DNA of 64,000 nucleotides from Candidatus Bathyarchaeota archaeon. GTDB lineage: Archaea; Thermoproteota; Bathyarchaeia; TCS64. This document shows, piece after piece, positions 1 to 64,000 of this stretch. The position numbers and the translations under genes are program-made. The notes under the pieces were generated by a model. That model saw only the letters and a program-made list of their open reading frames with translations, did no database searches and was not told the origin of the DNA. Where the stretch lies: positions 923-64,922 of the forward strand of contig JBDRQD010000039.1 of assembly GCA_043826455.1 (NCBI GenBank). Reading direction: 5' to 3'. Within the stretch, counting starts at the first letter, position 1; every line of letters begins with the position of its first letter.

Positions 1-2
1 CG

Positions 3-715
3 ATGGGGGTGACGCTCGTCGAGGCGTACAGGCTCACCATGATGGCGGCGGCGACGCTGTTCGTGTTACAGAACCTCTTCTACTATTATTCGGCGGTGGG
101 CGTCCCGGAGACGCTCTCCACCGACTTCAGTTTCACGCTCAAGTCGAGGCGGGTGGTGCTGAAGATATGCGGGATCGGCCTCCTGGCCAGCGTAGCGGGG
201 GGCTGCTGTTCAGCCTGTTTCCCTTCTACGTCAACAGAAAGTTTGGCGTCGAGTCGGCCGCCCTGGGGACCCTGTTCTTCGCCGCTAACCTAGCCATGGC
301 GCTGTGTAAGGGCGTCGCCTCGGCGGTAGCCAAGCGGGTTGGGGGGCTGAGGAGTATAACCCTGGGATTGGCCTTATCCGCTGTGTTCCTGATGATGATG
401 CCCTTCTCCCCCAGTTTCGCCGTGCTCACGGTCCTCTACATACTACGGAGCGGCACCAGGTTCATGTCTGACCCCCTGCTAACCAGTATGTTCATGAGGA
501 GTATAAGTGAGGACGAGAAGTCCACGGCTAACAGCATTAGGATGATCTCGTTGAACGGCGGCGGTATCGTGGCTCCTGTCTTGGGCGGAGCCATGATGGA
601 GCAGATCGGCCTCGACTCGCCCGTCTTCATAGGCGGAGCACTGACCCTGGTCTCCGCGGCCTTGTACTTGCTGCTGCTGCGAAAGGAGTCACAGCTCCTG
701 GCAAAGAACACCTAG
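3..715 (+). CDS. MFS-type transporter, C-terminal part (5' end lies outside the window); reading frame switches at the G6 run 197-202
   Basis: Track ORFs 3..293 and 167..715 are both TM-like. They join into one continuous sequence (...GIGLLASVAGG|LLFSLFPFYV...) only if one base is added in the G run. Confidence 0.55.
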   Translation, partial: GGDARRGVQAHHDGGGDAVRVTEPLLLLFGGGRPGDALHRLQFHAQVEAGGAEDMRDRPPGQRSGGLLFSLFPFYVNRKFGVESAALGTLFFAANLAMALCKGVASAVAKRVGGLRSITLGLALSAVFLMMMPFSPSFAVLTVLYILRSGTRFMSDPLLTSMFMRSISEDEKSTANSIRMISLNGGGIVAPVLGGAMMEQIGLDSPVFIGGALTLVSAALYLLLLRKESQLLAKNT

Positions 716-1038
716 TGCTCTTTCACGGTCTTCCGTGTGAGCTCCACGGCCTTCTCGTTCCCATGCCTGTTCCTGTAGGCCAGCAAGCCTGCACGGATCA
801 CGGCGTTCACGGGGCCCTCCCTGGGGTCGAACCTCTCCATGAACCCCTCGCAGGGAAACTCCCCGCATCCTCCACAGTGCTCCACGCCGTGTTCCTGGAC
901 GCATGAGTAGGTCAGGCAGCTGCCCCAGAACGGCTTTCCATCAACCTTGCTGCACCCCGGGCACCGGGGCTCCTTGTCGCCCTTGAACCAGTCACAGTCG
1001 TCGCAGACAATCCCGCACGGCGAGTACTCAGACGCCAT
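712..1038 (-). CDS. Cys-rich DUF3795-like protein
   Basis: 108 aa with CGIVCDDCDWF...CPGC...CGGCGEFPC cysteine pattern typical of DUF3795. Confidence 0.65.
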   Translation of the reverse strand: MASEYSPCGIVCDDCDWFKGDKEPRCPGCSKVDGKPFWGSCLTYSCVQEHGVEHCGGCGEFPCEGFMERFDPREGPVNAVIRAGLLAYRNRHGNEKAVELTRKTVKEH

Positions 1039-1125
1039 GGCTCAGAAACAAGGCTACCCATAGTTAAATCCTGTGAACATTTATGGTTGAGAGGCAGCTG
1101 AAAGTGGGCGAAAAAACTTAACCAC

Positions 1126-1731
1126 TTGGAGACACTTATATTTGAGATGGGCTCAGAGAAAGCAGGCTCTAGCAAGACCCTCAGGGAGGCCGTCGTTCTC
1201 ATCCAGGCCTCCAAGTTCACCGAGGCCGCGGAGCTTCTTAAGAAGGCCCTGGGGGAAGACCCCGAGAACGTCGAGTTATGGAGCCTCCACTCACAGGCGC
1301 TGGCCAGCCTGAAGGACTACAAAGGCGCCGTAGAATCCGTGGAGCGATCGCTTTCTCTGGACGGCAGCAGTGCTCTGAACTGGCAGCTAAAGGGAACCTA
1401 CCTGCTCAGGCTGGGGCGCATATACGACGCGATAACGGCCATAGACGAGTCCCTGAGGATCAACCCAACGGCGTTATCCCATGTGCTCCGGGGGCAAGCC
1501 GAGTACAACCAGGGGAAACTGGACGAGGCAGAGCTGTACTTCCAGCTGGCTCTGGCTGATGAGGCTGAGAACCCTCTGGCCAACCAGATGATGGGCCTTA
1601 CTCTCTTCGGTAAGAAGAAGTTCGCAGACGCCGTCCCGTACCTGGACAAGGCTCTAAGCTACGTCAAGTCCGAGCACCTGGAGATGGTGCTGGATGAGAG
1701 CAGACGGAAGGCCGAGGAGATCATGGGCTAG
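1126..1731 (+). CDS. TPR-repeat protein (ATG at 1147 is an alternative start)
   Basis: Repeated ~34-aa helical units (A..Y/L..AL..DP.N...W). Confidence 0.65.
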   Translation: METLIFEMGSEKAGSSKTLREAVVLIQASKFTEAAELLKKALGEDPENVELWSLHSQALASLKDYKGAVESVERSLSLDGSSALNWQLKGTYLLRLGRIYDAITAIDESLRINPTALSHVLRGQAEYNQGKLDEAELYFQLALADEAENPLANQMMGLTLFGKKKFADAVPYLDKALSYVKSEHLEMVLDESRRKAEEIMG

Positions 1732-1787
1732 GGCGGGCCCTCGTTAGTGTTATCTAACCGTGTGGACAGGATCGTTATCTGGTCGAG

Positions 1788-2909
1788 TTGGCGCCAGTAA
1801 TCAACGAGTATTACCCGGGCTTGGAGAAGGTGCCCTGGATTAAGCTCGGGAACTTCCCTTCAAGGGTCGAGAGGCTTGAGGAGATGGGAAGGGCTCACGG
1901 CTTCACAGAGCTTTACATCAAGCGGGATGACTGCTGCCACACAGTCTACGGCGGAAACAAGGTCCGGAAGCTTGAGTACGTCCTGGCGGACGCCAAGTCC
2001 AAGAACAGGAGACTGCTCATCACGGTGGGCGCCACAGGCTCCAACCAGGTGCTCGCCACGGGCATCCACGGCGGCGGACAAGGGTTCAGGGTAATGGGCC
2101 TGATGTTCCACCAGCCCAACGCGGAGTACCTGAGAAGGAACCTGCTGCTAGACTGCCACTACGGCGTCGAGGTCAAGTACACAGGCAGCCTCGTGGGTGA
2201 GATATTTCTGCTGTGCTCCGAGTACCTGAAGGCTCTCATGAGGGGCGACAAACCCTACTACGTGCCCGGTGGCGCCAGCAGCCCAGTCGGGAACCTCGGC
2301 TTCGTGAACGCCGTGTATGAGTTGAACAGGCAGGTCGAGGAGGGCTTGGTGCCTGAGCCGGACTACATTGTCGCGGCCGCCGGCTCGCTGGGTACAACGG
2401 CGGGCCTGGAGCTCGGGTGCAGGCTTCTCAAACTCAAGACCAGGGTTCTGGCGGTGAGGGTGGGCCTGCCCTGGATGGTGAACCCCAGAGGATACGCCAA
2501 CATGGTGAGGAGCATCTGCAGCTACATGAGGAAACATGATCCCGGCGTCCCCGAGATCAGGTGCACAGAGAACGATGTCACCATGCTGACTGACTACCTC
2601 GGAGGAGGCTACGCCCACCTCACGGAGCTCGGGTTCAACACTGTGCTGGACATGGGCGAGCTTGAAGGCATACCCATGGACCCCACATACACAGGTAAGG
2701 CGCTGGGGGGCGGCCTAGACTGGCTGAAGAAGAACGGTGAACAGGATAAAGTAGTCTTGTTCTGGGACACCTACAACTCCGTGGACTTGTCGGGGCTCTG
2801 CGCCGATGTGGACTACAGAGCCTTACCCCGGGGCTTCCACAAGTACTTCACCGAGCCCACCCAGGAGGAGCTTATGGCCGAGGGGTCTCCCCCAGCCTCT
2901 CCAGATTGA
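1788..2909 (+). CDS. PLP-dependent ACC deaminase / D-cysteine desulfhydrase family enzyme
   Basis: YGGNKVRKLEY motif and family-typical length (373 aa). Confidence 0.75.
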   Translation: MAPVINEYYPGLEKVPWIKLGNFPSRVERLEEMGRAHGFTELYIKRDDCCHTVYGGNKVRKLEYVLADAKSKNRRLLITVGATGSNQVLATGIHGGGQGFRVMGLMFHQPNAEYLRRNLLLDCHYGVEVKYTGSLVGEIFLLCSEYLKALMRGDKPYYVPGGASSPVGNLGFVNAVYELNRQVEEGLVPEPDYIVAAAGSLGTTAGLELGCRLLKLKTRVLAVRVGLPWMVNPRGYANMVRSICSYMRKHDPGVPEIRCTENDVTMLTDYLGGGYAHLTELGFNTVLDMGELEGIPMDPTYTGKALGGGLDWLKKNGEQDKVVLFWDTYNSVDLSGLCADVDYRALPRGFHKYFTEPTQEELMAEGSPPASPD

Positions 2910-3051
2910 AGCTGACCCGACTCGTCCCGGAGTACCTTTTACTCCACGTTGTTCAAGTGGTCAAAAATATACTGGAAAGGCAACTGGAGGATATCCATTA
3001 AAATACTTTGAAACCGGATATTATACGGAGCCACAGCCGGGAGGACCACAA

Positions 3052-3498
3052 GTGAACCTGGACTCGCATGATCTCAAGATCCTCAGGGAGCTACAGAGGG
3101 ACGGCAGGGAGAGCTACGCCGAGCTCTCCAAGAAGACGGGGATACCCACCTCAACCCTCCACGACAAGGTGAAGCGCCTCATGGCCAGCGGCGTCATAGA
3201 GAGGTTCACCATCATAGTGGACGACGACAAGGCCGGATACAACAATATAGCCATCATCGGCGTCGAGACGGGGGCCCGGCAGTACAGGGAGGTGGCCGCG
3301 AAGCTGTGCGAGGTGCCTGAGGTGGTGGAGGTGTACGGCACCACGGCCGAGTTTGACCTCATGATCAAGGTCAGGTCCAGGAGCCGGGATGACCTCAGCA
3401 ACATCCTGGGCAGGATCAGGACCATTGAGGGGGTGGATGACATCTACGTGTCCAGTATCCTGGAGGTCTTCAAGGAGGAGCACGGCCTCCCCATATAA
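3052..3498 (+). CDS. Lrp/AsnC family transcriptional regulator
   Basis: LDSHDLKILRELQRDGRESYAELSKKTGIPTSTLHDKVKRL HTH plus C-terminal RAM-like domain. GTG at 3052 is preceded by GGGAGG. The longer track ORF (2806..) adds a low-complexity N-terminus. Confidence 0.85.
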   Translation: MNLDSHDLKILRELQRDGRESYAELSKKTGIPTSTLHDKVKRLMASGVIERFTIIVDDDKAGYNNIAIIGVETGARQYREVAAKLCEVPEVVEVYGTTAEFDLMIKVRSRSRDDLSNILGRIRTIEGVDDIYVSSILEVFKEEHGLPI

Positions 3499-3558
3499 TC
3501 CGCGGCTCCGGGGGAAACCCTTTTCCGCGGCTCACGACTACTTGATGAGACTCAAGGC

Positions 3559-4755
3559 ATGGATGCGGATGACAGGGTTTTCATCTTCCAGGTTCTGAGG
3601 TACGCGGCCGCCCTCTCATTCATGTTCATGGGCTACGGCCTCATTCAGCCGCTGCTGTCCCTTTACACGTCCAGCTTCGTGGGGGCCTCATACCTGCTGG
3701 TGGGGGCCCTGGTCTCCATCATCGGGCTGGTCAAGGCGGGCATGGGACCGGTGAGCGGCTTCATGTCGGACAGGTACGGCAGGAAGAGGATGGCCACCCT
3801 GGGGGCCCTCAGCGTTTCCCTGAGCATCCTCATAGTCACCTTGGCCCAGGCCGCGCCCCACCTGGTGGCCGCCTTCGTCTTGTACGGGCTAGGCCAGGCC
3901 TTCTTCTTCCTAGCCATCATGACAGGCATGGTGGAAGCCGCGGGCCCCGCCAGAAGGGCCCTGGTCCTCGGCCTCTACGAGGGGGTCAACAGCTTCTCCA
4001 TCCTGGCCGGGACCTGGCTCTCGGGGCCTCTGACGGCCAGCCTCGGCGTCCGTCCCGTGTTCGGGGTCGCGGCGGCTTTCAGCCTCGTCTCCTTCGCGGC
4101 GTGCGTGTTTCTGGTTAGGGAGACCGCGATGGTGGGCCAGGGCGCAAGGCTCCTGGAGCTGAGTGGCCTCAGGAGCATCCTGAGCCGGGAGTACGTGACG
4201 GCCATGTACAGCTCCTTCCTATTCATGTACACCCACAGCCTATACATGACGGTGATACCCCTCTACACAACCCTCACGGTCCGGATACCTGACGGGTTCC
4301 TGCCCGTCCTGTTCATGGGGCTCTCCGGGGCCACGGCGCTAGGCTCTCTCATAGCGGGCCCCGTGTCCGACCGCGTGGGTAGAAGAGTCCCCATAGCGGT
4401 GGGGATGGTCGTCGCCGCATCAAGCTTCGTGGCTCTCTTCCTCTCCGCGTCCCAGACGGTGCTGGTGGCCGCGAGCCTGGCCCTGGGGCTCGGCGCCGGG
4501 TTCTTCCACCCTGTGGCCAGCGCCGTGGTCGCGGACATATCAACCGTGGAGAACAGGGGTAAGGCCTTCGGTTTCTACAGGCTCACCCGGGACCTGGGGA
4601 CCTTCGCGGGGCCGGCGGCGGCAGGGGTGGTTACTAGCCTCCTCGGCGTGGGGGCTCTCTTCACCCTCAGCGCGGGCCTCATGGTCTTGGGCGCGTTCCT
4701 TGCCCTGTTCGTTATCAGGGAGACTCATCCGAAGGATTCAGGGGTCTCGGCTTGA
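3559..4755 (+). CDS. MFS transporter
   Basis: 398 aa, about 12 TM segments, DRYGRKR loop motif. Confidence 0.8.
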   Translation: MDADDRVFIFQVLRYAAALSFMFMGYGLIQPLLSLYTSSFVGASYLLVGALVSIIGLVKAGMGPVSGFMSDRYGRKRMATLGALSVSLSILIVTLAQAAPHLVAAFVLYGLGQAFFFLAIMTGMVEAAGPARRALVLGLYEGVNSFSILAGTWLSGPLTASLGVRPVFGVAAAFSLVSFAACVFLVRETAMVGQGARLLELSGLRSILSREYVTAMYSSFLFMYTHSLYMTVIPLYTTLTVRIPDGFLPVLFMGLSGATALGSLIAGPVSDRVGRRVPIAVGMVVAASSFVALFLSASQTVLVAASLALGLGAGFFHPVASAVVADISTVENRGKAFGFYRLTRDLGTFAGPAAAGVVTSLLGVGALFTLSAGLMVLGAFLALFVIRETHPKDSGVSA

Positions 4756-4788
4756 TCTTTTAAATGCCGCGGTTCGCATACAGCTAAC

Positions 4789-5637
4789 ATGAAGTTCTAC
4801 CTCACGGGACTCGGAAACCTATACGAGAACCTGGACGAGATAAAGAGGTCAGTGATAGAGGCCGATAAGCTAGGCTTCGACGGCGCCCTCATGCCCGACC
4901 ACTACATGTGGGGCTCAGAGATCGGTCACACCATGAAGGACCCCTACAGCACCATGGAGACGTGGACGACCCTGACGTACCTGGCCGGCAAGACGGACCG
5001 GATCAGCCTCGGCACCCTTGTGACTCCGCTGCCCTTCAGGCACCCGGGGGTGCTGGCCAAGAGGCTCGCCACCCTGGACATCCTGTCAGGCGGTAGGGTC
5101 GTCCTGGGGGTGGGCGCAGGGTGGAGCAGGGTGGAGTTCGATGGCTACAGTAGGTGGCTGGAGACGGGGCCCAGGGTGGATGCAACGGTGGAGGCCTTGG
5201 AGGTCATGCGGCGTCTCTGGACCGAGCCCGAGGTGTCCTTCAAAGGCGAGTACTATGAGGTGAAGGGCGCCGTGCTGGACCCCAAGCCGCTTCAGAAGCC
5301 TTACCCCAGGCTGCTCTTCGGGAGCCAGGGCAGACGGATGCTACAGCTGACGGGCAGGTACGGGGACATATGCTTCATCCCGCCTTGGGCCGCAGCCAAG
5401 CAGACGGAGATCAAGGACACGGTGCTGGAGGCTGCGGAGGAGGACGGCAGGATAAACAAAGTGGCCTTCATGGGCGGCCTCATGGGGGCAGCGGGGCCGT
5501 ACAGCTCAGGAGAGTACGCTCGGCTGGCGGAGGCCCAGGAGAAGGCCGGGTCCACCTACTGTGCGGTGGCGTTCCCCTGGGGATCAGCTGATGCCATGAG
5601 GAGGTTCGCCGAGGAAGTCATGCCCAGCTACAGGTAG
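4789..5637 (+). CDS. Luciferase-like (LLM class) flavin/F420-dependent oxidoreductase
   Basis: Family-typical N-terminus (FDGALMPDHY...), GRVVLGVGAGW motif. Confidence 0.8.
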   Translation: MKFYLTGLGNLYENLDEIKRSVIEADKLGFDGALMPDHYMWGSEIGHTMKDPYSTMETWTTLTYLAGKTDRISLGTLVTPLPFRHPGVLAKRLATLDILSGGRVVLGVGAGWSRVEFDGYSRWLETGPRVDATVEALEVMRRLWTEPEVSFKGEYYEVKGAVLDPKPLQKPYPRLLFGSQGRRMLQLTGRYGDICFIPPWAAAKQTEIKDTVLEAAEEDGRINKVAFMGGLMGAAGPYSSGEYARLAEAQEKAGSTYCAVAFPWGSADAMRRFAEEVMPSYR

Positions 5638-5642
5638 CGGAG

Positions 5643-6386
5643 TCACGTCTCCCAGTCTCTCTCATCCATCTTCTCTATGAAATCCACCAGCAGGCCGACC
5701 AGCGCGTCGTTCATGAGCCTCCCCTTCTCAGGGGTAGCCTTACTGGGGTCACCCGTGGCTCCGTAGGGGGTGAGTTCGTCGAAGGTCCACTTCACCTCCA
5801 CGTGGCTGGGCAGGTCGGGGACAACCCCCCTGGCTCGGGTCATGTCCACGAGGCCGGGGTCCACCCTGAGCATCATGCTGGTCTCGCCCTCGCCGCCGTG
5901 GCCCAGGCCACCCCAAACCTCAAAGGTGCCCTTGGGGACCAGCTGGCCCGCGGCCACCCACCAGGCCTCCAGGACGGCCACCTTGAACTCGGGGTGGGCT
6001 GTCCTGTACTCGCGGGTGGCGGCGTCTATGGCCGGGATGTTGCCGTCGTGGCCGTTGACTATGAGGAGCCTGTTGAGGCCGTGCTTCCGGAGGCTGTCGA
6101 ACACGTCCCTCAGTACGTGCATAAGCGTCTCCGTGCTCAGGCTTATGGCCAGGGGGAAGCTGCTGTAGTGGGCGCTCATGCCGAGGGGGATGGTGGGCAG
6201 CATGAGGAGACCCTCGGTCCTCTTGACCACCTCCCTTGCGAGGTGCTCAGCCACCAGGGTGTCAGTACCGTAGGGCAGGTGGTCACCGTGGTACTCGGTG
6301 GAGCCCACGGCGAGCACCGCCTTGTTGTATCCGCCAGCCTTGTACTCGTGGCCCAGGAGCCGCAGCAGAGGTTTACCTTCCTTCAT
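5643..6386 (-). CDS. Creatininase-family amidohydrolase
   Basis: GSTEYHGDHLPYGTDT and NGHDGN motifs of the creatininase / ArfB-like family. Confidence 0.8.
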   Translation of the reverse strand: MKEGKPLLRLLGHEYKAGGYNKAVLAVGSTEYHGDHLPYGTDTLVAEHLAREVVKRTEGLLMLPTIPLGMSAHYSSFPLAISLSTETLMHVLRDVFDSLRKHGLNRLLIVNGHDGNIPAIDAATREYRTAHPEFKVAVLEAWWVAAGQLVPKGTFEVWGGLGHGGEGETSMMLRVDPGLVDMTRARGVVPDLPSHVEVKWTFDELTPYGATGDPSKATPEKGRLMNDALVGLLVDFIEKMDERDWET

Positions 6387-6448
6387 GGTACTGTTGTTGT
6401 TGATAGCGGGTTAATACGGTTACGCCCTAGCCCGGTGATACCATAAAC

Positions 6449-7288
6449 TTGTATGCTGGGACGCGGAGAATTGCTGTGATCGACTTGTCTGGACCCGTTG
6501 AAGGCTATATGGAAGTAGGCAAGTACAGGTTCCACCACCTCCGCTGGGGCGAGAAGGGAAACAGCGTGGTGCTGCTCCACAGCATGGGGGTGGACGCCTA
6601 CAGCATGGACCTGCTGGCCGGGTCCTTGGCGGCCACCCACAGGGTGCTGGCCCTCACCATCCTGGGCCACGGAGACTCCACGGTCCCCACGGAGCCGGTG
6701 TCGCTGCCGGACCACGCCGAGCTCCTGTTCACCTGCATGCGGAAGCTGGGGTACACCCCCTGCGTCCTGGTGGGCCACAGCGTCGGGGGCAGGCTCAGCA
6801 TGATCCTGTCATCGGAGCACCCCGCGGACGTCAAGGGTGTGGTTCTGGTAGACATAGCTCCGCCGGACCCGACGCCGAGACCCTATACCATGCAGACCCC
6901 AGCGTCCTTCAAGGACCGGGCGGAGGCCGAGGCCTACCTGAGGCAGAGGTACACCCGGTTCAAGGAGCACTACTTGATGAACAGGCTCAGGCACGGGTTC
7001 GTGGAGAGGCAGGACGGGTCCCTGGTGCCTAAGCCCACGGGTAACGAGTTCATGAGGGACATGTCCACGGACCTGTGGCCCTACGTGGAGAGGATGAGGG
7101 CGCCGACGCTGCTGGTGCTGGGATCGGAGAGCACCCTTGTGACCCCGGAAAAGCACGCCAGGATGAAGAAGAGTATACCCGTTTTCGAGTCCCTGACGGT
7201 GGAGGGGGCCACCCACATGGTGCCCCAGGACAAGCCCGACGAGTTCGAGGCCGCCGTCCGGGGCTTCCTGAACAGGAACAGATGGTAG
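6449..7288 (+). CDS. Alpha/beta-fold hydrolase
   Basis: HSMG...GHSVGG nucleophile elbow, C-terminal GATHMVPQDKP. Confidence 0.8.
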   Translation: MYAGTRRIAVIDLSGPVEGYMEVGKYRFHHLRWGEKGNSVVLLHSMGVDAYSMDLLAGSLAATHRVLALTILGHGDSTVPTEPVSLPDHAELLFTCMRKLGYTPCVLVGHSVGGRLSMILSSEHPADVKGVVLVDIAPPDPTPRPYTMQTPASFKDRAEAEAYLRQRYTRFKEHYLMNRLRHGFVERQDGSLVPKPTGNEFMRDMSTDLWPYVERMRAPTLLVLGSESTLVTPEKHARMKKSIPVFESLTVEGATHMVPQDKPDEFEAAVRGFLNRNRW

Positions 7289-7297
7289 CCCGGCGCC

Positions 7298-8194
7298 CTA
7301 GCTGCCGGCACCGGTCAGGCTCTTCACTTCCTCCAGCGCCTTCACGGCCACCTCTATCATGTCCGGGTCGGGCTCCTTGGTTGTGAGGCGCTGGAACAGG
7401 AGGCCGGGGGCCATCAACGCCTTCACTACAGCTGAGTTCCTGTGCTTATCGCTCAGCTTCAGCAGCTCGTAGCTAACCGACGCTATCACGGGTATCAGCA
7501 TGAGCCTGTAGGCTAGGCGCATCCAGTAGGTGCTCTGGGGGATCAAGGCGAAGAGGGCTATACTGGTGACCACCGTCAGGAAGAGGAAGCTGGTTCCGCA
7601 CCTGGGATTAAGCCTCGGGTACCCGGCCACGGTCTCGGTGTCCAGTGGGGCCCCGGCCTCGTGGGCGTTGATGGCCTTGTGCTCGGCCCCGTGGTACTGG
7701 AGGACCCTGGCCACCTCCCCCCACCTGGAGATGAGGAAGAGGTACAGGATGAACATGGTGAGCCTTAGGGCGGACTCGACGACGTTGAACAGGATGCCTG
7801 TGATGCCCAGGAGGCCTGTGAGGACGTATGGTATGGCTATGAAGGCTCCGTTGAGGGCCACCAGCATCACCACCAGTATCAGGTAGTCGGTGACTGTGAA
7901 GGAATCGTCCTCCTCCTCCAGGGCCAGGTTGGCGCTGTGCATCATGCTCTTGACGCCGAAGTACATGGTCTCGAAGAGGGTGACGATCCCCCGGATGAAG
8001 GGTAGGCCCAGTATGGGGTGCCTGGTCCTGGACTTGACTGTCAGGGTGCTGGTGTTGATGCTGCTGTCGGGCTGCCTGACGCACATCACCATGTGTGACC
8101 CGCTGCGCATCATCACTCCCTCTATGAGTGCCTGGCCGCCGAAGGCCAGGGACTCTTCGCCTGGCTTCATGCCGATACTCAACGCGGAACGCAA
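7298..8194 (-). CDS. DUF1385 membrane protein
   Basis: YHGAEHKAINAHE motif and TM segments. Confidence 0.75.
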   Translation of the reverse strand: MRSALSIGMKPGEESLAFGGQALIEGVMMRSGSHMVMCVRQPDSSINTSTLTVKSRTRHPILGLPFIRGIVTLFETMYFGVKSMMHSANLALEEEDDSFTVTDYLILVVMLVALNGAFIAIPYVLTGLLGITGILFNVVESALRLTMFILYLFLISRWGEVARVLQYHGAEHKAINAHEAGAPLDTETVAGYPRLNPRCGTSFLFLTVVTSIALFALIPQSTYWMRLAYRLMLIPVIASVSYELLKLSDKHRNSAVVKALMAPGLLFQRLTTKEPDPDMIEVAVKALEEVKSLTGAGS

Positions 8195-8218
8195 TAAAAA
8201 CCAATGGATCAGGACAGG

Positions 8219-8920
8219 CTACTCTAAGACGCGGGCCAGCTCCGACAGGTCTTTGATGGTGCGTTCTGGTTTGAGCGGGTGGCTGGGCCTTTCCCTTTCA
8301 TCCCTGTTCACCCAAACGGCTCTGAGGCCGGCGCCCAGAGCTCCCACTATGTCCTTCATGTAGTTGTCTCCGATGTACGTGACCTGGCGAGCCTTGGCCT
8401 TAACCCGGATGAGCAGCTCCTCAAATATCTCTCTACTGGGCTTGGAGTAGCCCACTTCACCCGATATTACCACGTGTTCGAAGCAGCCATCCAGACCAAG
8501 GGCGCGTATCTTCTGCCGCTGGAGGTCGCTGGGGCCGTTGCTCAGGAGGCTGATCCTGTATTTTTCTCTTAGACTCTCCAAGGCTTGGGGCGCCTCAGGG
8601 TAGTAGGCGAAGAGGCGGCTCATGGTCGACCAGTGGGCCGCGCTCAGCTCCGCGGCCAGGCCACGATCCTCTACACCGAGCACCTTGAGGGTGTCCGTTA
8701 TCTGCATGAGCCTTATCTCCTTCTCTCCGAGGCCTCTACTAATCACCAGGTCCACATACCTCTCCTCGTAGGCCTGATACTGCGTGTCGAAGGCCTGGGC
8801 CGCCCTGGAGGGCTCGAAGCCCCAAGAAATTATGCGATTGACGACCTCTCGGCAGGCGGCCTCCTCAGCTGTGGCCGAGTTGCAGAGGGTGCCATCCAGA
8901 TCAAAGCAGAGGATCAGCAA
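8219..8920 (-). CDS. HAD-superfamily hydrolase
   Basis: N-terminal FDLDGTL motif, SNGP, and GDN..KD near the C-terminus. Confidence 0.8.
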   Translation of the reverse strand: MLILCFDLDGTLCNSATAEEAACREVVNRIISWGFEPSRAAQAFDTQYQAYEERYVDLVISRGLGEKEIRLMQITDTLKVLGVEDRGLAAELSAAHWSTMSRLFAYYPEAPQALESLREKYRISLLSNGPSDLQRQKIRALGLDGCFEHVVISGEVGYSKPSREIFEELLIRVKAKARQVTYIGDNYMKDIVGALGAGLRAVWVNRDERERPSHPLKPERTIKDLSELARVLE

Positions 8921-9022
8921 GGTTACCCCAGATTATGTGTCTGCCCTGTTATCGGTTTCGGTGGCAGAGACACTGATAATCCCCGTTTAAGGGTATGAAA
9001 ATGGTGTAGGGTGGGTCCGCCG

Positions 9023-9229
9023 CTAGACGCCTTCGACCATCTTGTCTATGAGCTCTATGGCCTGGGTGATGTTCTCTCGGGCCATCACCAGGAGGGACCG
9101 TATTATCTTGGTCTTGTTCTTCATGGTCTCTATGTCTCGTTTGCAGACCTGTAGCAGGTTGTCCATGTCCTTGAGGTCCTCTATGAGGATCATCTCCTCG
9201 GGTTTCTTCTCATTGTTGCCTACAGCCAT
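9023..9229 (-). CDS. Small hypothetical coiled-coil protein (68 aa)
   Basis: ORF only. Charged helical sequence with no recognisable family. Confidence 0.4.
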   Translation of the reverse strand: MAVGNNEKKPEEMILIEDLKDMDNLLQVCKRDIETMKNKTKIIRSLLVMARENITQAIELIDKMVEGV

Positions 9230-9353
9230 TCTGGGTCACGGTATGTATATTGGTGATGTGAGGATAAGATTATGGATTATACACAGTTCATTGCTTCCAT
9301 TTATCTCTGTTCGCCAAACCGATTGGTGCGAGCGGTAAGCATTTTGAGCTTTA

Positions 9354-9388
9354 GGATAATGAGAGGATAATGAGAGGCTAATGATGAG
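9354..9388. repeat. 11-bp tandem repeat x3 (GGATAATGAGA GGATAATGAGA GGCTAATGATGAG)
   Basis: Read directly, in the intergenic region between two minus-strand genes. Confidence 0.8.
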
Positions 9389-9397
9389 CTATGGCTC

Positions 9398-9877
9398 CTA
9401 GAGTCGCTGCCCCAGCTCCTCCGCCCACCGCCTCACCTTCTCCGGGTCCGTGGTGTCGACGGCGGTCTTGCCCAGGACCCTTATCCTGCCGCCGAAGCCC
9501 TCCACCGCCACCAGGTTCAGGTCGTCGTGCTTCTCCTTGATGGGGTTCATGTACTTCCTCACCGCGTCAGGGTAGCTTTCCTCGGTCCCCGCCTCGTTGG
9601 AGGATAGGAAGACGGCCACCGGCTTGCCCCCGAAGTCGTTCCTCAGATACTCTAGGCCTCTGCGGTAGACACGTTGCGCCCGGACCCCGGACCCCACCAC
9701 GAAGAAATCATACATCTGGGGGTCAGGCTTCTTTCCCTGCCTGATGTCCACTAGTTCCACATTGTGGCCGTACTTCTCCCGCAGGGTCTCCGCTACGATC
9801 TCTGCGTACTCCTTGGTGACTCCGCCGGAAGTCATGTAGGCTATGAGGGTTCTCTTCTCTCCGTCCAATTCAAGCAC
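9398..9877 (-). CDS. Flavodoxin-domain protein
   Basis: 159 aa, flavodoxin-like alpha/beta pattern (LIAYMTSGGVTKEYAE..., FFVVGSGV). Confidence 0.65.
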   Translation of the reverse strand: MLELDGEKRTLIAYMTSGGVTKEYAEIVAETLREKYGHNVELVDIRQGKKPDPQMYDFFVVGSGVRAQRVYRRGLEYLRNDFGGKPVAVFLSSNEAGTEESYPDAVRKYMNPIKEKHDDLNLVAVEGFGGRIRVLGKTAVDTTDPEKVRRWAEELGQRL

Positions 9878-10005
9878 CTGCTAGGTCTACACTGTGCGCC
9901 GGCTACATAAAAGTACATGATTAAGGTCCAGCCCCTAGGTTGACTTGCCAGCTTGCGACCGCGTCCATCCTAGGTTTTAATAATTCATGGACCCCAAAAC
10001 ACTGT

Positions 10006-10998
10006 ATGACCGCCGATAAAAAATTGGGTGAGCCCATGAACGCAGTCGACGCTGCCAGAACCGCCCTCATCGTCACCAAGGGTGCGACGGTGGGCGAGAG
10101 TATGATCGTTTTCTGCGACCCGGAGAAGCGTGAGCTCGGCGAGATGTTCGCCGACGCTGGCATCGGTCTCGGCCTCTGGACCCGGCTCGTCATCCTGGAA
10201 GCCGGGGAGGAGGCCCGGAAGAAGCTGGACGAGCGCACCAAGGAGGTTCTAACCTCCAGCAAGCCCGACCTCATGGTCAACGTGTTCAGGAGCAGGGACG
10301 AGGAGACCACGTACCGCATCCAGTTCATGAGGATCGAGAGGCGCAAGACTGACAGGATCATCCACTGCCCAGGCATCACCATGGACATGTTCACCGAGGG
10401 GGCCGCCGCCCTCACCGAGGAGGGGTACGAGGAGATGTTCGCCTTCGGCAACAGGCTGAAGGACGCTTTGAAGGGCACCCACAAGGTGCACGTCACGTGC
10501 CCACGGGGCTCAGACTTCACCCTGGACCTGGGTGGCAAGGAGTTCCAGGTGGAGCAGGGCACCAACATACCCACGGGGGAGATCAACGTCATGCCCCCCA
10601 TAGGCGACAGCTTCCAGGGCAAACTGGTATCCACATCCGGGGGCACAGGCAAGCTGTACACCGAGACACCCGCAGAGATACACTCCAAAGACGGCCTCGC
10701 CGGAGAGGTCAAGTGCAAGAGCAGGCATGTCCGTGACAGGATTCTGGTGGAGCTGGACAGGGACCCGGGGGCCAGGTACCTGGGGGAGTTCGCCATAGGC
10801 ATCAATTCCAAGGCTAGGATAGTTGACGCCTTCATAGAGGCCGAGAAGGTCGTCGGCACAATACACGTGGCCTTCGGCGGAAGCTACAGGCCCTCCAAGA
10901 CCCACCTGGACCTCCTCATCGAGAACCCTACGGTCACAGCGTACAGGAGCGACGGGTCAGGGTTCACGGTGATGGATCGGGGCCAGATCAAGGTATAG
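10006..10998 (+). CDS. M29-type (AmpS/PepS-like) aminopeptidase
   Basis: GEFAIGIN...EKVVGTIHVAFG C-terminal signature. TTTTAATAATT box lies about 25 nt upstream of ATG 10006. Confidence 0.7.
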   Translation: MTADKKLGEPMNAVDAARTALIVTKGATVGESMIVFCDPEKRELGEMFADAGIGLGLWTRLVILEAGEEARKKLDERTKEVLTSSKPDLMVNVFRSRDEETTYRIQFMRIERRKTDRIIHCPGITMDMFTEGAAALTEEGYEEMFAFGNRLKDALKGTHKVHVTCPRGSDFTLDLGGKEFQVEQGTNIPTGEINVMPPIGDSFQGKLVSTSGGTGKLYTETPAEIHSKDGLAGEVKCKSRHVRDRILVELDRDPGARYLGEFAIGINSKARIVDAFIEAEKVVGTIHVAFGGSYRPSKTHLDLLIENPTVTAYRSDGSGFTVMDRGQIKV

Positions 10999-11040
10999 CG
11001 GCTCGGGGCTGTATTTCACCTCACATTTTTTTATCGTATC

Positions 11041-11092
11041 GAGGGGAAGATTTGAACTACCGACCTTTGGGTCATGAGCCTCACGGGCTACC
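11041..11092 (-). pseudogene. Decayed partial copy of tRNA-iMet (anticodon arm to 3' acceptor only)
   Basis: The reverse complement GGTAGCCCGTGAGGCTCATGACCCAAAGGTCGGTAGTTCAAATCTTCCCCTC aligns to the 3' two-thirds of the intact tRNA at 11920-11997. The stems now have mismatches and the 5' part is absent. Confidence 0.6.
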
Positions 11093-11203
11093 TTACTTTT
11101 TTTAATATATCGATCCTAGAGAGGATGGCCCACTGAACCTCTTTTCATGATGCCTCTCAGCGCCGCGACAACATTATAATGCAAGAAGTCGAGGCTTACA
11201 ACG

Positions 11204-11677
11204 ATGAAGGCTCTAGTGATATACGACACCTTCTTCGGCAACACAGAGCAGGTGGCCCGCGCCATCAGCGACTCCCTGGGGGCGGAGAGCACCGCGATCC
11301 GCGTGGCCGACGCGAACCACGGGCAACTTGACGGCCTGGGCCTCCTGGTGGTGGGCTCACCCACGAGGGCGTTCAGGCCCACGAAGCCCATCAGCCAGTT
11401 CCTGGACAGGATCCCCCGGGACACCCTCAAGGGCATCAGCGTAGCCGCCTTCGACACCAGGATGTCCGAGGCCGAGCTAAACTCACCCTTGCTGGGCATA
11501 ATAGTAAAGCTATTCGGCTACGCGTCCAAGCCCATATCAGACAAACTTGTGAGGAAGGGAGGGGAGCAGGCAGCTCCCCCCGAAGGCTTCATCGTCGAAG
11601 GAACAGAAGGCCCGCTGAGGGACGGCGAACTCGAACGGGCCTGGGCCTGGGCCAAGCAGATCACCGAGACTCGGTGA
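11204..11677 (+). CDS. Flavodoxin
   Basis: MKALVIYDTFFGNTEQVA N-terminus and VVGSPT motif. Confidence 0.8.
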   Translation: MKALVIYDTFFGNTEQVARAISDSLGAESTAIRVADANHGQLDGLGLLVVGSPTRAFRPTKPISQFLDRIPRDTLKGISVAAFDTRMSEAELNSPLLGIIVKLFGYASKPISDKLVRKGGEQAAPPEGFIVEGTEGPLRDGELERAWAWAKQITETR

Positions 11678-11919
11678 CAGATCATAAACCTCTCACCCCC
11701 ATCCCCACCCCCTGCCTAACAGCCGCCTCAACAGCGCAGCCCCGAAAAACCACCCCCCATGATAACAAGACAAACAACGAGTACGGCGGACACCGCCGAC
11801 CACCACCACCGCCAACGAACCCCGAAAAAGCCCCCGATCAACAAAACAAGCCAGAACAATGTGAATCGTGGTGGCGGCGGTGGGACCCCCCCTCCCCCCC
11901 ACATGCACGCACAAACAAT
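11678..11919 (+). repeat. A+C-rich intergenic element, copy A
   Basis: Aligns by eye at roughly 80% over ~135 nt to the reverse complement of 60731-60875, and more loosely to 50190-50330. Confidence 0.7.
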
Positions 11920-11997
11920 TGGTAGCGGGGGGTAGATTTGAACTACCGACCTTGGGGTTATGAGCCCCACGGGCTAACCTGGCTGCCCTACCCCGCT
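11920..11997 (-). tRNA. Initiator tRNA-Met (CAT), CCA encoded
   Basis: Reverse complement AGCGGGGTAGGGCAGCCAGGTTAGCCCGTGGGGCTCATAACCCCAAGGTCGGTAGTTCAAATCTACCCCCCGCTACCA. It has A1:U72 and three G:C pairs closing the anticodon stem. Confidence 0.9.
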
Positions 11998-12059
11998 TCC
12001 TCTCAGATCACAACCCTATAGTCTTATAAACCTTCCAGTACCCCCCACAAACTGAAAAC

Positions 12060-12371
12060 ATGCCCCGCCCCAACACCAGACGCATCGCAGAACAACGCAT
12101 AGAGACCCTCTACCACAAGGCAAAGGAAACATACACCGTCAACCCGAACCTCAGCCGCAGATACACCCAGCTCCTCAGACGCATAGCCCAGCGCACCCGC
12201 ACCAAGCTACCCACACACATCAGACGAGGCATATGCAGAGGCTGCGGCACCGTCCTCATCCAGGGCCTCAACAGCCACACCAGGCTCAGGCAGCGCCGGG
12301 AACCCCACATAGCCACCACCTGCCACCTCTGCGGCCACACCCACAGAATACCCATGAGAGACCCACCGTGA
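12060..12371 (+). CDS. rnp4: RNase P protein component 4 (Rpp21/RNP4)
   Basis: Basic N-terminus plus zinc ribbon CRGCGTVLIQGLNSHTRLR...TCHLCGH. Confidence 0.8.
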   Translation: MPRPNTRRIAEQRIETLYHKAKETYTVNPNLSRRYTQLLRRIAQRTRTKLPTHIRRGICRGCGTVLIQGLNSHTRLRQRREPHIATTCHLCGHTHRIPMRDPP

Positions 12372-13396
12372 CCCTCACCCTCATCAGCGTCGGCCTCAGC
12401 AGCCACCTAGACCTCTCCCTCCGCGCCCTAGAAGCCGCCAAAGACGCCCACCACGTCTACGCCGAGACATACACCATGAAACTGGACACAACGATACAGG
12501 CACTCCAGGAAACCCTAGGCAGACCCGTCACACCCCTGGCCCGGGGAGGCCTGGAGGAAGAGGCACCCAGACTCCTGGAGGCCGCCGAGAACTCCAACGT
12601 CGCCATCCTGGTGGGCGGAGACGCCCTCGCCGCCACCACCCACATGAGCCTGCTAGTGGACGCAGCCAAGCGAAGCATCCCCGTCAGGGTGATCCACGGA
12701 AGCAGCGTCTTCACCGCCATAGCAGAGACAGGCCTAAGCCTATACAAGTTCGGCCGAACCGTCACGGTGCCCCTGCCCGAGAAGGGCCCCGTGGACACCG
12801 TCCTCAGGACCCTCAAGGAGAACGTGGAGCACGGCCTCCACACCCTCCTGCTCCTGGATCTGGACATCCCCGCGGACAGGTACCTCACCGTACCCGAGGC
12901 CATCACACGGCTGGAGGCGACCGGGGAGTTCCCCATGGACACCCTCATGGTGGCCGCAGCCAGGCTGGGCTCCAACACCCAACTCGTCCGGGCCGACACG
13001 GCCATGAAACTCAGAGACACCGACTGTGGGGACCCACCATACGCTCTGGTCGTTCCCGGTCAACTCCATTTCTTAGAGGAGGAGGCCTTGCAGGTGGTAG
13101 CGGGCTGCCCCCCCCGCCTACTGGAGGGCAGAAGGGTGCAGGGGGAGGTGGACCGTCTCGTGGAGAAGTACGCCACGGGGTGCCGGAGGGTGCTGGAAGC
13201 CCTTAAGGTGGCTGAGCTGCCAGCCGAGGTGACGGAAGAAGCGGTCGCCGGCCTCCTAGACCACGTGAGGCGCTACCTGGAGGACGCAGAGTACTACCGC
13301 GCGGACCAGAAGCCTGTGGCTCTCACCAGCGTCGCCTACGCCGAGGGCATCTTGGACGCCTTAAAGCTTTTAGGCATAGCCGACTTCCAGTGGTGA
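12368..13396 (+). CDS. dphB: Diphthine synthase with ~75-85 aa C-terminal extension
   Basis: Tetrapyrrole-methylase fold (LTLISVGL..., VAILVGGDALAATTH, YKFGRTVT). The GTG start overlaps the rnp4 TGA (GTGA). Confidence 0.85.
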   Translation: MTLTLISVGLSSHLDLSLRALEAAKDAHHVYAETYTMKLDTTIQALQETLGRPVTPLARGGLEEEAPRLLEAAENSNVAILVGGDALAATTHMSLLVDAAKRSIPVRVIHGSSVFTAIAETGLSLYKFGRTVTVPLPEKGPVDTVLRTLKENVEHGLHTLLLLDLDIPADRYLTVPEAITRLEATGEFPMDTLMVAAARLGSNTQLVRADTAMKLRDTDCGDPPYALVVPGQLHFLEEEALQVVAGCPPRLLEGRRVQGEVDRLVEKYATGCRRVLEALKVAELPAEVTEEAVAGLLDHVRRYLEDAEYYRADQKPVALTSVAYAEGILDALKLLGIADFQW

Positions 13397-13845
13397 AGAT
13401 GAAGCGGGTTCTAGCGGCGGGGGTATTCGACCTACTCCACTACGGCCACATAAAGTATCTGGAGGAGGCCAAGAAGCTGGGCGGTTCAGGCGCCAAGCTC
13501 ACAGTCATAGTGGCCAGGGACGAGACAGTGCGCCGCATGAAGGGCCAGGACCCCGTCATCCCCGAGGACCAGCGCAGAGCCACGGTAGAAGCACTTAAAG
13601 TCGTGGACGAGGCCCTCCTGGGCTTCGAGGACCTGGACTTGGACCGGGTCATCCAGCAGGTGAAACCCGACATAATAGCTGTGGGCCACGACCAAGACGC
13701 CATCAGAAACCAGGTGGAGAAGATAAAGAAGGCCCGGGAGCTGGGCTTCGAGATCGTCCAGGTGGGCCGATTCGGCGAGAAGGACCTGAACAGCAGCAGC
13801 AAGATCAAGAGACGGATCGTCGAAGGGGCAAGAACGAGAGCCTGA
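13390..13845 (+). CDS. ribL: FAD synthase (FMN adenylyltransferase), archaeal RibL type
   Basis: Cytidylyltransferase-like GVFDLLHYGH motif, about 150 aa. Confidence 0.8.
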   Translation: MVKMKRVLAAGVFDLLHYGHIKYLEEAKKLGGSGAKLTVIVARDETVRRMKGQDPVIPEDQRRATVEALKVVDEALLGFEDLDLDRVIQQVKPDIIAVGHDQDAIRNQVEKIKKARELGFEIVQVGRFGEKDLNSSSKIKRRIVEGARTRA

Positions 13846-14503
13846 CTCTGTCGCCGTCAGCCAGCCCCAGGTGCCGCCTAAGGTACAGCGGGGCTACGAC
13901 CTCCATGATGTTGAAGTCGTGGATGCTGCGCTCGGCCACTATCAGAGCCCCGTCCACCTCGTCGTTGACCGTCAGAGGGTAGCACCGGCAAGCCCCGAAG
14001 CTCCTCTCCCCGTCCTTGAAGCCCTCCAGCCTGATGCTGGGCATCCGCTCCAGGTGCCGCCTCTTCTCATAGTCCTCCTCTCTGATGCGGACGTTCAGGG
14101 TGCCCGGGAAGGGGTCGAAGCCCAGCTTCTCAGCTATCTGCTTCCTGTACCCCTCCTTGCCTATGTAGTAGGCGCCCTCGAAGAGGCCGCTCACCACGGT
14201 GCCCTCCAGCTCCACGGCGTTGGCCTCCTTTCCCTCCAGGTGCCACTTGAGCTCCTGGAGCGCCAGGTCCAGCTCACCCAGCCCCTTGCCGGTGATCCGT
14301 ATGCGGCTGCCCCCGGGCTCTATGCTCCGCTCAATGAAATCTTTCTTCTCCAGCATCTGGAGGTGCCTGGACGCTGACTGCTGGCTGCCCCCCATGATGT
14401 GGCTCAACTCTGTTGTGCTGATGCGCACCGGCGTCTTGGTGGCCCCCAGCCTCATCAACGTGTAGAGGGTGAACCAGAGGTGGGGTTTGAGTCTCTCAGT
14501 CAA
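13805..14503 (-). CDS. ribK: CTP-dependent riboflavin kinase with N-terminal winged-HTH (RbkR-like)
   Basis: PFPGTLNVRI motif in the C-terminal kinase domain. The N-terminal ~80 aa are HTH-like. Confidence 0.75.
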   Translation of the reverse strand: MTERLKPHLWFTLYTLMRLGATKTPVRISTTELSHIMGGSQQSASRHLQMLEKKDFIERSIEPGGSRIRITGKGLGELDLALQELKWHLEGKEANAVELEGTVVSGLFEGAYYIGKEGYRKQIAEKLGFDPFPGTLNVRIREEDYEKRRHLERMPSIRLEGFKDGERSFGACRCYPLTVNDEVDGALIVAERSIHDFNIMEVVAPLYLRRHLGLADGDRVRLSFLPLRRSVS

Positions 14504-14553
14504 CGGTGTCCAGAAAAGGGGTAAGAGGGGGGTATTTAACCTTTTTTTGGTAG

Positions 14554-16002
14554 CTATCCCTTGGCTACGGCCATGGGTACGCTCATCATAACCTTCTTGG
14601 CGAGGCCCACCTTGTGGCTCACATCGGCCACCCTGTGAACGTCCTTGTAGCTGTCGGGGCTCTCCTCTTCCAACACCCTGCTGCTGGCGGCCCTCACCAC
14701 GATGCCCTTCCTGCGCAGGTCGTTGATGATGTCGTTGGCCGTGAACTTGCGCTTAGCACCCGCCCTGGACATGACCCTGCCGGCCCCGTGGGCGGTGCTG
14801 GCGAAGCTCAGACCCTCTCCCTCTTCGGTGCCCCTGAGGAGGTAGCTGGCCGTCCCCATGGTGCCCACCAGGAGCACAGGCTGCCCCGTAGTCTTGTAGT
14901 CCGGGGGCAGGTCGCTGCGACCTGGCCCGAAGGCCCGAGCGGCGCCCTTCCTGTGGACCACGCACTGGACCCGTCTGCCGTCCACGGTGTGCTCCTCCTT
15001 CTTGGCAGTGTTGTGGGTCATCCCATACACCATCTCCATGCCCATGTCCTCGGCGCTCCTCTTGAGGACGTCCTCGAAGGCCTGCCGTACCAGGTGCATG
15101 ATGATGTGGCGGTTGATAAAGGCCCAGTTGATGGCGCAGCTCATGGCCTCATAGTAGTCCTGGGCCTCCCGGCTCTTGAGGGGGGCGCACACCAGCTCCC
15201 GGCTGGGAACCCTGAGGTTGTACTTAGTGGCCGCCCTGTCCATGACCCTTATGTAGTCGGTGGCTATCTGGTGGCCGTAGCCTCTGCTGCCCGTGTGGAC
15301 CCACACCACAACCTGGTCAGGCTCGTTGACTCCGTAGACCTTGGCGGCTTTGTCGTCAAAAACCTCCTTGACGCGGGCTATCTCAAGGAAGTGGTTGCCG
15401 GCGCCAAGAGTCCCCAGCTGGGTGGCGCCCCTCTTCTTGGCTCGGTCGCTCACCTTGTCCGGGTTTGCCTCCTTCATGCATCCGGCCTCCTCGCTGTGGC
15501 TGGCGTCCCTTTCCCAACCATAGCCCTTATCCACCGCCCACTTGATGCCCTCACTCACAGCCTTGTCCAGCTCCCTCTCACTGAGCTTGAGCTTGCTGCC
15601 GACTCCTACACCGCATGGCACCAACTGGAATATGCGGTCTATGATCTCCTGCTTCTTGGCGTCCACCTCCTTGAAGGAGAGGTTTGTGCGCATGAGGCGG
15701 ACCCCGCAGTTGATGTCGTATCCCACCCCCCCGGGGCTGATTACCCCTTCTTCCATGTCGAAGGCGCCCACGCCTCCTATGGGGAACCCGTAGCCCTGGT
15801 GGCCGTCCGGCAGGGTCACACTGTACTTGAGAATGCCCGGGAGCTGGGCGACGTTGACGCTCTGCGCCAGTGTGTCGTCCCCCTTCATGGCCTCCAGTAG
15901 GCTCTTGTCCGCGTATATCCGGGCTGGGACGTTCATGTGCCTGCTGTAGGCTTGGGGTATCTCCCACACGTAGTCGCTTATCTTGTCTATGGGGAATTGC
16001 AT
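14554..16002 (-). CDS. rtcB: RNA-splicing ligase RtcB
   Basis: 482 aa with GYDINCGVR, GSRGYGHQ, GAGNHF and HGAGR motifs. Confidence 0.95.
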   Translation of the reverse strand: MQFPIDKISDYVWEIPQAYSRHMNVPARIYADKSLLEAMKGDDTLAQSVNVAQLPGILKYSVTLPDGHQGYGFPIGGVGAFDMEEGVISPGGVGYDINCGVRLMRTNLSFKEVDAKKQEIIDRIFQLVPCGVGVGSKLKLSERELDKAVSEGIKWAVDKGYGWERDASHSEEAGCMKEANPDKVSDRAKKRGATQLGTLGAGNHFLEIARVKEVFDDKAAKVYGVNEPDQVVVWVHTGSRGYGHQIATDYIRVMDRAATKYNLRVPSRELVCAPLKSREAQDYYEAMSCAINWAFINRHIIMHLVRQAFEDVLKRSAEDMGMEMVYGMTHNTAKKEEHTVDGRRVQCVVHRKGAARAFGPGRSDLPPDYKTTGQPVLLVGTMGTASYLLRGTEEGEGLSFASTAHGAGRVMSRAGAKRKFTANDIINDLRRKGIVVRAASSRVLEEESPDSYKDVHRVADVSHKVGLAKKVMMSVPMAVAKG

Positions 16003-16072
16003 GTGTTATCACCCATCTTCCCGGCGGGTAAACCTAATAAGCGTTTATTGGCTTAGATGCCAATGAGCGTAT

Positions 16073-16537
16073 ATGCGGTGGAATGCTCTCAGAACCCTGC
16101 ACCTGGGGGAGGTCCAGGCCAGGATAAAGGCGTACCGGGAGAAGCACGGCAGCCTCAGCCTCCTCCACGACGAGTTCATCAAGGGCAGGATGCCCCCCGG
16201 CCTGTTCCAGGAGTACGTGGACTGGACCAGCATGGAGCACGCCATACGGGCGTACCAGGAGGGCGAGGACTTTGAGTACCTGGCCGAGGAGGAGCTGGAA
16301 CTGTCCGAGAGCGACTTTAGGAAGCTGACGCCCAAGCGGCTGGAGATCCTGAACCAGCTCACCGAGGGGAGGACGGGCTCCATCAACGAGCTGGCCGAGC
16401 TCATGGGCAGGGACGTGAAGAACGTGTACGGTGACCTGAAGGCGCTTGAGGAGTTGGGCTTCGTAGCCTTGAACCGGGAAGGTAGGAGCATGGTGCCTGA
16501 GCTCCTGGTCTACGAGATCACCCTCATACTGGGCTAG
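16073..16537 (+). CDS. Predicted winged-HTH DNA-binding protein, divergent from rtcB
   Basis: C-terminal LTPKRLEILNQL...SINELAELMGRDVKNVYGDLKALEELGFV. Confidence 0.5.
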   Translation: MRWNALRTLHLGEVQARIKAYREKHGSLSLLHDEFIKGRMPPGLFQEYVDWTSMEHAIRAYQEGEDFEYLAEEELELSESDFRKLTPKRLEILNQLTEGRTGSINELAELMGRDVKNVYGDLKALEELGFVALNREGRSMVPELLVYEITLILG

Positions 16538-16569
16538 TATTATATGAGCCGGCGCCCTGTATCGTAGGT

Positions 16570-18210
16570 ATGAGCCCCCTTAAGGCATGTGAAGCAGACC
16601 TTGTGCTTGTTAACGGCAAGATAATCACTGTGGATGCGGGTTTCTCCGTGGCCCAAGCCGTGGCCGTCAAGGACGGCAGGGTCCAGACGGTGGGCACCAC
16701 CGAGGACATCAAGAAGCTGGTGGGCAAAGGCACTGAGGTCATCGAACTGAAGGGCAGGACGGTGATGCCCGGACTCTACGACAGCCACCTCCACGTGGTG
16801 GGCACAGGCACGGCCCTCCAGATGATCAACTGCCGCACGCCCCCCATGATGAGCATCGAGGACATGAAGAAGACCGTGGCCGAGAAGGCGAAGCAGGCCA
16901 AGCCCGGCGAGTGGATACAGGGCCGCGGCTGGGACCAAGCCAAGCTGAAGGAGCACAGGAACCCCAGCCGCTGGGACCTAGACCAGGTGTCCCCGGACAA
17001 CCCCGTCGTCCTCACACGGACCTGCGGCCACCTGCTGGTGGCTAACAGTCTGGCTCTGGAGATAGCTGGAGTAACCAAGGACACCCCTGACCCTGTGGGC
17101 GGCAAGATTGTGCGGAACGAGATGGGTGAGCCCACTGGGATGCTGGAGGAGGGCCCAGCCATGACCTTCGTCAGGAAGCATATCCCGCCCGTCGGCATCC
17201 CGGAGACCATGGAGGCCATCAGGACTGCGTGCACCGCCTTCAACGAGGTGGGTATCACCAGCGTCATAGACGCCGGCAACACCGAGGACGAGATGGTGGC
17301 CTACCAGTTGCTGAAGGAGCGGGGCGAGCTCACCTGCAGAGTCAACATGATGCTGCGATCTATCCAGGACGGCGAGCCCATAGAGGAGAGCGTAAAGCGG
17401 GTTGAGAACTTCCCCATGGTCACGGGCTTCGGGGACGCGCTCCTAAGGTTCCAGGGACTGAAGATCCTCATAGACGGAGGCATAGGGGGCAGGACGGCCC
17501 TCATACGGGAGCCCTATGAGAACGATCCCGACAACTGCGGGTTGCTGACGGTGCCCGTGGAGGACCTTCAGAGGCTGGTGGACGCCGCCAACAGGCGAGG
17601 TATGCTAACGGGCATCCACTGCGCCGGCGGCAAGGCCACGGACATAGTGCTTGAGGCTTATCGGAAGACGGATAAGGTGAAGCCCATCAAGGGGCGCCGC
17701 TTCTACCTCATCCACGCGTACCAGCCAAGCGACGAGAACTTTAAGGACTGCCAGGAGTTGGGGGTTCTGGTTGCCAGCCAGCCCAGCTTCCTCTATTACC
17801 TGGGGGAGAGCTACTACGAGAACGTGGGCAATGAGCGGAGCGAGTGGCTGAAGCCCCACAGGGCCTGGATAGACCACGGCATCATGGTGGGCGGAGGCAC
17901 CGACAGCCCCGTGACGCCGTACCCGCCGTTCCCCAGCCTCTGGGCAGCCATCGCCCGTCGCACCGAGATAAATGATGTCCAGATGGGCACTGAGCAGTGC
18001 GTCACACGGGAGGAGGCCATAAGGATGTACACCGTCAACGGCGCCTTCCTCAGCTTCGAGGAAGACATCAAGGGCAGCCTGGAGCCGGGTAAGTTGGCGG
18101 ACATGGTCATACTGGACAGAGACATCCTGACGTGCCCGGTGGACGGCATCAAGGATACCAGGGTGCTGAGGACGTTCCTGGGCGGCAAGACTGTGTACAG
18201 GGCCAAGTAG
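16570..18210 (+). CDS. Amidohydrolase-3 (YtcJ-like) metal-dependent hydrolase
   Basis: PGLYDSHLHV metal-binding motif, 546 aa, family-typical C-terminus. Confidence 0.8.
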   Translation: MSPLKACEADLVLVNGKIITVDAGFSVAQAVAVKDGRVQTVGTTEDIKKLVGKGTEVIELKGRTVMPGLYDSHLHVVGTGTALQMINCRTPPMMSIEDMKKTVAEKAKQAKPGEWIQGRGWDQAKLKEHRNPSRWDLDQVSPDNPVVLTRTCGHLLVANSLALEIAGVTKDTPDPVGGKIVRNEMGEPTGMLEEGPAMTFVRKHIPPVGIPETMEAIRTACTAFNEVGITSVIDAGNTEDEMVAYQLLKERGELTCRVNMMLRSIQDGEPIEESVKRVENFPMVTGFGDALLRFQGLKILIDGGIGGRTALIREPYENDPDNCGLLTVPVEDLQRLVDAANRRGMLTGIHCAGGKATDIVLEAYRKTDKVKPIKGRRFYLIHAYQPSDENFKDCQELGVLVASQPSFLYYLGESYYENVGNERSEWLKPHRAWIDHGIMVGGGTDSPVTPYPPFPSLWAAIARRTEINDVQMGTEQCVTREEAIRMYTVNGAFLSFEEDIKGSLEPGKLADMVILDRDILTCPVDGIKDTRVLRTFLGGKTVYRAK

Positions 18211-18333
18211 CCACTATTTTTATCTAATATTAACTACTATGCTTAGGGCCTGTGTCTCGGTCGTTGTCTATCCATCGAAAAGTGACAAATCAGAGTCATT
18301 TCGGTGGGTTGTCGTGTGCCGTAGTTTACCCGT

Positions 18334-18478
18334 TTATTTTCCCCGGTTTAGGTCTGGGCTGGTGATCTGGATTCTGTTGCTGAGTGCAAATTTTTTCATT
18401 GATTTTGGTTGTCTGCAGTTATTTGGATGGAAAATAAGTTAAACAGTTTTCCGGGTATTTATCCCCGGTTTATAATAT
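18334..18478 (+). promoter_or_regulatory. Two copies of a TTAT..CCCCGGTTTA box. The second overlaps a TATA-like TTTATAATAT upstream of the GH99-like gene.
   Basis: CCCCGGTTTA occurs at 18341-18350 and 18463-18472 with similar T-rich left flanks. Confidence 0.45.
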
Positions 18479-18506
18479 CTAAATTTTGGATGACTACTCA
18501 AGGTGT

Positions 18507-20996
18507 ATGCGGAGCCGAGAATATATTCTGCTCGTCACCATACTGCTTGCATTCACGGTGACGCCCCCCAACGTTTCGGGGGCGTCCGAATCCGCCCACA
18601 TCCTCAAGATCACGGTGTCCACGGACTCCGACTGGAGCACCGTGAAGCTTGGGCTCAGCAGCTTGCTCCTCTGGGACCTGACGGTGGACCGAGGACTAGA
18701 GGAGAGTGTCGCTGCCTGGGCCGATGAAGCTCTGCACCTGTCCATATCTAAAGCGCCCTACGATTCATCAGTGGTCCAGGTCACTTTGGAGGCCCTCGTA
18801 CTGAGCGGAGGAGAGGCCGTGGAGGTTGCCGTGGAGAAGGGGTTCATCGGCGAGACCCGGATAAGGGTCTACGGCTGGGCCATGGGTAGGTACCTGCAGC
18901 TGAAGAGGATCAACCATGGAAGCGTGCCGGGCGACCCGGCTCTGAATAGGGGTGTCTACACCGTGTCCGCTGAGGCGCTGCGGTACTCCCGGCTAGGCGT
19001 GGAGAGGCTGGGAGAGGAGCCGCCCAAGATGGTTCACGCCGTCTACTACCCTTGGTACGGTAGCCCTTCGGGGCCCTCGTCCTCGTGGAGCCACTGGAGC
19101 GACGTAACCTCGGACAACTCGGGGAACTCTGCTCATTTTCCAGTTCTGGGCGCCTACGACAGCTTGGACCTAGCCCTAATAGAAGCCCACATTGCTGTGG
19201 CCAAGGACGCCGGATTAGACGGTTTTCTGTGCTCGTGGTGGGGCCCCGGGTCCCGCGAGGACCAGGCTCTCGGGCTGATGCTTGAAACGGCTGAGGGGCT
19301 GGGCTTCAAGGTGGGGGTCTACTACGAGTCCATCCGGGACGGCGTCGGCCCTCTATCAGCGGAGATCATGGTCGAGGAGCTGTGCTACATAGTTGGCAGG
19401 TACTCGGGGGAGACTGGATATCTCAAGGTGGGTGACGCTCCCGTGGTGTTTGTTTTTGGGGCCCAGGCCGGGGACAGGGACGTGTCTCTGTGGAGGCGTG
19501 TGAAGGACGAGGTTGAGGCTAGGGTGGGTGAGGTCCTGCTCGTGGGGGATATGAGGGACCCGGGGCTTCTAGGTGCCTTGGACGGTATGCACGTGTACAA
19601 CGAGTTGGATGCATCGGAGCACGGAGCCGTCACCGAGGTCATAGCTGGTAACAGGTGGGTGCTTGAGGAGTCTGACATTGAAGCGGTCAAGGCCCGCGTC
19701 AAGTCGGATGGGGTTCTAACGCTCAGCAGAAAGCTCGCCGTGGGCACCGTGCTTCCCGGGTACGACGACACAGAAACCAGAAGCCCGGGTGCGGTTCTGC
19801 CCAGAGACGGCTCAGAGACCTACGAAGGCTACTGGGGCCGCGTCGCTGGCTCGGATGTGGACTGGGTCGTGGTCACCAGCTGGAACGAGTGGCACGAGGG
19901 GACGGAGGTGGAGCCCAGCGTCGAGGAGGGGTTCCTAGCCTTACAGACGACCCGCGCCAACGCTCTACTGTTCAAGAGTCAAGTATATGAAGAGGCACAA
20001 CAGCCGGAAATCCGTGTAGAGGCTGAGTCGTGCAGCGAAAACGTGCTGGTGAGGCTGAGCAACCTTGGATCGGGGATAGCCTACGCGTTAACCTGTGAGA
20101 TGTCACGAGCGGGTGACCTGGTTGAAGCAACGACCATACCCCGTATAGGTTCTGGTGAGATCACGGAGTACAGCCTGACGCTTCCAGAGGCGGAGGCGTC
20201 TTACAGTGTCCTGGTAACCTACTACGGCTTCACAGGGGGGCGGCATGAGGAAACCATAAGCTTCACGTCTCCCCCAGGTGAGGCTAAAGAGCCCCTAGCG
20301 CCCCCATTGTATCCGCCGCAGCCCGATGGGGAAGGAGTGTGGCTGAGCCTCCGAGGATTAGAGGTCGAGGCAGGGTACGGGACGCTCCACGTGGAGGCCA
20401 GCGTAGACGTCCTGAGCGACCCGGCCGACGTGGAGTACTGCAGCCTGGACGTCGTGGTGGACGGTGAGGTCGTTCACGGTGAGTGCTGGAGCAGCCTGCC
20501 CGAGGTGACGTGGGGCCACCCGGCACTCACTGCTCCCCAGACAATGGCTTACGCGATGGACGTCCCCCTTGAGCCGGGCGTTCACACGGTCTATCTCCGG
20601 AGCTACGCCAGGAACGCGTGGTTCAGCACCGTTTTCACGGGTGACCCCATCACTGTCACAGTCCCGGGCCAATACGTGGACGTCCAGGTCACCCGCTTCA
20701 CGGCGAGGGAGGTGAGCGGCTACCTCCTGGTGGAGCTGGAGGCTCACGTGGAGTCGGATCCTCCGCTGATGGAGTACTGCAGCCTCACGTTGCTGTATGG
20801 GGGTAGTATCATTGGGGGTGTCTGCTGGACGGATATCCCTGGCCTTGGTGGCTACAGGGCAGTGGCGGCCCCTGTGAACCTGCATTACACGTGCACGGTC
20901 CCCGTGGGTCTGAAGGATTTACTCTACGCGGTGGCCTACGCCAGGAACGTGGCCGGGTCCTTTGCCCAGGCGCGGCTGAACGAGTTCACGCGTTAG
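18507..20996 (+). CDS. Secreted GH99-like glycoside hydrolase with C-terminal tandem repeat domains
   Basis: Signal-like N-terminus. YYPWYG...WSHW and TSWNEWHEGTEVEP motifs resemble GH99 endo-alpha-mannosidase-like enzymes. There are two C-terminal ~120-aa repeats sharing an EYCSL motif. Confidence 0.6.
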   Translation: MRSREYILLVTILLAFTVTPPNVSGASESAHILKITVSTDSDWSTVKLGLSSLLLWDLTVDRGLEESVAAWADEALHLSISKAPYDSSVVQVTLEALVLSGGEAVEVAVEKGFIGETRIRVYGWAMGRYLQLKRINHGSVPGDPALNRGVYTVSAEALRYSRLGVERLGEEPPKMVHAVYYPWYGSPSGPSSSWSHWSDVTSDNSGNSAHFPVLGAYDSLDLALIEAHIAVAKDAGLDGFLCSWWGPGSREDQALGLMLETAEGLGFKVGVYYESIRDGVGPLSAEIMVEELCYIVGRYSGETGYLKVGDAPVVFVFGAQAGDRDVSLWRRVKDEVEARVGEVLLVGDMRDPGLLGALDGMHVYNELDASEHGAVTEVIAGNRWVLEESDIEAVKARVKSDGVLTLSRKLAVGTVLPGYDDTETRSPGAVLPRDGSETYEGYWGRVAGSDVDWVVVTSWNEWHEGTEVEPSVEEGFLALQTTRANALLFKSQVYEEAQQPEIRVEAESCSENVLVRLSNLGSGIAYALTCEMSRAGDLVEATTIPRIGSGEITEYSLTLPEAEASYSVLVTYYGFTGGRHEETISFTSPPGEAKEPLAPPLYPPQPDGEGVWLSLRGLEVEAGYGTLHVEASVDVLSDPADVEYCSLDVVVDGEVVHGECWSSLPEVTWGHPALTAPQTMAYAMDVPLEPGVHTVYLRSYARNAWFSTVFTGDPITVTVPGQYVDVQVTRFTAREVSGYLLVELEAHVESDPPLMEYCSLTLLYGGSIIGGVCWTDIPGLGGYRAVAAPVNLHYTCTVPVGLKDLLYAVAYARNVAGSFAQARLNEFTR

Positions 20997-21063
20997 CTCG
21001 CCGTCTCCAAACAAAAAAGACGAGACCAGAAATATATGGGCTAGGTCTGAGGTGTCCTCGGAC

Positions 21064-21744
21064 TTAAGTGATTATGGGGGCGGCCACGGCTATCGCCCTG
21101 ACGAGGTCGCACGTGTCCTCACACCTATCAGTGATGTTCTCGAAGGACTCCACGAGCTGGGAAATGAGTATGGCTTCACCGATCTCGACTTGCCCCGTTT
21201 TGAAGCCAGCTATCTCCCTCCTCGCCTGCCTGTGCAGGCGGTCCATCTCCTCCTCCAGCCTCTCTACCTCGTCGGCGGCCTTCAGGGCGTCCTGGAACTT
21301 CCTGTCGATGAGCTTATCGATGCAGATGTCGAGGCCCAGGACGCAGCTCTTGACCACCCTCATGACGTCAGGGATCATCTTCTTCAGCTCCTCTGGAGCC
21401 TCGTCGAGGTTGAACTCCACCAGTATGCGCCCTGTCTCGTTGACCCAGTCTATGACGTGGTTGATCTCCCTCGCGAGCCTCATGAGGTCCTCCCTGTCGG
21501 AGGACGGCAGCTCGCCCTTGGTGAGCTCGGCCACGATCTTCTTCTTGAGGAGGTCCGCGGCCTTCTCCTTCTGCTGGAGGCCGTCGAAGCTCTTGTTGAG
21601 CTCATCGTGCTTTCCCTCTAGGGCGTGGTTCACGCAGCGCTCCAGAATCTCTGTGGTCGTCACCATCGACTTCGAGTGGTCCCGGATCATGGTGATTACC
21701 AGGATTTTCCTCCTAGTCTTCAGCCAGCTCTCAAGGTGCGTCAT
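21064..21744 (-). CDS. DUF47 / PhoU-like (Pit-accessory type) protein
   Basis: 226 aa helical protein with a family-like pattern (REINHVIDWVNE..., ENITDRCEDTCD). Confidence 0.7.
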   Translation of the reverse strand: MTHLESWLKTRRKILVITMIRDHSKSMVTTTEILERCVNHALEGKHDELNKSFDGLQQKEKAADLLKKKIVAELTKGELPSSDREDLMRLAREINHVIDWVNETGRILVEFNLDEAPEELKKMIPDVMRVVKSCVLGLDICIDKLIDRKFQDALKAADEVERLEEEMDRLHRQARREIAGFKTGQVEIGEAILISQLVESFENITDRCEDTCDLVRAIAVAAPIIT

Positions 21745-21759
21745 ACCTGTATCATCACC

Positions 21760-22869
21760 TCATTCTAGGCTTAATGCCTTTTCCAATCCCTCCTCGGGGT
21801 ACCTGAACGTGAGAAGCCTCTCCTCGGGTAAAGCGGCGTAAACCTTGTCCCCCGCGGCGAAGCCCGCAGCGTCGCCTCTAACCGCGGCCTTGGATAGGAA
21901 CACCTCGCCGTTGGAGGCCCTCAGCTCGTACCTGAAGTGGTCCCCGACGAAGGAGGCGGACGTGACGGTGCACTCCCAGGTGTTTCCGCCTGCAGGGTCA
22001 TTGACGAGCTCGACGAACTCGGGGCGGATCGCCAGCACGCATCGTTCGCCCTCCTTCAGAGGCGTCTCCTCCCTGACCGCGGCCATGATGGTGGAGCCGT
22101 TAACGGCCACCTCGGCGACGTGGTCAGTATACTTCTTCACAGTACCCGTGAAGAAGTTGGCTTCCCCCAGGAACTTGGCAGTAAACAGCTCACGAGGGTT
22201 GAGGTACATCTCCTGGGGCGGACCCACCTCGACGATCCTGCCGGCCTTCATCACGACTATCCTGTCGGATATGGAAAGCGCCTCCTCCTGGTCGTGTGTG
22301 ACGTGGATGGCGGTGAGGCCCAGGTCCTTGACCAGCTTCCTGAGCTCGTACCTCAGGGACGTACGGACCTTGAGGTCCAGGGCGCCCAAGGGCTCGTCCA
22401 GCAGGAGGAGAGTTGACCCTGAGACCAGGGCCCTCGATATGGCTGTCTTCTGCCTGGCCCCGCCGCTCAGCTCCCGGGGGTACAGCGTCGCGAAGCCGTC
22501 CAGGCCCATCATGTAGAGCATCTCTTCCACGGGGCTCTCCCTCTCCCTGGGAGTAGCCCCCTTCACCATCAAGCCGTATGACACGTTGTCGTAGGAGTTC
22601 ATGTGGGGGAACAGGGCGATTTCCTGGAAGACGTACCCGACGCCCCTCTCCTCTATGGGCAGCGCCTTGGCCGCTTCCCCGTCTATGTAGACTTCCCCTG
22701 CGTCGGGCTTCACGATGCCGGCTATGGTCTTGATGAGGGTGGTCTTGCCGCACCCGCTGGGGCCGACGACGCACAAGTACTCGCCTGCGTTGGCCGTGAG
22801 AGAGACATCCTGAAGAGCTCTGACGGCCCCATAGGCCTTCGCGGCCTCCTCGACGCGTACCTCAGGCAC
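21760..22869 (-). CDS. ABC transporter ATPase (PotA/MalK-like with C-terminal TOBE-like domain)
   Basis: Walker A GPSGCGKTT, signature LSGGARQ, Walker B LLLDEP. GTG start. Confidence 0.9.
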   Translation of the reverse strand: MPEVRVEEAAKAYGAVRALQDVSLTANAGEYLCVVGPSGCGKTTLIKTIAGIVKPDAGEVYIDGEAAKALPIEERGVGYVFQEIALFPHMNSYDNVSYGLMVKGATPRERESPVEEMLYMMGLDGFATLYPRELSGGARQKTAISRALVSGSTLLLLDEPLGALDLKVRTSLRYELRKLVKDLGLTAIHVTHDQEEALSISDRIVVMKAGRIVEVGPPQEMYLNPRELFTAKFLGEANFFTGTVKKYTDHVAEVAVNGSTIMAAVREETPLKEGERCVLAIRPEFVELVNDPAGGNTWECTVTSASFVGDHFRYELRASNGEVFLSKAAVRGDAAGFAAGDKVYAALPEERLLTFRYPEEGLEKALSLE

Positions 22870-23979
22870 CTAGTACACCTCCAGTTCCCTCTGAAGCCCT
22901 ATGGTGGGGGACTCGTAGACGTGGGTGTGCACTGGGTTGAAGCTCACGCTCACCCAGTCTCCCACCGCCACAGCCTTCACCGGCGAGCCTATGGGCACCC
23001 TGGCAGCCACCTGGTCCCCGTTTGCGAGCCTCACCGTGTAGCGCGTCCACTCCCCAAGGAAATGGATAGCCTCGACCTCCCCGGAGAACCTGTTCTCCTT
23101 GCCGTCGCGGGCCCTAGGGCGTATGCTCAGCTTCTCCTCCCTGACGGCCACCACCACTGGCTCCTCAGGCTCAAAGCTCACGTCGGCGACGTTGACCCTG
23201 AGGTTCTCCCTGAGCCTTATCACGCTGCCTATGATTTCCCTGTTCTCCACTATGCCCTCCAGGAAGTTGGAGTTGCCCACGAAGTTGGCCACGAATATGT
23301 TCCCGGGCCTGTTATAGACGTGGAAGGGTGTGCTGTGCTGCTGGAGCTTGCCGTGGCGGAGGACGAGTATCCTGTCCCCTATGGTCATGGCTTCCTCCTG
23401 GTCGTGGGTCACGTGGATGACGGTGAGCCCGGACTCCTTTGCCAACCGTCTGAGCTCGGTCCTCAGCTCCAGCCGGAGCCTGACATCCAGGGCGCCCAGG
23501 GGCTCGTCCAGGAGCAGCGTTTTGGACCCTGAGGCGAGGCCCCTCGCCAGGGCGACGCGCTGCTGCATGCCGCCGCTGAGCTCGTTGGGGTAGGCGTCAG
23601 CCCTCGCGTCCAGCCTCACCATCCTCAGAATACTGAGGGCGGCCTCCTCCGCCTCGGGTTTGGGCACGTCCTTGGAGAGAGGGCCGTAGGCCACGTTCTC
23701 CAGGACGGTGAGGTGAGGGAACAAGGCGTAGGTCTGGGGAACATAGACGGCGTCCCTCTCCTCAGCCGGGATGTCGCTCACATCCACGCCGCCGAAAAGT
23801 ATCTCGCCCTCCGTGGGCTGAATGATTCCGGAGATGAGCCTGAGAAGCGTCGTCTTTCCGCTGCCGGTGGAGCCGAGAACGCACAGGTATTCGCCGTCCC
23901 TGACCTCGAAGGAGACGTCGTCCACGGCCTTCAGGGACCTGAACCGCTTCGTGAGGTTCCTGACGCTGATGGACGGCAC
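22870..23979 (-). CDS. ABC transporter ATPase, second paralogue
   Basis: GSTGSGKTT, LSGGMQQ, LLLDEP. GTG 23979 is preceded by GGAGGGG. Confidence 0.9.
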   Translation of the reverse strand: MPSISVRNLTKRFRSLKAVDDVSFEVRDGEYLCVLGSTGSGKTTLLRLISGIIQPTEGEILFGGVDVSDIPAEERDAVYVPQTYALFPHLTVLENVAYGPLSKDVPKPEAEEAALSILRMVRLDARADAYPNELSGGMQQRVALARGLASGSKTLLLDEPLGALDVRLRLELRTELRRLAKESGLTVIHVTHDQEEAMTIGDRILVLRHGKLQQHSTPFHVYNRPGNIFVANFVGNSNFLEGIVENREIIGSVIRLRENLRVNVADVSFEPEEPVVVAVREEKLSIRPRARDGKENRFSGEVEAIHFLGEWTRYTVRLANGDQVAARVPIGSPVKAVAVGDWVSVSFNPVHTHVYESPTIGLQRELEVY

Positions 23980-23980
23980 C

Positions 23981-25612
23981 TCACTTACCCCTCCTGTAGA
24001 CGACGAGCCTGAGGGCCAGCAGGGATGCAAAGGAGGTGAGCACAAGGAAGGCTATGCCCAGGGCGATGTCCGAGGTGGTGGCCGGGACCACGTGCTTGAC
24101 CCACGAGACCAGTAGCACGGGGGCCGTCTTCAGGCTCTGGGACACGGCCGTGGTGGCGCCTGTCTCGTCGACGCTCCTCGTGAAGGTGAGGATGGCGCCG
24201 GAGAATATGGAGTACTTGGTGAGGGGTACGATGATCCTCCTGAAGACCGTGAGGGGTCTGCTCCCCAGGGTCCTCGCGGTCTCCTCCATCTCCTCGGGGA
24301 TGCCCTCGATGGAGGCCGCCATCGCCTGCACGAAGTAGGTGTACGTGATCGTGGTGTGGGCGAAGACTATTATCCAGAACTCGGGGAGAAACCCGAAGCT
24401 CCTCCAGAAGAAGCTGAGGGAGACGCCGAGGGCGACACTGGGCACGACGATAGGGATGTTCACCGCCGCGTCGAGGACCGCGGTGGCCAGCTTACCGAGC
24501 CTCTTCCTGGCGATGAGTATGGCGACAGGTAGGCCGGTGACGACGTTGATGATGGTCGCCACGGCGCCTATGGTGTAGGATAGGGCCATGGCCTGCCAGT
24601 ACTCAGACCAGATGCCTCTGCCCGACAGGGCGTTCTGGATGGTTCCGTCGGTCAGGGCCCCCAGTGCGGGGAATGTGATGTATATCGAAGGCGCCAGGAC
24701 GAACAGGGCGAATATGGCTAAGGTTGCGCCGTCCCTCATGTTCACTGTGCGCCTGGAGCTAAGCTTGGCCTCTAACCCGGGCAGTACCCTGTTGAGGGGC
24801 AGCTTGAGCCTCGGACCCAGAAGCCTGATGAGGGCGAAAACGGTCACGGAGAATATGATCAGGGTGAAGCTGACGAGGACCATGGGCCCCTCCAGGCCCG
24901 CGTCCTTGGCGTTCTTGATGAACACCGGGCCGTTCTCGAAGACTCCCGCCACCATCACCGTGGCGCCGGTCTCCGACAGGGAGCGGGCGAAGGCGAGGAG
25001 GAAGGCGGCTATTAGGCCCGGCCTCAGTAGGGGTAGCGTCACCGTCCTGGCGATGGTAAAGGCCTTGGCTCCCAGGGTCTTCGCGGCAGTCTCGTAGATA
25101 ACGTTGTAGGCGAGGAGCTCGCCCACCATGACCCTGACGATGACGGGGTACGAGAAGGCGAAGTGGAGGAGCAGGATGAGGGGGAGGCCGGGCTGCACGC
25201 TGAAGCCTAGGAGGGACAACGGCCCGGTGCCGCTCCAGAATAGGAGGGTCGAGAAGCCTAGGGCGACCGTCGGTATTATGAAGGGGATGTCGGCGAGGGC
25301 GTCCATGACGTTCCTCCACTTGGAGCTCCCCCTGGCGATGATCCAGGCCATGGGGAGGGCCAGTACCAGGTCCAGCGTCGCGACGCCGAAGGCGATGGCG
25401 AAGGAGTAGAATATGGCCGACTTGGCCCTATCGAGGAGGGCGGCGTCTTGGAGTACCTGGCCTACGAGGCTTATCTTCAGGCTGATACCGAGGACGGGGG
25501 GGAGGAGGATGAAAAAGACTAGGAAGAATATGGAGCCCATGTAGGTCAGCCTCTTAGACAGCTGGTTCGACGAGAGCTCGTCGAGCCTCCTCAAGACAGC
25601 TTCAGACAACAA
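23981..25612 (-). CDS. ABC transporter permease, fused two-domain (FbpB/ThiP-like)
   Basis: 543 aa, about 12 TM segments, two EAA-like loops (SLSETGAT / SVDETGAT). Confidence 0.85.
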   Translation of the reverse strand: MLSEAVLRRLDELSSNQLSKRLTYMGSIFFLVFFILLPPVLGISLKISLVGQVLQDAALLDRAKSAIFYSFAIAFGVATLDLVLALPMAWIIARGSSKWRNVMDALADIPFIIPTVALGFSTLLFWSGTGPLSLLGFSVQPGLPLILLLHFAFSYPVIVRVMVGELLAYNVIYETAAKTLGAKAFTIARTVTLPLLRPGLIAAFLLAFARSLSETGATVMVAGVFENGPVFIKNAKDAGLEGPMVLVSFTLIIFSVTVFALIRLLGPRLKLPLNRVLPGLEAKLSSRRTVNMRDGATLAIFALFVLAPSIYITFPALGALTDGTIQNALSGRGIWSEYWQAMALSYTIGAVATIINVVTGLPVAILIARKRLGKLATAVLDAAVNIPIVVPSVALGVSLSFFWRSFGFLPEFWIIVFAHTTITYTYFVQAMAASIEGIPEEMEETARTLGSRPLTVFRRIIVPLTKYSIFSGAILTFTRSVDETGATTAVSQSLKTAPVLLVSWVKHVVPATTSDIALGIAFLVLTSFASLLALRLVVYRRGK

Positions 25613-25771
25613 TTTCCTATTAATTCGCCACCCTATTTATTCTGTTTCTCTGGGGGGAACGTATTCTCATAGTCTTATTATTATTCCATGTAGAAAATAT
25701 ATTTGGCAATAAACTATATCGTCTATATAGGTTGTTTGGCGCGTAGTGGCTGCGTCGGGTCTATTCAGCCT

Positions 25772-26236
25772 CTAGCGGTGGTCGTGGGGGCTGTCGTGGG
25801 TCTTGACGGGGATGACCCTTAGGCTTCTGTCCTCAACCGCGTAGCCTCTGAGGCCATCGTACTCGATCCCGTTGCCCTCCAGTATCTTCAGGGCCTTCTC
25901 CTCCAGGCCGTGGGGCACGTATATGAACAGCTTCTTGTATTTTCTGCCCACACTGGCGGTGTCCGACAGGAGCCTCCACAGTTTTGCTCTGCCCTCGTGG
26001 ACATCCTCGGCGCGTTCCACCATGCCCAGCTCCTGGACGCCGCCGTCGCCCCTGAGGATGACTATGCTGGGGTAGACAACACCATCTGAGCCCTCGATGC
26101 CGAACCGCTTCTGCTCGTCGTTGACTATGGTCTGGTAGTGGCTGGGCCAGCCCTCCACCTGGTCCACGAAGGGAAACCTAGTGGCAGCTATGATCCTGAT
26201 GATCCGGTTCCGCTGTACTTCTGGGTCCAGCATCAT
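25772..26236 (-). CDS. Hypothetical protein (~154 aa) translationally coupled to the HD gene
   Basis: ATG overlaps the upstream stop (ATGA). No recognisable family. Confidence 0.5.
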   Translation of the reverse strand: MMLDPEVQRNRIIRIIAATRFPFVDQVEGWPSHYQTIVNDEQKRFGIEGSDGVVYPSIVILRGDGGVQELGMVERAEDVHEGRAKLWRLLSDTASVGRKYKKLFIYVPHGLEEKALKILEGNGIEYDGLRGYAVEDRSLRVIPVKTHDSPHDHR

Positions 26237-26826
26237 ACGCTCAACCCTATCTCGGCTGCTACCCGCTGCATGGATGAAACTGCTATCTGGGCGAACTCGC
26301 TGAACTGGAGCCCTATCTCCTCGCACCTCATGATGTTCTCGCGGCTTACCTGGCGGGCGAAGCTCTTGTCCTTCATCCTGTCCTTGATGCTCTTGGCCTT
26401 CATGCCGACGAGCTTGGTGGGCCGCACCAGGGCGTTAGCCACGATCATCCCCGATATGGAGTCCGCAGCCAGCAGCGCCACATCCATCCTTTTCTCCGCC
26501 TTGAAGCCGGTGAGCTCGTTGTGGGACCTGATGGCGTCCACGGCCTCCTCGGGCAGCAAATCCCTGACCATCTCAGCCGACCTGAGGCCGTGCTTGCTGA
26601 AATCGTCACCGAAGGTCTCGTAGTCCACGTCGTGGAGGATGCCCACGGCCTCCCAGAGAGCCGGATCCTCGCCGAAGCGTTCCCCCAGGCCCCTCATAAT
26701 GGCGCCTACGCCTATCATGTGGTTGACCAGGTTCTCGTTCTTCACGTGCTCCTTAACGAGGGCTACGCATTCTTCGCGGGTGATCATGGAGTATGAACCG
26801 AGGCGGCATAGTTTAAGGCTATTCAT
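26233..26826 (-). CDS. HD-domain phosphohydrolase
   Basis: NHMIGVG...GILHDVDYE HD motif. Confidence 0.75.
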   Translation of the reverse strand: MNSLKLCRLGSYSMITREECVALVKEHVKNENLVNHMIGVGAIMRGLGERFGEDPALWEAVGILHDVDYETFGDDFSKHGLRSAEMVRDLLPEEAVDAIRSHNELTGFKAEKRMDVALLAADSISGMIVANALVRPTKLVGMKAKSIKDRMKDKSFARQVSRENIMRCEEIGLQFSEFAQIAVSSMQRVAAEIGLSV

Positions 26827-26849
26827 ATCAGTGTGACTTATATAGTGGC

Positions 26850-28079
26850 GTGGGTGACTTCGGGTATCAACCCGGGATGATGTATTTGGGTGAGGCGAGG
26901 ACCGGCGGATATCGTGGGCTTCTGAGCTACGGGCTCATCGTCATGACTCTCACGCACACGTTGACCCACGCGTTCCAGCAGATGCACTCGGCCCTGTACC
27001 CTGTGCTCAAGGTGGAGTTCGCTTTGACCAACCAGCAGGTGGGCCTCATCAGCAGCATCCCCAGCTTGGCAGCCGCCATACTGAGCATACCAGCGGGGAT
27101 GGCCACCGACAAGCTGGGAACCAAGAAGATGATCCTGTTCAGCAGCGTCGTGGCAGCTGCGGGGGCCTTGACGGCGAGTTTCGCTCAGAACCAGTGGATG
27201 TTCATACTGGCCGTCAGCTTCCTCTTCGTAAGCACCACCTTTTACCATCCAGCCAGCTACAGCTTCACCAGCTTCCTCTTCGAGCCCAGGGACCGGAGCA
27301 AGGCTCTGGGCATCCAAGGGGCGGGCGGCACCCTGGGCATGGCCCTGGGGCCCATAAGCATCAGCATCCTGGTGGGGCTCCTGGCCTTCGGGTGGAGGCA
27401 GGTGTACCTGGCCTGGGTGGTGCCCCTGGTCATCAGCGTCTTCATGGTCTATTACATCAAGTACATCCCAACACAGGACGTGGAGGTGAAGTCAGGCGAC
27501 GGAAAACCCACTAGGCAGGCAGAGAAGCTGCTGTCCGCCAGCCTCTTACTGTTCCTAGTTTTTGGGGGCCTGCGCACGGTGGCCGCCAGCATGACCACTA
27601 CCTTCCTGAGCCTGTGGCTGGTGAACACCAGGGGCCTGGACCTGGCCCTGGCAAGCCTCGTCTTCGGGGCCAGTAGCCTCATGGGCATCGTGGCCGCACC
27701 CATAGGCGGCGTCTTCGCCTCCAGGTACGGGGAGAAGAGGTGGATCGTGTATACTTTGGTGGTGGCCTACGTCTGCTTCGCCCTGGCTTTCCTAATCCCG
27801 TCCATATGGGCCTTCGCCGTCTTCTACCTTGGGTACGGTTTCTTTAACCTCCTGGGCATGGCGGCTAACTCGACCATCACGGCCAAGCTGAGCCCCAGCA
27901 GGCAGAGGGGCCTGGGCTTCGCCCTCTACTTCCTGCCTGGGAGCATCATGGGAGCCTTCGCCCCGATGATAGCCGCCTTCATAGCGGACTCCTTCGGAAT
28001 CTTCAACGTGTTCATGGCCAGCGTGGGGGTCTTCGCCCTGGCCTGGGCCCTGTTCCGGTTCGGGGTCAAGGTGGATTAA
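26850..28079 (+). CDS. MFS transporter
   Basis: 409 aa multi-TM protein. Confidence 0.8.
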   Translation: MGDFGYQPGMMYLGEARTGGYRGLLSYGLIVMTLTHTLTHAFQQMHSALYPVLKVEFALTNQQVGLISSIPSLAAAILSIPAGMATDKLGTKKMILFSSVVAAAGALTASFAQNQWMFILAVSFLFVSTTFYHPASYSFTSFLFEPRDRSKALGIQGAGGTLGMALGPISISILVGLLAFGWRQVYLAWVVPLVISVFMVYYIKYIPTQDVEVKSGDGKPTRQAEKLLSASLLLFLVFGGLRTVAASMTTTFLSLWLVNTRGLDLALASLVFGASSLMGIVAAPIGGVFASRYGEKRWIVYTLVVAYVCFALAFLIPSIWAFAVFYLGYGFFNLLGMAANSTITAKLSPSRQRGLGFALYFLPGSIMGAFAPMIAAFIADSFGIFNVFMASVGVFALAWALFRFGVKVD

Positions 28080-28134
28080 GCCCCGTAGATTCAGGTGGGG
28101 TATTCCTCATTTTCTCTGGTTTATATCAAATTTA

Positions 28135-28174
28135 GGAGGTTTTTCTTCCCGTATTTGATCCCCACTACTTTTTT
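28135..28174 (+). terminator. T6-terminated conserved box (GGAGGTTTTTCTTCCCGTATTTGATCCCCACTACTTTTTT) downstream of the MFS gene
   Basis: An oligo-T tract follows the gene end. The box recurs at 42942-42984, 43046-43077 and (minus strand) 34405-34430. Confidence 0.45.
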
Positions 28175-28253
28175 CCATGCCGGGGCTCAAAGGAAGAAGC
28201 GTATACATATGATGAATGCCATGTAATATCGAAAAGGGACCGTTGAAAATGAA

Positions 28254-29645
28254 CTAGATCAGTAGTGGCCACAGGAAGTAGGCCATGATGACTGTCAGGA
28301 GCCCTCCTGCCACGTCCAGCAGGAAACCTGCCTTGATCATCTCCCTCATGGTCACCTTGCCCGTGCTGTAGGCGATGGCGTTAGGCGGAGTCCCAACGGG
28401 CAGCATGAAGTCCAGGCTGGTGCTGATGCCCACGGCCACGGCCAGGATGACGGGGCTGACCCCGGTCTGCTGGCCCAGGCTTATGGCTATGGGTAGGAAG
28501 ATGCCGGCGCTGGCCGTGTTGCTTGCGATGACGCTGAGGCCCAAGCCCGCGAAGGTGACTATGGCAATGGTCAGTATGGGGTTGCCGCCGCCGGTGAACA
28601 TGTTGAGGGTGTTGCTGATGACGTCCACCAGGCCCGAGACTTCCAGGGCCGCCCCCAGGCTCAGACCGCCGCCTATGAGGAGCAAGGTGGACCATTTGCC
28701 GTCCCTTATGTCGGACTCGCCCAGAAGGTCCGTGAAGTAGAGCACCACGATGATGACCCCCGCAACCACGGCGCTGCTGTACCCGTGGCCTCCCCAGCCT
28801 ATGAGGTTCGCTATGGGCTCGGGCAGCTTCTCTGTGATCCAGGCCAGTACGGCGAAGGCGAAGACGATTAGGGTGTTCCTCTGGTTCACCGTGAGTTCTG
28901 TGGAGTCCCTCTCGATCTTGGGTATCTCCGTCACGTTGGTGGGGAATATGGCGAAGAGGACCACCCAGGTTATCAGTATCTGAATGGCGGCGATGGGCAG
29001 CCCGTAGAACATCCAGCCCAGGAAGCTTATCTGGTAGCCTATGCTGGTCTTGAGGCTGGCCGCGGCCATAGCGCAGGTGGTGGTGCCCACCAGGGTGCCC
29101 AGGCCGCCGGCTGTGGCCGAGTAGGCGATGGCCAGGACCATGATCTTGCTGAAGTTACCCTTAGAGTCGTGGATGCCCTCTGTGATCTTCATCGCCATGG
29201 CTATGAGGAGGGCTGTGGCTGCGCTGTTGCTGATCCACAGGCTGAGGAACCCGGTGGCTATCATGATGGCCAGGGTGACGCCCTTGGGCCCGGCCTTGAC
29301 CTTGGACAGGATCATGTAGGCGAAGTACTCGTCCAGGTCGTACTTCTCCACGGCCACTGCCAGCAGGAAGCCTCCGAGCAGGAGCATGACGGTGGTGTCG
29401 AAGAAGGGTACCAGGGCCTTGCTGAAGCTCTGGACCCCCAGGAACTGCTGCATAAGGGGTATCATGATGCTGGTGGCGGCCAGGGGCACGGCCTCCGTCA
29501 TCCACAGGCCAGCCGCGACTATGAGGATGACTAGGGCGGACCTCTGTGCGGGGGTGAGGACGCCGGCGGTCTGGGTATGGGCGAAGACTGCTAGAAGTGT
29601 AACAACTGCGACGACGATTACTCTCTTCTGGTTCAAGGTGGTCAC
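28254..29645 (-). CDS. DASS/SLC13-type anion permease
   Basis: 463 aa with two SN(S/T)A hairpin motifs (ISNSAATALL, ASNTASAG). Confidence 0.8.
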   Translation of the reverse strand: MTTLNQKRVIVVAVVTLLAVFAHTQTAGVLTPAQRSALVILIVAAGLWMTEAVPLAATSIMIPLMQQFLGVQSFSKALVPFFDTTVMLLLGGFLLAVAVEKYDLDEYFAYMILSKVKAGPKGVTLAIMIATGFLSLWISNSAATALLIAMAMKITEGIHDSKGNFSKIMVLAIAYSATAGGLGTLVGTTTCAMAAASLKTSIGYQISFLGWMFYGLPIAAIQILITWVVLFAIFPTNVTEIPKIERDSTELTVNQRNTLIVFAFAVLAWITEKLPEPIANLIGWGGHGYSSAVVAGVIIVVLYFTDLLGESDIRDGKWSTLLLIGGGLSLGAALEVSGLVDVISNTLNMFTGGGNPILTIAIVTFAGLGLSVIASNTASAGIFLPIAISLGQQTGVSPVILAVAVGISTSLDFMLPVGTPPNAIAYSTGKVTMREMIKAGFLLDVAGGLLTVIMAYFLWPLLI

Positions 29646-29646
29646 T

Positions 29647-29919
29647 CTACAGCTGCTTGTAGGATATGATCTCCAGTTTCTCCTCCTGGGCCAGCTCGTC
29701 CAGGAGCCTCTTCACGTCGAATATGTTCTCCAGGTCCACCATCAGGTACATGACGGCGAGGCTGGGGTAGTTCTTCTCGGCGGCTACCATGAATGGGGGC
29801 ACCGCCACGCTGGTGGTGAAGTCGACTGTGAACTTCTGGTTCTTGAGCTTGTTTGCGAACTTGCGGAGAATAATGTTGTCGATTATATCTCCGCGGACCA
29901 CTATCTCCACTGTTACCAT
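29647..29919 (-). CDS. Small hypothetical protein (90 aa) abutting the DASS permease start
   Basis: Internal ATG of track ORF 29647..30072. There is a 1-nt gap to the downstream gene. Confidence 0.45.
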   Translation of the reverse strand: MVTVEIVVRGDIIDNIILRKFANKLKNQKFTVDFTTSVAVPPFMVAAEKNYPSLAVMYLMVDLENIFDVKRLLDELAQEEKLEIISYKQL

Positions 29920-30080
29920 CTTAGCCAAGGCGCTCACCTGTCTCCGAAATCCGTTTAAGGAAACACGGCTAGAATAAAAAACTATTTGAAACAATAAAAA
30001 AGAAGGCTTACAGCGATACCTTGGCACGCCCCTGTGGGCGTGAAGATATAAGGGTAGGCGTCTCTGGATCAAGGAGATCC

Positions 30081-30551
30081 ATGAGCATCGTTAAGCTGCC
30101 CTGGATGAGCGGCGAGGAGGTGGACGCCCTCATAGGCACCCAGATCATGTGCAGGATCGCCTTCAAGGGGGACGAGTACCCGTACCTAGCCCCCTTCAGG
30201 TACGTGTCCATGGGCGGGGTCCTGTACTTCCACTTCACCGAATACGGCAAGAAGATGAGGCTCCTCAAGCAGGATGGCAGGTGCTGTGTCCAGATTGAGC
30301 GCTATACGCCCGACCTGAGCAGCTACAGCTTCGTTTCCCTCAGGGGGAGGCTGGAAGAGGTGACCGACCCGAAGGAGAGGAAGAAGGCCGTGGGGCTCTT
30401 CAGGGAGTCGGGGAAGACCCTGTCCACCAGGTTCCTGGCGGCCCACGGCTTGGACTCGGGGGACGGGTGGGACGCCTTCACCGCGGATAAGGACCTGGTA
30501 ATCGTCAAGCTGGTGGATGTCGTGGAGAAGGTGGGGTTGAAGAACCCGTAG
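30081..30551 (+). CDS. Pyridoxamine 5'-phosphate oxidase-like flavin-binding protein
   Basis: Split-barrel family pattern (CRIAFKGDEYPYLAPFRYV...). Confidence 0.7.
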   Translation: MSIVKLPWMSGEEVDALIGTQIMCRIAFKGDEYPYLAPFRYVSMGGVLYFHFTEYGKKMRLLKQDGRCCVQIERYTPDLSSYSFVSLRGRLEEVTDPKERKKAVGLFRESGKTLSTRFLAAHGLDSGDGWDAFTADKDLVIVKLVDVVEKVGLKNP

Positions 30552-30625
30552 GCCAAGCCGACCACACTCCAATGTGTTAAAAGCACGTCTAACCCATTTT
30601 CCTCACGTTCTGGTGGAGATAGACG

Positions 30626-31756
30626 TTGAAGATCACCAAGGTAGAGATTATCCCCGTCGACGTGCCTCGCAGCAAGGCCCTGGTCATATCCCGGTACGGG
30701 TCCCTGGGGGAGGGTAAGCCCTTCCAGTTCGTCCTAGCCCGGGTGCACACCGACGAGGGGGTCACAGGGGTGGGGGAGGTTCCGCCCTTACCGCCCCTGT
30801 CCCCGGAGAGCCAGCCCGTCATAGTGGAGGTGCTCAGGAACTGGGTGGTCCCCAGCGTCCTGGGGATGGACCCCTTCGAGACGGAGGCCGTCTGGGAGAA
30901 GATGGACTACATTGCGCCCACGTACCCCATGGCCAAGGCGGTCATAGACCTGGCCCTATGGGATATCATAGGTAAGAGCCTGGGCCTACCAGTGTACAGG
31001 CTGCTGGGAGGCTCCAAGCCTGAGCCCATACCCAACGTGGGGCTCATAGGGATCGACGCCCCAGAGAAGGTGGCGGCTATCGCGTCGAGCATGGTCTCGG
31101 AGGGGTACACGGGTATTAGGCTCAAGATAGGGCCTAGCCGCGACGTGGAATGCGTCGAGGCGGTTCGGGATGCTATCGGCGAGGAGGTCACCCTGCGGGT
31201 GGACTGCAACCAGGGGTACAGGGTGGCGGATGCCGTGAAGATGATAAGGGCCATAGAGCCCTATGGCGTGGAGTTCGTGGAGCAGCCTACCGTCTGGTGG
31301 GACTTCAGGGGCTTGGCTGAGGTGGCTGCGGCCGTGGACACACCCATCATGCCCCACGAGTCCATGTACCTGCTCTCGGACGTGAAGAGCCTCATCGACA
31401 TGGGGGCCGTGGGGGTCCTGGGCCTGAAGACTTACAGGCCGTGGGGCGGCCTCACCGGGGCGCGGAGGCTACTGGAGATGGCCCGGGTGATGAACATACC
31501 CTGCATGTTCCACGACGACGTGGAGCTGGGCGTCAGCCTCTCAGCGGCCACCCACATTATATCCGCGTACAAGCGGGTCATAACCCACAAGTGCGAGCTC
31601 TCTGGGTGCCCCGAGTGGGTCAAGGACGATCTAGTGAAGAAGCCTGTGAGGTTCGAGAAGGGACATGTATATGTCCCCGAGGGCCCTGGGCTGGGCGTGG
31701 AACTGGACGAGTCCAAGCTAAAAAAGTACTCCAAGGGCGTCATAGCCCTGGAGTAA
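30626..31756 (+). CDS. Enolase-superfamily enzyme (mandelate racemase/muconate lactonizing; dipeptide-epimerase-like)
   Basis: N-terminal capping domain plus a TIM barrel with LRVDCNQGY and FVEQP motifs. Confidence 0.85.
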   Translation: MKITKVEIIPVDVPRSKALVISRYGSLGEGKPFQFVLARVHTDEGVTGVGEVPPLPPLSPESQPVIVEVLRNWVVPSVLGMDPFETEAVWEKMDYIAPTYPMAKAVIDLALWDIIGKSLGLPVYRLLGGSKPEPIPNVGLIGIDAPEKVAAIASSMVSEGYTGIRLKIGPSRDVECVEAVRDAIGEEVTLRVDCNQGYRVADAVKMIRAIEPYGVEFVEQPTVWWDFRGLAEVAAAVDTPIMPHESMYLLSDVKSLIDMGAVGVLGLKTYRPWGGLTGARRLLEMARVMNIPCMFHDDVELGVSLSAATHIISAYKRVITHKCELSGCPEWVKDDLVKKPVRFEKGHVYVPEGPGLGVELDESKLKKYSKGVIALE

Positions 31757-31780
31757 ACCCCTTTTCTTAGAGGTGAAGGG

Positions 31781-33370
31781 TTACTGGTCCCTGTGGTATA
31801 GTATCTTGCCGTTGACGAGGGTCATGTAGCACTTGGCGTCCCTGATGGTCTCGGGCGCGATCTCGGTGAGGTCCCTGTCGAATACTGCTATGTCGGCAAG
31901 CTTGCCCGCCTCTACGCTGCCCACGTGGTTCTCGTGGAACCCTGCGTAGGCTGAGTTCAGGGTGTAGCACTTCACGGCCTCTACGAGGCTGATCCTGCTC
32001 TCCCTGATGGGGTGGTTGACGGCACTCCAGATGCCGTAAATCGGGTTGAAGGGCATGCCGTCGCTGCCGAAGGCCACCGTTATGCCCTCGTCCAGCAGCA
32101 CCCTGTACGGGTTGCTGGCCCTGTCCCGCCTCTCCCCTAGGCGCTGCCTGTACATGCTTCCGGGGCCGCTCCACTCGCCTATGAAGTTGGGCTGCATGGC
32201 CGGGATGATGCCCAGCTCTCTGATGCGCTCTATCTGCTGTGCGCTCAGTATCTCGCAGTGCTCTATCCTGTGCCTGTGGTTCTTCCTGGGCTCGCGCCTT
32301 AGGGTCTCTTGGATGCTGTCAATGACGTGCTCTATGGCCAGGTCGCCTATGGCGTGGATGGCCACCTGGAACCCGTGGCCGTGGGCGGCGCTAGCCTTCT
32401 CTGTGATGACCGCCGGGTCCTCCAGCAGTAACCCGGTAGTTGAGGGGTCGTCCTCGTAGGGCTCGAAGAGGGCCGCTGTGTGGGCGCCCAGGCTACCGTC
32501 GATGAGCAGCTTCACCGGGCCAACGCGGAGGAATCTGTCGCCGAAACCGGTCTTGATGCCCAGCTTCATGGCTGCCTCCGGCGTCTCCGTCCGGAGCATG
32601 ACATTGGCCCGTACCTTCAGGTAGCCGTTGTCGTGGGCTGTCTGGTAGGCCGTGATCTCCTGGGGGCCCAGGCCGGCGTCATGGATGCCGGTACAGCCGA
32701 GGCTTAGGGCGTGGTCGCTGGCTACTTTAAGGCCCTCCACCATGGTCTCGGTGCTGGTGGGAGGGATCACCCTCCAGACCAGGTCCCTGCAGTCCCTGAG
32801 GATGCCCACGGGTTCACCTTTCTCATCCTTGTCGATGGTGCCTCCGTCAGGGTCTGGGGTTTCCGAGGTGATGCCTGCCAGCTTCATGGCCTTGTTGTTG
32901 ATGCTCACCAGGTGGCCGCAGATGCGGACCAGGGCTACCGGCTTGTCGGGGACAACGGCGTCGATGTCCTCAGCCGTGATGTACCTGTTCTCCGGCCACT
33001 TGGCCTCGTCGTAGCCGCGGCCTATGATCCACTCGCCGGGCTTGGCCTTCTCGGCCCGCTTCCTGATGAGCTCCAGGGCGTCCTTCATGGTAGCCGTGTA
33101 CCTTATGGCCACGCTGGTGAGCATGCTGACGCCCATCCAGGCGAAGTGGCAGTGGCTGTCTATGAGTCCGGGCGTCACGGTCATCCCCGTGACGTCGTAG
33201 ACCTCGGAGCCCGGAGGTATCTCCACCTCTCCTCTCTTCCCTGCGGCTACGATGTACTCGTCCCGCAGGACGACAACGGAGTCTTTGATTGGGTCTGCAC
33301 CCGTCCCGTCTATGAGGGTGCCTCCCACAAGTACGCGTGGGCACGAAACTAGTGACATTTTGGATACCAT
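31781..33370 (-). CDS. Amidohydrolase-3 (YtcJ-like) hydrolase
   Basis: PGLIDSHCHF motif. Paralogous in layout to 16570..18210. Confidence 0.8.
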   Translation of the reverse strand: MVSKMSLVSCPRVLVGGTLIDGTGADPIKDSVVVLRDEYIVAAGKRGEVEIPPGSEVYDVTGMTVTPGLIDSHCHFAWMGVSMLTSVAIRYTATMKDALELIRKRAEKAKPGEWIIGRGYDEAKWPENRYITAEDIDAVVPDKPVALVRICGHLVSINNKAMKLAGITSETPDPDGGTIDKDEKGEPVGILRDCRDLVWRVIPPTSTETMVEGLKVASDHALSLGCTGIHDAGLGPQEITAYQTAHDNGYLKVRANVMLRTETPEAAMKLGIKTGFGDRFLRVGPVKLLIDGSLGAHTAALFEPYEDDPSTTGLLLEDPAVITEKASAAHGHGFQVAIHAIGDLAIEHVIDSIQETLRREPRKNHRHRIEHCEILSAQQIERIRELGIIPAMQPNFIGEWSGPGSMYRQRLGERRDRASNPYRVLLDEGITVAFGSDGMPFNPIYGIWSAVNHPIRESRISLVEAVKCYTLNSAYAGFHENHVGSVEAGKLADIAVFDRDLTEIAPETIRDAKCYMTLVNGKILYHRDQ

Positions 33371-33594
33371 TCGCAGAGGCCACCACCATATAAATCTTTA
33401 CATTTTCCGCAGCTAGACTGCGATCACTGGTTTAAATGGCGGTTGATATGAGGGGGAACCGCAGCAATATTTACGAATTCAGCATTGTGGGCCTCTCGGT
33501 GTGCCATAAACATAGTTTAGGGGTGCTTAGACTGTGTTTTCCGTAGCGTGGAGGGTTCAGTAGAGCTTATCTATGAGAAGTCTTATTGTTTGCT

Positions 33595-33672
33595 GGGCTC
33601 GTAGTCTAGCCAGGATAGGATTCTGGCCTGCGGAGCCGGAGGTCGTGGGTTCGAATCCCACCGAGCCCGCCA
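33595..33672 (+). tRNA. tRNA-Arg (GCG), CCA encoded
   Basis: GGGCTCGTAGTCTAGCCAGGATAGGATTCTGGCCTGCGGAGCCGGAGGTCGTGGGTTCGAATCCCACCGAGCCCGCCA folds as a cloverleaf with anticodon loop CTGCGGA. Confidence 0.9.
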
Positions 33673-34089
33673 CGGCACCAGCAACACTTGCAATAGACCG
33701 GCTAAAGCGTGACCCAAGACGTGCAACGCATGCTCGGCTTACATGCAGAACCTTTTAATTCTACAGCGCTTCCATGGTGTGTCACGAGGTTTTAAGAGTG
33801 CCACAGAGCAAACAAGAGAAGAAAGACGGCCTAAAGAAACACAAGCAGCAGCAGAGAGAAAAGAAACAACAGACCAAGATGAGGAAAAATGTTTCTCTTC
33901 CCGCCGGATACAAAAAGAAGAAATGAGCTTACACAGCTTTCATCAACCCTGAGCTGATTGTACACTTTTAAGAGCCTGAGCGTGGAATGGGCCAGCCCTA
34001 AACATAAAAAAGGCTCAGGGGTCGTCCGCATCAAGGAGTGGCTTCAACCCCACGAGTCGCTCATCGAAAAACTCGAGAGGTTTTTGGTT

Positions 34090-34425
34090 AACCGTGTTTT
34101 CTGGGCTCCAGAGTCAAAGAGGAAGCACCTCAACGAGTAAAAGCATGAGGCAAAAGATGGAATTTTTTTCCGCCTTATCCCGGCTGGCACGGGATAAGCC
34201 ACCTAACTAACGATATGCCCCTCGCACCAGCACCACAGCCCCAGAGAGGGGGGAGGGGGTAGAGCAAAATGAACCTGAAACAGGTGCCCCAGGCCAAAAG
34301 GAGGCTGGGAAACACGCCTTTGCCGTCCTATTCTATGCAGAAACGCCGTCCATTCCATACAGAGACACGGTCATTTCAGCGCATCAGGCACGGTACTGAT
34401 GTGCAAAAAAAGTAGGGGGTATCGT
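34090..34425 (+). repeat. Inverted-repeat partner L (~340 bp)
   Basis: Aligns by eye at roughly 70-75%, with indels, to the reverse complement of 43055-43410. Confidence 0.65.
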
Positions 34426-34430
34426 ATATT
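34405..34430 (-). terminator. T7-terminated conserved box on the minus strand (CGATACCCCCTACTTTTTTT)
   Basis: Downstream of the minus-strand LLM gene and small-ORF unit. Same box family as 28135-28174. Confidence 0.4.
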
Positions 34431-34596
34431 AGAGAATATTTTCATCAATAAAAGAATATGTTGAGCCTCAGGGAAACGTACTCGTTCATGTTCCAGAGGT
34501 ATCCGGGCGGGTCGCGCCGTCAAGATGTTCAAGACATTGCTCCAGTTCGCAGGGTGGATGTGAGACCCGGCATAGGACCGGTTTATGGCTCCAAAT

Positions 34597-34728
34597 CTAC
34601 CTATGTTTATCGAGGTTCTTTTGGCGCCACTTGTCCAGTGTGCGCTGCTTCTCGTCGAGGCTGGCATAGAACTCCCTCAGACAGTCCTGCTCCGTGATGA
34701 TCCTCTTCTTGCTGTCCGAGACGCTCAT
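34597..34728 (-). CDS. Candidate small protein (43 aa, MSVSDSKKRIITEQDCLREFYASLDEKQRTLDKWRQKNLDKHR)
   Basis: Host-like codon usage. A TTTATAG box ends 23 nt upstream of the ATG, a spacing compatible with a leaderless transcript. Too short for the ORF track. Confidence 0.35.
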   Translation of the reverse strand: MSVSDSKKRIITEQDCLREFYASLDEKQRTLDKWRQKNLDKHR

Positions 34729-34870
34729 AGCGGCTGGTACATACTCTGAGTCTATAAATGGAAAATGGAGCCCTGTTTAGGAACACGCTTCAATGCAATT
34801 GGGTGCCGCTGTTGAACCCTTGTAAGAGCTTAGAGGCGGCTCACCCAGATATACAGGGATAAAAAGGAGT

Positions 34871-35875
34871 CTAGGCCTGTTCCTTGAAGTGGGGCAGAAC
34901 CTCCTTACCGAACAAGTTGATGGCGTTCTTCTTGTCGGGCCCCAGGGGCGACCCCGTCACGAAGTGGCTGACACCCTTCCCCAGAATGGTGTCAATCTTC
35001 TCTACGCACATGTCCGGTGAGCCGCAGACGGAGAAGGCGTCTATCATGTCCGAGTCCACGGCGCCGAAGGCCTCACCCCAGTTCCGCTCAGCCAGGTTCC
35101 CCCGGATACCATCGGCCACCTCCACGCTGATGCCGAAGTTCTCCAGGACCGAGGCCGGGCTGCCCGCCACTATGTAGGCCACCACGGGCACCACCGCCTT
35201 CTTGGCCTTCTTCTCAGTCTCAGCTACACTGAAGGAGGTGTACGCGGCCACGTCCACGTCCTCAAACTTTCTGCCGGCGTCCTCGGCCCCCTTCCGTATC
35301 TGCTTCACCGCCCGGTCAATGTCCTCCGGGTGAGACGCGTTGATGAGGGCCCCGTCCCCTATGGCCCCGGCGAGCTGGAGCATCTTGGGTCCCTGGGCCC
35401 CCACGTATATGGGTATGTGGTTCTCCACCTTGAAGTTGAACTTGGCTCCCGGCTTTATCTTGTAGACGGAGCCCTCGTAGCCCTCTTTCTCCCTGGCCAG
35501 CTGCCTCCTGATGATCTCCACGGTCTCCCTCACCGTCCTCACGGGGTTGGTCATCTCGGCGCCCACTATGTCCAGGGAGGTCCTGTCCCCTGCGCCTATG
35601 CCGCACAGCACCCGCCCGGGGGCCACCTCGTCGAGGGACGCCACGGACTGGGCCGTCATCACCGGGTGGACCAGGTAGGGGTTGGTGACCCCGGGGCCCA
35701 TCCTGATCTTGTCAGTGTAGTTGGCTATGAAGCTCAGGCTGACGTAGACGTTCCTATTGTTGAAGTGGTCCGTGATCCAGACGCTGTCGTAGCCCAGCTT
35801 CTCAGCCTGTACAGAGTAGTAGGTGGTCTTCCAGAACAGCTCCATGGGCACGAACTCGATGCCGAAGCTTACCAT
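34871..35875 (-). CDS. LLM-class F420-dependent oxidoreductase (Mer-like)
   Basis: 334 aa. VWITDHF, GIGAGD and family-typical layout. Confidence 0.8.
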   Translation of the reverse strand: MVSFGIEFVPMELFWKTTYYSVQAEKLGYDSVWITDHFNNRNVYVSLSFIANYTDKIRMGPGVTNPYLVHPVMTAQSVASLDEVAPGRVLCGIGAGDRTSLDIVGAEMTNPVRTVRETVEIIRRQLAREKEGYEGSVYKIKPGAKFNFKVENHIPIYVGAQGPKMLQLAGAIGDGALINASHPEDIDRAVKQIRKGAEDAGRKFEDVDVAAYTSFSVAETEKKAKKAVVPVVAYIVAGSPASVLENFGISVEVADGIRGNLAERNWGEAFGAVDSDMIDAFSVCGSPDMCVEKIDTILGKGVSHFVTGSPLGPDKKNAINLFGKEVLPHFKEQA

Positions 35876-35899
35876 CTCTCCTCACCATCGATAAAAAAA

Positions 35900-36190
35900 T
35901 TAGAATTGTTTATCCCAGATGGGGCTGAACGCCTTCGCCAGGTTTTGCAGCTTGAACTCGTCCAGCACCTGGGCCAGCTTCTCAGGTTCAGCCCCAGCCA
36001 TGGCCTCCAGCAGGTGGGTGAGCCCCACCTGGCTGCCTAGCTGGTCCCTCTGCCAGTAGTGAAGGATGATCTTCGCAAGGTGGGGGGGAACAGCGCCTCT
36101 CCCCGACTCCAAGAGTATGTCTGTGAGCCTCTCGGCGAAGGGCTCTCTCGCCGTCTTCGGGATCAATTTGGCTAGCTCTCTATACTCCAT
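35900..36190 (-). CDS. Hypothetical protein (96 aa)
   Basis: ORF upstream of and co-oriented with the LLM gene. No recognisable family. Confidence 0.45.
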   Translation of the reverse strand: MEYRELAKLIPKTAREPFAERLTDILLESGRGAVPPHLAKIILHYWQRDQLGSQVGLTHLLEAMAGAEPEKLAQVLDEFKLQNLAKAFSPIWDKQF

Positions 36191-36230
36191 TTTTCACTCA
36201 ACATATACTATGATTCAGTTTCATTTGTGT

Positions 36231-36320
36231 TATTCGAAAACCCTAATCCTTGTTTTTCGAACCCTGTGCCATGTACATCGAACCTTTAGGACCCAAAACG
36301 TGTTGATTAAACTCGAAAAA
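36231..36320. promoter_or_regulatory. Array of TTCGAA-core boxes in the divergent promoter region next to the Lrp/AsnC gene
   Basis: TTCGAA at 36233 and 36256, ATCGAA at 36277 and CTCGAA at 36312. The first three are spaced 21-23 nt apart and followed by (A)ACCCT / ACCTT. Confidence 0.45.
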
Positions 36321-36441
36321 GAAAAACATAATTACTATAATTACAATATTTACTTATAAAAGGGGTGAGAAAAAAAATTGTATTTTAAAGATAAATTAGT
36401 GACCTATGGACACCAAAAATTAACAAAAACAGGTGACCTAA

Positions 36442-36888
36442 ATGTCGGTTGACAGGCTCGATCTACAGATAATCAGATCCCTCAACAAGAACGCGAGAAA
36501 ACCCTACAAGGACATCGCCAAGGAGCTGGACGTGAGCGACACCACCGTCCGGAAACGGATACAAAAGATGCTGGACGAAGGCATAATCAAGCAGTTCAAC
36601 GTCCTGCTGGATTACCACAAGATCGGGAGGATCATCAAGGCCTTCATAGGCATAAGGCTGAACCCTCCTCGACTGAAGGACGTGGTCAGCCACCTGGAAG
36701 ATAACCCCGACGTGCAGGTGCTCTACAGGACCACGGGGAACGTGGACCTGTTCGTGGAGGTCATCTTTAGGGACATGGAGGAGCTCAACGCCTTCCTGGA
36801 GAACGAGCTGAACGTGGAGGGAATCACAGGGACAGAGGTAACCATAGTCATCGGCCCTTACAAGAGGTGCCCGTGCACAGGGCTCTAG
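36442..36888 (+). CDS. Lrp/AsnC family transcriptional regulator
   Basis: LDLQIIRSLNKNARKPYKDIAKELDVSDTTVRKRIQKM HTH plus RAM domain. Confidence 0.85.
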   Translation: MSVDRLDLQIIRSLNKNARKPYKDIAKELDVSDTTVRKRIQKMLDEGIIKQFNVLLDYHKIGRIIKAFIGIRLNPPRLKDVVSHLEDNPDVQVLYRTTGNVDLFVEVIFRDMEELNAFLENELNVEGITGTEVTIVIGPYKRCPCTGL

Positions 36889-36897
36889 CCGGTCACC

Positions 36898-37470
36898 CTA
36901 TTTTTTTCTTGGCTTAACAGTCAGCGTTATCAGGCCTTCTTCGTCCGTGCTGGCGTCGAGCTTGACGCTGAACAGGGTGTCAAGGTATCCTCTCATGAAG
37001 GTCACTGGGACGGCCAGGTGCTCAACCTTGATCTCGTCGCCTTTCAGGGTGAACTTGCCCCAGCCGTAGTTCTCCAGTTCGTTGAGGATGACGTTCCAGT
37101 TGTCCTGGGTGCTGAGGTCCAGCTCGTGGTCGAAGACGTCCAGGGCCTTCCGGTTCCTGGCTATCATGCTTGAGACGCTGTACAGCTTGGAGTCGCTCAT
37201 GGTGCTCAGCACGTCGTCCATGATGCCCTGGGCCACTATCATGACCCTCTCCTGCCCCATCCTGTAGACGTAGGGGAACCAGTCCTGCATGTTTAGCTTC
37301 TTGAATATCCTGAGGGCGGCTAGGACGGCCTCCTCCTTGCTGTCGATCCTCCTGCTGTTTTCCAGGAAGCCCAGGTAGGTGTACAGACTCTTGTCGAGGC
37401 GGACTGTCAACTCGTACTCCTTTTTCTTGGTGTCACCCACACGTGTCTTTGACTGTCTCCCAGAGTCCAA
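36898..37470 (-). CDS. Hypothetical protein, possibly an N-terminal ribbon-helix-helix plus a C-terminal ligand-binding-like domain
   Basis: The EYELTVRLDKSLYTYL...AVLAALRIF pattern is RHH-like. The C-terminus (GWGKF...) is weakly V4R-like. This is inference only. Confidence 0.4.
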   Translation of the reverse strand: MDSGRQSKTRVGDTKKKEYELTVRLDKSLYTYLGFLENSRRIDSKEEAVLAALRIFKKLNMQDWFPYVYRMGQERVMIVAQGIMDDVLSTMSDSKLYSVSSMIARNRKALDVFDHELDLSTQDNWNVILNELENYGWGKFTLKGDEIKVEHLAVPVTFMRGYLDTLFSVKLDASTDEEGLITLTVKPRKK

Positions 37471-37570
37471 GGCAAGAGTAACTTGTTTTCAGAGTTTATT
37501 AAATCTGGGGGCTGGTTCCTAAAGCTTTAACCAGACCAGAATGGGTGCCGTGAGGATACAGGTTCCTCAT

Positions 37571-38005
37571 TTATGCCTTGACTCTCACGATCTCCGTGGT
37601 CCCGGGTTCCCTGAACCCGTAGCCGCTGTGCTTGATCTCTAGGAGCATATAGTCCGGGTGGTCCACCGTGGGGAAGTAGTCCTTGGCCCACTCCACCTCC
37701 CGGTGAAGCCGTTCCCGGGCCACCGGGTCATCCACGACGATGGCGGTGCCCTCGCCCCTGATGAACCCGTTGGAGCCGTTCCTCTGAAGCGGCAGGTAGT
37801 ACTCTACCTTGGGGTTGGCCTTTATCTGCTTCAGCTTCTCCGCGTTGACACCGCCCCGGGCCCCCGTGATCACGTAGAACCGTCTGTTCAGCGTGATCAG
37901 GGACACGGGCCTGACCCTAGGCTGATCCCCCTCAGCGGTGGCAAGGTACACTACTTGCTGGGACCTGAACCAGCTCTCCACATCCTTGACGGACACCATA
38001 CACAC
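37571..38005 (-). CDS. Pyridoxamine 5'-phosphate oxidase / F420-binding split-barrel family protein
   Basis: VVYLATAEGDQPRVRPVS...FYVITGARG pattern. Confidence 0.7.
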   Translation of the reverse strand: MCMVSVKDVESWFRSQQVVYLATAEGDQPRVRPVSLITLNRRFYVITGARGGVNAEKLKQIKANPKVEYYLPLQRNGSNGFIRGEGTAIVVDDPVARERLHREVEWAKDYFPTVDHPDYMLLEIKHSGYGFREPGTTEIVRVKA

Positions 38006-38116
38006 TATGCCCCCGCCGGACCCTACTAAAGGGTTTCAAAGCAACCTTCATGAAAAAACAGGAGCTATCAATGAAAACCAGAAAAAATAAGGGAGACGTA
38101 GGTGTCAGTGGAATGG

Positions 38117-38275
38117 ATGAAGAGACTGGCGGAGGCCCTCTGCGGCAAGAAGATCATGGTAGAAGCGGACGGGGATACCACTCCTGAGGCTGTCTGCCGG
38201 GCCTGTGGAGTGGACCCCTGCCCGGTGTACGCCCACTACCTGTACGCGGCCACCCACTACAACAACCCCAGGTAA
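38117..38275 (+). CDS. Candidate small Cys-containing protein (52 aa)
   Basis: Open frame MKRLAEALCGKKIMVEADGDTTPEAVCRACGVDPCPVYAHYLYAATHYNNPR with host-like codon usage, just upstream of prf1. Too short for the ORF track. Confidence 0.35.
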   Translation: MKRLAEALCGKKIMVEADGDTTPEAVCRACGVDPCPVYAHYLYAATHYNNPR

Positions 38276-38331
38276 CCCAGTAACCTTCAAATACCGTCCA
38301 CCTGTATGGAGAGTCTGCCAAGTGATCGGCG

Positions 38332-39588
38332 ATGAGTTCGGGAAACGTTACCCTAGACCGCTTCAGGTTCCAGCGGATGCTGGAGCAGCTCCAGAGGCTG
38401 GAAGGCCGAGGCACCGAGCTCGTCACCGTCTACATACCGCCCAGCAAGCGCATCCACGAGGTCATGACGGACCTCAAGAACGAGTACGGCACAGCGGTGA
38501 ACATCAAGAGCAAGACCACCAGGAAGAACGTCCAGGACGCCCTGACCAAGGTCATGGAGCGCCTCAAGCTCTTCAAGGATATACCTGAGACCGGGCTCGC
38601 CGTATTCGCGGGCACCATAGCCAGCAACCAGCTGGGCGTCGGAGACATGCAGACCTTCACGGTCATCCCCCCTGAGCCCATCAGCATCTACTACTACAGG
38701 TGCGAGCACAGGTTCCAGCTGCAGCCCCTCTTCGATATTCTGGAGCACGAGGACACCTACGGGATACTGGTGATGGACTCCAAGGACGCCACCTTCGCCA
38801 TACTGAAGGGGCAGCGCGCCGACATAGTGAAGGACATTTCCAGCGGCGTCGCCGGTAAGACCCGGGCAGGAGGCCAGAGCAGCAGGCGCTACGAGAGGCT
38901 CAGGGAGATGTACCTCAACGAGTACTTTCAGAGGGTGGGGCAGTATATGACTGACATATTCCTCAACGTCCCCAACCTCAGGGGCATCATTATCGGCGGC
39001 CCCGGCCCCACCAAGGAGGACTGGTTCAAGGGCGGCTACCTGCACCATGAGCTCCAGAACAAGATACTCACCACCGTAGACACCGGGTACACGGGCCACG
39101 AGGGGGTCAAGGAGGTGGTCAACAGGAGCCGCAGCTTCCTTGAGCAAGTAAGGTACATGCAGGAGCGCAAGGTGGTCCAGGAGTTCCTCAAGCACCTGGG
39201 AGAGGACGACGGCCTGGCCACCTACGGCGAACAGGAGGTCATCCAAGCCTTCAAGAGCATGAACGTCTACACGGTGCTGGTCTCGGACGAGATTAAGCGC
39301 TGGTATGTTACCCTCACATGCCGGAGCTGCGGATACAAGGAGAACAGGATCGTGGACATGGACCAGTGGGCCCAGTTTGAGCAGGAGCTGGGCGCCCTGA
39401 AGTGCCTCAAGTGCGGCGATGGTGTCTATGAGGTCGTCGAGAAGGAGGACCTGATAGAGGTGATGGTGAAGATGGCACAGGCAGCCGAGGCCAAGTTGGA
39501 GGTGGTCTCCACCCAGACAGAGGAGGGGGAGATGCTCTACAGGAGCTTCGGAGGCATAGCAGCCATCACCAAATACAGGACCTACTAG
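38332..39588 (+). CDS. prf1: Peptide chain release factor aRF1
   Basis: NIKS motif (VNIKSK) and GGQ motif (RAGGQSSRR), 418 aa. Confidence 0.95.
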   Translation: MSSGNVTLDRFRFQRMLEQLQRLEGRGTELVTVYIPPSKRIHEVMTDLKNEYGTAVNIKSKTTRKNVQDALTKVMERLKLFKDIPETGLAVFAGTIASNQLGVGDMQTFTVIPPEPISIYYYRCEHRFQLQPLFDILEHEDTYGILVMDSKDATFAILKGQRADIVKDISSGVAGKTRAGGQSSRRYERLREMYLNEYFQRVGQYMTDIFLNVPNLRGIIIGGPGPTKEDWFKGGYLHHELQNKILTTVDTGYTGHEGVKEVVNRSRSFLEQVRYMQERKVVQEFLKHLGEDDGLATYGEQEVIQAFKSMNVYTVLVSDEIKRWYVTLTCRSCGYKENRIVDMDQWAQFEQELGALKCLKCGDGVYEVVEKEDLIEVMVKMAQAAEAKLEVVSTQTEEGEMLYRSFGGIAAITKYRTY

Positions 39589-40094
39589 CCGAGACGCTCC
39601 TCCAGATAGTCGTCGATGAGCTTGTCCACGTGGCCCCAGTCCCTGTTTTCGCGGAAGTCTTCTCGCTCCTTCTTGGTGGTGGGCCGTGTCTCAAATTGGC
39701 ACTCGTCGTGACCCAGGATCATGCACCGGGTGTGGACAAGCTTGCTGGACGGGTCCGCGGCCATGGTCTTAGCGGGGTCGATGAAGCAGTACATGCTGCC
39801 CAGCTCGGGCTCGCCAAGCTCCAGCATCATCTTTCCCAGCTCGCATAGGCTGGGCTTGCCCTCCCGGCGCTCCCAGAAGCCGTACCTGGGGAGCCCCTGG
39901 TGGCCCTGCTTGGTGCGCTCGGCTACCATCTCCCCGTACCGCTTGATGCTGTCCAGTATCAGTTGCTTGCCCCGGTCCCAGCCGTACTCCTCCACCATGG
40001 TCTTGGCGTAGGCCAGGTGCAGCAGGGCCAGGCGCTGGGTGACGACCTTAACCTCGCTCTCAGCCTCAGTTAGAGGCACCATCTCTTCGGTCAT
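39585..40094 (-). CDS. Hypothetical protein, possibly ATC-hydrolase-like family
   Basis: 169 aa with a C-terminal Cys pair (CMILGHDECQF). The family assignment is from memory and uncertain. Confidence 0.4.
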   Translation of the reverse strand: MTEEMVPLTEAESEVKVVTQRLALLHLAYAKTMVEEYGWDRGKQLILDSIKRYGEMVAERTKQGHQGLPRYGFWERREGKPSLCELGKMMLELGEPELGSMYCFIDPAKTMAADPSSKLVHTRCMILGHDECQFETRPTTKKEREDFRENRDWGHVDKLIDDYLEERLG

Positions 40095-40134
40095 AGAATC
40101 AAATGAAAGGGGGATCGGTGGAAAAAAGGGTTTC

Positions 40135-42555
40135 CTAGACGGTCACGGTGAACCCGACCTCAGTGCAGCCCTCCACCTTGAGGCCGCCGCCCTGGCCCTC
40201 CACGAGGACCAGCTCCTCGATCTTCAACGTGTCCAGGATGTCCTGCCGGCCCAGCTTTATGTGGCCCATCTGCTCAGCGGCTGCATATACCTCCACCCGC
40301 CTGAGGGGCGCGTTGAGGCTTATGCCGGCCCTGTTCTTCTCACGCCTCATCTCGCTGATGACGGCTATCACCGTGTCGCCGGTCCTCTCGGCCTCCTCGT
40401 CCACCTGGGACTCGTCGTACTCGGGCCAAGGCGACACGTTGATGCTAGTGTCGGGGTCGTACATGGTGCGCCATATCTCCTCGGTGAGGTGGGGTGTGAT
40501 GGGGGCCATGAGCTTCAGCATAGGCGCCACAGTGTGGTAAAGGGTGTGCTGGGCGGCTATCTTGCCGTCGCCGTCTCCGTAGAGCCGGGTCTTGGCGGCC
40601 TCCAGATAGTCATCGCAGAAGGTGTGCCATATGAAGTTCCTGACCGCCTCCGTGGCGTTCATGAAGTCGCACGCCTCCATAGTCTCCGTCGCCCGCTTGA
40701 TGGTTCTCTGGAGCTTGCTGGTGATCCACCTGTCCAGCAGCCGGGGCTCAGCCTCCATAGCCGGTTCGTAGTCCTCCAGGCGCATGCTGGCGAACCTGCA
40801 AGCGTTCCACAGCTTCCTCATGAAGCGCCACCCGTACTCCACGTCCTCCCACCTGAACGGGATGTCGGTGCCCGTGCTGCCTCCGGCCGCCGCCCACTGC
40901 CTGGGGGCGTCGCACCCGTGCTTGCTGAATACCTCGGGTGAGCTAACGAAGTTGCCCAGGCTCTTGCTCATCTTGCGGCCGTCGGCGCCCAGCACCATGC
41001 CGTTGATGAGCACCGAGTCGTAGGGGGTCTCGTCGAAGAGGGCCAGGTGCCTCACCATGAGGTAGTAGGCCCATGTTCGTATGATGTCTTGGCCGCTGGG
41101 GTGGACCGAGGCGGGGAACTGGCGCCTCCAGTTGGGTTTGTCCGGCCACCCGGCGTGTATGGCGCAGGTGAGGCTGCTGTCGAACCAGGTGTCCATGACG
41201 TCGGTGTCGGGCACGTACTCGGTGGAGCCGCAGCTGCAGACGTCGTTGATCTTGGTGACCTTTGGGTCTACAGGGAGCTCCTCTGGCTTAGCTAGCCTGA
41301 TCTTGCCGCATTTCTTGCAGTACCATGCGGGGACGGGCGTGGCGAAGACGCGCTGCCTGCTGAGCACCCAGTCCCAGTCCAGGCCCGTGGCCCAGTCTAT
41401 GAGCCGCTGCCTCATCCAGTCAGGGTACCAGGTGATGCGCTTAGCCGTCTCCACCACCTTGTCGGTTAGGCTGATGGTGCGCATGAACCACTGTTTGGCG
41501 TTCACCACCTCTATGGGGGTGTCGCACCGCCAGCATAGTCCCACCTCCTGGTCTATGTCCTTCTCCTCCTTGATGAGGCCGGCCTCGCGCATGTCCTTGA
41601 CTATTGCCTTCTGGCCGTCTTGGATGCGCATCCCAGCGTACTTGCCGGCCACAGGCAGGAGGACGCCCTTGCCGTCTATGAGGTTCACCACGAGCAGGTT
41701 GAACCGGGCCACGGCCACCACGTCGGCCTTGTCGCCGTAGGTGCAGATCATCATGGCTCCGGTGCCGAACTCTGGGTCCACATCGTCGTTGGCTATGATG
41801 GGCACCTCCTGGCCGGAGACAGGCACCTTGGCCTTCTTGCCGATGAGCCCTTTGTAGCGTTTGTCGCCTGGGTGGACGCCTAGGGCTACGCAGGCGGGCA
41901 GGTAGACGGGGCGGGTGGTGGCTATGAGCACCTCGCCGCCGGACACCTTGAAGGGTATGGTGTATATCTTGCCCTGCTTGTGGTCGTGCTCCACCTCGGC
42001 GTCGGCGATGGCGGTCTCGCAGCGGGGGCACCAGTTGATGGGGTGCTCACCCTTGTAGATCATGTCTTTCCCGTAGAGCAGGAGGAAGCTGAGCTGCACC
42101 TTGCGGAGGTACTCGGGCTCCATGGTGCGGTACTCGGTGGTCCAGTCGATGCTGCAGCCCAGGCGCTGGACGGCGGTCTTCATCTTGGCTATGTACTGCT
42201 CTATCCACTCCTCGCACATGCGGCGGAACACGTCCGGCGGCACGTCGCTCTTCCTGATCTTCTTGGCCTTCTCCACCGCGACCTCAGTGGGCAGCCCGTG
42301 GCAGTCCCATCCCTGGGGGAAGAGCACGTTGTAGCCCCTCATGCGCTTGTACCTGGCCCGTATGTCGAAGTAGGTCCAGTTCAGGACGTTGCCCATGTGG
42401 AAGTCGCCGCTGGGGTAGGGGGGCGGCGTGTCCACGCTGTAGACGAGGCGCGTGGTGTCGTCCCAGTCGTACCTGTGGATGGCCTCCTCTTCCCACCGCT
42501 TCTGCCACTTCTCCTCGACCTGGAGGAAGTCTATCTTCTTGGGTAGTACTTTCAA
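40135..42555 (-). CDS. valS: Valyl-tRNA synthetase
   Basis: Class Ia HMGN (HIGH-like) and KMSKS motifs, and an ATTRP...HPGDKRY editing-domain signature typical of ValRS. 806 aa. Confidence 0.85.
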   Translation of the reverse strand: MKVLPKKIDFLQVEEKWQKRWEEEAIHRYDWDDTTRLVYSVDTPPPYPSGDFHMGNVLNWTYFDIRARYKRMRGYNVLFPQGWDCHGLPTEVAVEKAKKIRKSDVPPDVFRRMCEEWIEQYIAKMKTAVQRLGCSIDWTTEYRTMEPEYLRKVQLSFLLLYGKDMIYKGEHPINWCPRCETAIADAEVEHDHKQGKIYTIPFKVSGGEVLIATTRPVYLPACVALGVHPGDKRYKGLIGKKAKVPVSGQEVPIIANDDVDPEFGTGAMMICTYGDKADVVAVARFNLLVVNLIDGKGVLLPVAGKYAGMRIQDGQKAIVKDMREAGLIKEEKDIDQEVGLCWRCDTPIEVVNAKQWFMRTISLTDKVVETAKRITWYPDWMRQRLIDWATGLDWDWVLSRQRVFATPVPAWYCKKCGKIRLAKPEELPVDPKVTKINDVCSCGSTEYVPDTDVMDTWFDSSLTCAIHAGWPDKPNWRRQFPASVHPSGQDIIRTWAYYLMVRHLALFDETPYDSVLINGMVLGADGRKMSKSLGNFVSSPEVFSKHGCDAPRQWAAAGGSTGTDIPFRWEDVEYGWRFMRKLWNACRFASMRLEDYEPAMEAEPRLLDRWITSKLQRTIKRATETMEACDFMNATEAVRNFIWHTFCDDYLEAAKTRLYGDGDGKIAAQHTLYHTVAPMLKLMAPITPHLTEEIWRTMYDPDTSINVSPWPEYDESQVDEEAERTGDTVIAVISEMRREKNRAGISLNAPLRRVEVYAAAEQMGHIKLGRQDILDTLKIEELVLVEGQGGGLKVEGCTEVGFTVTV

Positions 42556-43054
42556 TGTTGTGTTTCTCCTTTGTGTCGGCGCCTGCGGGAACCCGTTTTG
42601 ATGCTGGAATGCTTGCCAGGGTTTCTTAAAAGGTTGTCCGCGGCGTGTCCGCTGGGCTTGTCCGGGTTTTTCCTAGATCCCCGCGGGGGGATCGACAAAA
42701 CAATTCCCCATGTTCCTCAACTCAGACACCTTATTGGGTGAGGAGCCATAATATATGTTTTCAGGTTCAGAGGCAGGTTAACTGGGCCGCCGTGGGTGGC
42801 TGAGAAGGGTTTCGTACGTAATTATGTGCGTTATTTTGTTTTCGCTCTTTCCTCAGCTATTTCGTTGGAGATCACTCACGAGGGTTTTGATTATTTTGGT
42901 GCCGTGGTAGTCTGTCTCTCGGTGCTTGAGCCCTGATTTTAGGAGGTTTTCTCCGCCTAAAATCGATACTCCCCTACCTTTTTTGCATATATGCTTCGGG
43001 TCATGGCTTCGCGGGATTGGTTTACTCGTTTTATGACTGAAAAAACCGCCATAA

Positions 43055-43410
43055 AATGATACCCCCCTACGTTTTTTCACATCAGGCTCTCCATCACGCC
43101 TTGCTTTATGTGTTGAATGGGCCGCGTTTTTGTATGGAATGGATAGCGTTTTTGCGTAGATTGGGATCGAAAAGGCGGGTTTCCTGGCCTCCTTTTGGCG
43201 TGGGGCGGCCGTTTCCGGTTTTTCTTGCTCTACCCCCCTCCCCCCTCTCTGGGGCTGTGGTGCTGGCGTGGTGAGTGTAACGTTTTCCGGGAGTGGCTTA
43301 TCCCATGCCGGACGGGATAAGGCGGAAAAAAAATCCATCTTATATTACATGTTTTTGCTTCGGTGAGGCTCCTCCTCATCCTCGGCTCAGGAGCTCAGGA
43401 AAACACTGTT
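43055..43410 (-). repeat. Inverted-repeat partner R (~355 bp)
   Basis: The reverse complement aligns to 34090-34425, including the CCGCCTTATCCCG...GGGATAAGCC hairpin and CAGCACCACAGCCCCAGAGAGGGGGGAGGGGG. Confidence 0.65.
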
Positions 43411-43447
43411 TATCGAAACCTGGTGCTTTATTTTATCCTTCGCAGCT

Positions 43448-43473
43448 ATTTCGTTCGTAATTACGATCGAAAT
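43448..43473. other. 26-nt near-perfect palindrome ATTTCGTTCGTAATTACGATCGAAAT abutting the MFS stop codon
   Basis: Read directly. There is one central-arm mismatch. Confidence 0.6.
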
Positions 43474-44621
43474 CACCGGGGTTCCGGGGGCTCCTCCAGC
43501 CTCCAGCTCAACGGGATGGTGGTGAGGGCCACCAGGGCCAGGAGCGTGTAGACTGTGCCCGCGGCCCACGCCTCCGAGATGAGTCCGGCTGCGACGGGGC
43601 TGATGGCTGAGCCGACTCCGAACACGGTCTCATAGACCCCCATGGCCAGGCCCCTGCTCTCTGCCGGGGCCCTGTGGGCTATGTAGTTAAGGATAACGGG
43701 CTCTATGAGGCCATTGCCCAAGCCGTACACGGCTAGAGCCAGGCCGATGATCACCAAGTCCGCAGTGGCGGCGAAGACCAGCAGAGGCGCCGCCAGTATG
43801 ACGCTGATCAACGCCAGAGACCTCCTTGTGCCCCACCGGACCAGGCGCTCCACGCCCAGGAACCCGGCGCCCTTGGCCGCGTTGCTCAGGGTCAGCAGCA
43901 GCCCTATGGTGGTGGCCGTGAAGCCGATCTTACCCAAGTGGCCGGGCACGATGTTGAAGTAGACTCCGCAGCAGAGGGCGTAGGGGAACAGGCACACGTA
44001 GCCCCAGGCCACGGGCCGCAGGGGCGACCTGTCTGTCTTCCTGGCGCTCAGACTGTTCCTAAGTCTCACTCTGCCCAGGGGGCTCAGGGCTGTGAGGGCT
44101 GCGCCCGCAGCCACCAGGAGGGTCATGGCGGTGAAGAGGGCCGTGAAGCCCAGGGTGTCGCCTACGAGTCCGCCTAGGAGGGGGCCAGCCACCATGCCGC
44201 TCATCCAGCTGAGGTTGTAGACGGCTATGCTGTGGGTGAGCGCCTCGGGCGGGGACAGGTCGGCCACTATGGCGCTGCTGGCCACCCAGAAGGTGCCCGT
44301 GGTCAGCCCTATCAGGAGCCGTAGGGCTATGAGGTCACCCACGTCGCGGGCCAGGACCAGGGTGAGCATGCTGGCCGCGATGGCCGCGTTGAAGGCGGTG
44401 TAGAGGCGGACCTTCTCGTACCTGTCCAGGAGGACCCCTGTGATGAGGGTGGTGACCGTGTAGCCCACCGCGGTCGCGGCGCCCATGAGGCCCAGGGTGA
44501 GGTAGTCGGCGCCCATCCTCTCGGCGTAAACTGGGACCATGGTCATGGCCGTGCTGACGGCCAGGGATATGGTGAAGATGACGGCGTAGAGGGCGCGCTG
44601 AGCCGCCGCGTTGTCCTGCAT
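43473..44621 (-). CDS. MFS transporter
   Basis: 382 aa multi-TM protein, last gene of a three-gene minus-strand unit. Confidence 0.8.
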   Translation of the reverse strand: MQDNAAAQRALYAVIFTISLAVSTAMTMVPVYAERMGADYLTLGLMGAATAVGYTVTTLITGVLLDRYEKVRLYTAFNAAIAASMLTLVLARDVGDLIALRLLIGLTTGTFWVASSAIVADLSPPEALTHSIAVYNLSWMSGMVAGPLLGGLVGDTLGFTALFTAMTLLVAAGAALTALSPLGRVRLRNSLSARKTDRSPLRPVAWGYVCLFPYALCCGVYFNIVPGHLGKIGFTATTIGLLLTLSNAAKGAGFLGVERLVRWGTRRSLALISVILAAPLLVFAATADLVIIGLALAVYGLGNGLIEPVILNYIAHRAPAESRGLAMGVYETVFGVGSAISPVAAGLISEAWAAGTVYTLLALVALTTIPLSWRLEEPPEPR

Positions 44622-44624
44622 GCC

Positions 44625-45458
44625 CTATGCTTCCACTGCCCTGGGCTTATCACTCTTCCGGGGACCCTGGAACACTATGCGCTCATCGAGGGTCGCTTTA
44701 AGCCCGTCCAAGGCCGCCACCACGGGCACCCCTGTGGCCTCCTCCAGGTAGGCGGCCTCCTTCTCGGGGCCGGCGTTGAGCATCCGCATCCCGAAGTGGG
44801 TGATGACGGCGCAGCCCGGCCTGGCGTCCAGCAGAATCCTCTCGGCCTCGTCTGTTGAGAGGTGCTTCTCCAGGTGTTGGGCCCTGGGCCACATGACGCA
44901 GAGGACGAGGAGCCGCGCGCCGCTGTAGATTGTGCCCAGCTCAGGGAAGTAGCCTGTGTCGCCAGTGTAGCCGATGGCTCCTGTCCCAGGCGTCTCCATG
45001 AGCAGGCCGACGGATGCGGGGTCGCTGTGCCTGGCCTCGGTGGCCCTGAAGCTGAGGTCGTTGACGGTGAACCCTGTGCCGGGCTCCAGCTCCACGACCT
45101 CGCCCACCAGCCCCCTGTGGTAGGCTGATACGCTGGGCCCTATTCCGTCTGAGCCCCACAGGACGCTGCGGGTGGTTGCCAGTGTGCCTCGTTTCTTGGT
45201 GGTTCCGTGGGTCATGGCCTCTATGAATACCTCGGCGTCCCCGTAGTGGTCGGGGTGGCAGTGGGTGACTATAAGCCCGTCCAGGCTCTGGGGGCCCAGG
45301 CCGGCCCAGTTGCTGAAGACGAGGGCGCCGGGGCCGGGGTCCACGTGGACCTGGGTGCCACCGTGGACGATCCTGATGCCTGCTGTTCTGCGCCTCTGGG
45401 TGGTCATGGCGAAGCGGCCTCCGCCGGTGCCTAGGAAGTGGATGTCCAGGCCGGTCAC
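44625..45458 (-). CDS. MBL-fold metallo-hydrolase
   Basis: THCHPDHYGD motif. Confidence 0.8.
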   Translation of the reverse strand: MTGLDIHFLGTGGGRFAMTTQRRRTAGIRIVHGGTQVHVDPGPGALVFSNWAGLGPQSLDGLIVTHCHPDHYGDAEVFIEAMTHGTTKKRGTLATTRSVLWGSDGIGPSVSAYHRGLVGEVVELEPGTGFTVNDLSFRATEARHSDPASVGLLMETPGTGAIGYTGDTGYFPELGTIYSGARLLVLCVMWPRAQHLEKHLSTDEAERILLDARPGCAVITHFGMRMLNAGPEKEAAYLEEATGVPVVAALDGLKATLDERIVFQGPRKSDKPRAVEA

Positions 45459-47041
45459 CTTTTCCGTAGGACCTTGCCGGCTAGCTCGCCGGTGTGCTCT
45501 CCCCCGTAGATGGCCAGCCGCCCGTTGACCACCACGTAGGGGATGCCCTCGGGGTACCTGTGGGGGTCGCTGAAGGTGGCCGTGTCCCTGATCTCTTCAG
45601 GGTTGAAAATGGTCAGGTCCGCGGCCATGCCTTCTTTAATGACGCCGCGGTTCTGGAGCCCAAGGCGGCTTGCGGGCATGGACGTCATCCGCCTCACGGC
45701 CTCCTCAGGAGTGAACAGCGGCTTCTCAACCGTGTAGATGCGAAGGTACCGGGGGAAGGCGCCGTAGCAGCGGGGGTGGGGCCGGCCCTGGCTGAGAAGC
45801 CCGTAGGGGGCGTGACTCCAGCCGTCGCTGCAGGGCATGACCGCCGGGTGCTTTACCAGTTCGTCTACGTCCTCCTGTTCGCCCCAGAAGGTGACGTTCA
45901 TGGCCTCGGCGTTCTCCTCCAGTAGGAGGTCGCAGAGGGCGTCCACGACGGTCGCTCCTCTCGCCTGGGCGATCTCGGCGACGCTCATGCCCTCATACCG
46001 TTTGTTCTGGGCCGACTTGACGTAGGTGACCATGACCTTGGTGAAGTCGCGGCTCTTCCTGCCCTCCTCCGCGGCGTACTCCTTCCTCAGCCTCGCCCTG
46101 ATTTCCGGGTCTCTCAGCCGGCCCAGCATCTTCTGCACTCCGCCCTCGTGGGCCCAGTCGGGTATGACCTGGGTGAGGAGGCTGGAGCCGGCGGTGTAGG
46201 GGTAGATGTCGGCCGTGATGTCCAGCCCATTGAGTCGTGCCTCGTCGATGGCCTTGAGGGTTGTCTCCTGGTGTCTTCCGTGGAGCTCCTTGTGGCCCGC
46301 ACAGCTGCTGCCCAGGTGGCTGACCTGGATGGGCATCCCGGTTTTGAACCCGAGCCTGATGGTGTCCTCTAGGTTCTCCAGGTTGCCTCGCATGTGGGTT
46401 GTGTACAGGCCCCCGTACTCGTTGAGGACGTGGCCCAGCTGGACAAGTTCCTCATCCTTGGTGAAAGTGCCGGGCGGGTAGCCGAGGCCCGTGGACAAGC
46501 CGTGGGCGCCCTGCTCCATGCCCTCCCGTAGCAGCCCCTTCATCTCCTGGAGCTCAGCCTCCGTTGAGTCCCTGTCGTCGAAGCCTATGACGTTGATCCT
46601 GATGCTGCCGTGGCCGATTAGGGGAACCAGGTTGATGCCGGGGCCCTTGGCCTCGACGCGTTTGATGAAGTCGTCCATAGTTTTCCAGTCCCAGTTGAGG
46701 CTGAGGCCCGACGTGAAGGGCTTGAGGTAGGCTATTAGCTCGTCCTTGTGCCCGTGGAGGGGGTACATGCTGAGGCCGCAGTTACCCATGGTGGCGGTGG
46801 TGACTCCCTGGTGGACGTAGCTCTCCAGGCGGGTGTTGCCGAGGACTGTGTGGTCGGCGTGCATGTGGACGTCGATCCAGCCCGGGGTGACCACGAGGCC
46901 GGAGGCGTCGATGACTTTGTCGGCGTCCAGGTTCCTGGCCACCTTAGCGATTAATCCGTCCTCTATACCTATGTCCGCCCAGAACCAGGGGCTACCCGTG
47001 CCGTCGATTACCTTTCCGTTCCTTACGACCAGTTCAAACAA
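45455..47041 (-). CDS. N-acyl-D-amino-acid deacylase (D-aminoacylase) family amidohydrolase
   Basis: N-terminal VIDGTG...PGWIDVHMHADH pattern, 528 aa. There is a 4-nt overlap with the downstream gene. Confidence 0.8.
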   Translation of the reverse strand: MFELVVRNGKVIDGTGSPWFWADIGIEDGLIAKVARNLDADKVIDASGLVVTPGWIDVHMHADHTVLGNTRLESYVHQGVTTATMGNCGLSMYPLHGHKDELIAYLKPFTSGLSLNWDWKTMDDFIKRVEAKGPGINLVPLIGHGSIRINVIGFDDRDSTEAELQEMKGLLREGMEQGAHGLSTGLGYPPGTFTKDEELVQLGHVLNEYGGLYTTHMRGNLENLEDTIRLGFKTGMPIQVSHLGSSCAGHKELHGRHQETTLKAIDEARLNGLDITADIYPYTAGSSLLTQVIPDWAHEGGVQKMLGRLRDPEIRARLRKEYAAEEGRKSRDFTKVMVTYVKSAQNKRYEGMSVAEIAQARGATVVDALCDLLLEENAEAMNVTFWGEQEDVDELVKHPAVMPCSDGWSHAPYGLLSQGRPHPRCYGAFPRYLRIYTVEKPLFTPEEAVRRMTSMPASRLGLQNRGVIKEGMAADLTIFNPEEIRDTATFSDPHRYPEGIPYVVVNGRLAIYGGEHTGELAGKVLRKR

Positions 47042-47376
47042 TGCTCAGACCTAACCAGATAAGGAAGCTGTAGAATATATGACGTTTCAGAGGTGCTTGT
47101 TTTCCGAATGAGAAAGTATGGTTAACTTTTTTTCATAAGGGCTTTCTTGAGAGAGTGAGGATCAGTAAAATCAACGTCATCTGAAATATCTATGGAATCA
47201 AAGAGGCTTGAAGGCGATAGAGGCTCAATGATGGATATCTTTTCCTTAGAAGACGCCTTTTTTATCATGTTCTCTTAATTTATAGTCATCGTTCAACTAA
47301 ACAGATATGTTTCCTGGGATATTGAGAAGCTGAATTAAACCTTTATATTTTTTAATAAATACTGCGTGTAGCGGTT

Positions 47377-48555
47377 CTATACTTTAGACTTGCTTTTTAG
47401 AAGGGATATAATCGGTATACCCAGAGCTATCGATAGAGCTGCGAACAGGAAGGGTGAGGTCTGTGAAACACTGCCATACAGGTAGCCCCCTATCAGGGGG
47501 CCCACGGTGAACCCGAGTCTTAGCCCTGTGGCGTTTATCCCGAAGCCGGCCCCCTGAAGCTCCTTAGGCACCATGGTGGACAGTGTCGTCAGGTTGCTGG
47601 GCCAGGTGACGCTCCACATGGCCGTCCCTAAAGCGTACAGGACCAGGAGCAGAACCCAGTTGTCGGTGAAGCTCCACAGCGCGAAGAAGACAGGCATCAC
47701 CGCTGTGCACACCAGCAGAATCCTCTTGGGGTCGTACCGGTCGGCAAGTCTACCGGCCGGCACCTGCGTCAGTAGGGTGACCAGGTTGGACGCCGTGAAG
47801 AACAGGCCGATGCTGAGAGGCGTCAGCCCGTAGACCTCGGCCAGGTACAGGGGCACCACCAGGTTCACGGCCCCTAAGGCCGTGGTCATGAGGAACGGGG
47901 CCACACACATGACGAACAGCACCCTCAGGGTGTCTCGCTCCAGCAGCCTCCTCAGGTCGGGCGCCTTCCTGGCTGCGCCGGGCTCACGCTCCTTCTCCTT
48001 GATCATCAGCGCGGGCACCAGGCTCACTGCGCTCACAGCCGCCGAGACTAGGAACACGTTTCTCCAGCCCGAGGTTTCCACTATGAGGCCACTCACCACA
48101 GGGCTTATGATCCCCGTTATGGGCCAGGCCATGTTCATCAAACCGAAGAGGAGTGCCCGGTTCTGCACCGTGGCGTTCTCGGAGACCATGGCCATCCTGG
48201 CCGGCACAAACAAGGCGCCCACGAGGCTGTACGCCACGTAGAAGGGCAGCACCGTGCTCCAGCTCTCTGATGAGGAGATCAGGTAGACGGCCGTGGCCCC
48301 CACCGCCGCGTTCAGCGCCAGGAACAGCCGCTTGCCGAACCTATCCACCACCACCCCTGAGGGGAACATGAGCAGGGTGGCCGCCAGGTTGCCGGCGGAG
48401 ATTACGTAGCTGATCTCAGCCTTCCCGGCCCCCACGGTCCCCAGGAACAGGGGGAACAGGGGGTTGATCATCTGCATGGACAGCCCAAACGCGATGTTCA
48501 CCAGGAAGAGGAGAGCCAGGTTCCTGCTGATGCTCCTAAGCATAACAGGCACCAT
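47377..48555 (-). CDS. MFS transporter
   Basis: 392 aa multi-TM protein. Confidence 0.8.
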   Translation of the reverse strand: MVPVMLRSISRNLALLFLVNIAFGLSMQMINPLFPLFLGTVGAGKAEISYVISAGNLAATLLMFPSGVVVDRFGKRLFLALNAAVGATAVYLISSSESWSTVLPFYVAYSLVGALFVPARMAMVSENATVQNRALLFGLMNMAWPITGIISPVVSGLIVETSGWRNVFLVSAAVSAVSLVPALMIKEKEREPGAARKAPDLRRLLERDTLRVLFVMCVAPFLMTTALGAVNLVVPLYLAEVYGLTPLSIGLFFTASNLVTLLTQVPAGRLADRYDPKRILLVCTAVMPVFFALWSFTDNWVLLLVLYALGTAMWSVTWPSNLTTLSTMVPKELQGAGFGINATGLRLGFTVGPLIGGYLYGSVSQTSPFLFAALSIALGIPIISLLKSKSKV

Positions 48556-48649
48556 GAAATGAGCCCTCCGTGATAAATCTACCCCCGCCAGATGTGCAAA
48601 ACCATATGTGGGTAACCCGACATTGAATATTCAGAGCAGGCTGACCACC

Positions 48650-49390
48650 ATGTCCGAGGAGACCCTCTACGAGAGATTGACCCCAGCCGCCCTCGAGGCC
48701 AGGATAAAGTCCGCGCCAATAGCCTACCTGCCCCTGGGCACCCTGGAGTGGCACGGCCCCCACCTGCCCCTGGGCAGCGACCACCTCCAGAGCCAAGGCT
48801 TCTTCACCCAGCTGGCCAGGCGCGCCGGAGGCGTGGTCCTGCCGCCATTGTTCCTGGGCCCGGACTCGGTGAAGATGGTGGACGGCGCCGAGTACTACGG
48901 CATGGACATCCACCAGAATGCCTACCCTTACCCCGTCCGCCTCAAGGGCAGCGCCTACTGGGTCCCCGATAAGCTGTTCACGGAGATCGTGGACGCCGTC
49001 CTCAAGCAGCTCCGAAGAGCAGGCTTCAGGATCGTGGTGGCCCACGGACACGGCCCAAGCACAAACCTGGTCATCAAGAACCGTGAAAGCCTAGAAAAGA
49101 GGCACGGCCTCAGGGTACTTACGCTGTGGGATGGTGAGGGCAGGGACCGGGACACCGGGTTCCAAGTCGACCACGCGGCCGCCAACGAGACCAGCATCAT
49201 GATGGCCCTCCACCCAGCCCTGGTGCACATGGAGCACCTACCGAGGGACCCAGCCGAGCAGCCCCTCGCCACCATAGGCAAGGACCCCAGGACCCACGCC
49301 TCGTACGCCCACGGCCAGAGGATCGTCGCCACAAACCTTGACTGCATGGAGTCCCTGCTGAGGAAAGAGTTGACGCAGATCACTAGATGA
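48650..49390 (+). CDS. Creatininase-family amidohydrolase
   Basis: LPLGTLEWHGPHLPLGSD and AHGHGPS motifs. ATG 48650 is preferred over the track start 48608. Confidence 0.8.
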   Translation: MSEETLYERLTPAALEARIKSAPIAYLPLGTLEWHGPHLPLGSDHLQSQGFFTQLARRAGGVVLPPLFLGPDSVKMVDGAEYYGMDIHQNAYPYPVRLKGSAYWVPDKLFTEIVDAVLKQLRRAGFRIVVAHGHGPSTNLVIKNRESLEKRHGLRVLTLWDGEGRDRDTGFQVDHAAANETSIMMALHPALVHMEHLPRDPAEQPLATIGKDPRTHASYAHGQRIVATNLDCMESLLRKELTQITR

Positions 49391-49441
49391 AGTGAGGATA
49401 AAATTATTGATTGGGTGAGAGTATACGTGATGTGATAAAGT

Positions 49442-50005
49442 ATGGTCGCTCAGCCTAATCTTGAGACTGAAAGACTGATCCTGAGACCATTCAAGCCAAG
49501 CGACGCAGAACAAGTACAGAGACTAGCCGGATCAGAAGAGGTAGCCGAGACCACGAACCTACCCCACCCCTACACCGTGGAGATGGCAGAGGAATGGATC
49601 AAGACCCACGAACCGGCGTACAGGATGGGCTGAGGAGCCGCCTATGCCATCACGCTGAAGAACACCGGCGAACTCATCGGAGCGATCAGCCTCATGGACA
49701 TCACCCAGCCCAGCAACCACGCCCGCATCGGGTTCTGGGTGGGCGTACCCTACTGGAACAAGGGGTACTGCACGGAGGCCGGGAAAGCCGTCCTGGAGTA
49801 CGGCTTCCAAGTGAGACACCTCAACCGCATCCACACAGGCTACATGATCAGCAACCACGCCTCAGGCCGCGTACTGGAGAAGCTCGGCATGGTGTACGAG
49901 GGAACCCAGAGACAGCACATCACCCGACTAGGAAAACACGAAGACCTGATCCTCGTGGGACTACTGAGATCAGAGTGGATCAAAAACCAGGACAAGGCAC
50001 CGTGA
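49442..50005 (+). pseudogene. GNAT (RimJ/RimL-like) N-acetyltransferase interrupted by an in-frame TGA at 49631-49633
   Basis: Track ORFs 49442..49633 and 49694..50005 are in the same frame. The read-through sequence is ...HEPAYRMG*GAAYAITLKNTGELIGAISL... Confidence 0.7.
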
Positions 50006-50332
50006 CGCGGGCCCCCCACATTCTGCCGAGAACCGGCAACACCCACTGACCCATCAAAAAAGGCTCAATGCATCCACTGCCCACCCCTCCGCCACCATAC
50101 ACCAACCCCGAACAAACATTAACCAAATCCACGAACAACCAAACAAGAAAAAACCCAAAACAAAACAGAAAAACAAACCCACACCCCAACCCACGACAGA
50201 CACCACCACAAACCGCCACCATAAAACAACCCCAAAAAACACCCGAACACCAAAACAAACCAAAAAACAGCAAACCATGACAACGACGACAATCCCCCCG
50301 GGGGGGTATGCACACACACAACAAAACAAAGG
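50006..50332 (+). repeat. A+C-rich intergenic element, copy C (most extreme)
   Basis: 50101-50280 contain only 10 G and 5 T in 180 nt by hand count. The 3' end aligns to copy A (…ATGCACRCACAACAA followed by a tRNA 3' end). Confidence 0.6.
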
Positions 50333-50415
50333 TGCGGGGGGAGGGATTCGAACCCTCGAAAGCCTAAGCTATAGGATCTTGAGTCCCACCCCTTTGGCCA
50401 CTTGGGAACCCCCGC
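50333..50415 (-). tRNA. tRNA-Leu (CAA) with long variable arm
   Basis: Reverse complement GCGGGGGTTCCCAAGTGGCCAAAGGGGTGGGACTCAAGATCCTATAGCTTAGGCTTTCGAGGGTTCGAATCCCTCCCCCCGCA. Confidence 0.9.
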
Positions 50416-50493
50416 CCAGAACAAAACAAACACCACCAACATAAAACCGTTCCCCACAAACCCAAATACCACAACAACCAAACCCATACCAAG

Positions 50494-51195
50494 ATGAGGA
50501 CCACCATAAGCCTCGGCGGCAGCCTACTCACCGGCGACAAAAACGACCCCACACTCACCCTAACCCCCAAACCCTACCGAGCCTACGCCACAGTCCTAAG
50601 GCAGCTCCACGACCTCGGCCACCAGATCATGGTTGTATGCGGAGGAGGAAAACCCGCACGCCACTACATCCAGGTAGCCAAAAACCTGGGCGCGTCACGA
50701 TCCATCCAGGACATGCTGGGCGTCAAGGCCACCCACATAAACGCCCTCCTCCTCACAGCCGCCCTAGGCGACACAGCCGACCAGACCAGAATATACACCC
50801 GGGCAACGGAGCTAAGATACCGCCAACCCGACAAGATATGGGTGGGCGGAGGCTATAAGCCCAAAAGCAGCACCGACTACCGGGCCATCCTCCTCGCCCG
50901 CGCCCTCGGCTCAGACGCCGTCATCAACGCCACCGACGTCCCAGGCGTCTACGACTCCAACCCCCACACCAACCCCAAAGCCAGAAAGCTCGACACGGCA
51001 ACCCACGCCCAGCTAGAGAGAATCATCAAAGAAAGCACCAGGCAGGCCCCAGGCGAGTACGGCCTCTTCGACCTCAAAGCAGTCAAACTAGCCGCCAGGA
51101 TCAACATGCCCCTCATCTTCATAGACGGCAGAGACCCCGAGGAGCTGAGACGAGCCGTCGAAGGCGGCCACAGCGGCACAGTAGTGAAGACTTAG
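50494..51195 (+). CDS. pyrH: UMP kinase (archaeal type)
   Basis: ISLGGSLL...VVCGGGKPARHY...GGYKPKSSTD pattern, 233 aa. Confidence 0.9.
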   Translation: MRTTISLGGSLLTGDKNDPTLTLTPKPYRAYATVLRQLHDLGHQIMVVCGGGKPARHYIQVAKNLGASRSIQDMLGVKATHINALLLTAALGDTADQTRIYTRATELRYRQPDKIWVGGGYKPKSSTDYRAILLARALGSDAVINATDVPGVYDSNPHTNPKARKLDTATHAQLERIIKESTRQAPGEYGLFDLKAVKLAARINMPLIFIDGRDPEELRRAVEGGHSGTVVKT

Positions 51196-51234
51196 CCCTC
51201 TCATGTTTTAATCCCTGAAAACCAACAATAACCC

Positions 51235-52692
51235 ATGACAGGTCACAGAGTAGTCATCGGCTCGATAGCCCACGAGACCAACACCTTCAGCACCGTAAAG
51301 CTCAGACTACCCGACTTCAACCCCCTCTACGGAGACGACATCACCAAAGTCCTCAAAGGCACCAGAAGCGGCATAGGCGGCTTCATAGACGTCCTCGAAA
51401 AAGAGGGCGTAGAAATGGTCTTCACCATATCAGCCCACGCCACCCCCGCTGGCCCAGTCAACCACACAGACTACAGGCGCATGGTGGACACCATCTTAGA
51501 AGGCGTCAAAGATGAGAAGGTGGACGGGGTCCTCCTAGCCCTCCACGGAGCCATGGTCGCCGAGAACGTACCGGAGGCCGAGGGCGTCCTCCTAGAAGAA
51601 GTACGCAAACAAGTAGGCAAGAAGCCCATCATCATCACCCTGGACCTCCACGGACTAATCTCCACCAAGATCATAGACAACTGCGACGCCGTCTACGGCT
51701 ACGACACCAACCCCCACATAGACATGTACGAGCGAGGCGTCGAAGCCGCCGAGACCATGGTAAAAACCCTCAGAGGCGAACTCAAACCCGTCGTCGCCCA
51801 CAAGAAGCTACGAATGCTGCCCCCGACGATCAACCAGAGAACCACCGAGGGCCCCATGGTGGAGCTCCTTAAAGAAGCACGGAAGATGGAGAAGAAGCCG
51901 GGCGTCCTCAACGTATGCATCTTCCCCGCCTTCCCTTACGCCGACGTGCAGCGCGCAGGCTCAGCAGTGGTGGCGGTCACCGACGGCGACAAGAAGCTGG
52001 CTCAGAGCCTCTGCGACCAGCTGGGCGAGAAGATGTACGCCATGCGCCAGCAGTTCCTGAAGCAACTCACACCCATAAAGGAAGCAGTGAAACGAGCCGT
52101 CGATGCACCGGAGAGACCTATAGTGTTGGCTGACGTGGCGGACAACCCAGGCGGAGGAGCCCCAGGGGACGGCACAGAGATACTCCGGGAGCTCATGAGG
52201 GTGAAGGCTAAGAGCGTGAGCGTCGCCATCATCAAGGATCCCGAGGCGGTAGCCGAGGCCATAAAAGTCGGCGTCAAGGGCACCCTCCGAATGCCCATCG
52301 GGGCTAAGACGGACACCTTCCACGGCAAACCCGTTAAGGTGGAGGGCACGGTGCGCACCATCACGGACGGCAGGTTCATCCACAAGGCCATGGCCGTGGG
52401 CGTTCCCGCCGACGTGGGCCGGACAGCCGTCATCGACGTGGACGGCATAGAGATCATCCTCACCGAGAAGAGCCACGCCCCCAACGACCCAGAGATATAC
52501 AGGCGCAACGGCATCGAGCCCACCGACAAGAAGATACTGGTGCTGAAGAGCCGCGGCCACTTCAGGGCAGCCTACGAGCCCTTCAGTAAGGAGATCATAG
52601 AGGTGGACGCCCCAGGCCTCACTTCCCCCAACCTGAGCTGGTTCAAGTATACCAACATACCGCGCCCCATCTGGCCCTTCGACCCAGTCTAG
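51235..52692 (+). CDS. MlrC-like (M81) metallopeptidase
   Basis: N-terminal IGSIAHETNTFS and family-typical length (485 aa). Confidence 0.8.
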   Translation: MTGHRVVIGSIAHETNTFSTVKLRLPDFNPLYGDDITKVLKGTRSGIGGFIDVLEKEGVEMVFTISAHATPAGPVNHTDYRRMVDTILEGVKDEKVDGVLLALHGAMVAENVPEAEGVLLEEVRKQVGKKPIIITLDLHGLISTKIIDNCDAVYGYDTNPHIDMYERGVEAAETMVKTLRGELKPVVAHKKLRMLPPTINQRTTEGPMVELLKEARKMEKKPGVLNVCIFPAFPYADVQRAGSAVVAVTDGDKKLAQSLCDQLGEKMYAMRQQFLKQLTPIKEAVKRAVDAPERPIVLADVADNPGGGAPGDGTEILRELMRVKAKSVSVAIIKDPEAVAEAIKVGVKGTLRMPIGAKTDTFHGKPVKVEGTVRTITDGRFIHKAMAVGVPADVGRTAVIDVDGIEIILTEKSHAPNDPEIYRRNGIEPTDKKILVLKSRGHFRAAYEPFSKEIIEVDAPGLTSPNLSWFKYTNIPRPIWPFDPV

Positions 52693-52841
52693 CCGAGGCT
52701 ACAGTAAAAGGGGGTGGCGTCCACCACATTCACGGGCTGGCTCATAGAGAACCAGGACACCGGAGTAATACTCCTCCTGTCCCTGAGATTGCTTGTTCCC
52801 ACGTGCCTAATAGCGGTCGCCCTGTGAAGACGGGCTGCTAG

Positions 52842-54128
52842 CTAAATCATGCCCCTGGCTAGGTCATCCAAGCTCTCCCTACTTCTCACCAGCCGGGCCT
52901 CGCCACCCAGCACCATGACCTCGGGGGCTCTGGGCCTGGAGTTGTACTGGCTGCTCATGGAGAAACCGTAGGCCCCCGTGTTCATTATGGCTAGAAGGTC
53001 CCCCTCCTTAGGGTGAGGCATGGGCCTGTCCCTGGCGAAGACATCCCCTGACTCGCACAGAGGCCCATAAACGTCGTAGATGCCCTCCTCGCCTTTGAGG
53101 TTCGAGGCGTTCAGAATCTCGTGGTATGACCCGTACATGGCCGGCCTCACCAGGGTGTTGAAGCCCGCGTCCACCCCCACGTAGCGCCTGAAAGGGTTAT
53201 CCTTGAGGGTGGTGACCCTGGTAAGCAGCGCCCCCGCGTCCGCCACGATGAACCTGCCCGGCTCAAGCCAAAGCTCGGGGTTGCCCAACCCGTAGGCCTC
53301 AACCTTCTCTTTGATGAAGCCAGCCAGCTCCTCCAGGAAGCCGTCCAGGTCCACCTCCTCCTCACCAGGCTTGTAGGGCACCCCTATTCCTCCGCCCAGG
53401 TCAATGAACTCGAACTCGACGCCTAGCCTCTCATGCACCTTGGCTGCTATCTCCAGCATCCTGCCAGCCGCCCTGACGTAGTGGTGGGCGTCACTGATCC
53501 CTGACCCTATGTGCATTTGCACGCCGAACCTCTTCACTCCGGACTCCGCGGCCTCGGAGTAGGCCTTGACTGCGTCCTCATCCCACACCCCGAACTTGGC
53601 GTGGGCCCCCGCGGTGATGACGTGCTCGTGGTGGCCGGCCCCCAGCTCCGGGTTCACCCTGAAGCTCAGAGTGTCGGGTATGTGATATGTGAGCAAACGC
53701 TTCAGCTGAGACCTGGAGTCAAGGTTTAGCCTGACTCCTCTCTCAACGAGCCACCTCATCTCCTCGTCTGAGACGCTGGTGCCCGTGAACAGGATCTGGT
53801 CAGGATGGAACCCAACCTTCAGGGCCAGGTGCACCTCGCCTGGGCTCACAGCATCGATCTCTGAGCCCAGCCTCCTCAGCAGCCTGAGGATAGCTAGGTT
53901 GGTGTTAGCCTTGGCCGCGTAAAGTATCCTGGACCTGGGGTACGCACTTCCTAGGGCGTCCCTCAGTCTCGTGTAGTTGTCCGCTATCCTCTTCTCGCTA
54001 TAAACGTAGAGGGGTGTCCCGTGGGCTCTGGCTATCTGCTCCGCCGACGCTTCGTCGATGTGGAGCTTTCCGTCGACTTCTGTGAAGGGCGGCCTCATGA
54101 CAAGCTCTCTGGTACCTGATCCGCGCAC
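52842..54128 (-). CDS. lysA: Diaminopimelate decarboxylase (fold-III PLP decarboxylase); ATG 54098 is an alternative start
   Basis: YAAKANTN, HIGSG and CESGD motifs. Confidence 0.8.
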   Translation of the reverse strand: MRGSGTRELVMRPPFTEVDGKLHIDEASAEQIARAHGTPLYVYSEKRIADNYTRLRDALGSAYPRSRILYAAKANTNLAILRLLRRLGSEIDAVSPGEVHLALKVGFHPDQILFTGTSVSDEEMRWLVERGVRLNLDSRSQLKRLLTYHIPDTLSFRVNPELGAGHHEHVITAGAHAKFGVWDEDAVKAYSEAAESGVKRFGVQMHIGSGISDAHHYVRAAGRMLEIAAKVHERLGVEFEFIDLGGGIGVPYKPGEEEVDLDGFLEELAGFIKEKVEAYGLGNPELWLEPGRFIVADAGALLTRVTTLKDNPFRRYVGVDAGFNTLVRPAMYGSYHEILNASNLKGEEGIYDVYGPLCESGDVFARDRPMPHPKEGDLLAIMNTGAYGFSMSSQYNSRPRAPEVMVLGGEARLVRSRESLDDLARGMI

Positions 54129-54237
54129 GGGCTATAAAATATATGACCCACTCCAGGAGCAACACTAATGTAATACATAGTTTACATTTAGTAAAGTTTA
54201 TATTACGCATTGTAAAGTATACTTTACATGATGAGGT

Positions 54238-54624
54238 ATGAACGCTGAACAGTATAACCGGGTTAAGGCGGCGGTGGCCGTCGCCGTAGGAATAGTGGCG
54301 GCTGTAAGCGCCGTAAACAACAGCTTCACTCTGCTGCTTGCCGCAGTCACACTCGGCATGGTGGTGCTCTACGCCGGCAAGCAGAGGGTGACCGAGATAC
54401 GTGCAGATGAGAGGACCAGCCTCGTAAGGCAGAAGGCCGCGGCCACCACCATGGGGGTGACCACCGTCCTAATGGCCGCTGTGGGAATCCTACTTGTTTT
54501 CGCTTCGAGGCAGGGCCTAGCCGACTTTGAGCAACTGGGCTACGCCCTGGCTTTCCAGGCCAACATAATAATGGGTGTGAACGCCTTCCTGAACTGGCAC
54601 TACAGGAACCAGATGGGGGGCTGA
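54238..54624 (+). CDS. DUF2178-like membrane protein
   Basis: 4-TM small protein immediately upstream of a small XRE regulator, which is a typical pairing. Confidence 0.55.
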   Translation: MNAEQYNRVKAAVAVAVGIVAAVSAVNNSFTLLLAAVTLGMVVLYAGKQRVTEIRADERTSLVRQKAAATTMGVTTVLMAAVGILLVFASRQGLADFEQLGYALAFQANIIMGVNAFLNWHYRNQMGG

Positions 54625-54628
54625 GCGG

Positions 54629-54832
54629 GTGGAGAACAACCTGAGAGTCCTCAGAGCCACCAGGAACATCACCCAGGAGGACCTGGCCAAGAAGCTGGGG
54701 GTCACCAGACAGACCATCCACGCCATCGAGACCGGCAAGTACAACCCCAGCCTAGACTTGGCCTTCAAGCTAGCCAAATACTTCGAGACAAGGATCGAGG
54801 ACGTCTTCACCTACAAGGAGGAGCTTCCCTGA
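54629..54832 (+). CDS. XRE-family HTH transcriptional regulator
   Basis: LRVLRATRNITQEDLAKKLGVTRQTIHAIETGKYNPSLDLAFKLAKYF. Confidence 0.85.
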   Translation: MENNLRVLRATRNITQEDLAKKLGVTRQTIHAIETGKYNPSLDLAFKLAKYFETRIEDVFTYKEELP

Positions 54833-54836
54833 AAAC

Positions 54837-55751
54837 ATGGAATTCCCAGTGGCTGGATCGTGGGCCCCGCGGATAATGTTTAAACTCCTCCGTTCCCACT
54901 CATCTTCTGATTTTATGGCAATAATAGATACGCTCCTCAGCAACATATGGGTCATCTTCCTGTTCTTCACTCTCATATACCCCCGCCTACAGCAGGGGCT
55001 CATCCAGAACGCGAGGTCAAGCGACCTCAGTAGACTAGGAAAAAAACGGGGAACCAGCGTCATAACACTCATCCACAGACAGGAGACCCTCAGCCTCTTC
55101 GGGTTACCCATCAGCAGGTACATAGACATAGACGACAGCGAGGACCTACTCCGAGCCATTAGGCTGACACCCGACGACCAGCCCATAGACCTCATAATCC
55201 ACACGCCGGGCGGCTTAGCCCTGGCCGCCACCCAGATAGCCTTCGCACTAAAAGCCCACAAGGGCAAGACCACCGTCATGGTCCCCCACTACTCCATGAG
55301 CGGCGGCACCCTAATCGCCCTCGCAGCCGACGAGATACTCATGGACGCCCACGCCGTCCTAGGCCCCGTGGACCCCCAGATAGGGACAAGCACCGGCTCC
55401 TTCGCAGCCTCAAGCATACTAAAGGTTGTGGAGAAAAAGGAGCCCAAGGACACGGACGATGAAACCATGTACCTGGCCGAGGAAGCCCGCAAGGCCATCG
55501 GGCAGATGAAGGACACCGTGAGGCAGCTCATAGGCGACAAGTATCCCCCCGACAGAATTGAGGCCATAATAAGCGACCTCGTAACCGGAAAATACACCCA
55601 CGACTTCCCTATAACGTCTGAGACAGTATGTAGTCTGCTCGGCCAATGCGCCTACCCTGAACTGCCTCTGGAGGTGTACACCCTGATGAACCTCTACAAG
55701 ATGGGTCAGCAGCGCAGACCCGGTGTCGAGTATGTCCCCATGGCCACCTGA
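54837..55751 (+). CDS. ClpP-fold serine protease of the SDH (serine dehydrogenase proteinase) family
   Basis: DLIIHTPGGLALAATQIA...MSGGTLIALAADEILM pattern plus an N-terminal TM segment. Confidence 0.6.
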   Translation: MEFPVAGSWAPRIMFKLLRSHSSSDFMAIIDTLLSNIWVIFLFFTLIYPRLQQGLIQNARSSDLSRLGKKRGTSVITLIHRQETLSLFGLPISRYIDIDDSEDLLRAIRLTPDDQPIDLIIHTPGGLALAATQIAFALKAHKGKTTVMVPHYSMSGGTLIALAADEILMDAHAVLGPVDPQIGTSTGSFAASSILKVVEKKEPKDTDDETMYLAEEARKAIGQMKDTVRQLIGDKYPPDRIEAIISDLVTGKYTHDFPITSETVCSLLGQCAYPELPLEVYTLMNLYKMGQQRRPGVEYVPMAT

Positions 55752-55802
55752 AGCAACAATTTTCTATACCTCCACGCACCATTGCTCTGAAAGGGTACCA
55801 GT

Positions 55803-56312
55803 ATGCTCAACGACCAGGAGATCAGGAGACTCATAGAGGAACACCAGCTAGTCACAGGGTACATTGACCTCGACACCCAGCTTCAGCCCAGCGGCTTCGA
55901 CATCAGCTTGGAGAGCGTGGAAGTCTTCAGAGGAGGTGGAGCCGTGGACTACAGCAACAAGGAGAGAGTGCTGGCCGAGACCGAGCCTCTCCTGCCTGAC
56001 AACGCGGACTGGTTCAATCTGGCTCAGGGATGCTACAAGGTAGTATACAACGAGACGGTGAGGATGCCCATCAACGTCGCGGCCTTAGCCAGAACCAGAT
56101 CCACACTGCTCCGCAACGGGGTAACCCTGGGCACCGCCGTATGGGACCCCGGGTACCAGGGACGCAGCAGCAGCCTCCTGATGGTTCACAACCCCCACGG
56201 CATCAGGCTCAAGAGAGACGCCAGGATAGCCCAGCTGATATTCTTCTACACGGGCAGGGTGGAGAAGGGGTACAGTGGCGCTTACCAGAACGAGCGCATA
56301 TCCAAGCCCTAG
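55803..56312 (+). CDS. dcd: dCTP deaminase / dUTPase-family protein
   Basis: 169 aa with a family-like N-terminus (LNDQEIRRLIE...) and a GYQG motif. Confidence 0.7.
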   Translation: MLNDQEIRRLIEEHQLVTGYIDLDTQLQPSGFDISLESVEVFRGGGAVDYSNKERVLAETEPLLPDNADWFNLAQGCYKVVYNETVRMPINVAALARTRSTLLRNGVTLGTAVWDPGYQGRSSSLLMVHNPHGIRLKRDARIAQLIFFYTGRVEKGYSGAYQNERISKP

Positions 56313-56401
56313 ATGGGGCACCAGGGGCACCATTACGGTCCGCCCGATTCAAAACGTATTTAAACGCTTCACCATTTGAAACTAGGCAACAGTGAGACAA
56401 A

Positions 56402-57886
56402 TTGTCAAGCCTATTCAGAACAAGATTAGCCAAGGAGTTTGACGACAGAACCGCCAGATTCCACACAAGCGTCTTCGAGGACCTCCGCATGTTCCAGGAG
56501 GACGTCGACGGCACCATGGCCCATGACATAATGCTGCATGAGCAGGGTATCATGGAGAAGGAGGACCTGAAGAAGATACTCTTAGCTCTCCAAGAGGTGA
56601 AGGAAGCCTGGGCCCAGGGCAAGGTGGAGGTTGGGGCGGAGTACGAGGACGTCCACGAGTACATCGAAGCCCAGGTCATAGAGAAGGTGGGCATCGAGGC
56701 GGGCGGCATGATGCACGCTGGCAGGAGCCGCAACGACCAGGTGGTCCTGGACATCAAGATGGTGACCCGGAAGGAGCTCATAGAGATCGCTGAAGACATC
56801 CTCAAGATGGTGGACGCCCTGCTGGAGCAGGCCAACGAGCACCTGGAGACACCCATGGTGCTCTACACCCACGGCCAGCACGCCATGATAGGCACCTTCG
56901 CCCACTACATGCTGGCCTACGCTGACCAGTTCCTCCGCGACTACCTCAGGATAAAGCAGTGCTACGAGCGCGTTAACATGAATCCTCTTGGAGCCACCGC
57001 CGTAGGCGGCACCACGCTGAGGATCAGCAGGCTCAGGACCAGCGAGCTCCTGGGCTTCGACGCCATCCAGGAGAACAGCATCGACGCCACAAGCAGCAGG
57101 GACTGGGCCGTGGAGACCGCCTCCGTGCTCAGCATCCTCATGGCTAACATGAGCAGGGCTGCAGCAGATATCGTCATGTGGAGCGGCAGGGAGTACGGCT
57201 ACGTGGAGCTCAGCGACCAGTACAGCAGTAGCAGCAGCATAATGCCCCAGAAGAAGAACCCCAGCACCATGGAGTTGGTGAGGGGCAAGTCCGCGGAGGT
57301 TTACGGCTGCCTCCAGGAACTCATGACCATGGTGAAGGGCCTGCCCACAGGCTACTACCAAGACCTCCAGCAGACTAAGATACCCCTCTGGAGGGCCTTC
57401 GACACAACCAGAACCAGCGTCGAGGCCTTCACAGGCATCATCAAGACCCTGAAGGTGAACAAGGAGGCAATGCTAGCCCAGACCAAGGGCAGCTACATAT
57501 ACAGCGTCCAGCTGGCCGAGGTGCTCCTAGAGAGCCTCAGCTTCCGAGAGGCCTACAAGGTCACAGCCACCGTGGTGAACAATCTCATCAAGGAGGGCAG
57601 GACCCTGGAGCAGCTGAAGGCCGAGGACGTTAAGAAGGTGGCCAAGGAGCTCTACGGTAAGGACATCAAGGTGAGCGGCAGCATCGCCGAGAAGATCAGC
57701 AACCCCTTGAAGGCCTTGGACAACCTGAGGAGCCCAGGTGGGCCCCAGCCCGCCGAGACCGCCATGCTGGTGGAGAACCGCAGCGAGCTGAGGCACCGGT
57801 ACCAGCAGGAGCTGGAGTTCCTCAAGATCAAGCTGGTGATAGCGGCCGACACCCTGAAGAACGCTGTCCAGACCTACACCTCCTAG
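56402..57886 (+). CDS. argH: Argininosuccinate lyase
   Basis: GRSRNDQV and SSIMPQKKNP signature motifs. Confidence 0.9.
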   Translation: MSSLFRTRLAKEFDDRTARFHTSVFEDLRMFQEDVDGTMAHDIMLHEQGIMEKEDLKKILLALQEVKEAWAQGKVEVGAEYEDVHEYIEAQVIEKVGIEAGGMMHAGRSRNDQVVLDIKMVTRKELIEIAEDILKMVDALLEQANEHLETPMVLYTHGQHAMIGTFAHYMLAYADQFLRDYLRIKQCYERVNMNPLGATAVGGTTLRISRLRTSELLGFDAIQENSIDATSSRDWAVETASVLSILMANMSRAAADIVMWSGREYGYVELSDQYSSSSSIMPQKKNPSTMELVRGKSAEVYGCLQELMTMVKGLPTGYYQDLQQTKIPLWRAFDTTRTSVEAFTGIIKTLKVNKEAMLAQTKGSYIYSVQLAEVLLESLSFREAYKVTATVVNNLIKEGRTLEQLKAEDVKKVAKELYGKDIKVSGSIAEKISNPLKALDNLRSPGGPQPAETAMLVENRSELRHRYQQELEFLKIKLVIAADTLKNAVQTYTS

Positions 57887-57928
57887 AGGTGGGGTTTAAA
57901 CCCTACCGGCTCCTAATCTCTTCGAACT

Positions 57929-58672
57929 GTGTTGAAGAACAGGTGGGTTCTGGTAGGCCTCGCCTTAATCCTCGGGGGGGTCGTCTTCATCGACTACATT
58001 GCACAGCTCCTCTACCCGTCCGTGGATCTGGGGGCCCTCAGCGTCCCTGACACACTCAGCGGAACACACACCTACAACTTCTATAAGGATACCGCCTTCG
58101 TCGGCACCCACACCTACAGCGTCGCCAAGGTCCCCGGAGCCCAGGGCACAATCTTCGCCATGAGCTCCGGGACCTTCATCACGTTTGAGGGTAAGTCCCT
58201 CGCCCTTGAGGGCTTGTACCGGTTCAACTCAGGTTTCCGGCCCGTAAGTTACGGGCTCAACGTCACTGAGGGTGGCGAGGTCACTTACTTTGTGTGCGAC
58301 TTCAAGCCTGGGGAGGTTACCACCACAGTCAGGTTCCAGGGGGAGACAGCTGACGTGGTAACCGATATCGAGGAAGGCACGCTGCTGGTTGAGAACTCCA
58401 TGCCTGGCTACTGGGAAATTCTGCTCCAGTCCGCGTCCTTGGAGAGGGGGAGACGGCACACCCTCGGCCTGTTCATTCCTCAGGCCGCCAGGGTGTTCCA
58501 GGTGACGCTTTTCGTGGAGAATGACCTTGAGCAAGTCCGGGTGGAGGATAAGACACTGGAATGCATGGTTGTGAAGGCTTCTGAGCTGGGTCTAGCTTTC
58601 TACGTTCACCAAGGCGAGTTGGTCCAGTACAGGGACGAGGCTCAGGGCGTCGCCATGAATAAGGTGTCTTGA
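57929..58672 (+). CDS. Hypothetical membrane-anchored protein (247 aa)
   Basis: N-terminal TM helix followed by a beta-rich sequence. No recognisable family. Confidence 0.5.
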   Translation: MLKNRWVLVGLALILGGVVFIDYIAQLLYPSVDLGALSVPDTLSGTHTYNFYKDTAFVGTHTYSVAKVPGAQGTIFAMSSGTFITFEGKSLALEGLYRFNSGFRPVSYGLNVTEGGEVTYFVCDFKPGEVTTTVRFQGETADVVTDIEEGTLLVENSMPGYWEILLQSASLERGRRHTLGLFIPQAARVFQVTLFVENDLEQVRVEDKTLECMVVKASELGLAFYVHQGELVQYRDEAQGVAMNKVS

Positions 58673-58699
58673 AGCCTGAGGCGCAGCTTTAAGTATGGT

Positions 58700-59632
58700 T
58701 TAGGAAGCGCCCATGGCTAGGGCCATGGCGCCGTATAGAACCACGTCCTCTCCCAGGGGGGTTATCATGATCCTGGGCAGCCTGTTGATGGCGTGCTTAG
58801 CCATGTAGTGCTCTATGGGCATCAGTATCAGGTCAGGGTTGTTGAGGGCTATGCTTCCGCCTACGGTTATCAGCCCGGGGTCATAGGCGTTCACTATGTC
58901 TGCGAAGCCGATGGCGTTGACCTTGCCTATCTCTTCCACCACCATGAGGGCGTGGTCGTCTCCCTGCTTGGCTGCGTCGAAGATCATCTTGACCGTGATG
59001 TTCTTGGGGTTTCCTCCGCAGAGGTCGCTGAGGAGGCTGCTCCTCCACTTCGTGCCCCTGAGAATGGTTCTGGCGTAGTAGGGGATGTTTTTTCCTCCGC
59101 TGAAGGCCTCCCAGTGGCCCGGGCCGCCGCAGCCGCACAGTATTCTGCTGTTGGGGTGTATGGTGAGGTGGCCTATCTCCACGGCGTTGCCGTCCTTACC
59201 CATGAGGAGATGGCCGTCCACTATAGCTCCGCCGCCCAGCCCTGTGCTCATGGTGACGTAGAAGAGGTTCTCGGTGTCCTGGCCTGCGCCGAACACGTGT
59301 TCCCCCAGGACGCCGGCGCTGCAGTCGTTGACTATCTTGATGGGGACGTCGTACATTGTTTTCAGGGGCTCTGTGATAGGTATCTCCTTGTAGGGGTAGT
59401 TGGGGGTGTTGGTGATCATTCCCCTTGTGTAGTCGATGGGCCCTATGGAGCCGATGCCGATGGCCACGGGGTTCTCCTCCAGTTCGCTTATCAACCTTAT
59501 GATCTGGAGTGGTATGCCTTCGGGGCCGCCGGCTTTGTCGGTTTCCTCTGAGGCCTTTCTTTTTAACCCGGATTCGTCGCCGCACGCGATGCGGATATAC
59601 GTGGCTCCGATATCCACGGCTACGTAGGACAA
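58700..59632 (-). CDS. ROK-family sugar kinase
   Basis: VAVDIGATYIR N-terminus and CGCGGPGHWE zinc motif. Confidence 0.8.
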   Translation of the reverse strand: MSYVAVDIGATYIRIACGDESGLKRKASEETDKAGGPEGIPLQIIRLISELEENPVAIGIGSIGPIDYTRGMITNTPNYPYKEIPITEPLKTMYDVPIKIVNDCSAGVLGEHVFGAGQDTENLFYVTMSTGLGGGAIVDGHLLMGKDGNAVEIGHLTIHPNSRILCGCGGPGHWEAFSGGKNIPYYARTILRGTKWRSSLLSDLCGGNPKNITVKMIFDAAKQGDDHALMVVEEIGKVNAIGFADIVNAYDPGLITVGGSIALNNPDLILMPIEHYMAKHAINRLPRIMITPLGEDVVLYGAMALAMGAS

Positions 59633-59668
59633 GGCAGTTCAAAGAAAATGGTTGAGGTAGATAAATGG

Positions 59669-60691
59669 TTACCGCTTGGCCGCGATACTGGTCTTGAGGC
59701 TGCCTATCTTCTCTATCCAGGCTTCGAGCTTGTCGCCGGGCTTCAGGAACAGCTTGGGGTCTGTCTTGCCGTCCACCATGGGGGTCTGGTCCATGGCTGT
59801 GCCGCTGCAGGTTCCTCCGCAGATTATGTCTCCGGGGTAGAAGACCATGTCTCTGGTGAGGTGGCTGAGCCACCAGTCGTAGCCTCTGATGATGCTCTCC
59901 ATTGTGCCGTCCTGGCGTAGCTCTCCGTTGACCCACTGCTTAATCCGCAGCTTGTAGGGGTCACCGATCTCGTCGGCCGTCACGATGCAGGGGCCCATGG
60001 GGGCGCATCCGTCGAAGTTCTTGGCGTAGAACAGGCCGTCCGGTCCGGGTCTCCTGCCTCCGTCTCTGATGCTGAGGTCGTTGACGATGGTGTACCCGTA
60101 GATGATGCTCACGGCGTCTTTCTCGGCCACGTCCTTGCACTGTTTGCCGATGACGGCTGCTAGCTCCACCTCGTAGTCGAGGCGCTGGGTCCTGCTTGGG
60201 TAGGGGGTCTCCCCGCCTGGGCCTATGACGCATCCGGCGTGTTTCCAGAAGCCCCAGGCCGGGTACTCACCCTTCTCTACCTGTTTCTTGAGGTCCTCGA
60301 TGGTGGTCGTGGTGTCGCCGCGTAGGGTCTTGGCTGCGTCCAGGCTGTGGTCGTAGAAGTTGGCTCCGGCCATGGCTATCTTGGTGGCTTTGCTGGGCAG
60401 GGGGGCGTGGAGTTTGACCTCCTCACCTGAGTAGTGGAGCTTCTCGCCTCTGGGCCCTTGCTTGTTGCCTGCCTTGACGTGGGCCACGGCTTTCTTTGCT
60501 TCGTCCAGCCCCTTCTTGCCTTCCTGGATGAAGGCCAGGAGGTCTGCGGGTACTGTGGCGTCCGCCTTGGCTTGTGGCCGGGGTTCTCCTCGGCTCTTGA
60601 GGTAGGCTGCGTAGGCGTGGTTGAGGTCTGTGACTGTTCCGTCTTCCTGGAGGGCTCCGAGCCTCCCGGTGTTGTATGTGACTAGTTTCAT
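59669..60691 (-). CDS. Fumarylacetoacetate hydrolase family protein
   Basis: C-terminal FAH domain (YEVELAAVIG, GDIICGGTCSG). Confidence 0.85.
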   Translation of the reverse strand: MKLVTYNTGRLGALQEDGTVTDLNHAYAAYLKSRGEPRPQAKADATVPADLLAFIQEGKKGLDEAKKAVAHVKAGNKQGPRGEKLHYSGEEVKLHAPLPSKATKIAMAGANFYDHSLDAAKTLRGDTTTTIEDLKKQVEKGEYPAWGFWKHAGCVIGPGGETPYPSRTQRLDYEVELAAVIGKQCKDVAEKDAVSIIYGYTIVNDLSIRDGGRRPGPDGLFYAKNFDGCAPMGPCIVTADEIGDPYKLRIKQWVNGELRQDGTMESIIRGYDWWLSHLTRDMVFYPGDIICGGTCSGTAMDQTPMVDGKTDPKLFLKPGDKLEAWIEKIGSLKTSIAAKR

Positions 60692-60963
60692 GGATTGATG
60701 ATGGTGGGTTTTGTGTTTAAAGACATTGGGGTGGTTTGTGTGTGTGCACGTGGGGGGGGGGGAGGGGGGGTCCCATCACCGCCACCGCGGTTCCCGGTTT
60801 TCAGGCTTGTTTACTTGATCGGAGGCTTTTTCAGGGTTTCTAGGCGGTGGTGGTGGTGGGTGATGTCCGCCGCGGGGCGTCAGTTGTTCAACAATGGCTT
60901 GACTGCTGTGTGGAAGCGTGTGATTTGAGGCGGGGCTGTTTTTCTGGAAGCTGTCAAGGCTGA
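60692..60963 (-). repeat. A+C-rich intergenic element, copy B (inverted; G+T-rich as read on the + strand)
   Basis: The reverse complement of 60731-60875 aligns to 11781-11915. Weaker similarity extends across the whole intergenic region. Confidence 0.65.
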
Positions 60964-62199
60964 TCATTTGCCTGGCGGGTTAGGCGTGGTGACGGTCATC
61001 TCTGCCTCAAGATTCTCGGGGACCCTGGAGAGTATCAGGAGGCCGGCGAGCACCAGGAGCGAGGAGAGGGCCGCGCTGGTCAGTAGGCTGGCGGCGTCAC
61101 CCAGGTAGCCTCCCAGGAGGGGCCCGAAGGCCCAGGACAGCCCGTTGATGAACGAGAAGTAGCCGGCGTAGACGCCTCTTCTCCCGGGGATGAGGTTCAT
61201 CTGCCACGCGAACCACGCCGAGTTGATGAAGGCCCAGTAGGCTCCGCTGAGGAGGTACACCGGCACTAGGTAGGTTACTTCGGGGGCCAACGTGAAGACC
61301 AGGGGGTGCATGGCCGCCAGGAGGAAGCCTATCAGCATCACTCTTTTAGGCCCATCCCTGTCCACGATCACTCCGAGGGGCGGAGTCCCAAGGAGTCTGA
61401 TCAGGAAGGCCACGCTGTTCAGGGCCCCTATCTGGGGCTTTGAAGCGTTCAGCACGTTGACTAGGTACAGGGTGAGTATGGGGCCGAACATGGCGATGCC
61501 GAAGCCTCTGACGCTGATGCCGACGCACCACCTGGTGTAGGGGCCGCCTTCTCTGCTAACCTTGGGCAGCTCCCTCAACCCGGTCTTCAGCTCTTGGAAG
61601 GCCATCTTGATGAGGTCTACGTAGCCGATGTCCTTTTCCTGGGGGGTCGAGAGCCCGAGCCTTATCAACCCGGCTATGATAAGGTTGAGGACGGTGTAGC
61701 TCAGGAAGATGTACTTGTAGCCTATAGATGGGATGAAAATCCCTGCGAGGAAGCTTCCGACGATGTTTCCCGCGAACCCCATGGGGTTGTAGATGCCCAT
61801 GAATCGGGCTCTTCTCGAAGGCTCCAGGACCTCCGCGAATCTCACAGTGATGATGACCTCGGATATGGAGCCTAGTAAGGCCTGGGCTGAGGTGGCTAGG
61901 ATCACCTGCCAAGGATTTGTTGATAGTATCACAGGGACGCTGAATATCGCTGTGAACAGGAACCCGGTGGACACCATCTTCCAGGTGGTGCCGATCCTGT
62001 CCCCTAACCGGCCCCACGCGAGCTGCATGAAGGTGGAGGCTAGACCGGGGACGAAGGCAAGGAGACCCACATGGAAGGCTGTTCCTCCCAGGTCTAGTAG
62101 GAACACTGAGAGGAAGGCCCAAACCCCGTTTACTATCCCATGGATGAAGCTGTAGCTCAGAAGAATCGATGAGTATGTGCCGTTTCTTTCCTTGAACAA
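60964..62199 (-). CDS. MFS transporter
   Basis: 411 aa multi-TM protein. Confidence 0.8.
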   Translation of the reverse strand: MFKERNGTYSSILLSYSFIHGIVNGVWAFLSVFLLDLGGTAFHVGLLAFVPGLASTFMQLAWGRLGDRIGTTWKMVSTGFLFTAIFSVPVILSTNPWQVILATSAQALLGSISEVIITVRFAEVLEPSRRARFMGIYNPMGFAGNIVGSFLAGIFIPSIGYKYIFLSYTVLNLIIAGLIRLGLSTPQEKDIGYVDLIKMAFQELKTGLRELPKVSREGGPYTRWCVGISVRGFGIAMFGPILTLYLVNVLNASKPQIGALNSVAFLIRLLGTPPLGVIVDRDGPKRVMLIGFLLAAMHPLVFTLAPEVTYLVPVYLLSGAYWAFINSAWFAWQMNLIPGRRGVYAGYFSFINGLSWAFGPLLGGYLGDAASLLTSAALSSLLVLAGLLILSRVPENLEAEMTVTTPNPPGK

Positions 62200-62424
62200 G
62201 CCTGGTTATACGCCTTCAAATATATTTATTGGCTTTGATGAGCGAAGACAGTTTATTAAGCATTATTGACCAGTAATTTAACAATACAAATACAATTCGC
62301 AGCTTTTTGAAGCGCATATATTAACATCATTATTTCATGGGTATGTACTCTACTTAGAAAGGATAGAAGGAATTAAATCCTCTAATTGATCTGCTTCTCC
62401 CATTCCTGAAAGGAGACAAGAGTC

Positions 62425-63225
62425 TTGGAGGTACGATTTCACGGCAGAGGCGGGCAGGGCGCCGTCACAGGCGTCAGGATACTCGCCACTGCGCTGTACT
62501 ATGAGGGCAAGTTCACCCAGGGCATCCCCATGTACGGGACCGAGAGGCGCGGCGCCCCAGTGGTGAGCTTCCTCCGCGTCGGCGACAGCAGGATCAACGA
62601 GAGGGACCTGGTCCACGAGCCCGATATGGTGGTGGTCCTTGACCCCCTTCTGGGCAGGACAGTCCCGGTCACGGATGGCCTGAAGAAAGGCGGCCTGGTC
62701 CTCATCAACCACCCTAAGAGCGGCACTGAGACGGGCCTTGGAGGAAAATTCAGGGTAGCCACGGTAGACGCCACTAAGGTCGCCATGGAGGAGATCGGGC
62801 GCCCCATCACCAACACAGCCATCCTGGGCGCCTTCGCCAAGGTCACGGGCATCGTCAGCCTGGATTCCATAGAGAAGGCCATAAAAGAGCAGTGGAGCGG
62901 CCGAATAGCCGACATGAACATCAGGGCCGTGCGGAAGGCCTACGACCAAGCCTCTGAGCCAGTGGACGTCTCCGGCGTCAAACCCATGGAGGTCGTCAAG
63001 CCTACGCCCGGGGACAGGGACGTCTCCAGTTGGAGGCTGTTCAGGCCAGCGCTGGACAAAGACAAGTGCATCGGCTGCTGCCGCTGCTACATCCTGTGCC
63101 CCGAAGTGGCCATCAGTATGGTGGACAAGAAAGCCGACATCAACTATAGACACTGCAAAGGCTGCGGCATCTGTGTGGAGGAGTGCCCCGTGAAGGCAAT
63201 AGAGTTCGTTCAGGAGACCATCTAG
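62425..63225 (+). CDS. porG: 2-oxoacid (pyruvate):ferredoxin oxidoreductase gamma-delta fusion subunit
   Basis: Gamma-type N-terminus RFHGRGGQGAVT and a C-terminal 2x[4Fe-4S] region (CIGCCRC...CP, CKGCGICVEECP). TTG start. Confidence 0.85.
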   Translation: MEVRFHGRGGQGAVTGVRILATALYYEGKFTQGIPMYGTERRGAPVVSFLRVGDSRINERDLVHEPDMVVVLDPLLGRTVPVTDGLKKGGLVLINHPKSGTETGLGGKFRVATVDATKVAMEEIGRPITNTAILGAFAKVTGIVSLDSIEKAIKEQWSGRIADMNIRAVRKAYDQASEPVDVSGVKPMEVVKPTPGDRDVSSWRLFRPALDKDKCIGCCRCYILCPEVAISMVDKKADINYRHCKGCGICVEECPVKAIEFVQETI

Positions 63226-63237
63226 GAGGAGAAATGA

Positions 63238-64000
63238 ATGGCAAAGTTTGAGGTAATGGTCGGAAACAAGGCTGTGGCCTACGCTGCCAAGTTGGCCCGC
63301 GTCAAGTACATCAGCTCCTTCCCCATCACTCCCCAGACAACCATCGTCCAGTATCTGGCTGACATGATAGCCAACGGTGAGCTGGACGCAGACTACGTCA
63401 CTATGGAGGGGGAGCTCAGCTGCCAGAGCAGCGCCATGACCGCGGCCACAACGGTCCGCAGCTTCACTGCCACCAGCGGCCCCGGGCTCCTCTACATGCA
63501 CCACCCCATGCACATGACTACATGGGCCAGGTTGCCTCTGGTCATGGCCGTGGTTCACAGGAGCACCAAGGGAATGCAGCCCGACCAGATGGACACCATG
63601 AGTCAGAGGGACACGGGCTGGCTCATGTTCGAGTGCCAGAACAGCCAGGAGCTCCTGGACACCGGCATCATGGCCTTCAAGATCGCCGAGGACGAGAGGG
63701 TCCGGCTCCCTACCATCTTCATGGGGGACGGGTATATCCTCAGCTACACCTCCGAGCCTGTGGAGATACCCGCCCAGGAGGAGGTGGACGCGTTCCTTCC
63801 ACCCTACAAGAGGCCCTACCCCATGTTCCCTGAGGAGGCGAAGGAGGCCATGGCCCTAATGTCTCAGATGTGGAACCCCTTTGTGGACCCCCAGAACGTG
63901 TGGAAGCTGCAGCAGGAGGCAGCCATGAACGCCAAGACGGTCATCAGGGAGGTGAACGCCGATTTCGAGAAGTGGTTCGGCAGAAGCTACGGCAACGGCC
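63238..64000 (+). CDS. porA: 2-oxoacid:ferredoxin oxidoreductase alpha subunit (3' end outside the window)
   Basis: My own translation is open from ATG 63238 to the window end (MAKFEVMVGNKAVAYAAKLARV...FPITPQT...). GGAGG lies 8 nt upstream. Confidence 0.85.
   Translation, partial: MAKFEVMVGNKAVAYAAKLARVKYISSFPITPQTTIVQYLADMIANGELDADYVTMEGELSCQSSAMTAATTVRSFTATSGPGLLYMHHPMHMTTWARLPLVMAVVHRSTKGMQPDQMDTMSQRDTGWLMFECQNSQELLDTGIMAFKIAEDERVRLPTIFMGDGYILSYTSEPVEIPAQEEVDAFLPPYKRPYPMFPEEAKEAMALMSQMWNPFVDPQNVWKLQQEAAMNAKTVIREVNADFEKWFGRSYGNG

Follow-up and report, generated by a model that had tools for sequence, protein, structure and literature searches.

In vertebrate mitochondria, one strand of the DNA is G+T-rich and the other A+C-rich, and the gradient of this asymmetry follows the time spent single-stranded. 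Human CSB II, a G-run broken by a single A, has the form G5-6AG7-8. A hybrid quadruplex and an R-loop have been described for CSB II (PMC3488243). A 64-kb stretch of DNA, hereafter the window, which its homologues assign to Bathyarchaeia and not to Methanopyrus, as GC content and C-runs might suggest, contains three zones that resemble this system (Table 1). Here, too, a G+T-rich strand faces an A+C-rich one, the magnitude of the skew is graded by position, mainly synonymous sites are affected although amino acids have been shifted as well, and a G-run broken by a single A (G7AG7) lies nearby. The mitochondrial bias is genome-wide, however, whereas the zones are of kilobase scale and occur in several copies on a cellular chromosome. 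The G-run element, required in the CSB II system, is dispensable here, and the skewed tail lies upstream of the G-rich transcript, whereas the exposed strand in mitochondria lies downstream of the priming site; a gradient of the CSB II type, with its needed G-run and downstream exposure, is thus not what the zones show.

A C-biased coding strand near gene starts has been reported in fungi, plants, and invertebrates (PMC3315797), and human CpG islands show bidirectional strand asymmetries (PMC2817419). Like the zones, these eukaryotic skews are local, start at promoters, and decay over roughly 1-2 kb, with a C-rich coding strand and an effect on protein composition. They are genome-wide averages, whereas we see a few very strong loci; the GC and AT skews are reported to be positively correlated in fungi but have opposite signs here, and both sides of the two-way promoter have the same sign. 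The zones have the fungal and plant sign (C>G on the coding strand), yet the skew is at its maximum before the presumed transcription start, as judged from starts placed by TATA-like boxes. A metagene gradient of the fungal and plant type was absent from 50 non-zone genes, in which third-position A+C was flat at 0.53-0.58 from 5' to 3' (40-codon bins from the start).

tRNA genes are subject to transcription-associated mutagenesis (PMC6130373). As in the zones, directional mutation is raised in the flanks of these highly transcribed genes, and the tRNA itself is under purifying selection; in the eukaryotes described, the effect is confined to the gene and its short flanks, whereas here it extends for ~1 kb, upstream only, and at only some tRNA loci of an archaeon. 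Kataegis-type strand-coordinated mutation clusters form in long single-stranded DNA at resected breaks (see also PMC4420506). They share with the zones C→T changes with some C→G on one strand over kilobases, and an extent that fits the spread of resection or gap lengths. Such a cluster is nevertheless a single event, whereas the zones are an evolutionary steady state conserved across species, and they show neither a sequence-context preference nor a consistent sign switch beyond the anchor. Prokaryotic replication skew has the same chemistry and sign, with the more exposed strand turning G+T-rich, but the zones span 1-3 kb rather than a replichore, occur in both polarities within 64 kb, and have a far larger amplitude, with A+C of up to 0.84-0.90; chromosome-scale blocks of constant sign are not seen, the baseline outside the zones staying near 0.49. 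Finally, classical transcription asymmetry (non-template C→T and A→G) gives a G+T-rich sense strand and a sign set by gene orientation, whereas in the zones the sense strand of co-oriented genes is A+C-rich.

Strand Asymmetry of Zone 1

The original prediction placed a strong A+C enrichment on the + strand of Zone 1, from the stop codon of the flavodoxin gene rightwards, and the measured composition confirmed it. The A+C content was 65.1% (0.651; 356 A, 538 C, 313 G, and 166 T), with a GC skew of -0.26 and an AT skew of +0.36, compared with a mean of 0.489 (sd 0.031, maximum 0.588) among the 50,909 equal-length segments outside the zones (z = 5.3). In a scan of the whole 64 kb, only Zone 2, near 50 kb, had a higher A+C content. 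The skew at 11678-13050 is thus far above chance, and a skew of equal size is not common elsewhere in the window. A count by hand of 45 A+C among the 60 nucleotides of 12061-12120 was too high by one (44/60), and that of the control at 16571-16630 was exact (30/60).

A cumulative walk became steeper right after the flavodoxin stop and was flat from 13000-13100, which agrees with the predicted fading near 13040-13080. The abruptness of the raw fall there is partly protein-driven. It coincides with the part of dphB that links the TP_methylase domain to the DUF357 domain, where first-position A+C is 0.37, and the same raw drop is found in all orthologues, even little-skewed ones. The bias covers the intergenic element, rnp4, and the first two-thirds of dphB, as had been claimed: third-position A+C was 0.86 in rnp4 and 0.80, 0.67, and 0.52 in the successive thirds of dphB, compared with 0.45-0.66 (median near 0.55) in the non-zone genes of the window. 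NNA and NNC codons take the place of NNG codons, A3 being 0.16-0.23 in zone genes versus 0.08 elsewhere and G3 0.16-0.31 versus about 0.40, and the tRNA embedded on the minus strand keeps a normal composition. GC skew and AT skew have opposite signs in the zones, as expected from transition-type changes on one strand. The complementary strand had been said to carry long G runs with G-quadruplex potential; the G7AG7 run is there, but the potential is limited to this run, the sole canonical G-quadruplex motif on that strand of Zone 1. The window contains five such motifs, two of them within element copies.

Table 1. Features of the three zones, in coordinates of the 64-kb window
Feature	Coordinates	Strand	Remarks
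Zone 1	11678..13050	+	Composite: element-bearing intergenic DNA, tRNA-Met, promoter spacer, chromosomal tail
Zone 1, element-bearing intergenic part	11678-11919		
Zone 1, chromosomal tail			rnp4 and two-thirds of dphB
Element copy 1	11784..11919	+	About 140 nt, conserved in Bathyarchaeia; coordinates on C-rich strand
G7AG7 run	11886..11900	-	Motif search
tRNA-Met (CAT)	11920..11997	-	A+C 0.46
Spacer, tRNA 5' end to rnp4 ATG	11998..12059	.	62 nt, A+C 0.71
TATA-like TTATAAA	~12024-12030		In rnp4/tRNA-Met spacer
rnp4	12060..12371	+	RNase P Rpr2/Rpp21 subunit
dphB	12368..13396	+	Diphthine synthase fused to DUF357
Partial tRNA-Met copy	11036..11090	-	About 55 nt, 89% identical to 11922-11976
Zone 2	49800..52700	+	Architecture of Zone 1, stronger skew
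Zone 2, eroded element	about 50190-50330		
Zone 2, tRNA-Leu(CAA)	50331-50415	-	
Zone 2, spacer			78 nt, A+C 0.90
Zone 2, pyrH	50494-51195		Third-position A+C 0.83
Zone 2, MlrC-like gene	51235-52692		Third-position A+C 0.85/0.61/0.65
Zone 3	58700..60963	-	Mirror orientation, without tRNA
Zone 3, element copy	60736-60876		C-rich strand is -
Zone 3, G11AG7 run	60752-60770	+	11 G, A, 7 G
Zone 3, TTTAAAG/CTTTAAA box			Shared with FAA-hydrolase gene
Zone 3, FAA-hydrolase gene	59669-60691		Third-position A+C 0.72
Zone 3, ROK gene	58700-59632		Third-position A+C 0.72

Dependence on Strand, Distance, and Context

The skew follows the DNA strand and not the gene, as genes on the opposite strand carry the same DNA-strand sign. 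Among orthologous loci of relatives (designated by L numbers), VTT, a minus-strand gene inside the zone, had a sense third-position A+C of 0.28 in L027, 0.32 in L054, 0.33 in L055, 0.39 in L026, and 0.43 in L028, compared with the baseline near 0.55. In L054 and L055, GT4, located beyond VTT, rose from 0.42-0.45 in the nearer half to 0.50-0.51 in the farther one, and no non-zone gene of the window fell below 0.45. In a pooled fit to 11,238 codons from nine loci, the skew had an amplitude of 0.27 and a decay length of 988 ± 180 nt, and the decay was alike for co-oriented and anti-oriented genes. The first third of dphB had A+C of 0.80 where it adjoins the anchor in the window, 0.72 at ~0.8 kb from it (L030), and 0.62 and 0.55 at ~2.3 kb (L027 and L028, respectively). 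The strongest skew was found in noncoding zone DNA, with A+C of 0.71-0.90 around tRNAs that are themselves normal. The bias is thus positional and strand-bound and not a gene-level codon adaptation, as the original prediction had argued from its gradient.

The zone is set by context rather than by gene. Where pyrH adjoins tRNA-Leu, in five genomes, its third-position A+C was 0.67-0.91; in the distant genome L057, in which pyrH lies in an operon with no tRNA nearby, it was 0.60, the baseline. In L056, pyrH had a value of 0.74 and is parted from tRNA-Leu by a recent, compositionally foreign insert (GC3 0.47 vs. 0.82); the case was rejected as an example of skew without a tRNA, since it is a relic and not decisive. 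The zones occupy the same loci across species with 80-92% protein identity, and their strength varies strongly among close lineages, some relaxing back. Gene transfer had been considered a poor explanation, rightly so: the tail consists of housekeeping genes in conserved synteny, which have diverged to an extent consistent with their neighbors.

The zones have their anchor in common: the 5' side of a gene for a tRNA or small RNA, which shares a compact two-way promoter with the first protein gene. All strong zones start at a protein-gene start, 27-80 nt from a small-RNA gene, and their tail genes are mostly co-oriented with the zone. In Zone 1, the conserved chromosomal tail starts at the 5' end of tRNA-Met, and the 62-nt spacer that follows is probably such a compact two-way promoter, conserved in L028 and L030. 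The presence of a tRNA gene is not enough by itself, given that the tRNAs Arg-GCG, Arg-TCG, Ser-CGA, and Leu-CAG have a weak upstream skew of 0.55-0.60; tRNA-Ser, whose neighbor is tandem and not divergent, has almost no tail. No T≥5 runs, that is, oligo-T terminators, were found on the zone strand within the tails, an absence that is uninformative on read-through. A break acting on both sides was rejected as a general explanation, since the sign should then flip from one side of the anchor to the other: the flip is absent from the window, L053, and Zone 2, and was seen only in L028 (on the integrase side) and in L030, there about 0.7 kb away.

The Intergenic Element

The element consists of a 13-bp stem, the core CCYGAAAAAGCCYCCGATCAAnnAAACAAGCC, and then C7TC7 and CACRTGCAC, and its fold is better supported on the G-rich strand (- in Zone 1). 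Searching a genome collection for the core gave 24 matches, of which 3, in Bathyarchaeia metagenome-assembled genomes, were real and the others chance bacterial matches; a scan of metagenomes gave 19 stretches, about two-thirds of them real copies. The element had no match in Rfam, where only tRNAs passed the gathering threshold and the E-value mode gave chance-level matches, and on inspection it showed none of the defining motifs of C/D-box, H/ACA, SRP, and RNase P RNAs. It is possibly a small-RNA gene.

The element is mobile and associated with att-like repeats, and it tends to adjoin tRNA 3' ends, with A+C-rich flanks of its own. tRNA genes serve as integration sites in these genomes. In Zone 1, the partial and the full tRNA-Met bracket the flavodoxin-like gene and the element in an arrangement that looks like the att duplication of an integrated element, and this left part of the zone, with the element and the flavodoxin gene between the tRNA and its partial copy, may well be integrated DNA. 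In L048, a 6.5-kb insert lies between two element repeats; a Pfam search of the insert found no integrase or replication protein.

The skew had been predicted to originate from the element and its peaks to coincide with element copies. The coincidence holds for the three strong zones of the window, each of which has a copy, and across 19 listed copies, which include a few identical sequences from two contigs, mean A+C was 0.65 just downstream versus 0.49 upstream, and the baseline was regained by about 2.5 kb. It fails at the orthologous loci. Zones are kept without the element at L028, L030, and L053, and at the strongest zone, L052, there is none in the 71 nt between the tRNA and the contig end. 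Intact copies (L018b/L036 and L048b/L033) have no tail past about 200 nt, and the copies of Zone 2 in the window and of Zone 3 in L052 have been eroded by G→A changes in zones that remain. Given these element-less zones, tail-less intact copies, and eroded copies, the element is a bystander or victim of the bias and not its source. Relative to the direction of the G-rich strand, moreover, the long tail lies upstream of the G-run.

Directional Substitutions

Polarized substitutions among orthologues showed the anticipated excess of G→A on the A+C-rich strand, as expected from C→U changes on the complementary strand. In the 5' two-thirds of dphB we found 22 G→A and 7 C→T changes (binomial p = 0.008), compared with 17 and 16, respectively, in flanking controls, although the test of Zone 1 against these controls is modest (Fisher p = 0.066). 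In the L052 lineage, an orthologue of Zone 2, G→A outnumbered C→T by 35 to 10 and G→C outnumbered C→G by 9 to 1, and the sister lineages L048 and L053 showed the opposite direction (Fisher p = 6e-7). The amino-acid changes specific to L052 are mostly of G→A types (V>I ×5, E>K ×2, D>N, R>Q, R>K, G>S, and V>M). In the noncoding element of the orthologous Zone 3, there were 17 G→A and 1 A→G changes, along with 7 T→C and 4 C→T. Evidence on T→C is otherwise scarce, T being nearly absent at polarizable sites. The loss of G in L052 is context-free, at 9-10% for each of the four 3' neighbors, and an APOBEC-like preferred neighbor at the mutated cytosines is absent (44 events, 479 sites).

The divergence at four-fold sites was 0.24-0.27 in zone genes, which puts them at the upper end of the values found locally (0.10-0.27) and indicates that the synonymous sites of the zones are unconstrained. 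The gain of C3 in the zones (+0.15) exceeds the supply from T→C alone, so codon-level selection or G→C changes must add to it.

Discussion

In our best reading, Zone 1 records a local mutation pressure that differs between the strands, with recurrent single-strandedness of the tRNA-sense strand as its simplest cause; we give this about an even chance of being right. The tRNA-sense strand (- in Zone 1) would lose cytosines faster than the + strand, and probably adenines too, which would read on the + strand as G→A, some G→C, and depletion of T. The pressure would peak 5' of the small-RNA gene, that is, tRNA-Met in Zone 1, tRNA-Leu in Zone 2, and the G-run element in Zone 3, and decay over about 1 kb irrespective of the genes present or their orientation. 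We infer single-strandedness as the cause, the tRNA-sense strand as the damaged one, and the gap and hybrid scenarios that follow. The strand would be exposed repeatedly in a tract with one end fixed at the small-RNA gene and a variable upstream end. This tract would correspond to a gap in the A+C-rich strand; inside the small-RNA gene and its trailer, the G-rich transcript may displace the tRNA-sense strand by forming an RNA:DNA hybrid. Upstream, the gap could open when the A+C-rich strand is removed 5'→3' from a nick or resynthesized in long patches. It could also be left by a polymerase that stalls while copying the G-rich strand and re-primes further on, a fork-stalling version that requires forks to run in opposite directions at 50 kb and at 61 kb. 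Damaged bases of the exposed strand would then be copied into the new strand. The same pattern would also be expected if the A+C-rich strand suffered damage specific to G or T, or if there were a transcription-linked asymmetry with the sign seen at fungal and plant gene starts.

The latter asymmetry would be anchored at the start of the protein operon, where a two-way promoter drives heavy leaderless transcription of rnp4 or pyrH. The sense strand would gain C and A by transcription-coupled mutation or repair bias, and the skew would decay as transcripts terminate and spill antisense into convergent genes by read-through. As the strong zones start at protein-gene starts close to a small-RNA gene, the tails are mostly co-oriented with their genes, and terminators are absent from the zone strand, read-through transcription remains a candidate driver; the almost tail-less tRNA-Ser with its tandem neighbor, the operon-internal pyrH that has neither its own promoter nor a zone, and the precedent for C-biased coding strands at 5' ends (PMC3315797) are in line with it. 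We still regard transcription as a rather unlikely cause. The skew has reached its maximum (0.71-0.90) within the spacer, before the presumed mRNA start. It also keeps its sign across the two-way promoter, even in the stretch read the other way, whereas a purely transcription-polar process should flip at the promoter. This sign is the reverse of the C→T bias established by experiment for the non-template strand, the non-zone genes have no general 5'→3' gradient, and antisense read-through would have to run for >1.5 kb over VTT and GT4. If selection instead of mutation kept transcripts or DNA poor in G and U/T, the purpose could be unstructured 5' mRNA, avoidance of oligo-T terminators, or fewer RNA:DNA hybrids and G-quadruplexes by a heavily transcribed, under-wound promoter. 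Base pairing is indeed impossible for an RNA of A and C only, the zones recur at the same loci between species, and the C3 gain goes beyond what transitions alone supply. Selection nevertheless appears improbable, as it would have forced very unusual codon usage on the anti-oriented VTT (0.28-0.33), altered amino acids, and eroded a conserved element, all without lowering synonymous divergence and with strong shifts of strength among close lineages.

The element itself could make the skew if a quadruplex of its G-run, for which G7AG7 can provide three tetrads, or an RNA:DNA hybrid exposed ~1 kb of DNA. The copies in the three strong zones of the window and the difference in A+C between the flanks speak for it, but the element-less zones, the tail-less intact copies, the zones that persist around eroded copies, and a tail upstream, not downstream, of the putative G-rich transcript make this very unlikely and largely refute the element as a necessary cause. 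Expression-related codon adaptation, amino-acid composition, horizontally acquired DNA, and replication skew can each account for something: third-position A+C does range over 0.45-0.66 outside the zones, amino-acid composition explains part of the drop at 13040-13080, and tRNA genes are integration sites here. As causes of the zones they are exceedingly improbable, being ruled out by the third-position, orientation, and orthologue tests. The bias does not track expression: the zone genes are housekeeping and metabolic enzymes of ordinary classes not expected to be highly expressed, and the top non-zone values are in transporters and amidohydrolases. Translational adaptation is further contradicted by the gradients within genes, the intergenic maximum, and the skew of anti-oriented genes in the wrong direction. 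The tail genes show neither the atypical whole-gene composition nor the synteny breaks of a horizontal island, and three zones of both polarities in 64 kb exclude a chromosome-scale replication skew.

A mutation pressure on an exposed strand could have a more specific trigger. Transcription of a G-rich small RNA, either a tRNA or the G7AG7 element, might repeatedly start one-strand DNA processing, through hybrid-triggered nicking and long-patch resynthesis or through RNA-primed synthesis, and the zones would then be an archaeal chromosomal counterpart of the mitochondrial CSB II/heavy-strand-origin system. We consider this a speculative and doubtful extension; if true, the A+C skew would allow such sites to be mapped across Bathyarchaeia from sequence alone. 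If the mutational reading is right in general, mutation hotspots of kilobase scale that act on one strand exist at a few archaeal loci, where they drive synonymous sites to 80-90% A+C, alter proteins, erode a conserved element, and persist from species to species. This would tie small-RNA promoters to local genome instability in archaea and allow a chronically exposed or repaired strand to be read from sequence in organisms that cannot be cultivated. The zones distort codon-usage statistics, the detection of gene transfer, phylogenetic models, and metagenome assembly.

Three minor observations concern the sequences themselves. A GNAT gene contains an in-frame TGA, for which solved homologues gave no ancestral codon. 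A G+T-rich patch at 4601-4800 of L027 turned out to be a run of N. Several of the contigs examined end exactly at zone regions.

Size and Layout of the Skewed Zones

The interval 11678-13050 (Zone 1) proved to be as strongly A+C-rich on the + strand as the original prediction held. Its A+C content is 65.1% (A 356, C 538, G 313, T 166; GC skew -0.26, AT skew +0.36) in a window with 59.5% G+C and 49.9% A+C overall, and it stands out (z = 5.3) from equal-length windows outside the three zones (mean 0.489, sd 0.031, max 0.588). The sole region of the window with higher A+C lies near 50 kb. Our recount of a 60-mer scored by hand as 45/60 A+C gave 44/60, against 30/60 in the control. In 200-nt steps, A+C runs 0.68, 0.62 (the step containing the tRNA), 0.73, 0.68, 0.66, 0.58 and 0.58, and is 0.47 from 13001. 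The coding DNA shows the predicted third-position shift, zone genes gaining A3 and losing G3 and T3: third-position A+C is 0.86 in rnp4 and 0.80/0.67/0.52 in the successive thirds of dphB, compared with a median of ~0.55 (range 0.45-0.66) in the window's other genes. The skew thus falls along dphB as had been read, but the abrupt raw drop at 13040-13080 is partly protein-driven, as it coincides with the stretch linking the TP_methylase domain to DUF357, where first-position A+C is 0.37, and recurs in all orthologues. The embedded tRNA-Met keeps its normal composition (A+C 0.46). The G-quadruplex potential ascribed to long G runs on the complementary strand is confined to a single G7AG7 run, within an intergenic element of ~140 nt.

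Features of the three zones and copies of the intergenic element
Feature	Position	Strand	Remarks
Partial tRNA-Met copy	11036-11090	-	89% identity over 55 nt
Flavodoxin-like gene	11204-11677	+	
Intergenic stretch	11678-11919		A+C-rich; bears element with C7TC7 tract
Element copy, Zone 1	11784-11919	+	
tRNA-Met	11920-11997	-	
Spacer	11998-12059		62 nt; TATA-like TTATAAA inside
rnp4	12060-12371	+	Rpr2 family
dphB	12368-13396	+	Fused to DUF357
Zone 2	~49.8-52.7 kb	+	A+C up to 0.84
Element copy, Zone 2	~50190-50330	+	
Zone 3	61.0 down to 58.7 kb		Mirror image of Zones 1/2
Element copy, Zone 3	60736-60876	-	
Element copies, other loci			L001, L017, L018, L033, L040, L043-L046, L048, L049

Zones 2 and 3 are laid out like Zone 1, in which rnp4 and dphB overlap by 4 nt (GTGA). 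Zone 2 consists of an eroded element, tRNA-Leu(CAA) on the - strand, a 78-nt spacer (A+C 0.90), pyrH (third-position A+C 0.83) and an MlrC-like gene (0.85/0.61/0.65); Zone 3 has an intact element, a TATA-like box that it shares with an FAA-hydrolase gene (0.72), then a ROK gene (0.72), and lacks a tRNA. Orthologous loci (L-numbers denote loci on other contigs or assemblies) were recovered from independent assemblies for Zone 1 (L026, L027, L028, L030/31, L054 and L055) and for Zones 2 and 3 (L048, L051, L052, L053, L056 and L057), and the zones recur in them; they are therefore not assembly artefacts. All dphB and pyrH homologues belong to Bathyarchaeia / "Bathyarchaeota", the closest named relative being RBG_13_60_20 and an apparent likeness to Methanopyrus proving false, and the dphB-DUF357 fusion (342 aa, PF00590 + PF04010) is found throughout the recovered Bathyarchaeia homologues.

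Several minor features were noted. The metagenomic contigs L051, L052, L025 and L027 start within or beside a tRNA, an element or an A+C-rich spacer, and such regions seem to break assemblies. The partial tRNA-Met copy, called by neither ARAGORN nor Rfam, is a 3' part lying 830 bp beyond the full tRNA-Met; the pair brackets the flavodoxin-like gene and the element and looks like an att duplication left by a degraded integrated element. A GNAT acetyltransferase gene (Acetyltransf_3, 49442-50005, +) that flanks Zone 2 on the left contains an in-frame TGA at 49631-49633 and may be a pseudogene made by that zone's mutation pressure. A G+T-rich patch at 19200-19600 (+; A+C 0.34-0.41, GC skew +0.39), inside a long ORF (18486-20996, 836 aa), has no relation to elements or tRNAs and probably reflects protein composition.

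The Skew Follows Strand and Distance

In most relatives (L026/L027/L028/L054/L055), a minus-strand gene pair, VTT and GT4, splits rnp4 from dphB; it is absent in the window lineage and, independently, in that of L030. In the sense orientation, third-position A+C of VTT is 0.28 (L027), 0.32 (L054), 0.33 (L055), 0.39 (L026) and 0.43 (L028), and that of GT4 (L054, L055) is 0.42 and 0.45 in the half nearer the small-RNA gene and 0.50 and 0.51 in the far half. The + strand A+C excess therefore runs unbroken through oppositely oriented genes. The first third of dphB has third-position A+C of 0.80 when adjacent to the anchor, the 5' side of the tRNA (window), 0.72 at ~0.8 kb (L030), and 0.62 and 0.55 at ~2.3 kb (L027, L028), the exception to this trend being the closest relative, L026 (0.68/0.73). 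A decay fit to 11,238 codons pooled over nine loci gave an amplitude of 0.27 and a decay length of 988 ± 180 nt, with baselines of 0.60 for co-oriented and 0.46 for anti-oriented genes. Together, the anti-oriented genes and the distance decay show that the skew is a property of DNA strand and position, not of genes, as had been proposed against codon adaptation. The highest third-position A+C values outside the zones belong to transporters and amidohydrolases, and the skew is thus not an expression axis; the 50 non-zone genes of the window showed no gradient from the start codon (flat at 0.53-0.58), so the zones are not the extreme of a general gene-start effect.

Where pyrH is divergent from tRNA-Leu, in five genomes, its third-position A+C is 0.67-0.91. 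In the distant genome L057, where the gene lies inside an operon and no tRNA is close by, it is at baseline (0.60). In L056, a 1.5-kb insert (GC3 0.47 vs 0.82) now separates tRNA-Leu from pyrH, and the skew of the latter (0.74) is a recent relic, since the insert is compositionally foreign. The low-GC3 island inserted at this tRNA-Leu locus (L056 6700-9816; GC3 0.32-0.53 vs ~0.82 in neighbours), which lies between the tRNA and pyrH, carries genes for a PrsW protease and an HNH endonuclease besides hypothetical ones. Strong zones have the protein-gene start 27-80 nt from the small-RNA gene; the remaining tRNAs that were sampled (two Arg, Ser, Leu-CAG) show only weak upstream skew (0.55-0.60). 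A second zone of opposite polarity in L030 (7200-8400) covers two minus-strand genes (TM1506 family, third-position A+C 0.70; hypothetical, 0.71), with no tRNA, element or other recognisable anchor near its edge at 8400.

Direction of Substitution

Substitutions in Zone 1 were polarised between the window and L026 with three outgroups, the 3' third of dphB and two downstream genes serving as controls. The expected G→A excess appeared in the 5' two-thirds of dphB, with 22 G→A and 7 C→T (binomial p = 0.008) against 17 and 16 in the controls, although the direct comparison of zone and controls gave only p = 0.066 (Fisher). For Zone 2, we counted terminal-branch singletons among five genomes. The L052 lineage showed the same excess, with G→A : C→T of 35 : 10 and G→C : C→G of 9 : 1, while the weakly skewed L048 (1 : 14; A→G : T→C 8 : 1) and L053 (7 : 14; 11 : 0) run opposite to it (Fisher p = 6e-7), as if relaxing from the skew. 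Half of the G losses in L052 fall within the first 400 nt, and no neighbouring-base preference was found for them. Most amino acid changes specific to L052 are of the kinds that G→A gives (V>I ×5, E>K ×2, D>N, R>Q, R>K, G>S, V>M). Zone genes of the window and L052 diverge at four-fold sites by 0.24-0.27, at the upper end of the local range (0.10-0.27), and synonymous sites are therefore under no extra constraint. As T3 is only 0.01-0.05 in coding DNA, T→C is unreadable there.

The Element Is Not the Source

These data support the broad proposal that the skew arose by strand-specific mutation, but not the element put forward as its source. At the Zone 1 locus of L028 and L030, the tRNA-Met and the spacer to rnp4 are present and the element absent, and the zone starts at the tRNA 5' end and decays rightward. 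At the Zone 2 locus, L053 has no element, the 3' flank of its tRNA being AT-rich and unskewed, and L052 has none within the 71 nt available before the contig end; the latter carries the strongest skew of all (pyrH 0.91; 0.95/0.92/0.85), whereas L048, with an intact element, has the weakest (0.67). Two intact copies (L018b/L036 and L048b/L033) show no tail past ~200 nt, and zone copies are eroded, namely the Zone 2 copy in the window and the Zone 3 copy in L052. Set against the window copy, itself in agreement with the family consensus, the L052 copy differs by G→A 17 (A→G 1), T→C 7 (C→T 4), T→A 4 and G→C 3. Mean A+C over 19 listed copies, including a few identical sequences recovered on two contigs, is 0.49 upstream and 0.65 in the first 200 nt downstream, reaching baseline by ~2.5 kb; this profile owes much to the A+C-rich flanks of the element itself and to the loci it occupies.

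Mechanism and Alternatives

G (and T) are lost from the strand running 5'→3' away from the small-RNA gene, and the loss is strand-bound, distance-decaying and lineage-variable, touching noncoding, synonymous and nonsynonymous sites. The most economical chemistry would be a loss of C (→T, some →G) and A from the complementary, tRNA-sense strand, because that strand is, we infer, recurrently single-stranded. Over the small-RNA gene and its trailer, the G-rich transcript may displace the tRNA-sense strand by forming an RNA:DNA hybrid; upstream, a gap in the A+C-rich strand would have one end fixed at the small-RNA gene, and could arise by nick-initiated 5'→3' removal or long-patch resynthesis, or by a polymerase stalling on the structured G-rich template and then repriming. 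We give about an even chance to this combination of hybrid and gap, which can explain why the sign is the same to either side of the promoter and why one edge is sharp while the other trails off exponentially.

The main rival, to which we assign a clearly smaller though real probability, is transcription-coupled asymmetry from the divergent mRNA start; the asymmetry at fungal and plant gene starts has the necessary sign (PMC3315797), most tail genes are co-oriented and the tails contain no terminators. It leaves unexplained, however, that the skew is maximal upstream of the start, that ordinary genes have a flat profile and that the sign fails to flip across the two-way promoter. The + strand skew does flip across the tRNA in L028, and there alone, because the sense strand of an adjoining integrase gene is A+C-rich (third-position 0.68). 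Selection for G/U-poor transcripts appears improbable, since synonymous divergence is not reduced and anti-oriented genes, proteins and the element have all been damaged. Versions based on fork stalling have the difficulty of zones of both polarities 10 kb apart.

One near analogue is the mitochondrial heavy/light-strand gradient with its CSB II G-run, whose sequence the G-run of the element presumably resembles. Others are strand-coordinated clusters in long single-stranded DNA, eukaryotic promoter-proximal asymmetries (PMC3315797, PMC2817419) and mutagenesis at tRNA genes (PMC6130373); an R-loop is known at CSB II (PMC3488243). The zones depart from the defining features of each family in scale, generality, sign or direction, or context, and archaeal amino/keto skew anchored at tRNAs on a kilobase scale is not described in the literature searched. 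We consider the finding genuine and unusual.

Nature of the Element

The element family is specific to Bathyarchaeia contigs, with ~15 nonredundant copies recovered, and has no match in Rfam. On the G-rich strand, it consists of a 13-bp stem, an invariant core CCTGAAAAAGCCTCCGATCAATAAAACAAGCCTGAAAAC, then G6-7AG6-7 and GTGCACGTG, and the consensus fold is more stable on that strand (-19.5 vs -8.3 kcal/mol). The stem is 92% paired, with compensatory change in five pairs and many G·U pairs, which a C→T bias on the G-rich strand would also yield. The predicted fold fits a small RNA in the sense of the adjacent tRNA. The element is mobile, since it is present or absent at one locus between close relatives, and often adjoins tRNA 3' ends; candidate identities are an undescribed small RNA and a MITE-like mobile sequence.

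In L048, a direct repeat of ~330 nt (5190-5520 and 11990-12340), made up of the element, a spacer and the last 17 nt of tRNA-Leu, surrounds a 6.5-kb ORFan segment. The arrangement suggests that the segment is probably an integrated mobile element with the ~140-nt element in its att-like attachment region; Pfam detected neither an integrase nor a replication protein in the segment. In L028, a tyrosine-recombinase (Phage_integrase) gene at 5384-6187 (-) adjoins the 3' end of tRNA-Met (6277-6354). Several element copies, in L001 (~3830-3880), L018 (~1110-1150) and L048 (~5270-5300 and 12060-12090), are separated from the tRNA 3' end by a further conserved module, AAAAACAGGGATACCCAaCCACTaGGTAC; on the tRNA-sense strand, it reads as a short hairpin followed by T5-T7, resembling a terminator for the tRNA.

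Follow-up and report, generated by a model that had tools for sequence, protein, structure and literature searches.

The window analysed here, a 64,000-nt stretch of DNA from a Candidatus Bathyarchaeota archaeon, contains three copies of a short intergenic element, referred to as A, B and C. The core of copy A (positions 11781–11919, plus strand) was read directly and was recovered by repeat search, nhmmer and global alignment. It is preceded by a decayed 5' module at 11700–11780 on the same strand, which was recognized from the repeat family and by comparison with full-length copies and whose boundaries are approximate. The 3' end of copy A abuts, with no spacer, the 3' end of a tRNA-Met(CAT) gene on the opposite strand (11920–11997, minus strand). 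Copy C, a decayed copy at 50190–50330 (plus strand; nhmmer and global alignment), ends in the same way at the 3' end of tRNA-Leu(CAA) (50331–50415, minus strand), both tRNA genes being identified by ARAGORN and Rfam. Copy B lies on the minus strand and consists of the 5' module plus the core (60734–60945; full-length HMM, E = 2.3e-49), the core having been located at 60731–60875 (minus strand) by repeat search and nhmmer. It fills the spacer from the stop of an MFS gene (60964) to the TTTAAA promoter of a FAH-family gene. Re-reading of the window confirmed the positions and sequences that the original prediction had given for the three copies.

Copies A and B formed a 134-nt pair with 81 % identity in the repeat search (81–83 % overall, with 114 of 137 positions identical in the global alignment), and each matched the other in nhmmer searches corrected for composition bias (E = 4.8e-19 and 3.2e-18). 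Copy C gave weak nhmmer matches (E = 0.008 versus A and 0.035 versus B). A and B were nevertheless its top matches in the 64-kb window and these matches were collinear. Its global alignment score of 62 compared with 19.7 ± 5.6 for shuffled sequences (z = 7.6; none of 2000 shuffles reached 62) and with 15–26 for neighbouring segments that are equally A+C-rich, which served as the control for this copy. Copy C is thus a more diverged relative, as had been proposed; its A+C content is 0.85 and its arms have been eroded mainly by G>A changes (GGCGGCGG to GACAACGACGA). The similarity among the three copies is therefore real. A low-complexity artefact, against which the original prediction had cautioned, was ruled out by the bias-corrected searches, by the shuffles and by the failure of the A+C-rich neighbours to align.

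The core of the element is ~130 nt long and full-length copies span ~200–270 nt. On the A/C-rich strand, the family core consists of a GC-rich segment (GCGGCGGACA), a CCA/CCG triplet arm, a conserved A-rich middle (CTAAGAACCCTGAAAAAGCCTCCGATCAATAAAACAAGCCTGAAAACGGGGAACCG), a GGC/GGT triplet arm, a C6–7 T C6–7 tract and the motif CACGTGCACGCAC. The corresponding order in copy A is a GGCGG..CCGCC hairpin, a (CCA/CCG)n arm, the A-rich middle GAAAAAGCC.CCGATCAA..AAACAAGCC, a (GGT/GGC)n arm, a C7TC7 tract and CACATGCACGCAC. Many copies carry a 5' module of ~70 nt, (T)TTAGCTAAATGCAACCCGAAAAAA..CACATTCTTCC.CGCAGCTGTCAGC, which in full-length copies includes a TATA-like palindrome (TTTAGCTAAA) ~24 nt before a conserved CACATTC. 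The module is present in B and decayed in A, where CAGCCCCGAAAAACCACC..CATGATAAC corresponds to GCAACCCGAAAAA..CACATTC.. of the full-length copies, and the TATA-like palindrome is absent from the window copies. The sequence AACCCNGAAAAA occurs twice per full-length copy, its second repeat lying at 11723–11749 in copy A, and a 3' module, ATACCCAACCACTAGGTACAAACCCCCGAAACCCAAG, is common to three copies. No terminal inverted repeats were found, in agreement with the first reading of the window: in the family alignments the 5' end (TTTAGCTAAATGCAACCC... or GCGGCGGACA...) was not complementary to the 3' end (...CACGTGCACGCACA). G6AG7 or shorter G runs were present in most copies. A canonical G-quadruplex motif, with four runs of at least three G and short loops on one strand, was not conserved, being found in only five of the 21 copies (A, B, L006, L004 and L024; L-numbers are labels of the related loci or contigs compared here). 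On the G/T-rich strand a T5 run was present in 21 of 21 copies and was followed in most by a T4 run, although an A5/T5 run formed part of both patterns used to search for copies and the invariance of T5 is biased accordingly.

The complementary arms, which lie ~65 nt apart in copies that are solitary, could form a stem, and the arm pair CCACCGCC/GGCGGTGG did fold in A and B and was lost in C. RNAalifold produced no consensus long-range helix from the family alignment. The arm helix in its two registers was 74 % and 68 % paired, compared with 72 % and 66 % in shuffles, and the inner helix 75.6 % compared with 73.9 %. Column slides of ±3 were as good as the true register for the arm helix, indicating that the pairing stems from the triplet-repeat composition. 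In a register-free test, cognate arms paired better than non-cognate arms on the A/C strand (p = 0.005) and on the G/T strand (p = 0.001; mean –24.1 versus –19.5 kcal/mol), and arm variants in L005 and L037 were still able to pair. Only on the G/T strand was the helix kept in every copy, by means of G.U pairs; because deamination-type change keeps G/T-strand pairing automatically, this retention is not evidence of selection. Of the stem suggested originally, the complementarity of the triplet repeats is therefore real, but covariation did not rise above shuffles, and of the pairing tests only the cognate-arm comparison was positive. A conserved RNA structure was not supported by RNAalifold, nor did the pair counts of three helices exceed shuffles.

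The element had been described as a three-copy family; the family is real, but it is larger than three copies and is present in several genomes at ~18 independent loci. A 21-base pattern from the conserved middle was searched in one genome per species and, after confirmation by nhmmer (E = 1e-17 to 5e-35), gave five contigs with copies. Three of these belong to a single Bathyarchaeia MAG, CAZAKG01, and include a contig on which two copies lie. Another belongs to the Bathyarchaeia MAG DASWLJ01, and the fifth is labelled Desulfaltia and is probably mis-binned. A second pattern, consisting of the positions invariant in the eight copies then known, was searched in metagenome contigs and gave 15 more copies, also confirmed by nhmmer. 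The tally stands at six copies in Bathyarchaeia MAG contigs and 15 in metagenome contigs, comprising 21 distinct sequences whose invariant core positions are partly a product of the search patterns. Beyond the window, 19 distinct copies were obtained from Bathyarchaeia MAGs and metagenome contigs by the pattern scans and nhmmer. More than one copy per locus was found on L002 (two), on L053 (two) and in the 64-kb window (three). Homologues of the flanking FAH-family and diphthine-synthase proteins were annotated as Bathyarchaeota, RBG_13_60_20 being the closest named.

At gathering threshold, the only Rfam matches in the whole window were three tRNAs, and at E ≤ 1 four loci with six copies matched only tRNAs, with one further chance match on a tRNA. 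A known RNA family was rejected on this basis. Searches with the family copies gave no match in IMG/VR or in phage or plasmid collections, so that a viral or plasmid origin was likewise rejected; 13 IMG/VR matches to a short 17-base pattern were due to chance. The element therefore does not belong to a repeat or ncRNA family already annotated in these collections. Copies A, B and C are members of a lineage-specific (Bathyarchaeia), non-coding, strand-oriented family of interspersed repeats that was previously undescribed.

Every copy found lay in a spacer, which extends to the whole family the intergenic position noted for the window copies, and three types of context were distinguished. At seven independent loci the start of a co-oriented gene was situated 40–330 nt 3' of the element (B, L049/L056, L004, L002a, L033/L052 and L024, and through the tRNA in A and C). 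At four independent loci the 3' end of the element faced the 3' end of a tRNA gene (tRNA-Met, tRNA-Leu-CAA twice and tRNA-Leu-GAG), with spacers of 0, 0, 135 and ~26 nt; the arrangement in L053 is orthologous to that of copy C and tRNA-Leu. At three to five further loci the element faced the 3' end of a convergent protein gene. A copy thus either occupies a spacer immediately before a promoter or points with its 3' end at that of a tRNA or convergent gene. The adjacency to tRNA 3' ends that had been reported for A and C holds for these two copies, but it applies to only four of the ~18 independent loci in the family.

Copies were present at some orthologous spacers and absent from others, which shows that the family was gained or lost there. 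The MFS-FAH site is filled in the window and in L057 (94 %), whereas in L060/L061, which have the same MFS-FAH-ROK order and a FAH protein with 80 % amino acid identity to that of the window, the site is empty: the 105-nt MFS-FAH spacer contains no element and shows no similarity to it (z = –0.5). The right junction of copy B lies just before the shared CCAATG-TTTAAA promoter. A target-site duplication could not be defined, as the sole filled/empty pair (window versus L060) is too diverged for the left junction. A decayed element remnant in the L058 spacer was considered and was unsupported (z = –0.8). The orthologous copies of L049 and L056, and others compared in the same way, belong to genomes that are too close for purifying selection to be judged. 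By its presence and absence at orthologous sites, the family behaves as mobile or recombination-spread DNA. At least part of this spread would accompany integration and recombination, both at the 3' ends of tRNA genes and along the borders of foreign DNA, as inferred from the convergent tRNA geometry at four loci, the tRNA-fragment repeats around copy A and in L053 and the integrase gene at the tRNA-Met 3' end in L064 (details below).

The copies also coincided with islands of unusual base composition, defined by an A+C content of at least 0.70 per 150 nt. The window contained exactly three sizeable islands, each of which holds a copy. Island A (11625–12543, plus strand) covers copy A, the Rpp21 gene and the start of the diphthine synthase gene, and the tRNA-Met inside it is unaffected by the skew. 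Island C (49959–51367, plus strand) covers the upstream spacer, copy C, an AA-kinase-family gene and the start of an MlrC-like gene. Island B (60564–60997, minus strand) comprises copy B together with ~130 nt at the start of the FAH-family gene; it is G+T-rich on the plus strand of the window, and a weaker skew continues through the first ~400 nt of that gene. In related loci totalling 174 kb, only three islands, all of them small, did not coincide with a copy. In a meta-profile aligned on the element, the A+C content rose from 0.51 upstream to 0.65 over the last 100 nt ahead of the core and reached 0.70 within it; successive 100-nt bins on the 3' side then gave 0.67, 0.64, 0.64, 0.58, 0.59 and 0.60, with a return to the baseline of ~0.53 by 1.2 kb. 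The skew extended over 0.3–2 kb on the 3' side of the element. The copies had been said to lie upstream of, and co-oriented with, skewed genes, and the five genes of the window with the highest A+C at third positions (first 60 codons) were indeed those downstream of A, B and C. T3 was ~0.01 in these five genes and their proteins were visibly enriched in residues with A/C-only codons. Each copy therefore marks where a polar island has its upstream edge; within the island, A and C have increased on the strand of the element at the expense of G and T.

Comparison of filled and empty sites showed the same direction of change. In the first 400 nt of the FAH-family gene, the filled site had A+C contents of 0.67/0.63/0.63/0.69 and the empty site contents of 0.52/0.52/0.49/0.61, and the shared FAH promoter was shifted likewise in composition at the filled site. 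When changes in the window lineage were polarized by an outgroup, there were seven G>A versus one A>G and three to four T>C versus no C>T; for transversions, the counts were 5–8 G>C versus 3–4 C>G and 3–6 T>A versus 0–1 A>T. The copies themselves have drifted in a similar manner, with rates per consensus base of 12.2 % for G>A versus 7.2 % for A>G and of 12.0 % for T>C versus 7.9 % for C>T, and copy C represents the extreme of the same drift.

Convergent genes on the 3' side of the element (L006, L047 and L002b) had a G+T3 of 0.85–0.88 and a T3 of 0.28–0.47 in their last 40 codons, the G+T3 decaying to ~0.5 over 250–300 codons. For comparison, the G+T3 of 53 window genes had a mean of 0.45 (sd 0.10, maximum 0.62), and ordinary convergent pairs showed no G+T3 effect (0.46 versus 0.45, p = 0.52). 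As the convergent genes carry the skew on their antisense strand, the skew follows the strand of the element and not the sense of the mRNA, and selection for A+C-rich mRNA or for codon bias was rejected as the sole cause. Read-through transcription in general was also rejected, because ordinary convergent pairs were unaffected. The island affects spacers, promoters, synonymous sites and amino acid composition whatever the orientation of the genes; the skew is a DNA-strand substitution bias tied to the element. Both the family and its strand-specific islands are solidly established.

The element may cause the skew, although most loci were found by searching for the element and the association between the two is inflated as a result. 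Rpp21 beside tRNA-Met was A+C-rich in L064–L066, where no copy was detectable. L058 had an A+C-rich spacer and an intermediate skew with no recognizable element remnant, and the Dph5-centred control loci (L063–L066) contained nine element-free islands in all. It is possible that the element and the skew both mark the same kind of site, or that the skew outlives the element. The sharp upstream edge, the one-sided decay, the loss of C and A from the G/T strand and the independence of gene orientation are explained most simply by a G/T strand that is single-stranded. As a cause of the skew we tentatively infer that, 3' of the element, the G/T-rich strand might recurrently be left single-stranded. 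This could happen if a strand-specific nick were made at the element and the A/C strand then resected 5'→3', or if DNA synthesis stalled on the G/T template and left a gap. The exposed strand would gather damage of the single-stranded type (C>T, A>G and changes due to abasic-site bypass) that would later be fixed. Transversions (G>C, T>A and C>A) are among the substitutions observed, so that pure deamination is insufficient and abasic-site bypass or some selection is called for. Canonical transcription-associated mutation would have the wrong polarity if transcription ran rightward. Leftward transcription would fit in polarity, but promoters for it are evident for tRNAs only. A canonical G-quadruplex is not a general obstacle to synthesis, given its presence in a minority of copies, and was rejected as a general cause of the skew. 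A plausible side effect of the element would be termination: with its T5 and T4 runs, the G/T strand may end tRNA or convergent transcripts that run into it, in that direction only. The A/C strand has no oligo-T terminator.

We assign a probability of roughly 55 % to the reading as a whole, i.e. a mobile-type Bathyarchaeia repeat family with polar strand islands that would arise by single-strand exposure. The narrower claim that copies act in cis to trigger hypermutation of an archaeal chromosome, in one direction and on one strand, is a possibility that we would not call probable.

A rather doubtful explanation, but the one that fares best among the alternatives, regards the copies as passive footprints left by viruses or plasmids that integrate at tRNA 3' ends. 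What is conserved would then be the att-adjacent part of such integrative elements that persisted after decay, and the copies away from tRNAs would be secondary integrations or rearrangements. The intact tRNA-Met and a decayed duplicate of its 3' part (11036–11090, minus strand; 89 % identity over 55 nt with 11922–11976, and 91.7 % over 48 nt) bracket an 830-bp segment comprising a flavodoxin gene and copy A, which is how the remnant of an integration event would be expected to look. L053 has a 6.5-kb island of lower GC content, the genes of which are without known relatives. It is bracketed by a ~250-nt repeat composed of 17 nt of the tRNA-Leu 3' end, the 135-nt spacer and the 3' two-thirds of the element. 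The direct repeat of a tRNA 3' end that identifies an integration (att) footprint was thus found at copy A and in L053, and none was found for copies B or C. The DNA on the 3' side of tRNA-Met was variable among relatives, with an integrase gene in L064, AT-rich DNA in L065 and an HNH/MrcB gene in L066. About half of the copies had low-GC DNA on their 5' side, and L033 and L052 had the element and everything downstream of it in common, with different DNA upstream. As an account of the family, the footprint reading is opposed by the 14 of ~18 loci with no tRNA nearby and by the absence of copies from the viral, phage and plasmid collections. No transposase-like or integrase gene was found beside any of the 21 copies, no integrase was present in the bracketed DNA (flavodoxin being the only gene in the copy A segment; Pfam and PHROGs for the L053 island), the L053 island had no mobile-element hallmark genes and the integrase locus of L064 at tRNA-Met had no copy of the element. 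The skew of host genes beyond the tRNA would also remain unexplained.

An unlikely alternative is that the G/T-rich strand is the functional one and was conserved as a 3' trailer or terminator module, with oligo-T runs and GC-rich hairpins, for ending the transcripts of tRNAs and convergent genes. As a secondary role this would be compatible with the preferred reading. The T runs, the tRNA or convergent-gene 3' end found 0–135 nt from the 3' end of the element in about half of the loci and the arm helix that all copies keep on the G/T strand (p = 0.001) agree with this role. However, the constancy of T5 is inflated by the two search patterns and the pairing is of the kind that deamination-type changes keep automatically, whilst the other half of the loci (B, L049, L004, L002a, L033 and L024) have no incoming gene and the tRNA-Met of relatives manages without the element.

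We consider it improbable that the element is a structured ncRNA or leader with its own promoter, encoded by the A/C-rich strand in the sense of the downstream genes, in which case the island would be a transcribed region selected free of G and U for unstructured RNA. In its favour, the arms fold in A and B, with cognate pairs that are more stable by permutation (p = 0.005), and the variants in L005 and L037 retain pairing. Moreover, the TATA-like palindrome precedes CACATTC by ~24 nt in full-length copies, the core motifs keep G and T despite the bias and the skew spans whole co-oriented operons. The lack of an Rfam match even at E ≤ 1 and of a long-range consensus helix argues against it, as do the named helices, which were 74–76 % paired versus 72–74 % in shuffles and were equalled by slides of ±3. 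The window copies lack the palindrome and several decayed copies have lost the helix on the A/C strand. The mRNAs of the convergent genes are themselves rich in G and U, a pattern not explicable by selection on sense transcripts.

It is highly improbable that the similarity is a compositional artefact of A+C-rich spacers, a reading already refuted, or that the element encodes a small protein: the sequence is of low complexity (C tracts and triplet repeats) and the frame RRLRTLKKPPINKTSLKTGNRGGGDY had no stop within the tested block in 14 of 18 copies, with third positions the most variable, but bias-corrected nhmmer E-values ranged from 1e-18 to 1e-38 and other A+C-rich segments failed to align, pN/pS was 0.51 in that frame versus 0.59 in another, no start codon was conserved, stops interrupted four of the 18 copies, stop codons are absent anyway from T-poor DNA and the translated frames had no Pfam or PHROG match. 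The absence of a convincing gene, noted from the outset, was thereby upheld, and a small ORF or integrase fragment was rejected (no start codon, uninformative pN/pS and no family matches).

Should the element and the skew indeed be linked, a small selfish repeat would be reshaping neighbouring housekeeping genes, here those for the RNase P subunit Rpp21, an amino-acid-kinase-family protein and a FAH-family hydrolase, by way of a local mutation bias on one strand. For these uncultivable organisms, the islands would then offer a natural read-out of the exposed strand, and of its reach, at a defined site. Were the element a trigger of hypermutation, each landing would rewrite host promoters, codon usage and amino acid composition over up to 1–2 kb, giving a chromosomal, repeat-anchored counterpart of the mitochondrial H-strand gradient. 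As far as we know, no local, polar, repeat-anchored strand asymmetry has been described in archaeal or bacterial chromosomes. The islands distort inferences from codon usage and composition in Bathyarchaeia, including prediction of expression, detection of horizontal transfer and binning, and the element can serve directly to mark tRNA genes that are hot spots of integration.

Several known systems share features with the element. The intergenic repeats of halovirus HF2 are reportedly an example of mobile promoters, or promoter-carrying repeats. The present copies resemble them in being intergenic, in lying just upstream of and co-oriented with genes and in having a TATA-like palindrome when full-length. 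They differ in that the window copies are without the TATA-like motif, the promoter is putative and some copies lie between convergent genes, where a promoter would give only antisense RNA.

With respect to the skew, kataegis provides a precedent for clustered, strand-coordinated mutation on resected single-stranded DNA. In vertebrate mitochondrial DNA, the L strand is A+C-rich and the H strand G+T-rich (PMC1794132). The islands resemble this asymmetry in that one strand loses C and A, the co-oriented sense strand is A+C-rich down to its third positions and amino acids, and a gradient runs from a fixed point. Unlike the mitochondrial case, the effect is local (0.3–2 kb), occurs at many chromosomal sites and is anchored on a repeat; the spectrum contains many transversions and single-strandedness is here postulated.

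Archaeal tRNA genes carry att repeats left by integrases of the SSV and pNOB8 types. The element resembles such footprints at copy A and in L053, where a tRNA 3' fragment is duplicated at a distance and non-host DNA follows the intact tRNA, and the DNA 3' of tRNA-Met is a variable hot spot where one relative carries an integrase. In contrast to these footprints, most copies lie away from tRNAs and the element encodes no integrase fragment, and the L053 repeat, at ~250 nt, is far longer than a usual att core.

The interspersed intergenic repeats of prokaryotes include MITEs, Correia/NEMIS, ERIC, RUP and REP/BIME sequences. Like the MITE/Correia/ERIC/RUP/REP class, the element is short, non-coding, multi-copy, confined to spacers and lineage-specific, shows presence and absence at orthologous sites, contains GC-rich self-complementary segments and, by analogy, could bring or remove transcription signals beside genes. 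It differs in having no terminal inverted repeats, no short palindromic unit and no known partner transposase; a target duplication could not be defined. It lacks the inverted repeats of a MITE, and there is no transposase-like gene beside the 21 copies. REP/BIME sequences are imperfect palindromes of 20–40 nt that are usually clustered and alternate in orientation, whereas the unit here is 130–270 nt long and solitary. We know of no interspersed repeat family for which a strict orientation relative to a compositional island has been described. The element is accordingly a new family, which works like an interspersed repeat of the MITE, Correia and ERIC class and partly like a tRNA integration footprint.

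On the minus strand near copy A of the element, the region 11036–11090 holds a decayed tRNA-Met fragment that retains the 3' portion of the gene, from the 3' strand of the D-stem through the acceptor end, with its stems broken. This fragment, which follows ATATATTAAAAAAA and for which no ARAGORN call was obtained, shared 91.7 % identity over 48 nt with the intact tRNA-Met gene 830 bp away.

The DNA on the 3' side of tRNA-Met differed from relative to relative in three of the four Dph5-centred control loci (L064, L065 and L066). A Phage_integrase gene lay 90 nt from the tRNA in L064 (2809–3779), AT-rich DNA occupied this side in L065 (4862–5208) and an HNH/MrcB_N gene did so in L066 (4568–5598). 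On the opposite side of the tRNA, Rpp21 was A+C-rich in all three loci, and despite this no copy of the element could be detected in any of them.

Low-GC DNA was also found among the related loci that carry the element. In L053, a 6.5 kb island of lower GC content (5520–12060; 33–56 %), bracketed by repeats of approximately 250 nt, encoded two large proteins (625 and 587 aa) without known relatives, together with small helix-turn-helix proteins; no integrase was present in this island, and none of the Pfam and PHROG matches was convincing. Alternating GCGCGCGC runs (taatgcgcgcgcgattaag; tatgcgcgcgcgcagttaaaagcgcgcgcgctc) occurred in the AT-rich DNA adjoining two copies, at approximately 3470–3490 of L052 (as oriented) and approximately 11900–12000 of L053, and may represent a motif common to the foreign DNA that adjoins the element in both loci.

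Immediately upstream of copy C, an acetyltransferase gene (PF13302; 49442–50005, plus strand) borders the most skewed island. Its counterpart in an independent assembly (L001, 6206–6769) was called as two ORFs, and the gene is probably a frameshifted pseudogene.

The copy nearest to A and B (E = 5e-35) sits on L006 (DATKWY010000339.1), a contig assigned to a bacterial MAG, Candidatus Desulfaltia. L006 is likely to be a mis-binned archaeal contig.

Two further repeats were present in the window. The units of a 191 nt direct repeat (22253–22443 and 23363–23553; 74 % identity, spacing 1110 nt) lie inside or adjoin minus-strand ORFs, and the repeat is probably due to neighbouring paralogous genes. 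An inverted repeat pair, distinct from and unrelated to the element, has arms at 34136–34393 and 43099–43359 that were 77 % identical across a 146 nt stretch and 84 % identical in shorter stretches; a tRNA-Arg gene (33595–33672) is close to the first arm. The approximately 8.7 kb enclosed by this pair includes genes for eRF1 and a class-I aminoacyl-tRNA synthetase. Both arms contain a T7 run together with a CCGCCTTATCCCG...CGGGATAAGCC hairpin, and the motif GGGGGGAGGGGG occurs in each of them.

What the first reader, a model, noticed from the sequence alone, without database searches (positions are those of the whole stretch)
49150..51950. Zone 2: same-polarity A+C-rich zone on both sides of element copy C and tRNA-Leu
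The + strand bias rises through the 3' end of the creatininase gene and the GNAT gene, and peaks in 50006-50493. It continues through pyrH (50494-50553 is about 42/60 A+C by hand count) and fades about 700 nt into the MlrC-like gene, near 51950. Polarity is the same on both sides of the element, so this is not the mirror pattern expected around a bidirectional replication origin or a two-sided break. It spans four unrelated genes, so gene family or expression class is an unlikely cause.
Basis: partly seen in the sequence, partly recalled or inferred. Interest (0 to 1): 0.75.

Follow-up and report, generated by a model that had tools for sequence, protein, structure and literature searches.

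The report
Repeat-anchored one-strand mutation gradient
In this uncultured Bathyarchaeia genome, a short dispersed repeat marks the start of a 1–2 kb stretch where one DNA strand has drifted towards A and C whichever way the genes point, which suggests the repeat acts as a local, directional mutator of its neighbours.

Summary
The A+C-rich zone is real. The plus strand reaches 83% A+C in 50006-50330 and 90% in 50416-50493, against a window mean of 50% (sd 6%). At four-fold synonymous sites, pyrH and the first 200 codons of the MlrC-like gene are about 90% A/C, against a background of 58%. The effect is strongest at synonymous and intergenic sites. It ends in a step near 51804. To the left it is weak and reaches only to about 49630.

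Orthologous loci from other metagenomes keep the gene order, so this is not a transferred island. Polarised substitutions show per-site excesses of G>A, G>C and C>A over their complements.

The decisive result is that the skew follows the orientation of a ~130-nt repeat (long stem plus a C7-T-C7 tract), not the genes. Copies A and B in the window and 11 independent copies elsewhere were tested. Twelve of 13 show the excess downstream. This includes 7 of 7 cases where the downstream gene lies on the opposite strand and is forced into G/T-ending codons. That excludes codon usage, mRNA structure and the genes' own transcription.

The most likely cause is repeated single-strand exposure of the G-rich complementary strand beside the repeat. 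The molecular trigger is inferred, not shown. I found nothing comparable in the literature.

The parts
49634..50005 (+). Second half of a GNAT (Acetyltransf_3) pseudogene. This is the weak upstream arm of the zone.
   Evidence: AC3 is 0.75, 0.75 and 0.65. Window-specific changes raise A+C 16:7, against 11:17 in the ortholog L030 (Fisher p = 0.048). There is an in-frame TGA at 49631-49633.
50006..50330 (+). Intergenic A+C peak. It contains the decayed repeat copy C (about 50190-50330, core about 50236-50299).
   Evidence: A+C is 0.834 (A143 C128 G35 T19). Local alignment to copies A and B gives z = 7.5 and 7.0, or 10.0 and 7.9 in purine/pyrimidine coding. Mismatches are G>A 8 and C>A 5. The long stem is lost and only a C6/G7 mini-hairpin remains.
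50331..50415 (-). tRNA-Leu(CAA). It lies inside the zone but is not skewed.
   Evidence: Found by ARAGORN and Rfam. A+C is 0.506. It is conserved in all relatives, while its 3' flank is hypervariable.
50416..50493 (+). Divergent-promoter spacer between tRNA-Leu and pyrH. This is the most skewed segment.
   Evidence: A+C is 0.897 (G3, T5 of 78). Gene-upstream 80-mers in the window average 0.544 with sd 0.10, and this one is the top outlier.
50494..51195 (+). pyrH (UMP kinase). This is the core of the zone.
   Evidence: Pfam AA_kinase. AC3 is 0.83 and AC4 is 0.906. Per-site ratios at four-fold sites are G>A/C>T 5.3x (p = 0.00075) and G>C/C>G 4.6x (p = 0.0097).
51235..51834 (+). First 200 codons of the MlrC-like gene (DUF1485/MlrC_C). 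This is the distal part of the zone and ends in a step.
   Evidence: AC3 by bin is 0.88, 0.93, 0.68, 0.90 and 0.75, then 0.55-0.68. The best change point is at 51804. AC4 is 0.892 before it and 0.685 after it.
11782..11912 (+). Repeat copy A (intact). Its own downstream zone runs from about 12000 to 12900 through the Rpp21 gene and the start of the dph5-like gene.
   Evidence: nhmmer E = 1.7e-27. It has a 14-bp stem plus C7TC7. Rpp21 AC4 is 0.941. The 500-nt bins are 0.704 and 0.590.
60741..60873 (-). Repeat copy B (intact, inverted). Its downstream zone lies on the minus strand, from about 60740 down to 58700, across the FAA-hydrolase and ROK genes.
   Evidence: nhmmer E = 5e-30. It is 81% complementary to copy A. 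Plus-strand A+C is 0.32-0.40 over 60001-61000. AC4 is 0.809 and 0.753.

Best explanation
Zone 2 is one instance of a local, polar, strand-specific mutation pressure that starts at a dispersed ~130-nt repeat. The repeat has a 12-17-bp GC-rich stem, a conserved ~55-nt loop, and then a C7-T-C7 tract followed by CACGTGCAC.

**Shown.**
- On the repeat's strand, the DNA for about 1-2 kb on its 3' side, and weakly for 600 nt or less on its 5' side, becomes A+C-rich.
- The effect is greatest at synonymous and non-coding sites.
- It holds whichever strand the neighbouring genes are on.
- Per-site substitution rates are asymmetric: G>A, G>C and C>A exceed their complements.

**Inferred.**
- The complementary, G-rich strand is repeatedly left single-stranded next to the repeat.
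- One possible trigger is that any polymerase copying that strand stalls at the structure-prone repeat. The complement of C7TC7 is G3-N-G3-N-G3-N-G3, a canonical G-quadruplex motif, and it sits beside a long hairpin. Synthesis would then restart downstream and leave a gap.
- The other possible trigger is a nick in the C-rich strand that is widened into a gap.
- Either way, cytosine deamination, abasic sites and guanine oxidation on the exposed strand are copied into the new strand. On the repeat's strand these appear as G>A, G>C and C>A.
- Copy C in this window has itself been eroded by the same changes. Zone 2 is therefore partly a relic.

The confidence given is for the whole statement. The shown part alone I would put at about 0.85, and the specific stalling-and-gap trigger at about 0.3.
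For: **The skew is real and sits at silent sites.**

**The locus is syntenic, with graded skew.**
- Seven related lineages share the gene order, and pyrH AC3 ranges from 0.57-0.68 per 40-codon bin (L027, which has no repeat next to the tRNA) up to 0.83 in the window and 0.91 in L002.
- Polarised four-fold-site rates, pooled over the zone, are G>A/C>T 4.1x (p = 7.5e-5), G>C/C>G 2.8x (p = 0.006) and C>A/G>T 2.6x (p = 0.035). Just outside the zone the ratios are about 2x.

**The skew tracks the repeat, not the genes.**
- 19 exact-core matches were found in the window and in public Bathyarchaeia contigs.
- The orientation-corrected third-position excess 0-900 nt downstream is positive in 12 of 13 independent copies (p = 0.0034), and in 7 of 7 copies with opposite-strand genes.
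- Four of those opposite-strand genes are verified by Pfam: an aminotransferase, an ArsR regulator, an HSP20 and an MFS transporter.
- In three of them, third positions are 83-87% A/C on the repeat's strand in the first 30 codons beside the repeat, and reach 97% in the next bin of L009. This decays to about 45% by 1-3 kb.
- The normal 3'-end value on the genes' own strand is 0.515 with sd 0.08.
- In the aggregate, co-oriented genes go 0.71-0.72, then 0.61-0.64, then 0.55. Anti-oriented genes go 0.82, then 0.60, then 0.50, then 0.44. The bin 300-600 nt upstream is about +0.1 in both classes.
- A second, inverted copy in L009 has its own zone in its own polarity.

**Repeat structure and erosion.**
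- Only five G4 motifs (loops of up to 7 nt) were found in the 64-kb window, and two of them are repeat copies A and B.
- The stem is present in A and B and lost in C.
- G>A erosion of the stem arms is seen in many copies.
Against: The trigger is not demonstrated.
- Zone strength does not correlate with the present length of the C-runs. Only copies A, B, L011 and L014 have four clean G3 runs.
- One subfamily (L015/L017, with L014/L018/L021/L016 weak) shows little or no zone.

The pyrH locus itself is untidy.
- L002 has the strongest skew, yet there is no repeat within the 73 nt visible beyond the tRNA before the contig ends.
- A distant pyrH (L032) has AC3 of 0.74 with no repeat in view.
- The 5' part of MlrC is A+C-rich even in L027. 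In this clade that region is now losing skew, with 40 changes raising A+C against 66 lowering it.

Other gaps.
- T>C, the sign of adenine deamination on the exposed strand, could not be measured because T is too rare.
- Polarisation rests on parsimony with seven taxa.
- Gene calls in the other loci are heuristic. Only four of the opposite-strand genes were checked with Pfam.
Confidence: 0.5

Rival explanations
1. Read-through transcription from the repeat. The repeat is a strong promoter or an abundant non-coding RNA gene. Its transcripts run 1-2 kb downstream whatever the orientation of the genes there, and a transcription-linked mutational asymmetry makes the non-template strand A+C-rich.
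For: The polarity follows the repeat, and the length scale is that of a transcription unit. In zone 2 the profile is a plateau with a sharp end at about 51804, as a discrete transcript would give. Across the genome, coding strands already lean slightly to C over G at four-fold sites (0.48 against 0.33).
Against: The sign is opposite to every transcription-associated asymmetry I know of (my own knowledge, not tested here). In E. coli and in mammals the exposed non-template strand becomes G+T-rich. The most skewed segment (50416-50493) is a divergent-promoter spacer that should be largely untranscribed. No archaeal BRE/TATA arrangement is evident in the conserved core by inspection. Rfam has no match. 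In zones 1 and 2 such a transcript would have to run head-on through a tRNA gene. The background shows no A>T asymmetry (0.095 against 0.091), whereas the zones show about 10:1.
Confidence: 0.17
2. Strand-replacement synthesis from a site-specific nick. An HUH-type nuclease, a relaxase or a repair nuclease nicks the C-rich strand at the hairpin. That strand is then repeatedly resynthesised for 1-2 kb. Lesions on the complementary strand become fixed, and lesions on the replaced strand are discarded.
For: It gives the same polarity and the same spectrum as the main model. The repeat has the hairpin-plus-conserved-flank design typical of nick sites. A gap widened a little in the 3'-to-5' direction would explain the weak same-polarity arm upstream. 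In L005, direct copies of the repeat flank a 6.9-kb variable block.
Against: No transposase, Rep, relaxase or integrase gene is consistently near the copies. The repeat is absent from IMG/VR viral contigs. Without single-strand exposure it would need very frequent events to give 4-5-fold rate asymmetries.
Confidence: 0.15
3. The genes' own properties. pyrH and its neighbours are A/C-ending because of codon preference, expression level or a need for unstructured mRNA, and the repeat is only a bystander.
For: pyrH is fairly A+C-rich at third positions even in a distant relative with no repeat in view (0.74). The 5' part of MlrC is A+C-rich in every relative. Other genes in the window reach AC3 of 0.75-0.82 in places with no repeat nearby, for example 54837-55751 and 44625-47041.
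Against: Intergenic DNA, a pseudogene and a decayed repeat carry the strongest skew. Opposite-strand genes beside other copies are driven to G/T-ending codons, against the genome's own preference. Promoter-proximal DNA is not A+C-rich in general.
Confidence: 0.07
4. A foreign block. The zone is DNA recently acquired from a donor, virus or plasmid with strongly skewed strands.
For: The 3' flank of tRNA-Leu is an insertion hotspot with different AT-rich or unrelated inserts in the relatives. A tRNA-Met half is duplicated near copy A.
Against: tRNA-Leu, pyrH and MlrC are syntenic and 83-91% identical across seven lineages, with graded skew. The right boundary falls inside a conserved gene. GC3 and codon periodicity are host-like.
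Confidence: 0.03

Closest known systems
Strand-asymmetric mutation gradients of vertebrate mitochondrial DNA (time spent single-stranded during strand-displacement replication)
   Same: One strand is A+C-rich and the other G+T-rich. The effect is greatest at synonymous sites. It grades with distance from a fixed point. It is attributed to damage on a strand left single-stranded (PMC3269015, PMC3269012).
   Different: Here the scale is 1-2 kb rather than a whole genome. The anchor is a multi-copy dispersed repeat in a cellular chromosome, not a replication origin. A>G on the exposed strand could not be shown. C>G-type and G>T-type changes are prominent.
Replication-associated GC/keto skew of bacterial and archaeal chromosomes
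   Same: It is a strand-specific compositional bias independent of gene content, read as unequal single-strand exposure of the two templates.
   Different: Chromosomal skew changes sign only at origins and termini and is small. Here three zones of both orientations lie within 64 kb. Each is about 2 kb long, has the same polarity on both sides of its anchor, and reaches about 90% A+C at four-fold sites.
Orientation-dependent replication stalling and gap formation at G-quadruplex or triplet-repeat hairpin DNA (my own knowledge of the eukaryotic REV1/FANCJ/PrimPol literature; repriming reviewed in PMC8136793)
   Same: A structure-prone G-rich motif on one strand. The effect is confined to the side where that strand would remain uncopied. 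The reach is on the kilobase scale.
   Different: It is known from experimental systems as epigenetic or deletion instability, not as an evolutionary base-composition gradient. It has not been described in archaea. Here G4 formation is inferred from sequence alone, and zone strength does not follow the integrity of the G-runs.
Transcription-associated strand asymmetry and AID-type hypermutation downstream of promoters
   Same: It is polar, runs 1-2 kb from a fixed start, and affects unrelated genes.
   Different: The sign is opposite to known transcription asymmetries. It does not follow the genes' coding strand. There is no deaminase-like sequence context.
REP/REPIN/MITE-type dispersed hairpin repeats (PMC3116915)
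   Same: It is short, intergenic, multi-copy and hairpin-bearing. It breaks assemblies, and several related contigs end at it.
   Different: No mutational footprint on neighbouring genes is known for such repeats. No associated transposase was found here.

Membership tests
Replication origin/terminus skew | The sign of the skew flips across the site, and the skew persists over a replichore-scale distance. | tested here: not met
   The polarity is the same on both sides. The zone is about 2.2 kb. There are three zones in both orientations within 64 kb.
Transcription-associated strand asymmetry | The bias follows each gene's own coding strand. | tested here: not met
   Opposite-strand genes next to the repeat carry the repeat's polarity. 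Their third positions are 83-97% A/C on the repeat's strand.
Codon-usage or expression-driven bias | The bias is confined to coding sequence and is consistent with the genome's preferred codons. | tested here: not met
   Intergenic segments are the most skewed (0.83-0.90). Anti-oriented genes use G/T-ending codons, against the background preference.
Horizontally acquired island | The block is absent or non-syntenic in close relatives, and its boundaries fall at gene or mobile-element ends. | tested here: not met
   pyrH and MlrC are syntenic in seven lineages. The right boundary lies inside MlrC.
Single-strand-exposure mutation gradient (mitochondrial type) | The asymmetry is strongest at synonymous and non-coding sites and depends on distance from an anchor. 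| tested here: met
   AC4 is about 0.90 against 0.58 in the background. Positions 1 and 2 are barely affected. Distance dependence has p = 1e-7 in this locus, and 12 of 13 loci show the effect.
Single-strand-exposure mutation gradient (mitochondrial type) | Both C>T and A>G are in excess on the exposed strand. | tested here: inconclusive
   C>T on the inferred exposed strand (G>A on the plus strand) is 4.1x in excess (p = 7.5e-5). A>G on that strand (T>C on the plus strand) cannot be measured because T is 1-3% of silent sites.
G-quadruplex-induced polar replication gap | A canonical G4 motif lies on the strand inferred to be exposed, with the affected DNA on that strand's 5' side. | tested here: met
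   The complement of C7TC7 is G3NG3NG3NG3 in copies A and B. The zones lie on the 5' side of the G-rich strand.
G-quadruplex-induced polar replication gap | The strength of the effect depends on the integrity of the G4 motif, and a G4 actually forms and stalls polymerases. | tested here: inconclusive
   There is no clear relation between C-run lengths and zone strength in 13 loci. Structure formation and stalling cannot be tested with these tools.
Enzymatic deaminase hypermutation (APOBEC/AID-like) | Mutated bases share a characteristic di- or trinucleotide context. | tested here: not met
   Apart from an enrichment of A on the 5' side, which is also seen outside the zone and fits NAG>NAA codon changes, the neighbours of G>A changes match the background.
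Structured RNA family or riboswitch | A match to a curated covariance model, or strong covariation. | tested here: not met
   Rfam gives no hit, even at E of 10 or less. The consensus stem has 7 pairs, a covariation term of -0.37 kcal/mol, and many uncompensated G>A breaks.
Mobile element border or att site at tRNA genes | Copies adjoin tRNA genes or integrases. | tested here: not met
   Only the tRNA-Met and tRNA-Leu loci (copies A and C in the window, plus the L005/L023 ortholog of the tRNA-Leu locus) adjoin a tRNA. The other 13 loci scanned have no tRNA next to the repeat. No integrase was found. There are no hits in IMG/VR.

The most novel reading that the evidence does not exclude
The repeat is a previously unrecognised kind of genomic element: a dispersed, orientation-specific local mutator. 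Wherever it lands, it imposes a kilobase-scale, one-strand mutation gradient that rewrites the codon usage, and partly the protein sequence, of neighbouring genes. It eventually erodes itself. Its footprints would record the length and polarity of single-stranded gaps, or of nick-initiated resynthesis, in an uncultured archaeon.
Probability: 0.35. Interest if true: 0.9.

Novelty: new variant of a known kind. Interest (0 to 1): 0.8.

Why it matters
Local mutation rate and spectrum in prokaryotes are usually treated as functions of replication direction, transcription and sequence context. Here a small repeat appears to set both the strand and the reach of a strong mutational bias.

- The bias takes four-fold sites from 58% to about 90% A/C.
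- It is strong enough to override codon preference in genes on either strand.
- It also pushes amino-acid changes. In pyrH, G>A outnumbers A>G by 25 to 10 at first codon positions and by 13 to 8 at second positions.

If the inference holds, three things follow.

1. It gives a natural read-out of single-strand gap length and polarity in archaeal DNA replication or repair. That is very hard to measure in uncultured lineages.
2. It shows a way in which selfish repeats can damage or speed up the evolution of adjacent genes.
3. It warns that composition-based methods such as island detection, codon-adaptation indices and origin prediction can be misled by repeat-anchored zones.

Tried and rejected
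- **GNAT stop codon.** I asked whether the in-frame stop (TGA at 49631) was a TGG>TGA product of the G>A bias. It is not. Relatives have AGA or AAA there, so it arose by A>T.
- **Deaminase-like context.** I looked for a sequence context around G>A changes. The only departure from background, an excess of A on the 5' side, is also seen outside the zone and fits NAG>NAA codon changes.
- **G4 motifs outside the repeat.** In the window and in 200 kb of related loci, the few other motifs have long loops and show no skew. The sample is too small to decide.
- **C-run length against zone strength.** No clear relation.
- **tRNA genes as the anchor.** Most copies have no tRNA nearby. tRNA-Arg at 33595 has no comparable zone. 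L027 has the tRNA without the repeat, and its pyrH is close to baseline.
- **A generic property of promoters, 5' ends or 3' ends.** Upstream 80-mers average 0.544. The last 30 codons of genes average 0.515.
- **Rfam.** No hit at gathering or at E-value thresholds.
- **The repeat in viral contigs.** Two patterns, no hits.
- **More decayed copies near the other mildly skewed genes.** Transition-tolerant scanning found none.
- **Literature.** Four full-text searches found no description of such zones or of this repeat.
- **L005 block as an identifiable mobile element.** The 6.9-kb block flanked by repeat copies has no integrase or Rep gene. It gives only weak, sub-threshold Pfam hits.

Full report
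**Source and gene map.** The window is about 60% G+C. Its pyrH product has its closest named relatives in Candidatus Bathyarchaeota MAGs. The identical gene lies on a metagenome contig from SRR26275510. Around the finding, the genes are:

| Coordinates | Strand | Gene |
|---|---|---|
| 47377-48555 | - | MFS transporter |
| 48608-49390 | + | creatininase |
| 49442-50005 | + | GNAT acetyltransferase, split by an in-frame TGA |
| 50331-50415 | - | tRNA-Leu(CAA) |
| 50494-51195 | + | pyrH |
| 51235-52692 | + | MlrC-like gene |
| 52842-54128 | - | Orn/DAP decarboxylase |

- In 500-nt bins the plus-strand A+C is 0.778, 0.672, 0.630 and 0.594 from 50001 to 52000. Most of the window sits at 0.43-0.55.
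- Among 325-nt windows (mean 0.499, sd 0.062), the twelve most extreme all start between 49901 and 50176.
- The two non-coding segments are 83% and 90% A+C. The tRNA between them is unbiased.
- Forty-eight background genes give coding-strand A+C of 0.494, 0.482 and 0.548 at codon positions 1, 2 and 3. pyrH gives 0.58, 0.55 and 0.83.
- At four-fold sites the background is 0.578 (C 0.48, G 0.33, A 0.095, T 0.091). pyrH is 0.906 and MlrC codons 1-200 are 0.892.
- The bias is therefore mainly a loss of G and T at silent sites.

**Shape of the zone.**
- To the right, distance dependence is highly significant at third positions and absent at positions 1 and 2. The shape is a plateau (0.84) that drops to 0.61 at about 51804, not a smooth fade.
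- To the left, only the second half of the GNAT gene is clearly raised (0.65-0.75). The creatininase gene is about +1 sd.
- The GNAT enrichment is derived. Window-specific changes raise A+C 16:7, against 11:17 in an ortholog.

**It is neither an island nor an artefact.**
- tRNA-Leu, pyrH and MlrC are syntenic in seven related lineages from independent samples, at 83-91% nucleotide identity.
- The tRNA-pyrH spacer is conserved and A+C-rich in all of them.
- pyrH AC3 differs gradually among them: 0.57-0.68 per 40-codon bin in L027, about 0.66-0.73 in L005, L025, L026 and L008, 0.83 in the window and 0.91 in L002.
- Parsimony on these seven lineages gives pooled per-site rates at four-fold sites in the zone of G>A 4.1 times C>T (p = 7.5e-5), G>C 2.8 times C>G (p = 0.006) and C>A 2.6 times G>T (p = 0.035). 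In the rest of MlrC the same ratios are about 2.
- First and second codon positions show the same direction. In pyrH, G>A outnumbers A>G by 25 to 10 and by 13 to 8. The protein is being pulled along as well.

**The repeat.**
- Copies A (11782-11912, plus strand) and B (60741-60873, minus strand) are 81% alike.
- Each has a 12-17-bp GC-rich stem round a conserved loop (…CCCTGAAAAAGCCTCCGATCAAYAAAACAAGCC…). A C7-T-C7 tract and CACGTGCAC follow.
- 'Copy C' (about 50190-50330) is not significant to a profile HMM (E = 3.2). It aligns to A and B far better than shuffles do (z = 7-10), and its mismatches are mostly G>A (8) and C>A (5). That is the same spectrum as in the genes. It has lost the stem and the C7TC7 tract.
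- Rfam has no match, and covariation in the stem is weak, with many uncompensated G>A breaks.
- An exact-core search found 4 stretches in GTDB genomes (three in Bathyarchaeia MAGs, one in a MAG labelled Desulfaltia) and 12 in JGI metagenomes.
- It found none in IMG/VR. Most copies are not next to tRNA genes.

**The decisive test.**
- Each intact copy in the window has its own A+C-rich zone on its 3' side, in its own orientation. Copy A's covers the Rpp21 gene and the start of the dph5-like gene. Copy B's covers the FAA-hydrolase and ROK genes.
- In other loci the gene just downstream of the repeat often lies on the opposite strand. Examples are an aminotransferase (L011), an ArsR regulator and a membrane protein (L009), an MFS transporter (L020) and an HSP20 (L016). 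All but the membrane protein were confirmed with Pfam.
- In three of these loci (L009, L011, L020), third codon positions are 83-87% A/C on the repeat's strand in the first 30 codons, and reach 97% in the next bin of L009. This decays to about 45% within 1-3 kb. L016 is weaker, at 0.60.
- On their own strand these genes therefore end in G/T-ending codons (AC3 0.03-0.17). The normal value for gene 3' ends is 0.515 with sd 0.08.
- Pooled over non-redundant copies:

| Gene orientation relative to repeat | 0-300 nt | 300-900 nt | 900-1800 nt | Far |
|---|---|---|---|---|
| Co-oriented | 0.71 | 0.71-0.72 | 0.61-0.64 | 0.55 |
| Anti-oriented | 0.82 | 0.60 | 0.47-0.51 | 0.44 |

- The bin 300-600 nt upstream of the repeat core is about 0.1 above baseline in both classes. 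The bin next to the core is raised only in the sparse anti-oriented class.
- Per locus, the orientation-corrected excess is positive in 12 of 13 independent copies (p = 0.0034), and in 7 of 7 with anti-oriented genes.
- The bias is therefore a property of the DNA strands relative to the repeat. It is not a property of genes, their messengers or their own transcription.

**How it most likely works.** This part is inferred.
- The changes that accumulate on the repeat's strand (G>A, G>C, C>A) are the complements of C>T, C>G and G>T. Those are the standard products of cytosine deamination, abasic sites and guanine oxidation. From my own knowledge, all are far more frequent in single-stranded DNA.
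- The G-rich complementary strand therefore behaves as if it were repeatedly single-stranded for 1-2 kb on its 5' side of the repeat, and for a few hundred bases on the other side.
- A polymerase copying that strand meets the repeat first and the zone afterwards.
- The complement of C7TC7 is G3-N-G3-N-G3-N-G3. It is one of only five G4 motifs (loops of up to 7 nt) in the window, and two of the five are repeat copies A and B. It sits beside a long hairpin.
- Stalling there, with restart downstream, would leave exactly such a gap whichever way the fork travels. Limited resection of the nascent end would give the weak upstream arm.
- A strand-specific nick widened into a gap, or repeated nick-primed resynthesis of the C-rich strand, predicts the same pattern. 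I cannot separate these alternatives with sequence alone.

**Points that do not fit neatly.**
- Zone strength does not follow current C-run lengths, and one subfamily of copies has little or no zone.
- L002 has the strongest pyrH skew and still shows G>A greatly exceeding C>T inside the zone (24:3, against 13:9 outside; p = 0.02). Yet no repeat is visible in the 73 nt beyond its tRNA before the contig ends.
- A distant pyrH (L032) has AC3 of 0.74 next to a low-GC insert, with no repeat in view.
- The 5' part of MlrC is A+C-rich even in L027. In this clade it is now losing skew, with 40 changes raising A+C against 66 lowering it.
- I read zone 2 as partly a relic. Copy C is dead, and the window's own terminal branch shows no G>A excess (4 against 4).

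**Rivals.**
- *Read-through transcription from the repeat* keeps the polarity but has the wrong sign compared with known transcription asymmetries. It must also explain an untranscribed promoter spacer that is 90% A+C.
- *Codon usage, expression or mRNA structure* is contradicted by the opposite-strand genes and by the intergenic peak.
- *Horizontal transfer* is contradicted by the synteny.
- *A deaminase enzyme* is not supported by sequence context.

**Novelty.** Four full-text searches found no description of repeat-anchored compositional zones, or of this repeat, in Bathyarchaeia or in other prokaryotes. The principle, unequal damage to a strand left single-stranded, is well known from mitochondria and from chromosomal skew. 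A dispersed repeat that sets a kilobase-scale, one-sided gradient in a cellular genome appears to be new.

Noticed in passing
window 11036-11090 and 11922-11976: An 89% copy of the 3' half of tRNA-Met lies 886 nt from the intact gene. The two bracket a flavodoxin-like gene (11204-11677) and repeat copy A. This looks like the att-type scar of an old integration at tRNA-Met.
   Followed up: partly
window 49631-49633: The GNAT (RimJ/RimL-type) gene carries an in-frame TGA where relatives have AGA or AAA (Arg/Lys). It is called as two ORFs on the public contig as well. It is a pseudogene or a recoded site, and it is unrelated to the G>A bias.
   Followed up: yes
3' flank of tRNA-Leu: window 50006-50330; L002, L005, L006, L025, L026, L027, L029: The DNA next to the 3' end of tRNA-Leu differs in almost every relative. 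It is an AT-rich insert, unrelated genes, or the repeat. The pyrH side is conserved. This is an integration or rearrangement hotspot.
   Followed up: partly
L005 294-541 and 7174-7429: Two direct repeats of about 250 nt, 96-97% alike, flank a 6.9-kb block. Each consists of the element, an A+C-rich spacer and the first 13 nt of tRNA-Leu. The block holds large hypothetical proteins and has no recognisable integrase. It is absent from L006, which encodes the identical pyrH protein.
   Followed up: partly
window 52693-52841 compared with L002 2470-3639, L005 9828-10997 and L008 2342-3511: Several relatives have an MFS transporter gene after the MlrC-like gene. The window lacks it. Conversely, the SDH-type protease gene (window 54837-55751; AC3 0.75-0.80 in its middle) is absent from L002.
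   Followed up: no
window 34136-34393 and 43099-43359: There are three adjacent inverted-repeat pairs (51-146 nt, 77-84% complementary) about 8.7-9.1 kb apart, in regions of lower G+C near tRNA-Arg (33595-33672). They may be the ends of another mobile or invertible segment.
   Followed up: no
window 47042-47376: A sharply AT-rich intergenic island (G+C 0.36-0.38, against 0.60) lies between two minus-strand genes. The genes to its left (43473-47041) have mildly raised AC3 of 0.65-0.82 with no repeat copy nearby.
   Followed up: no
whole window: Four-fold-site A+C on the coding strand is 0.548 for plus-strand genes and 0.603 for minus-strand genes. The plus strand is therefore slightly G+T-rich overall, as expected if it is the leading strand across this window.
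   Followed up: no
L032 900-4816 and 5001-5699: In a distant Bathyarchaeota MAG, pyrH (GC3 0.82, AC3 0.74) sits directly beside a low-GC block (G+C about 0.36-0.48) that contains an HNH nuclease gene. The upstream side of pyrH may be an insertion hotspot across the group.
   Followed up: partly
L009 91-218 and 3914-4041: Two repeat copies in inverted orientation lie about 3.7 kb apart, and each has its own zone pointing inwards. One of the public hits (L011) is binned as a bacterial 'Desulfaltia' MAG, which is probably a binning error.
   Followed up: partly
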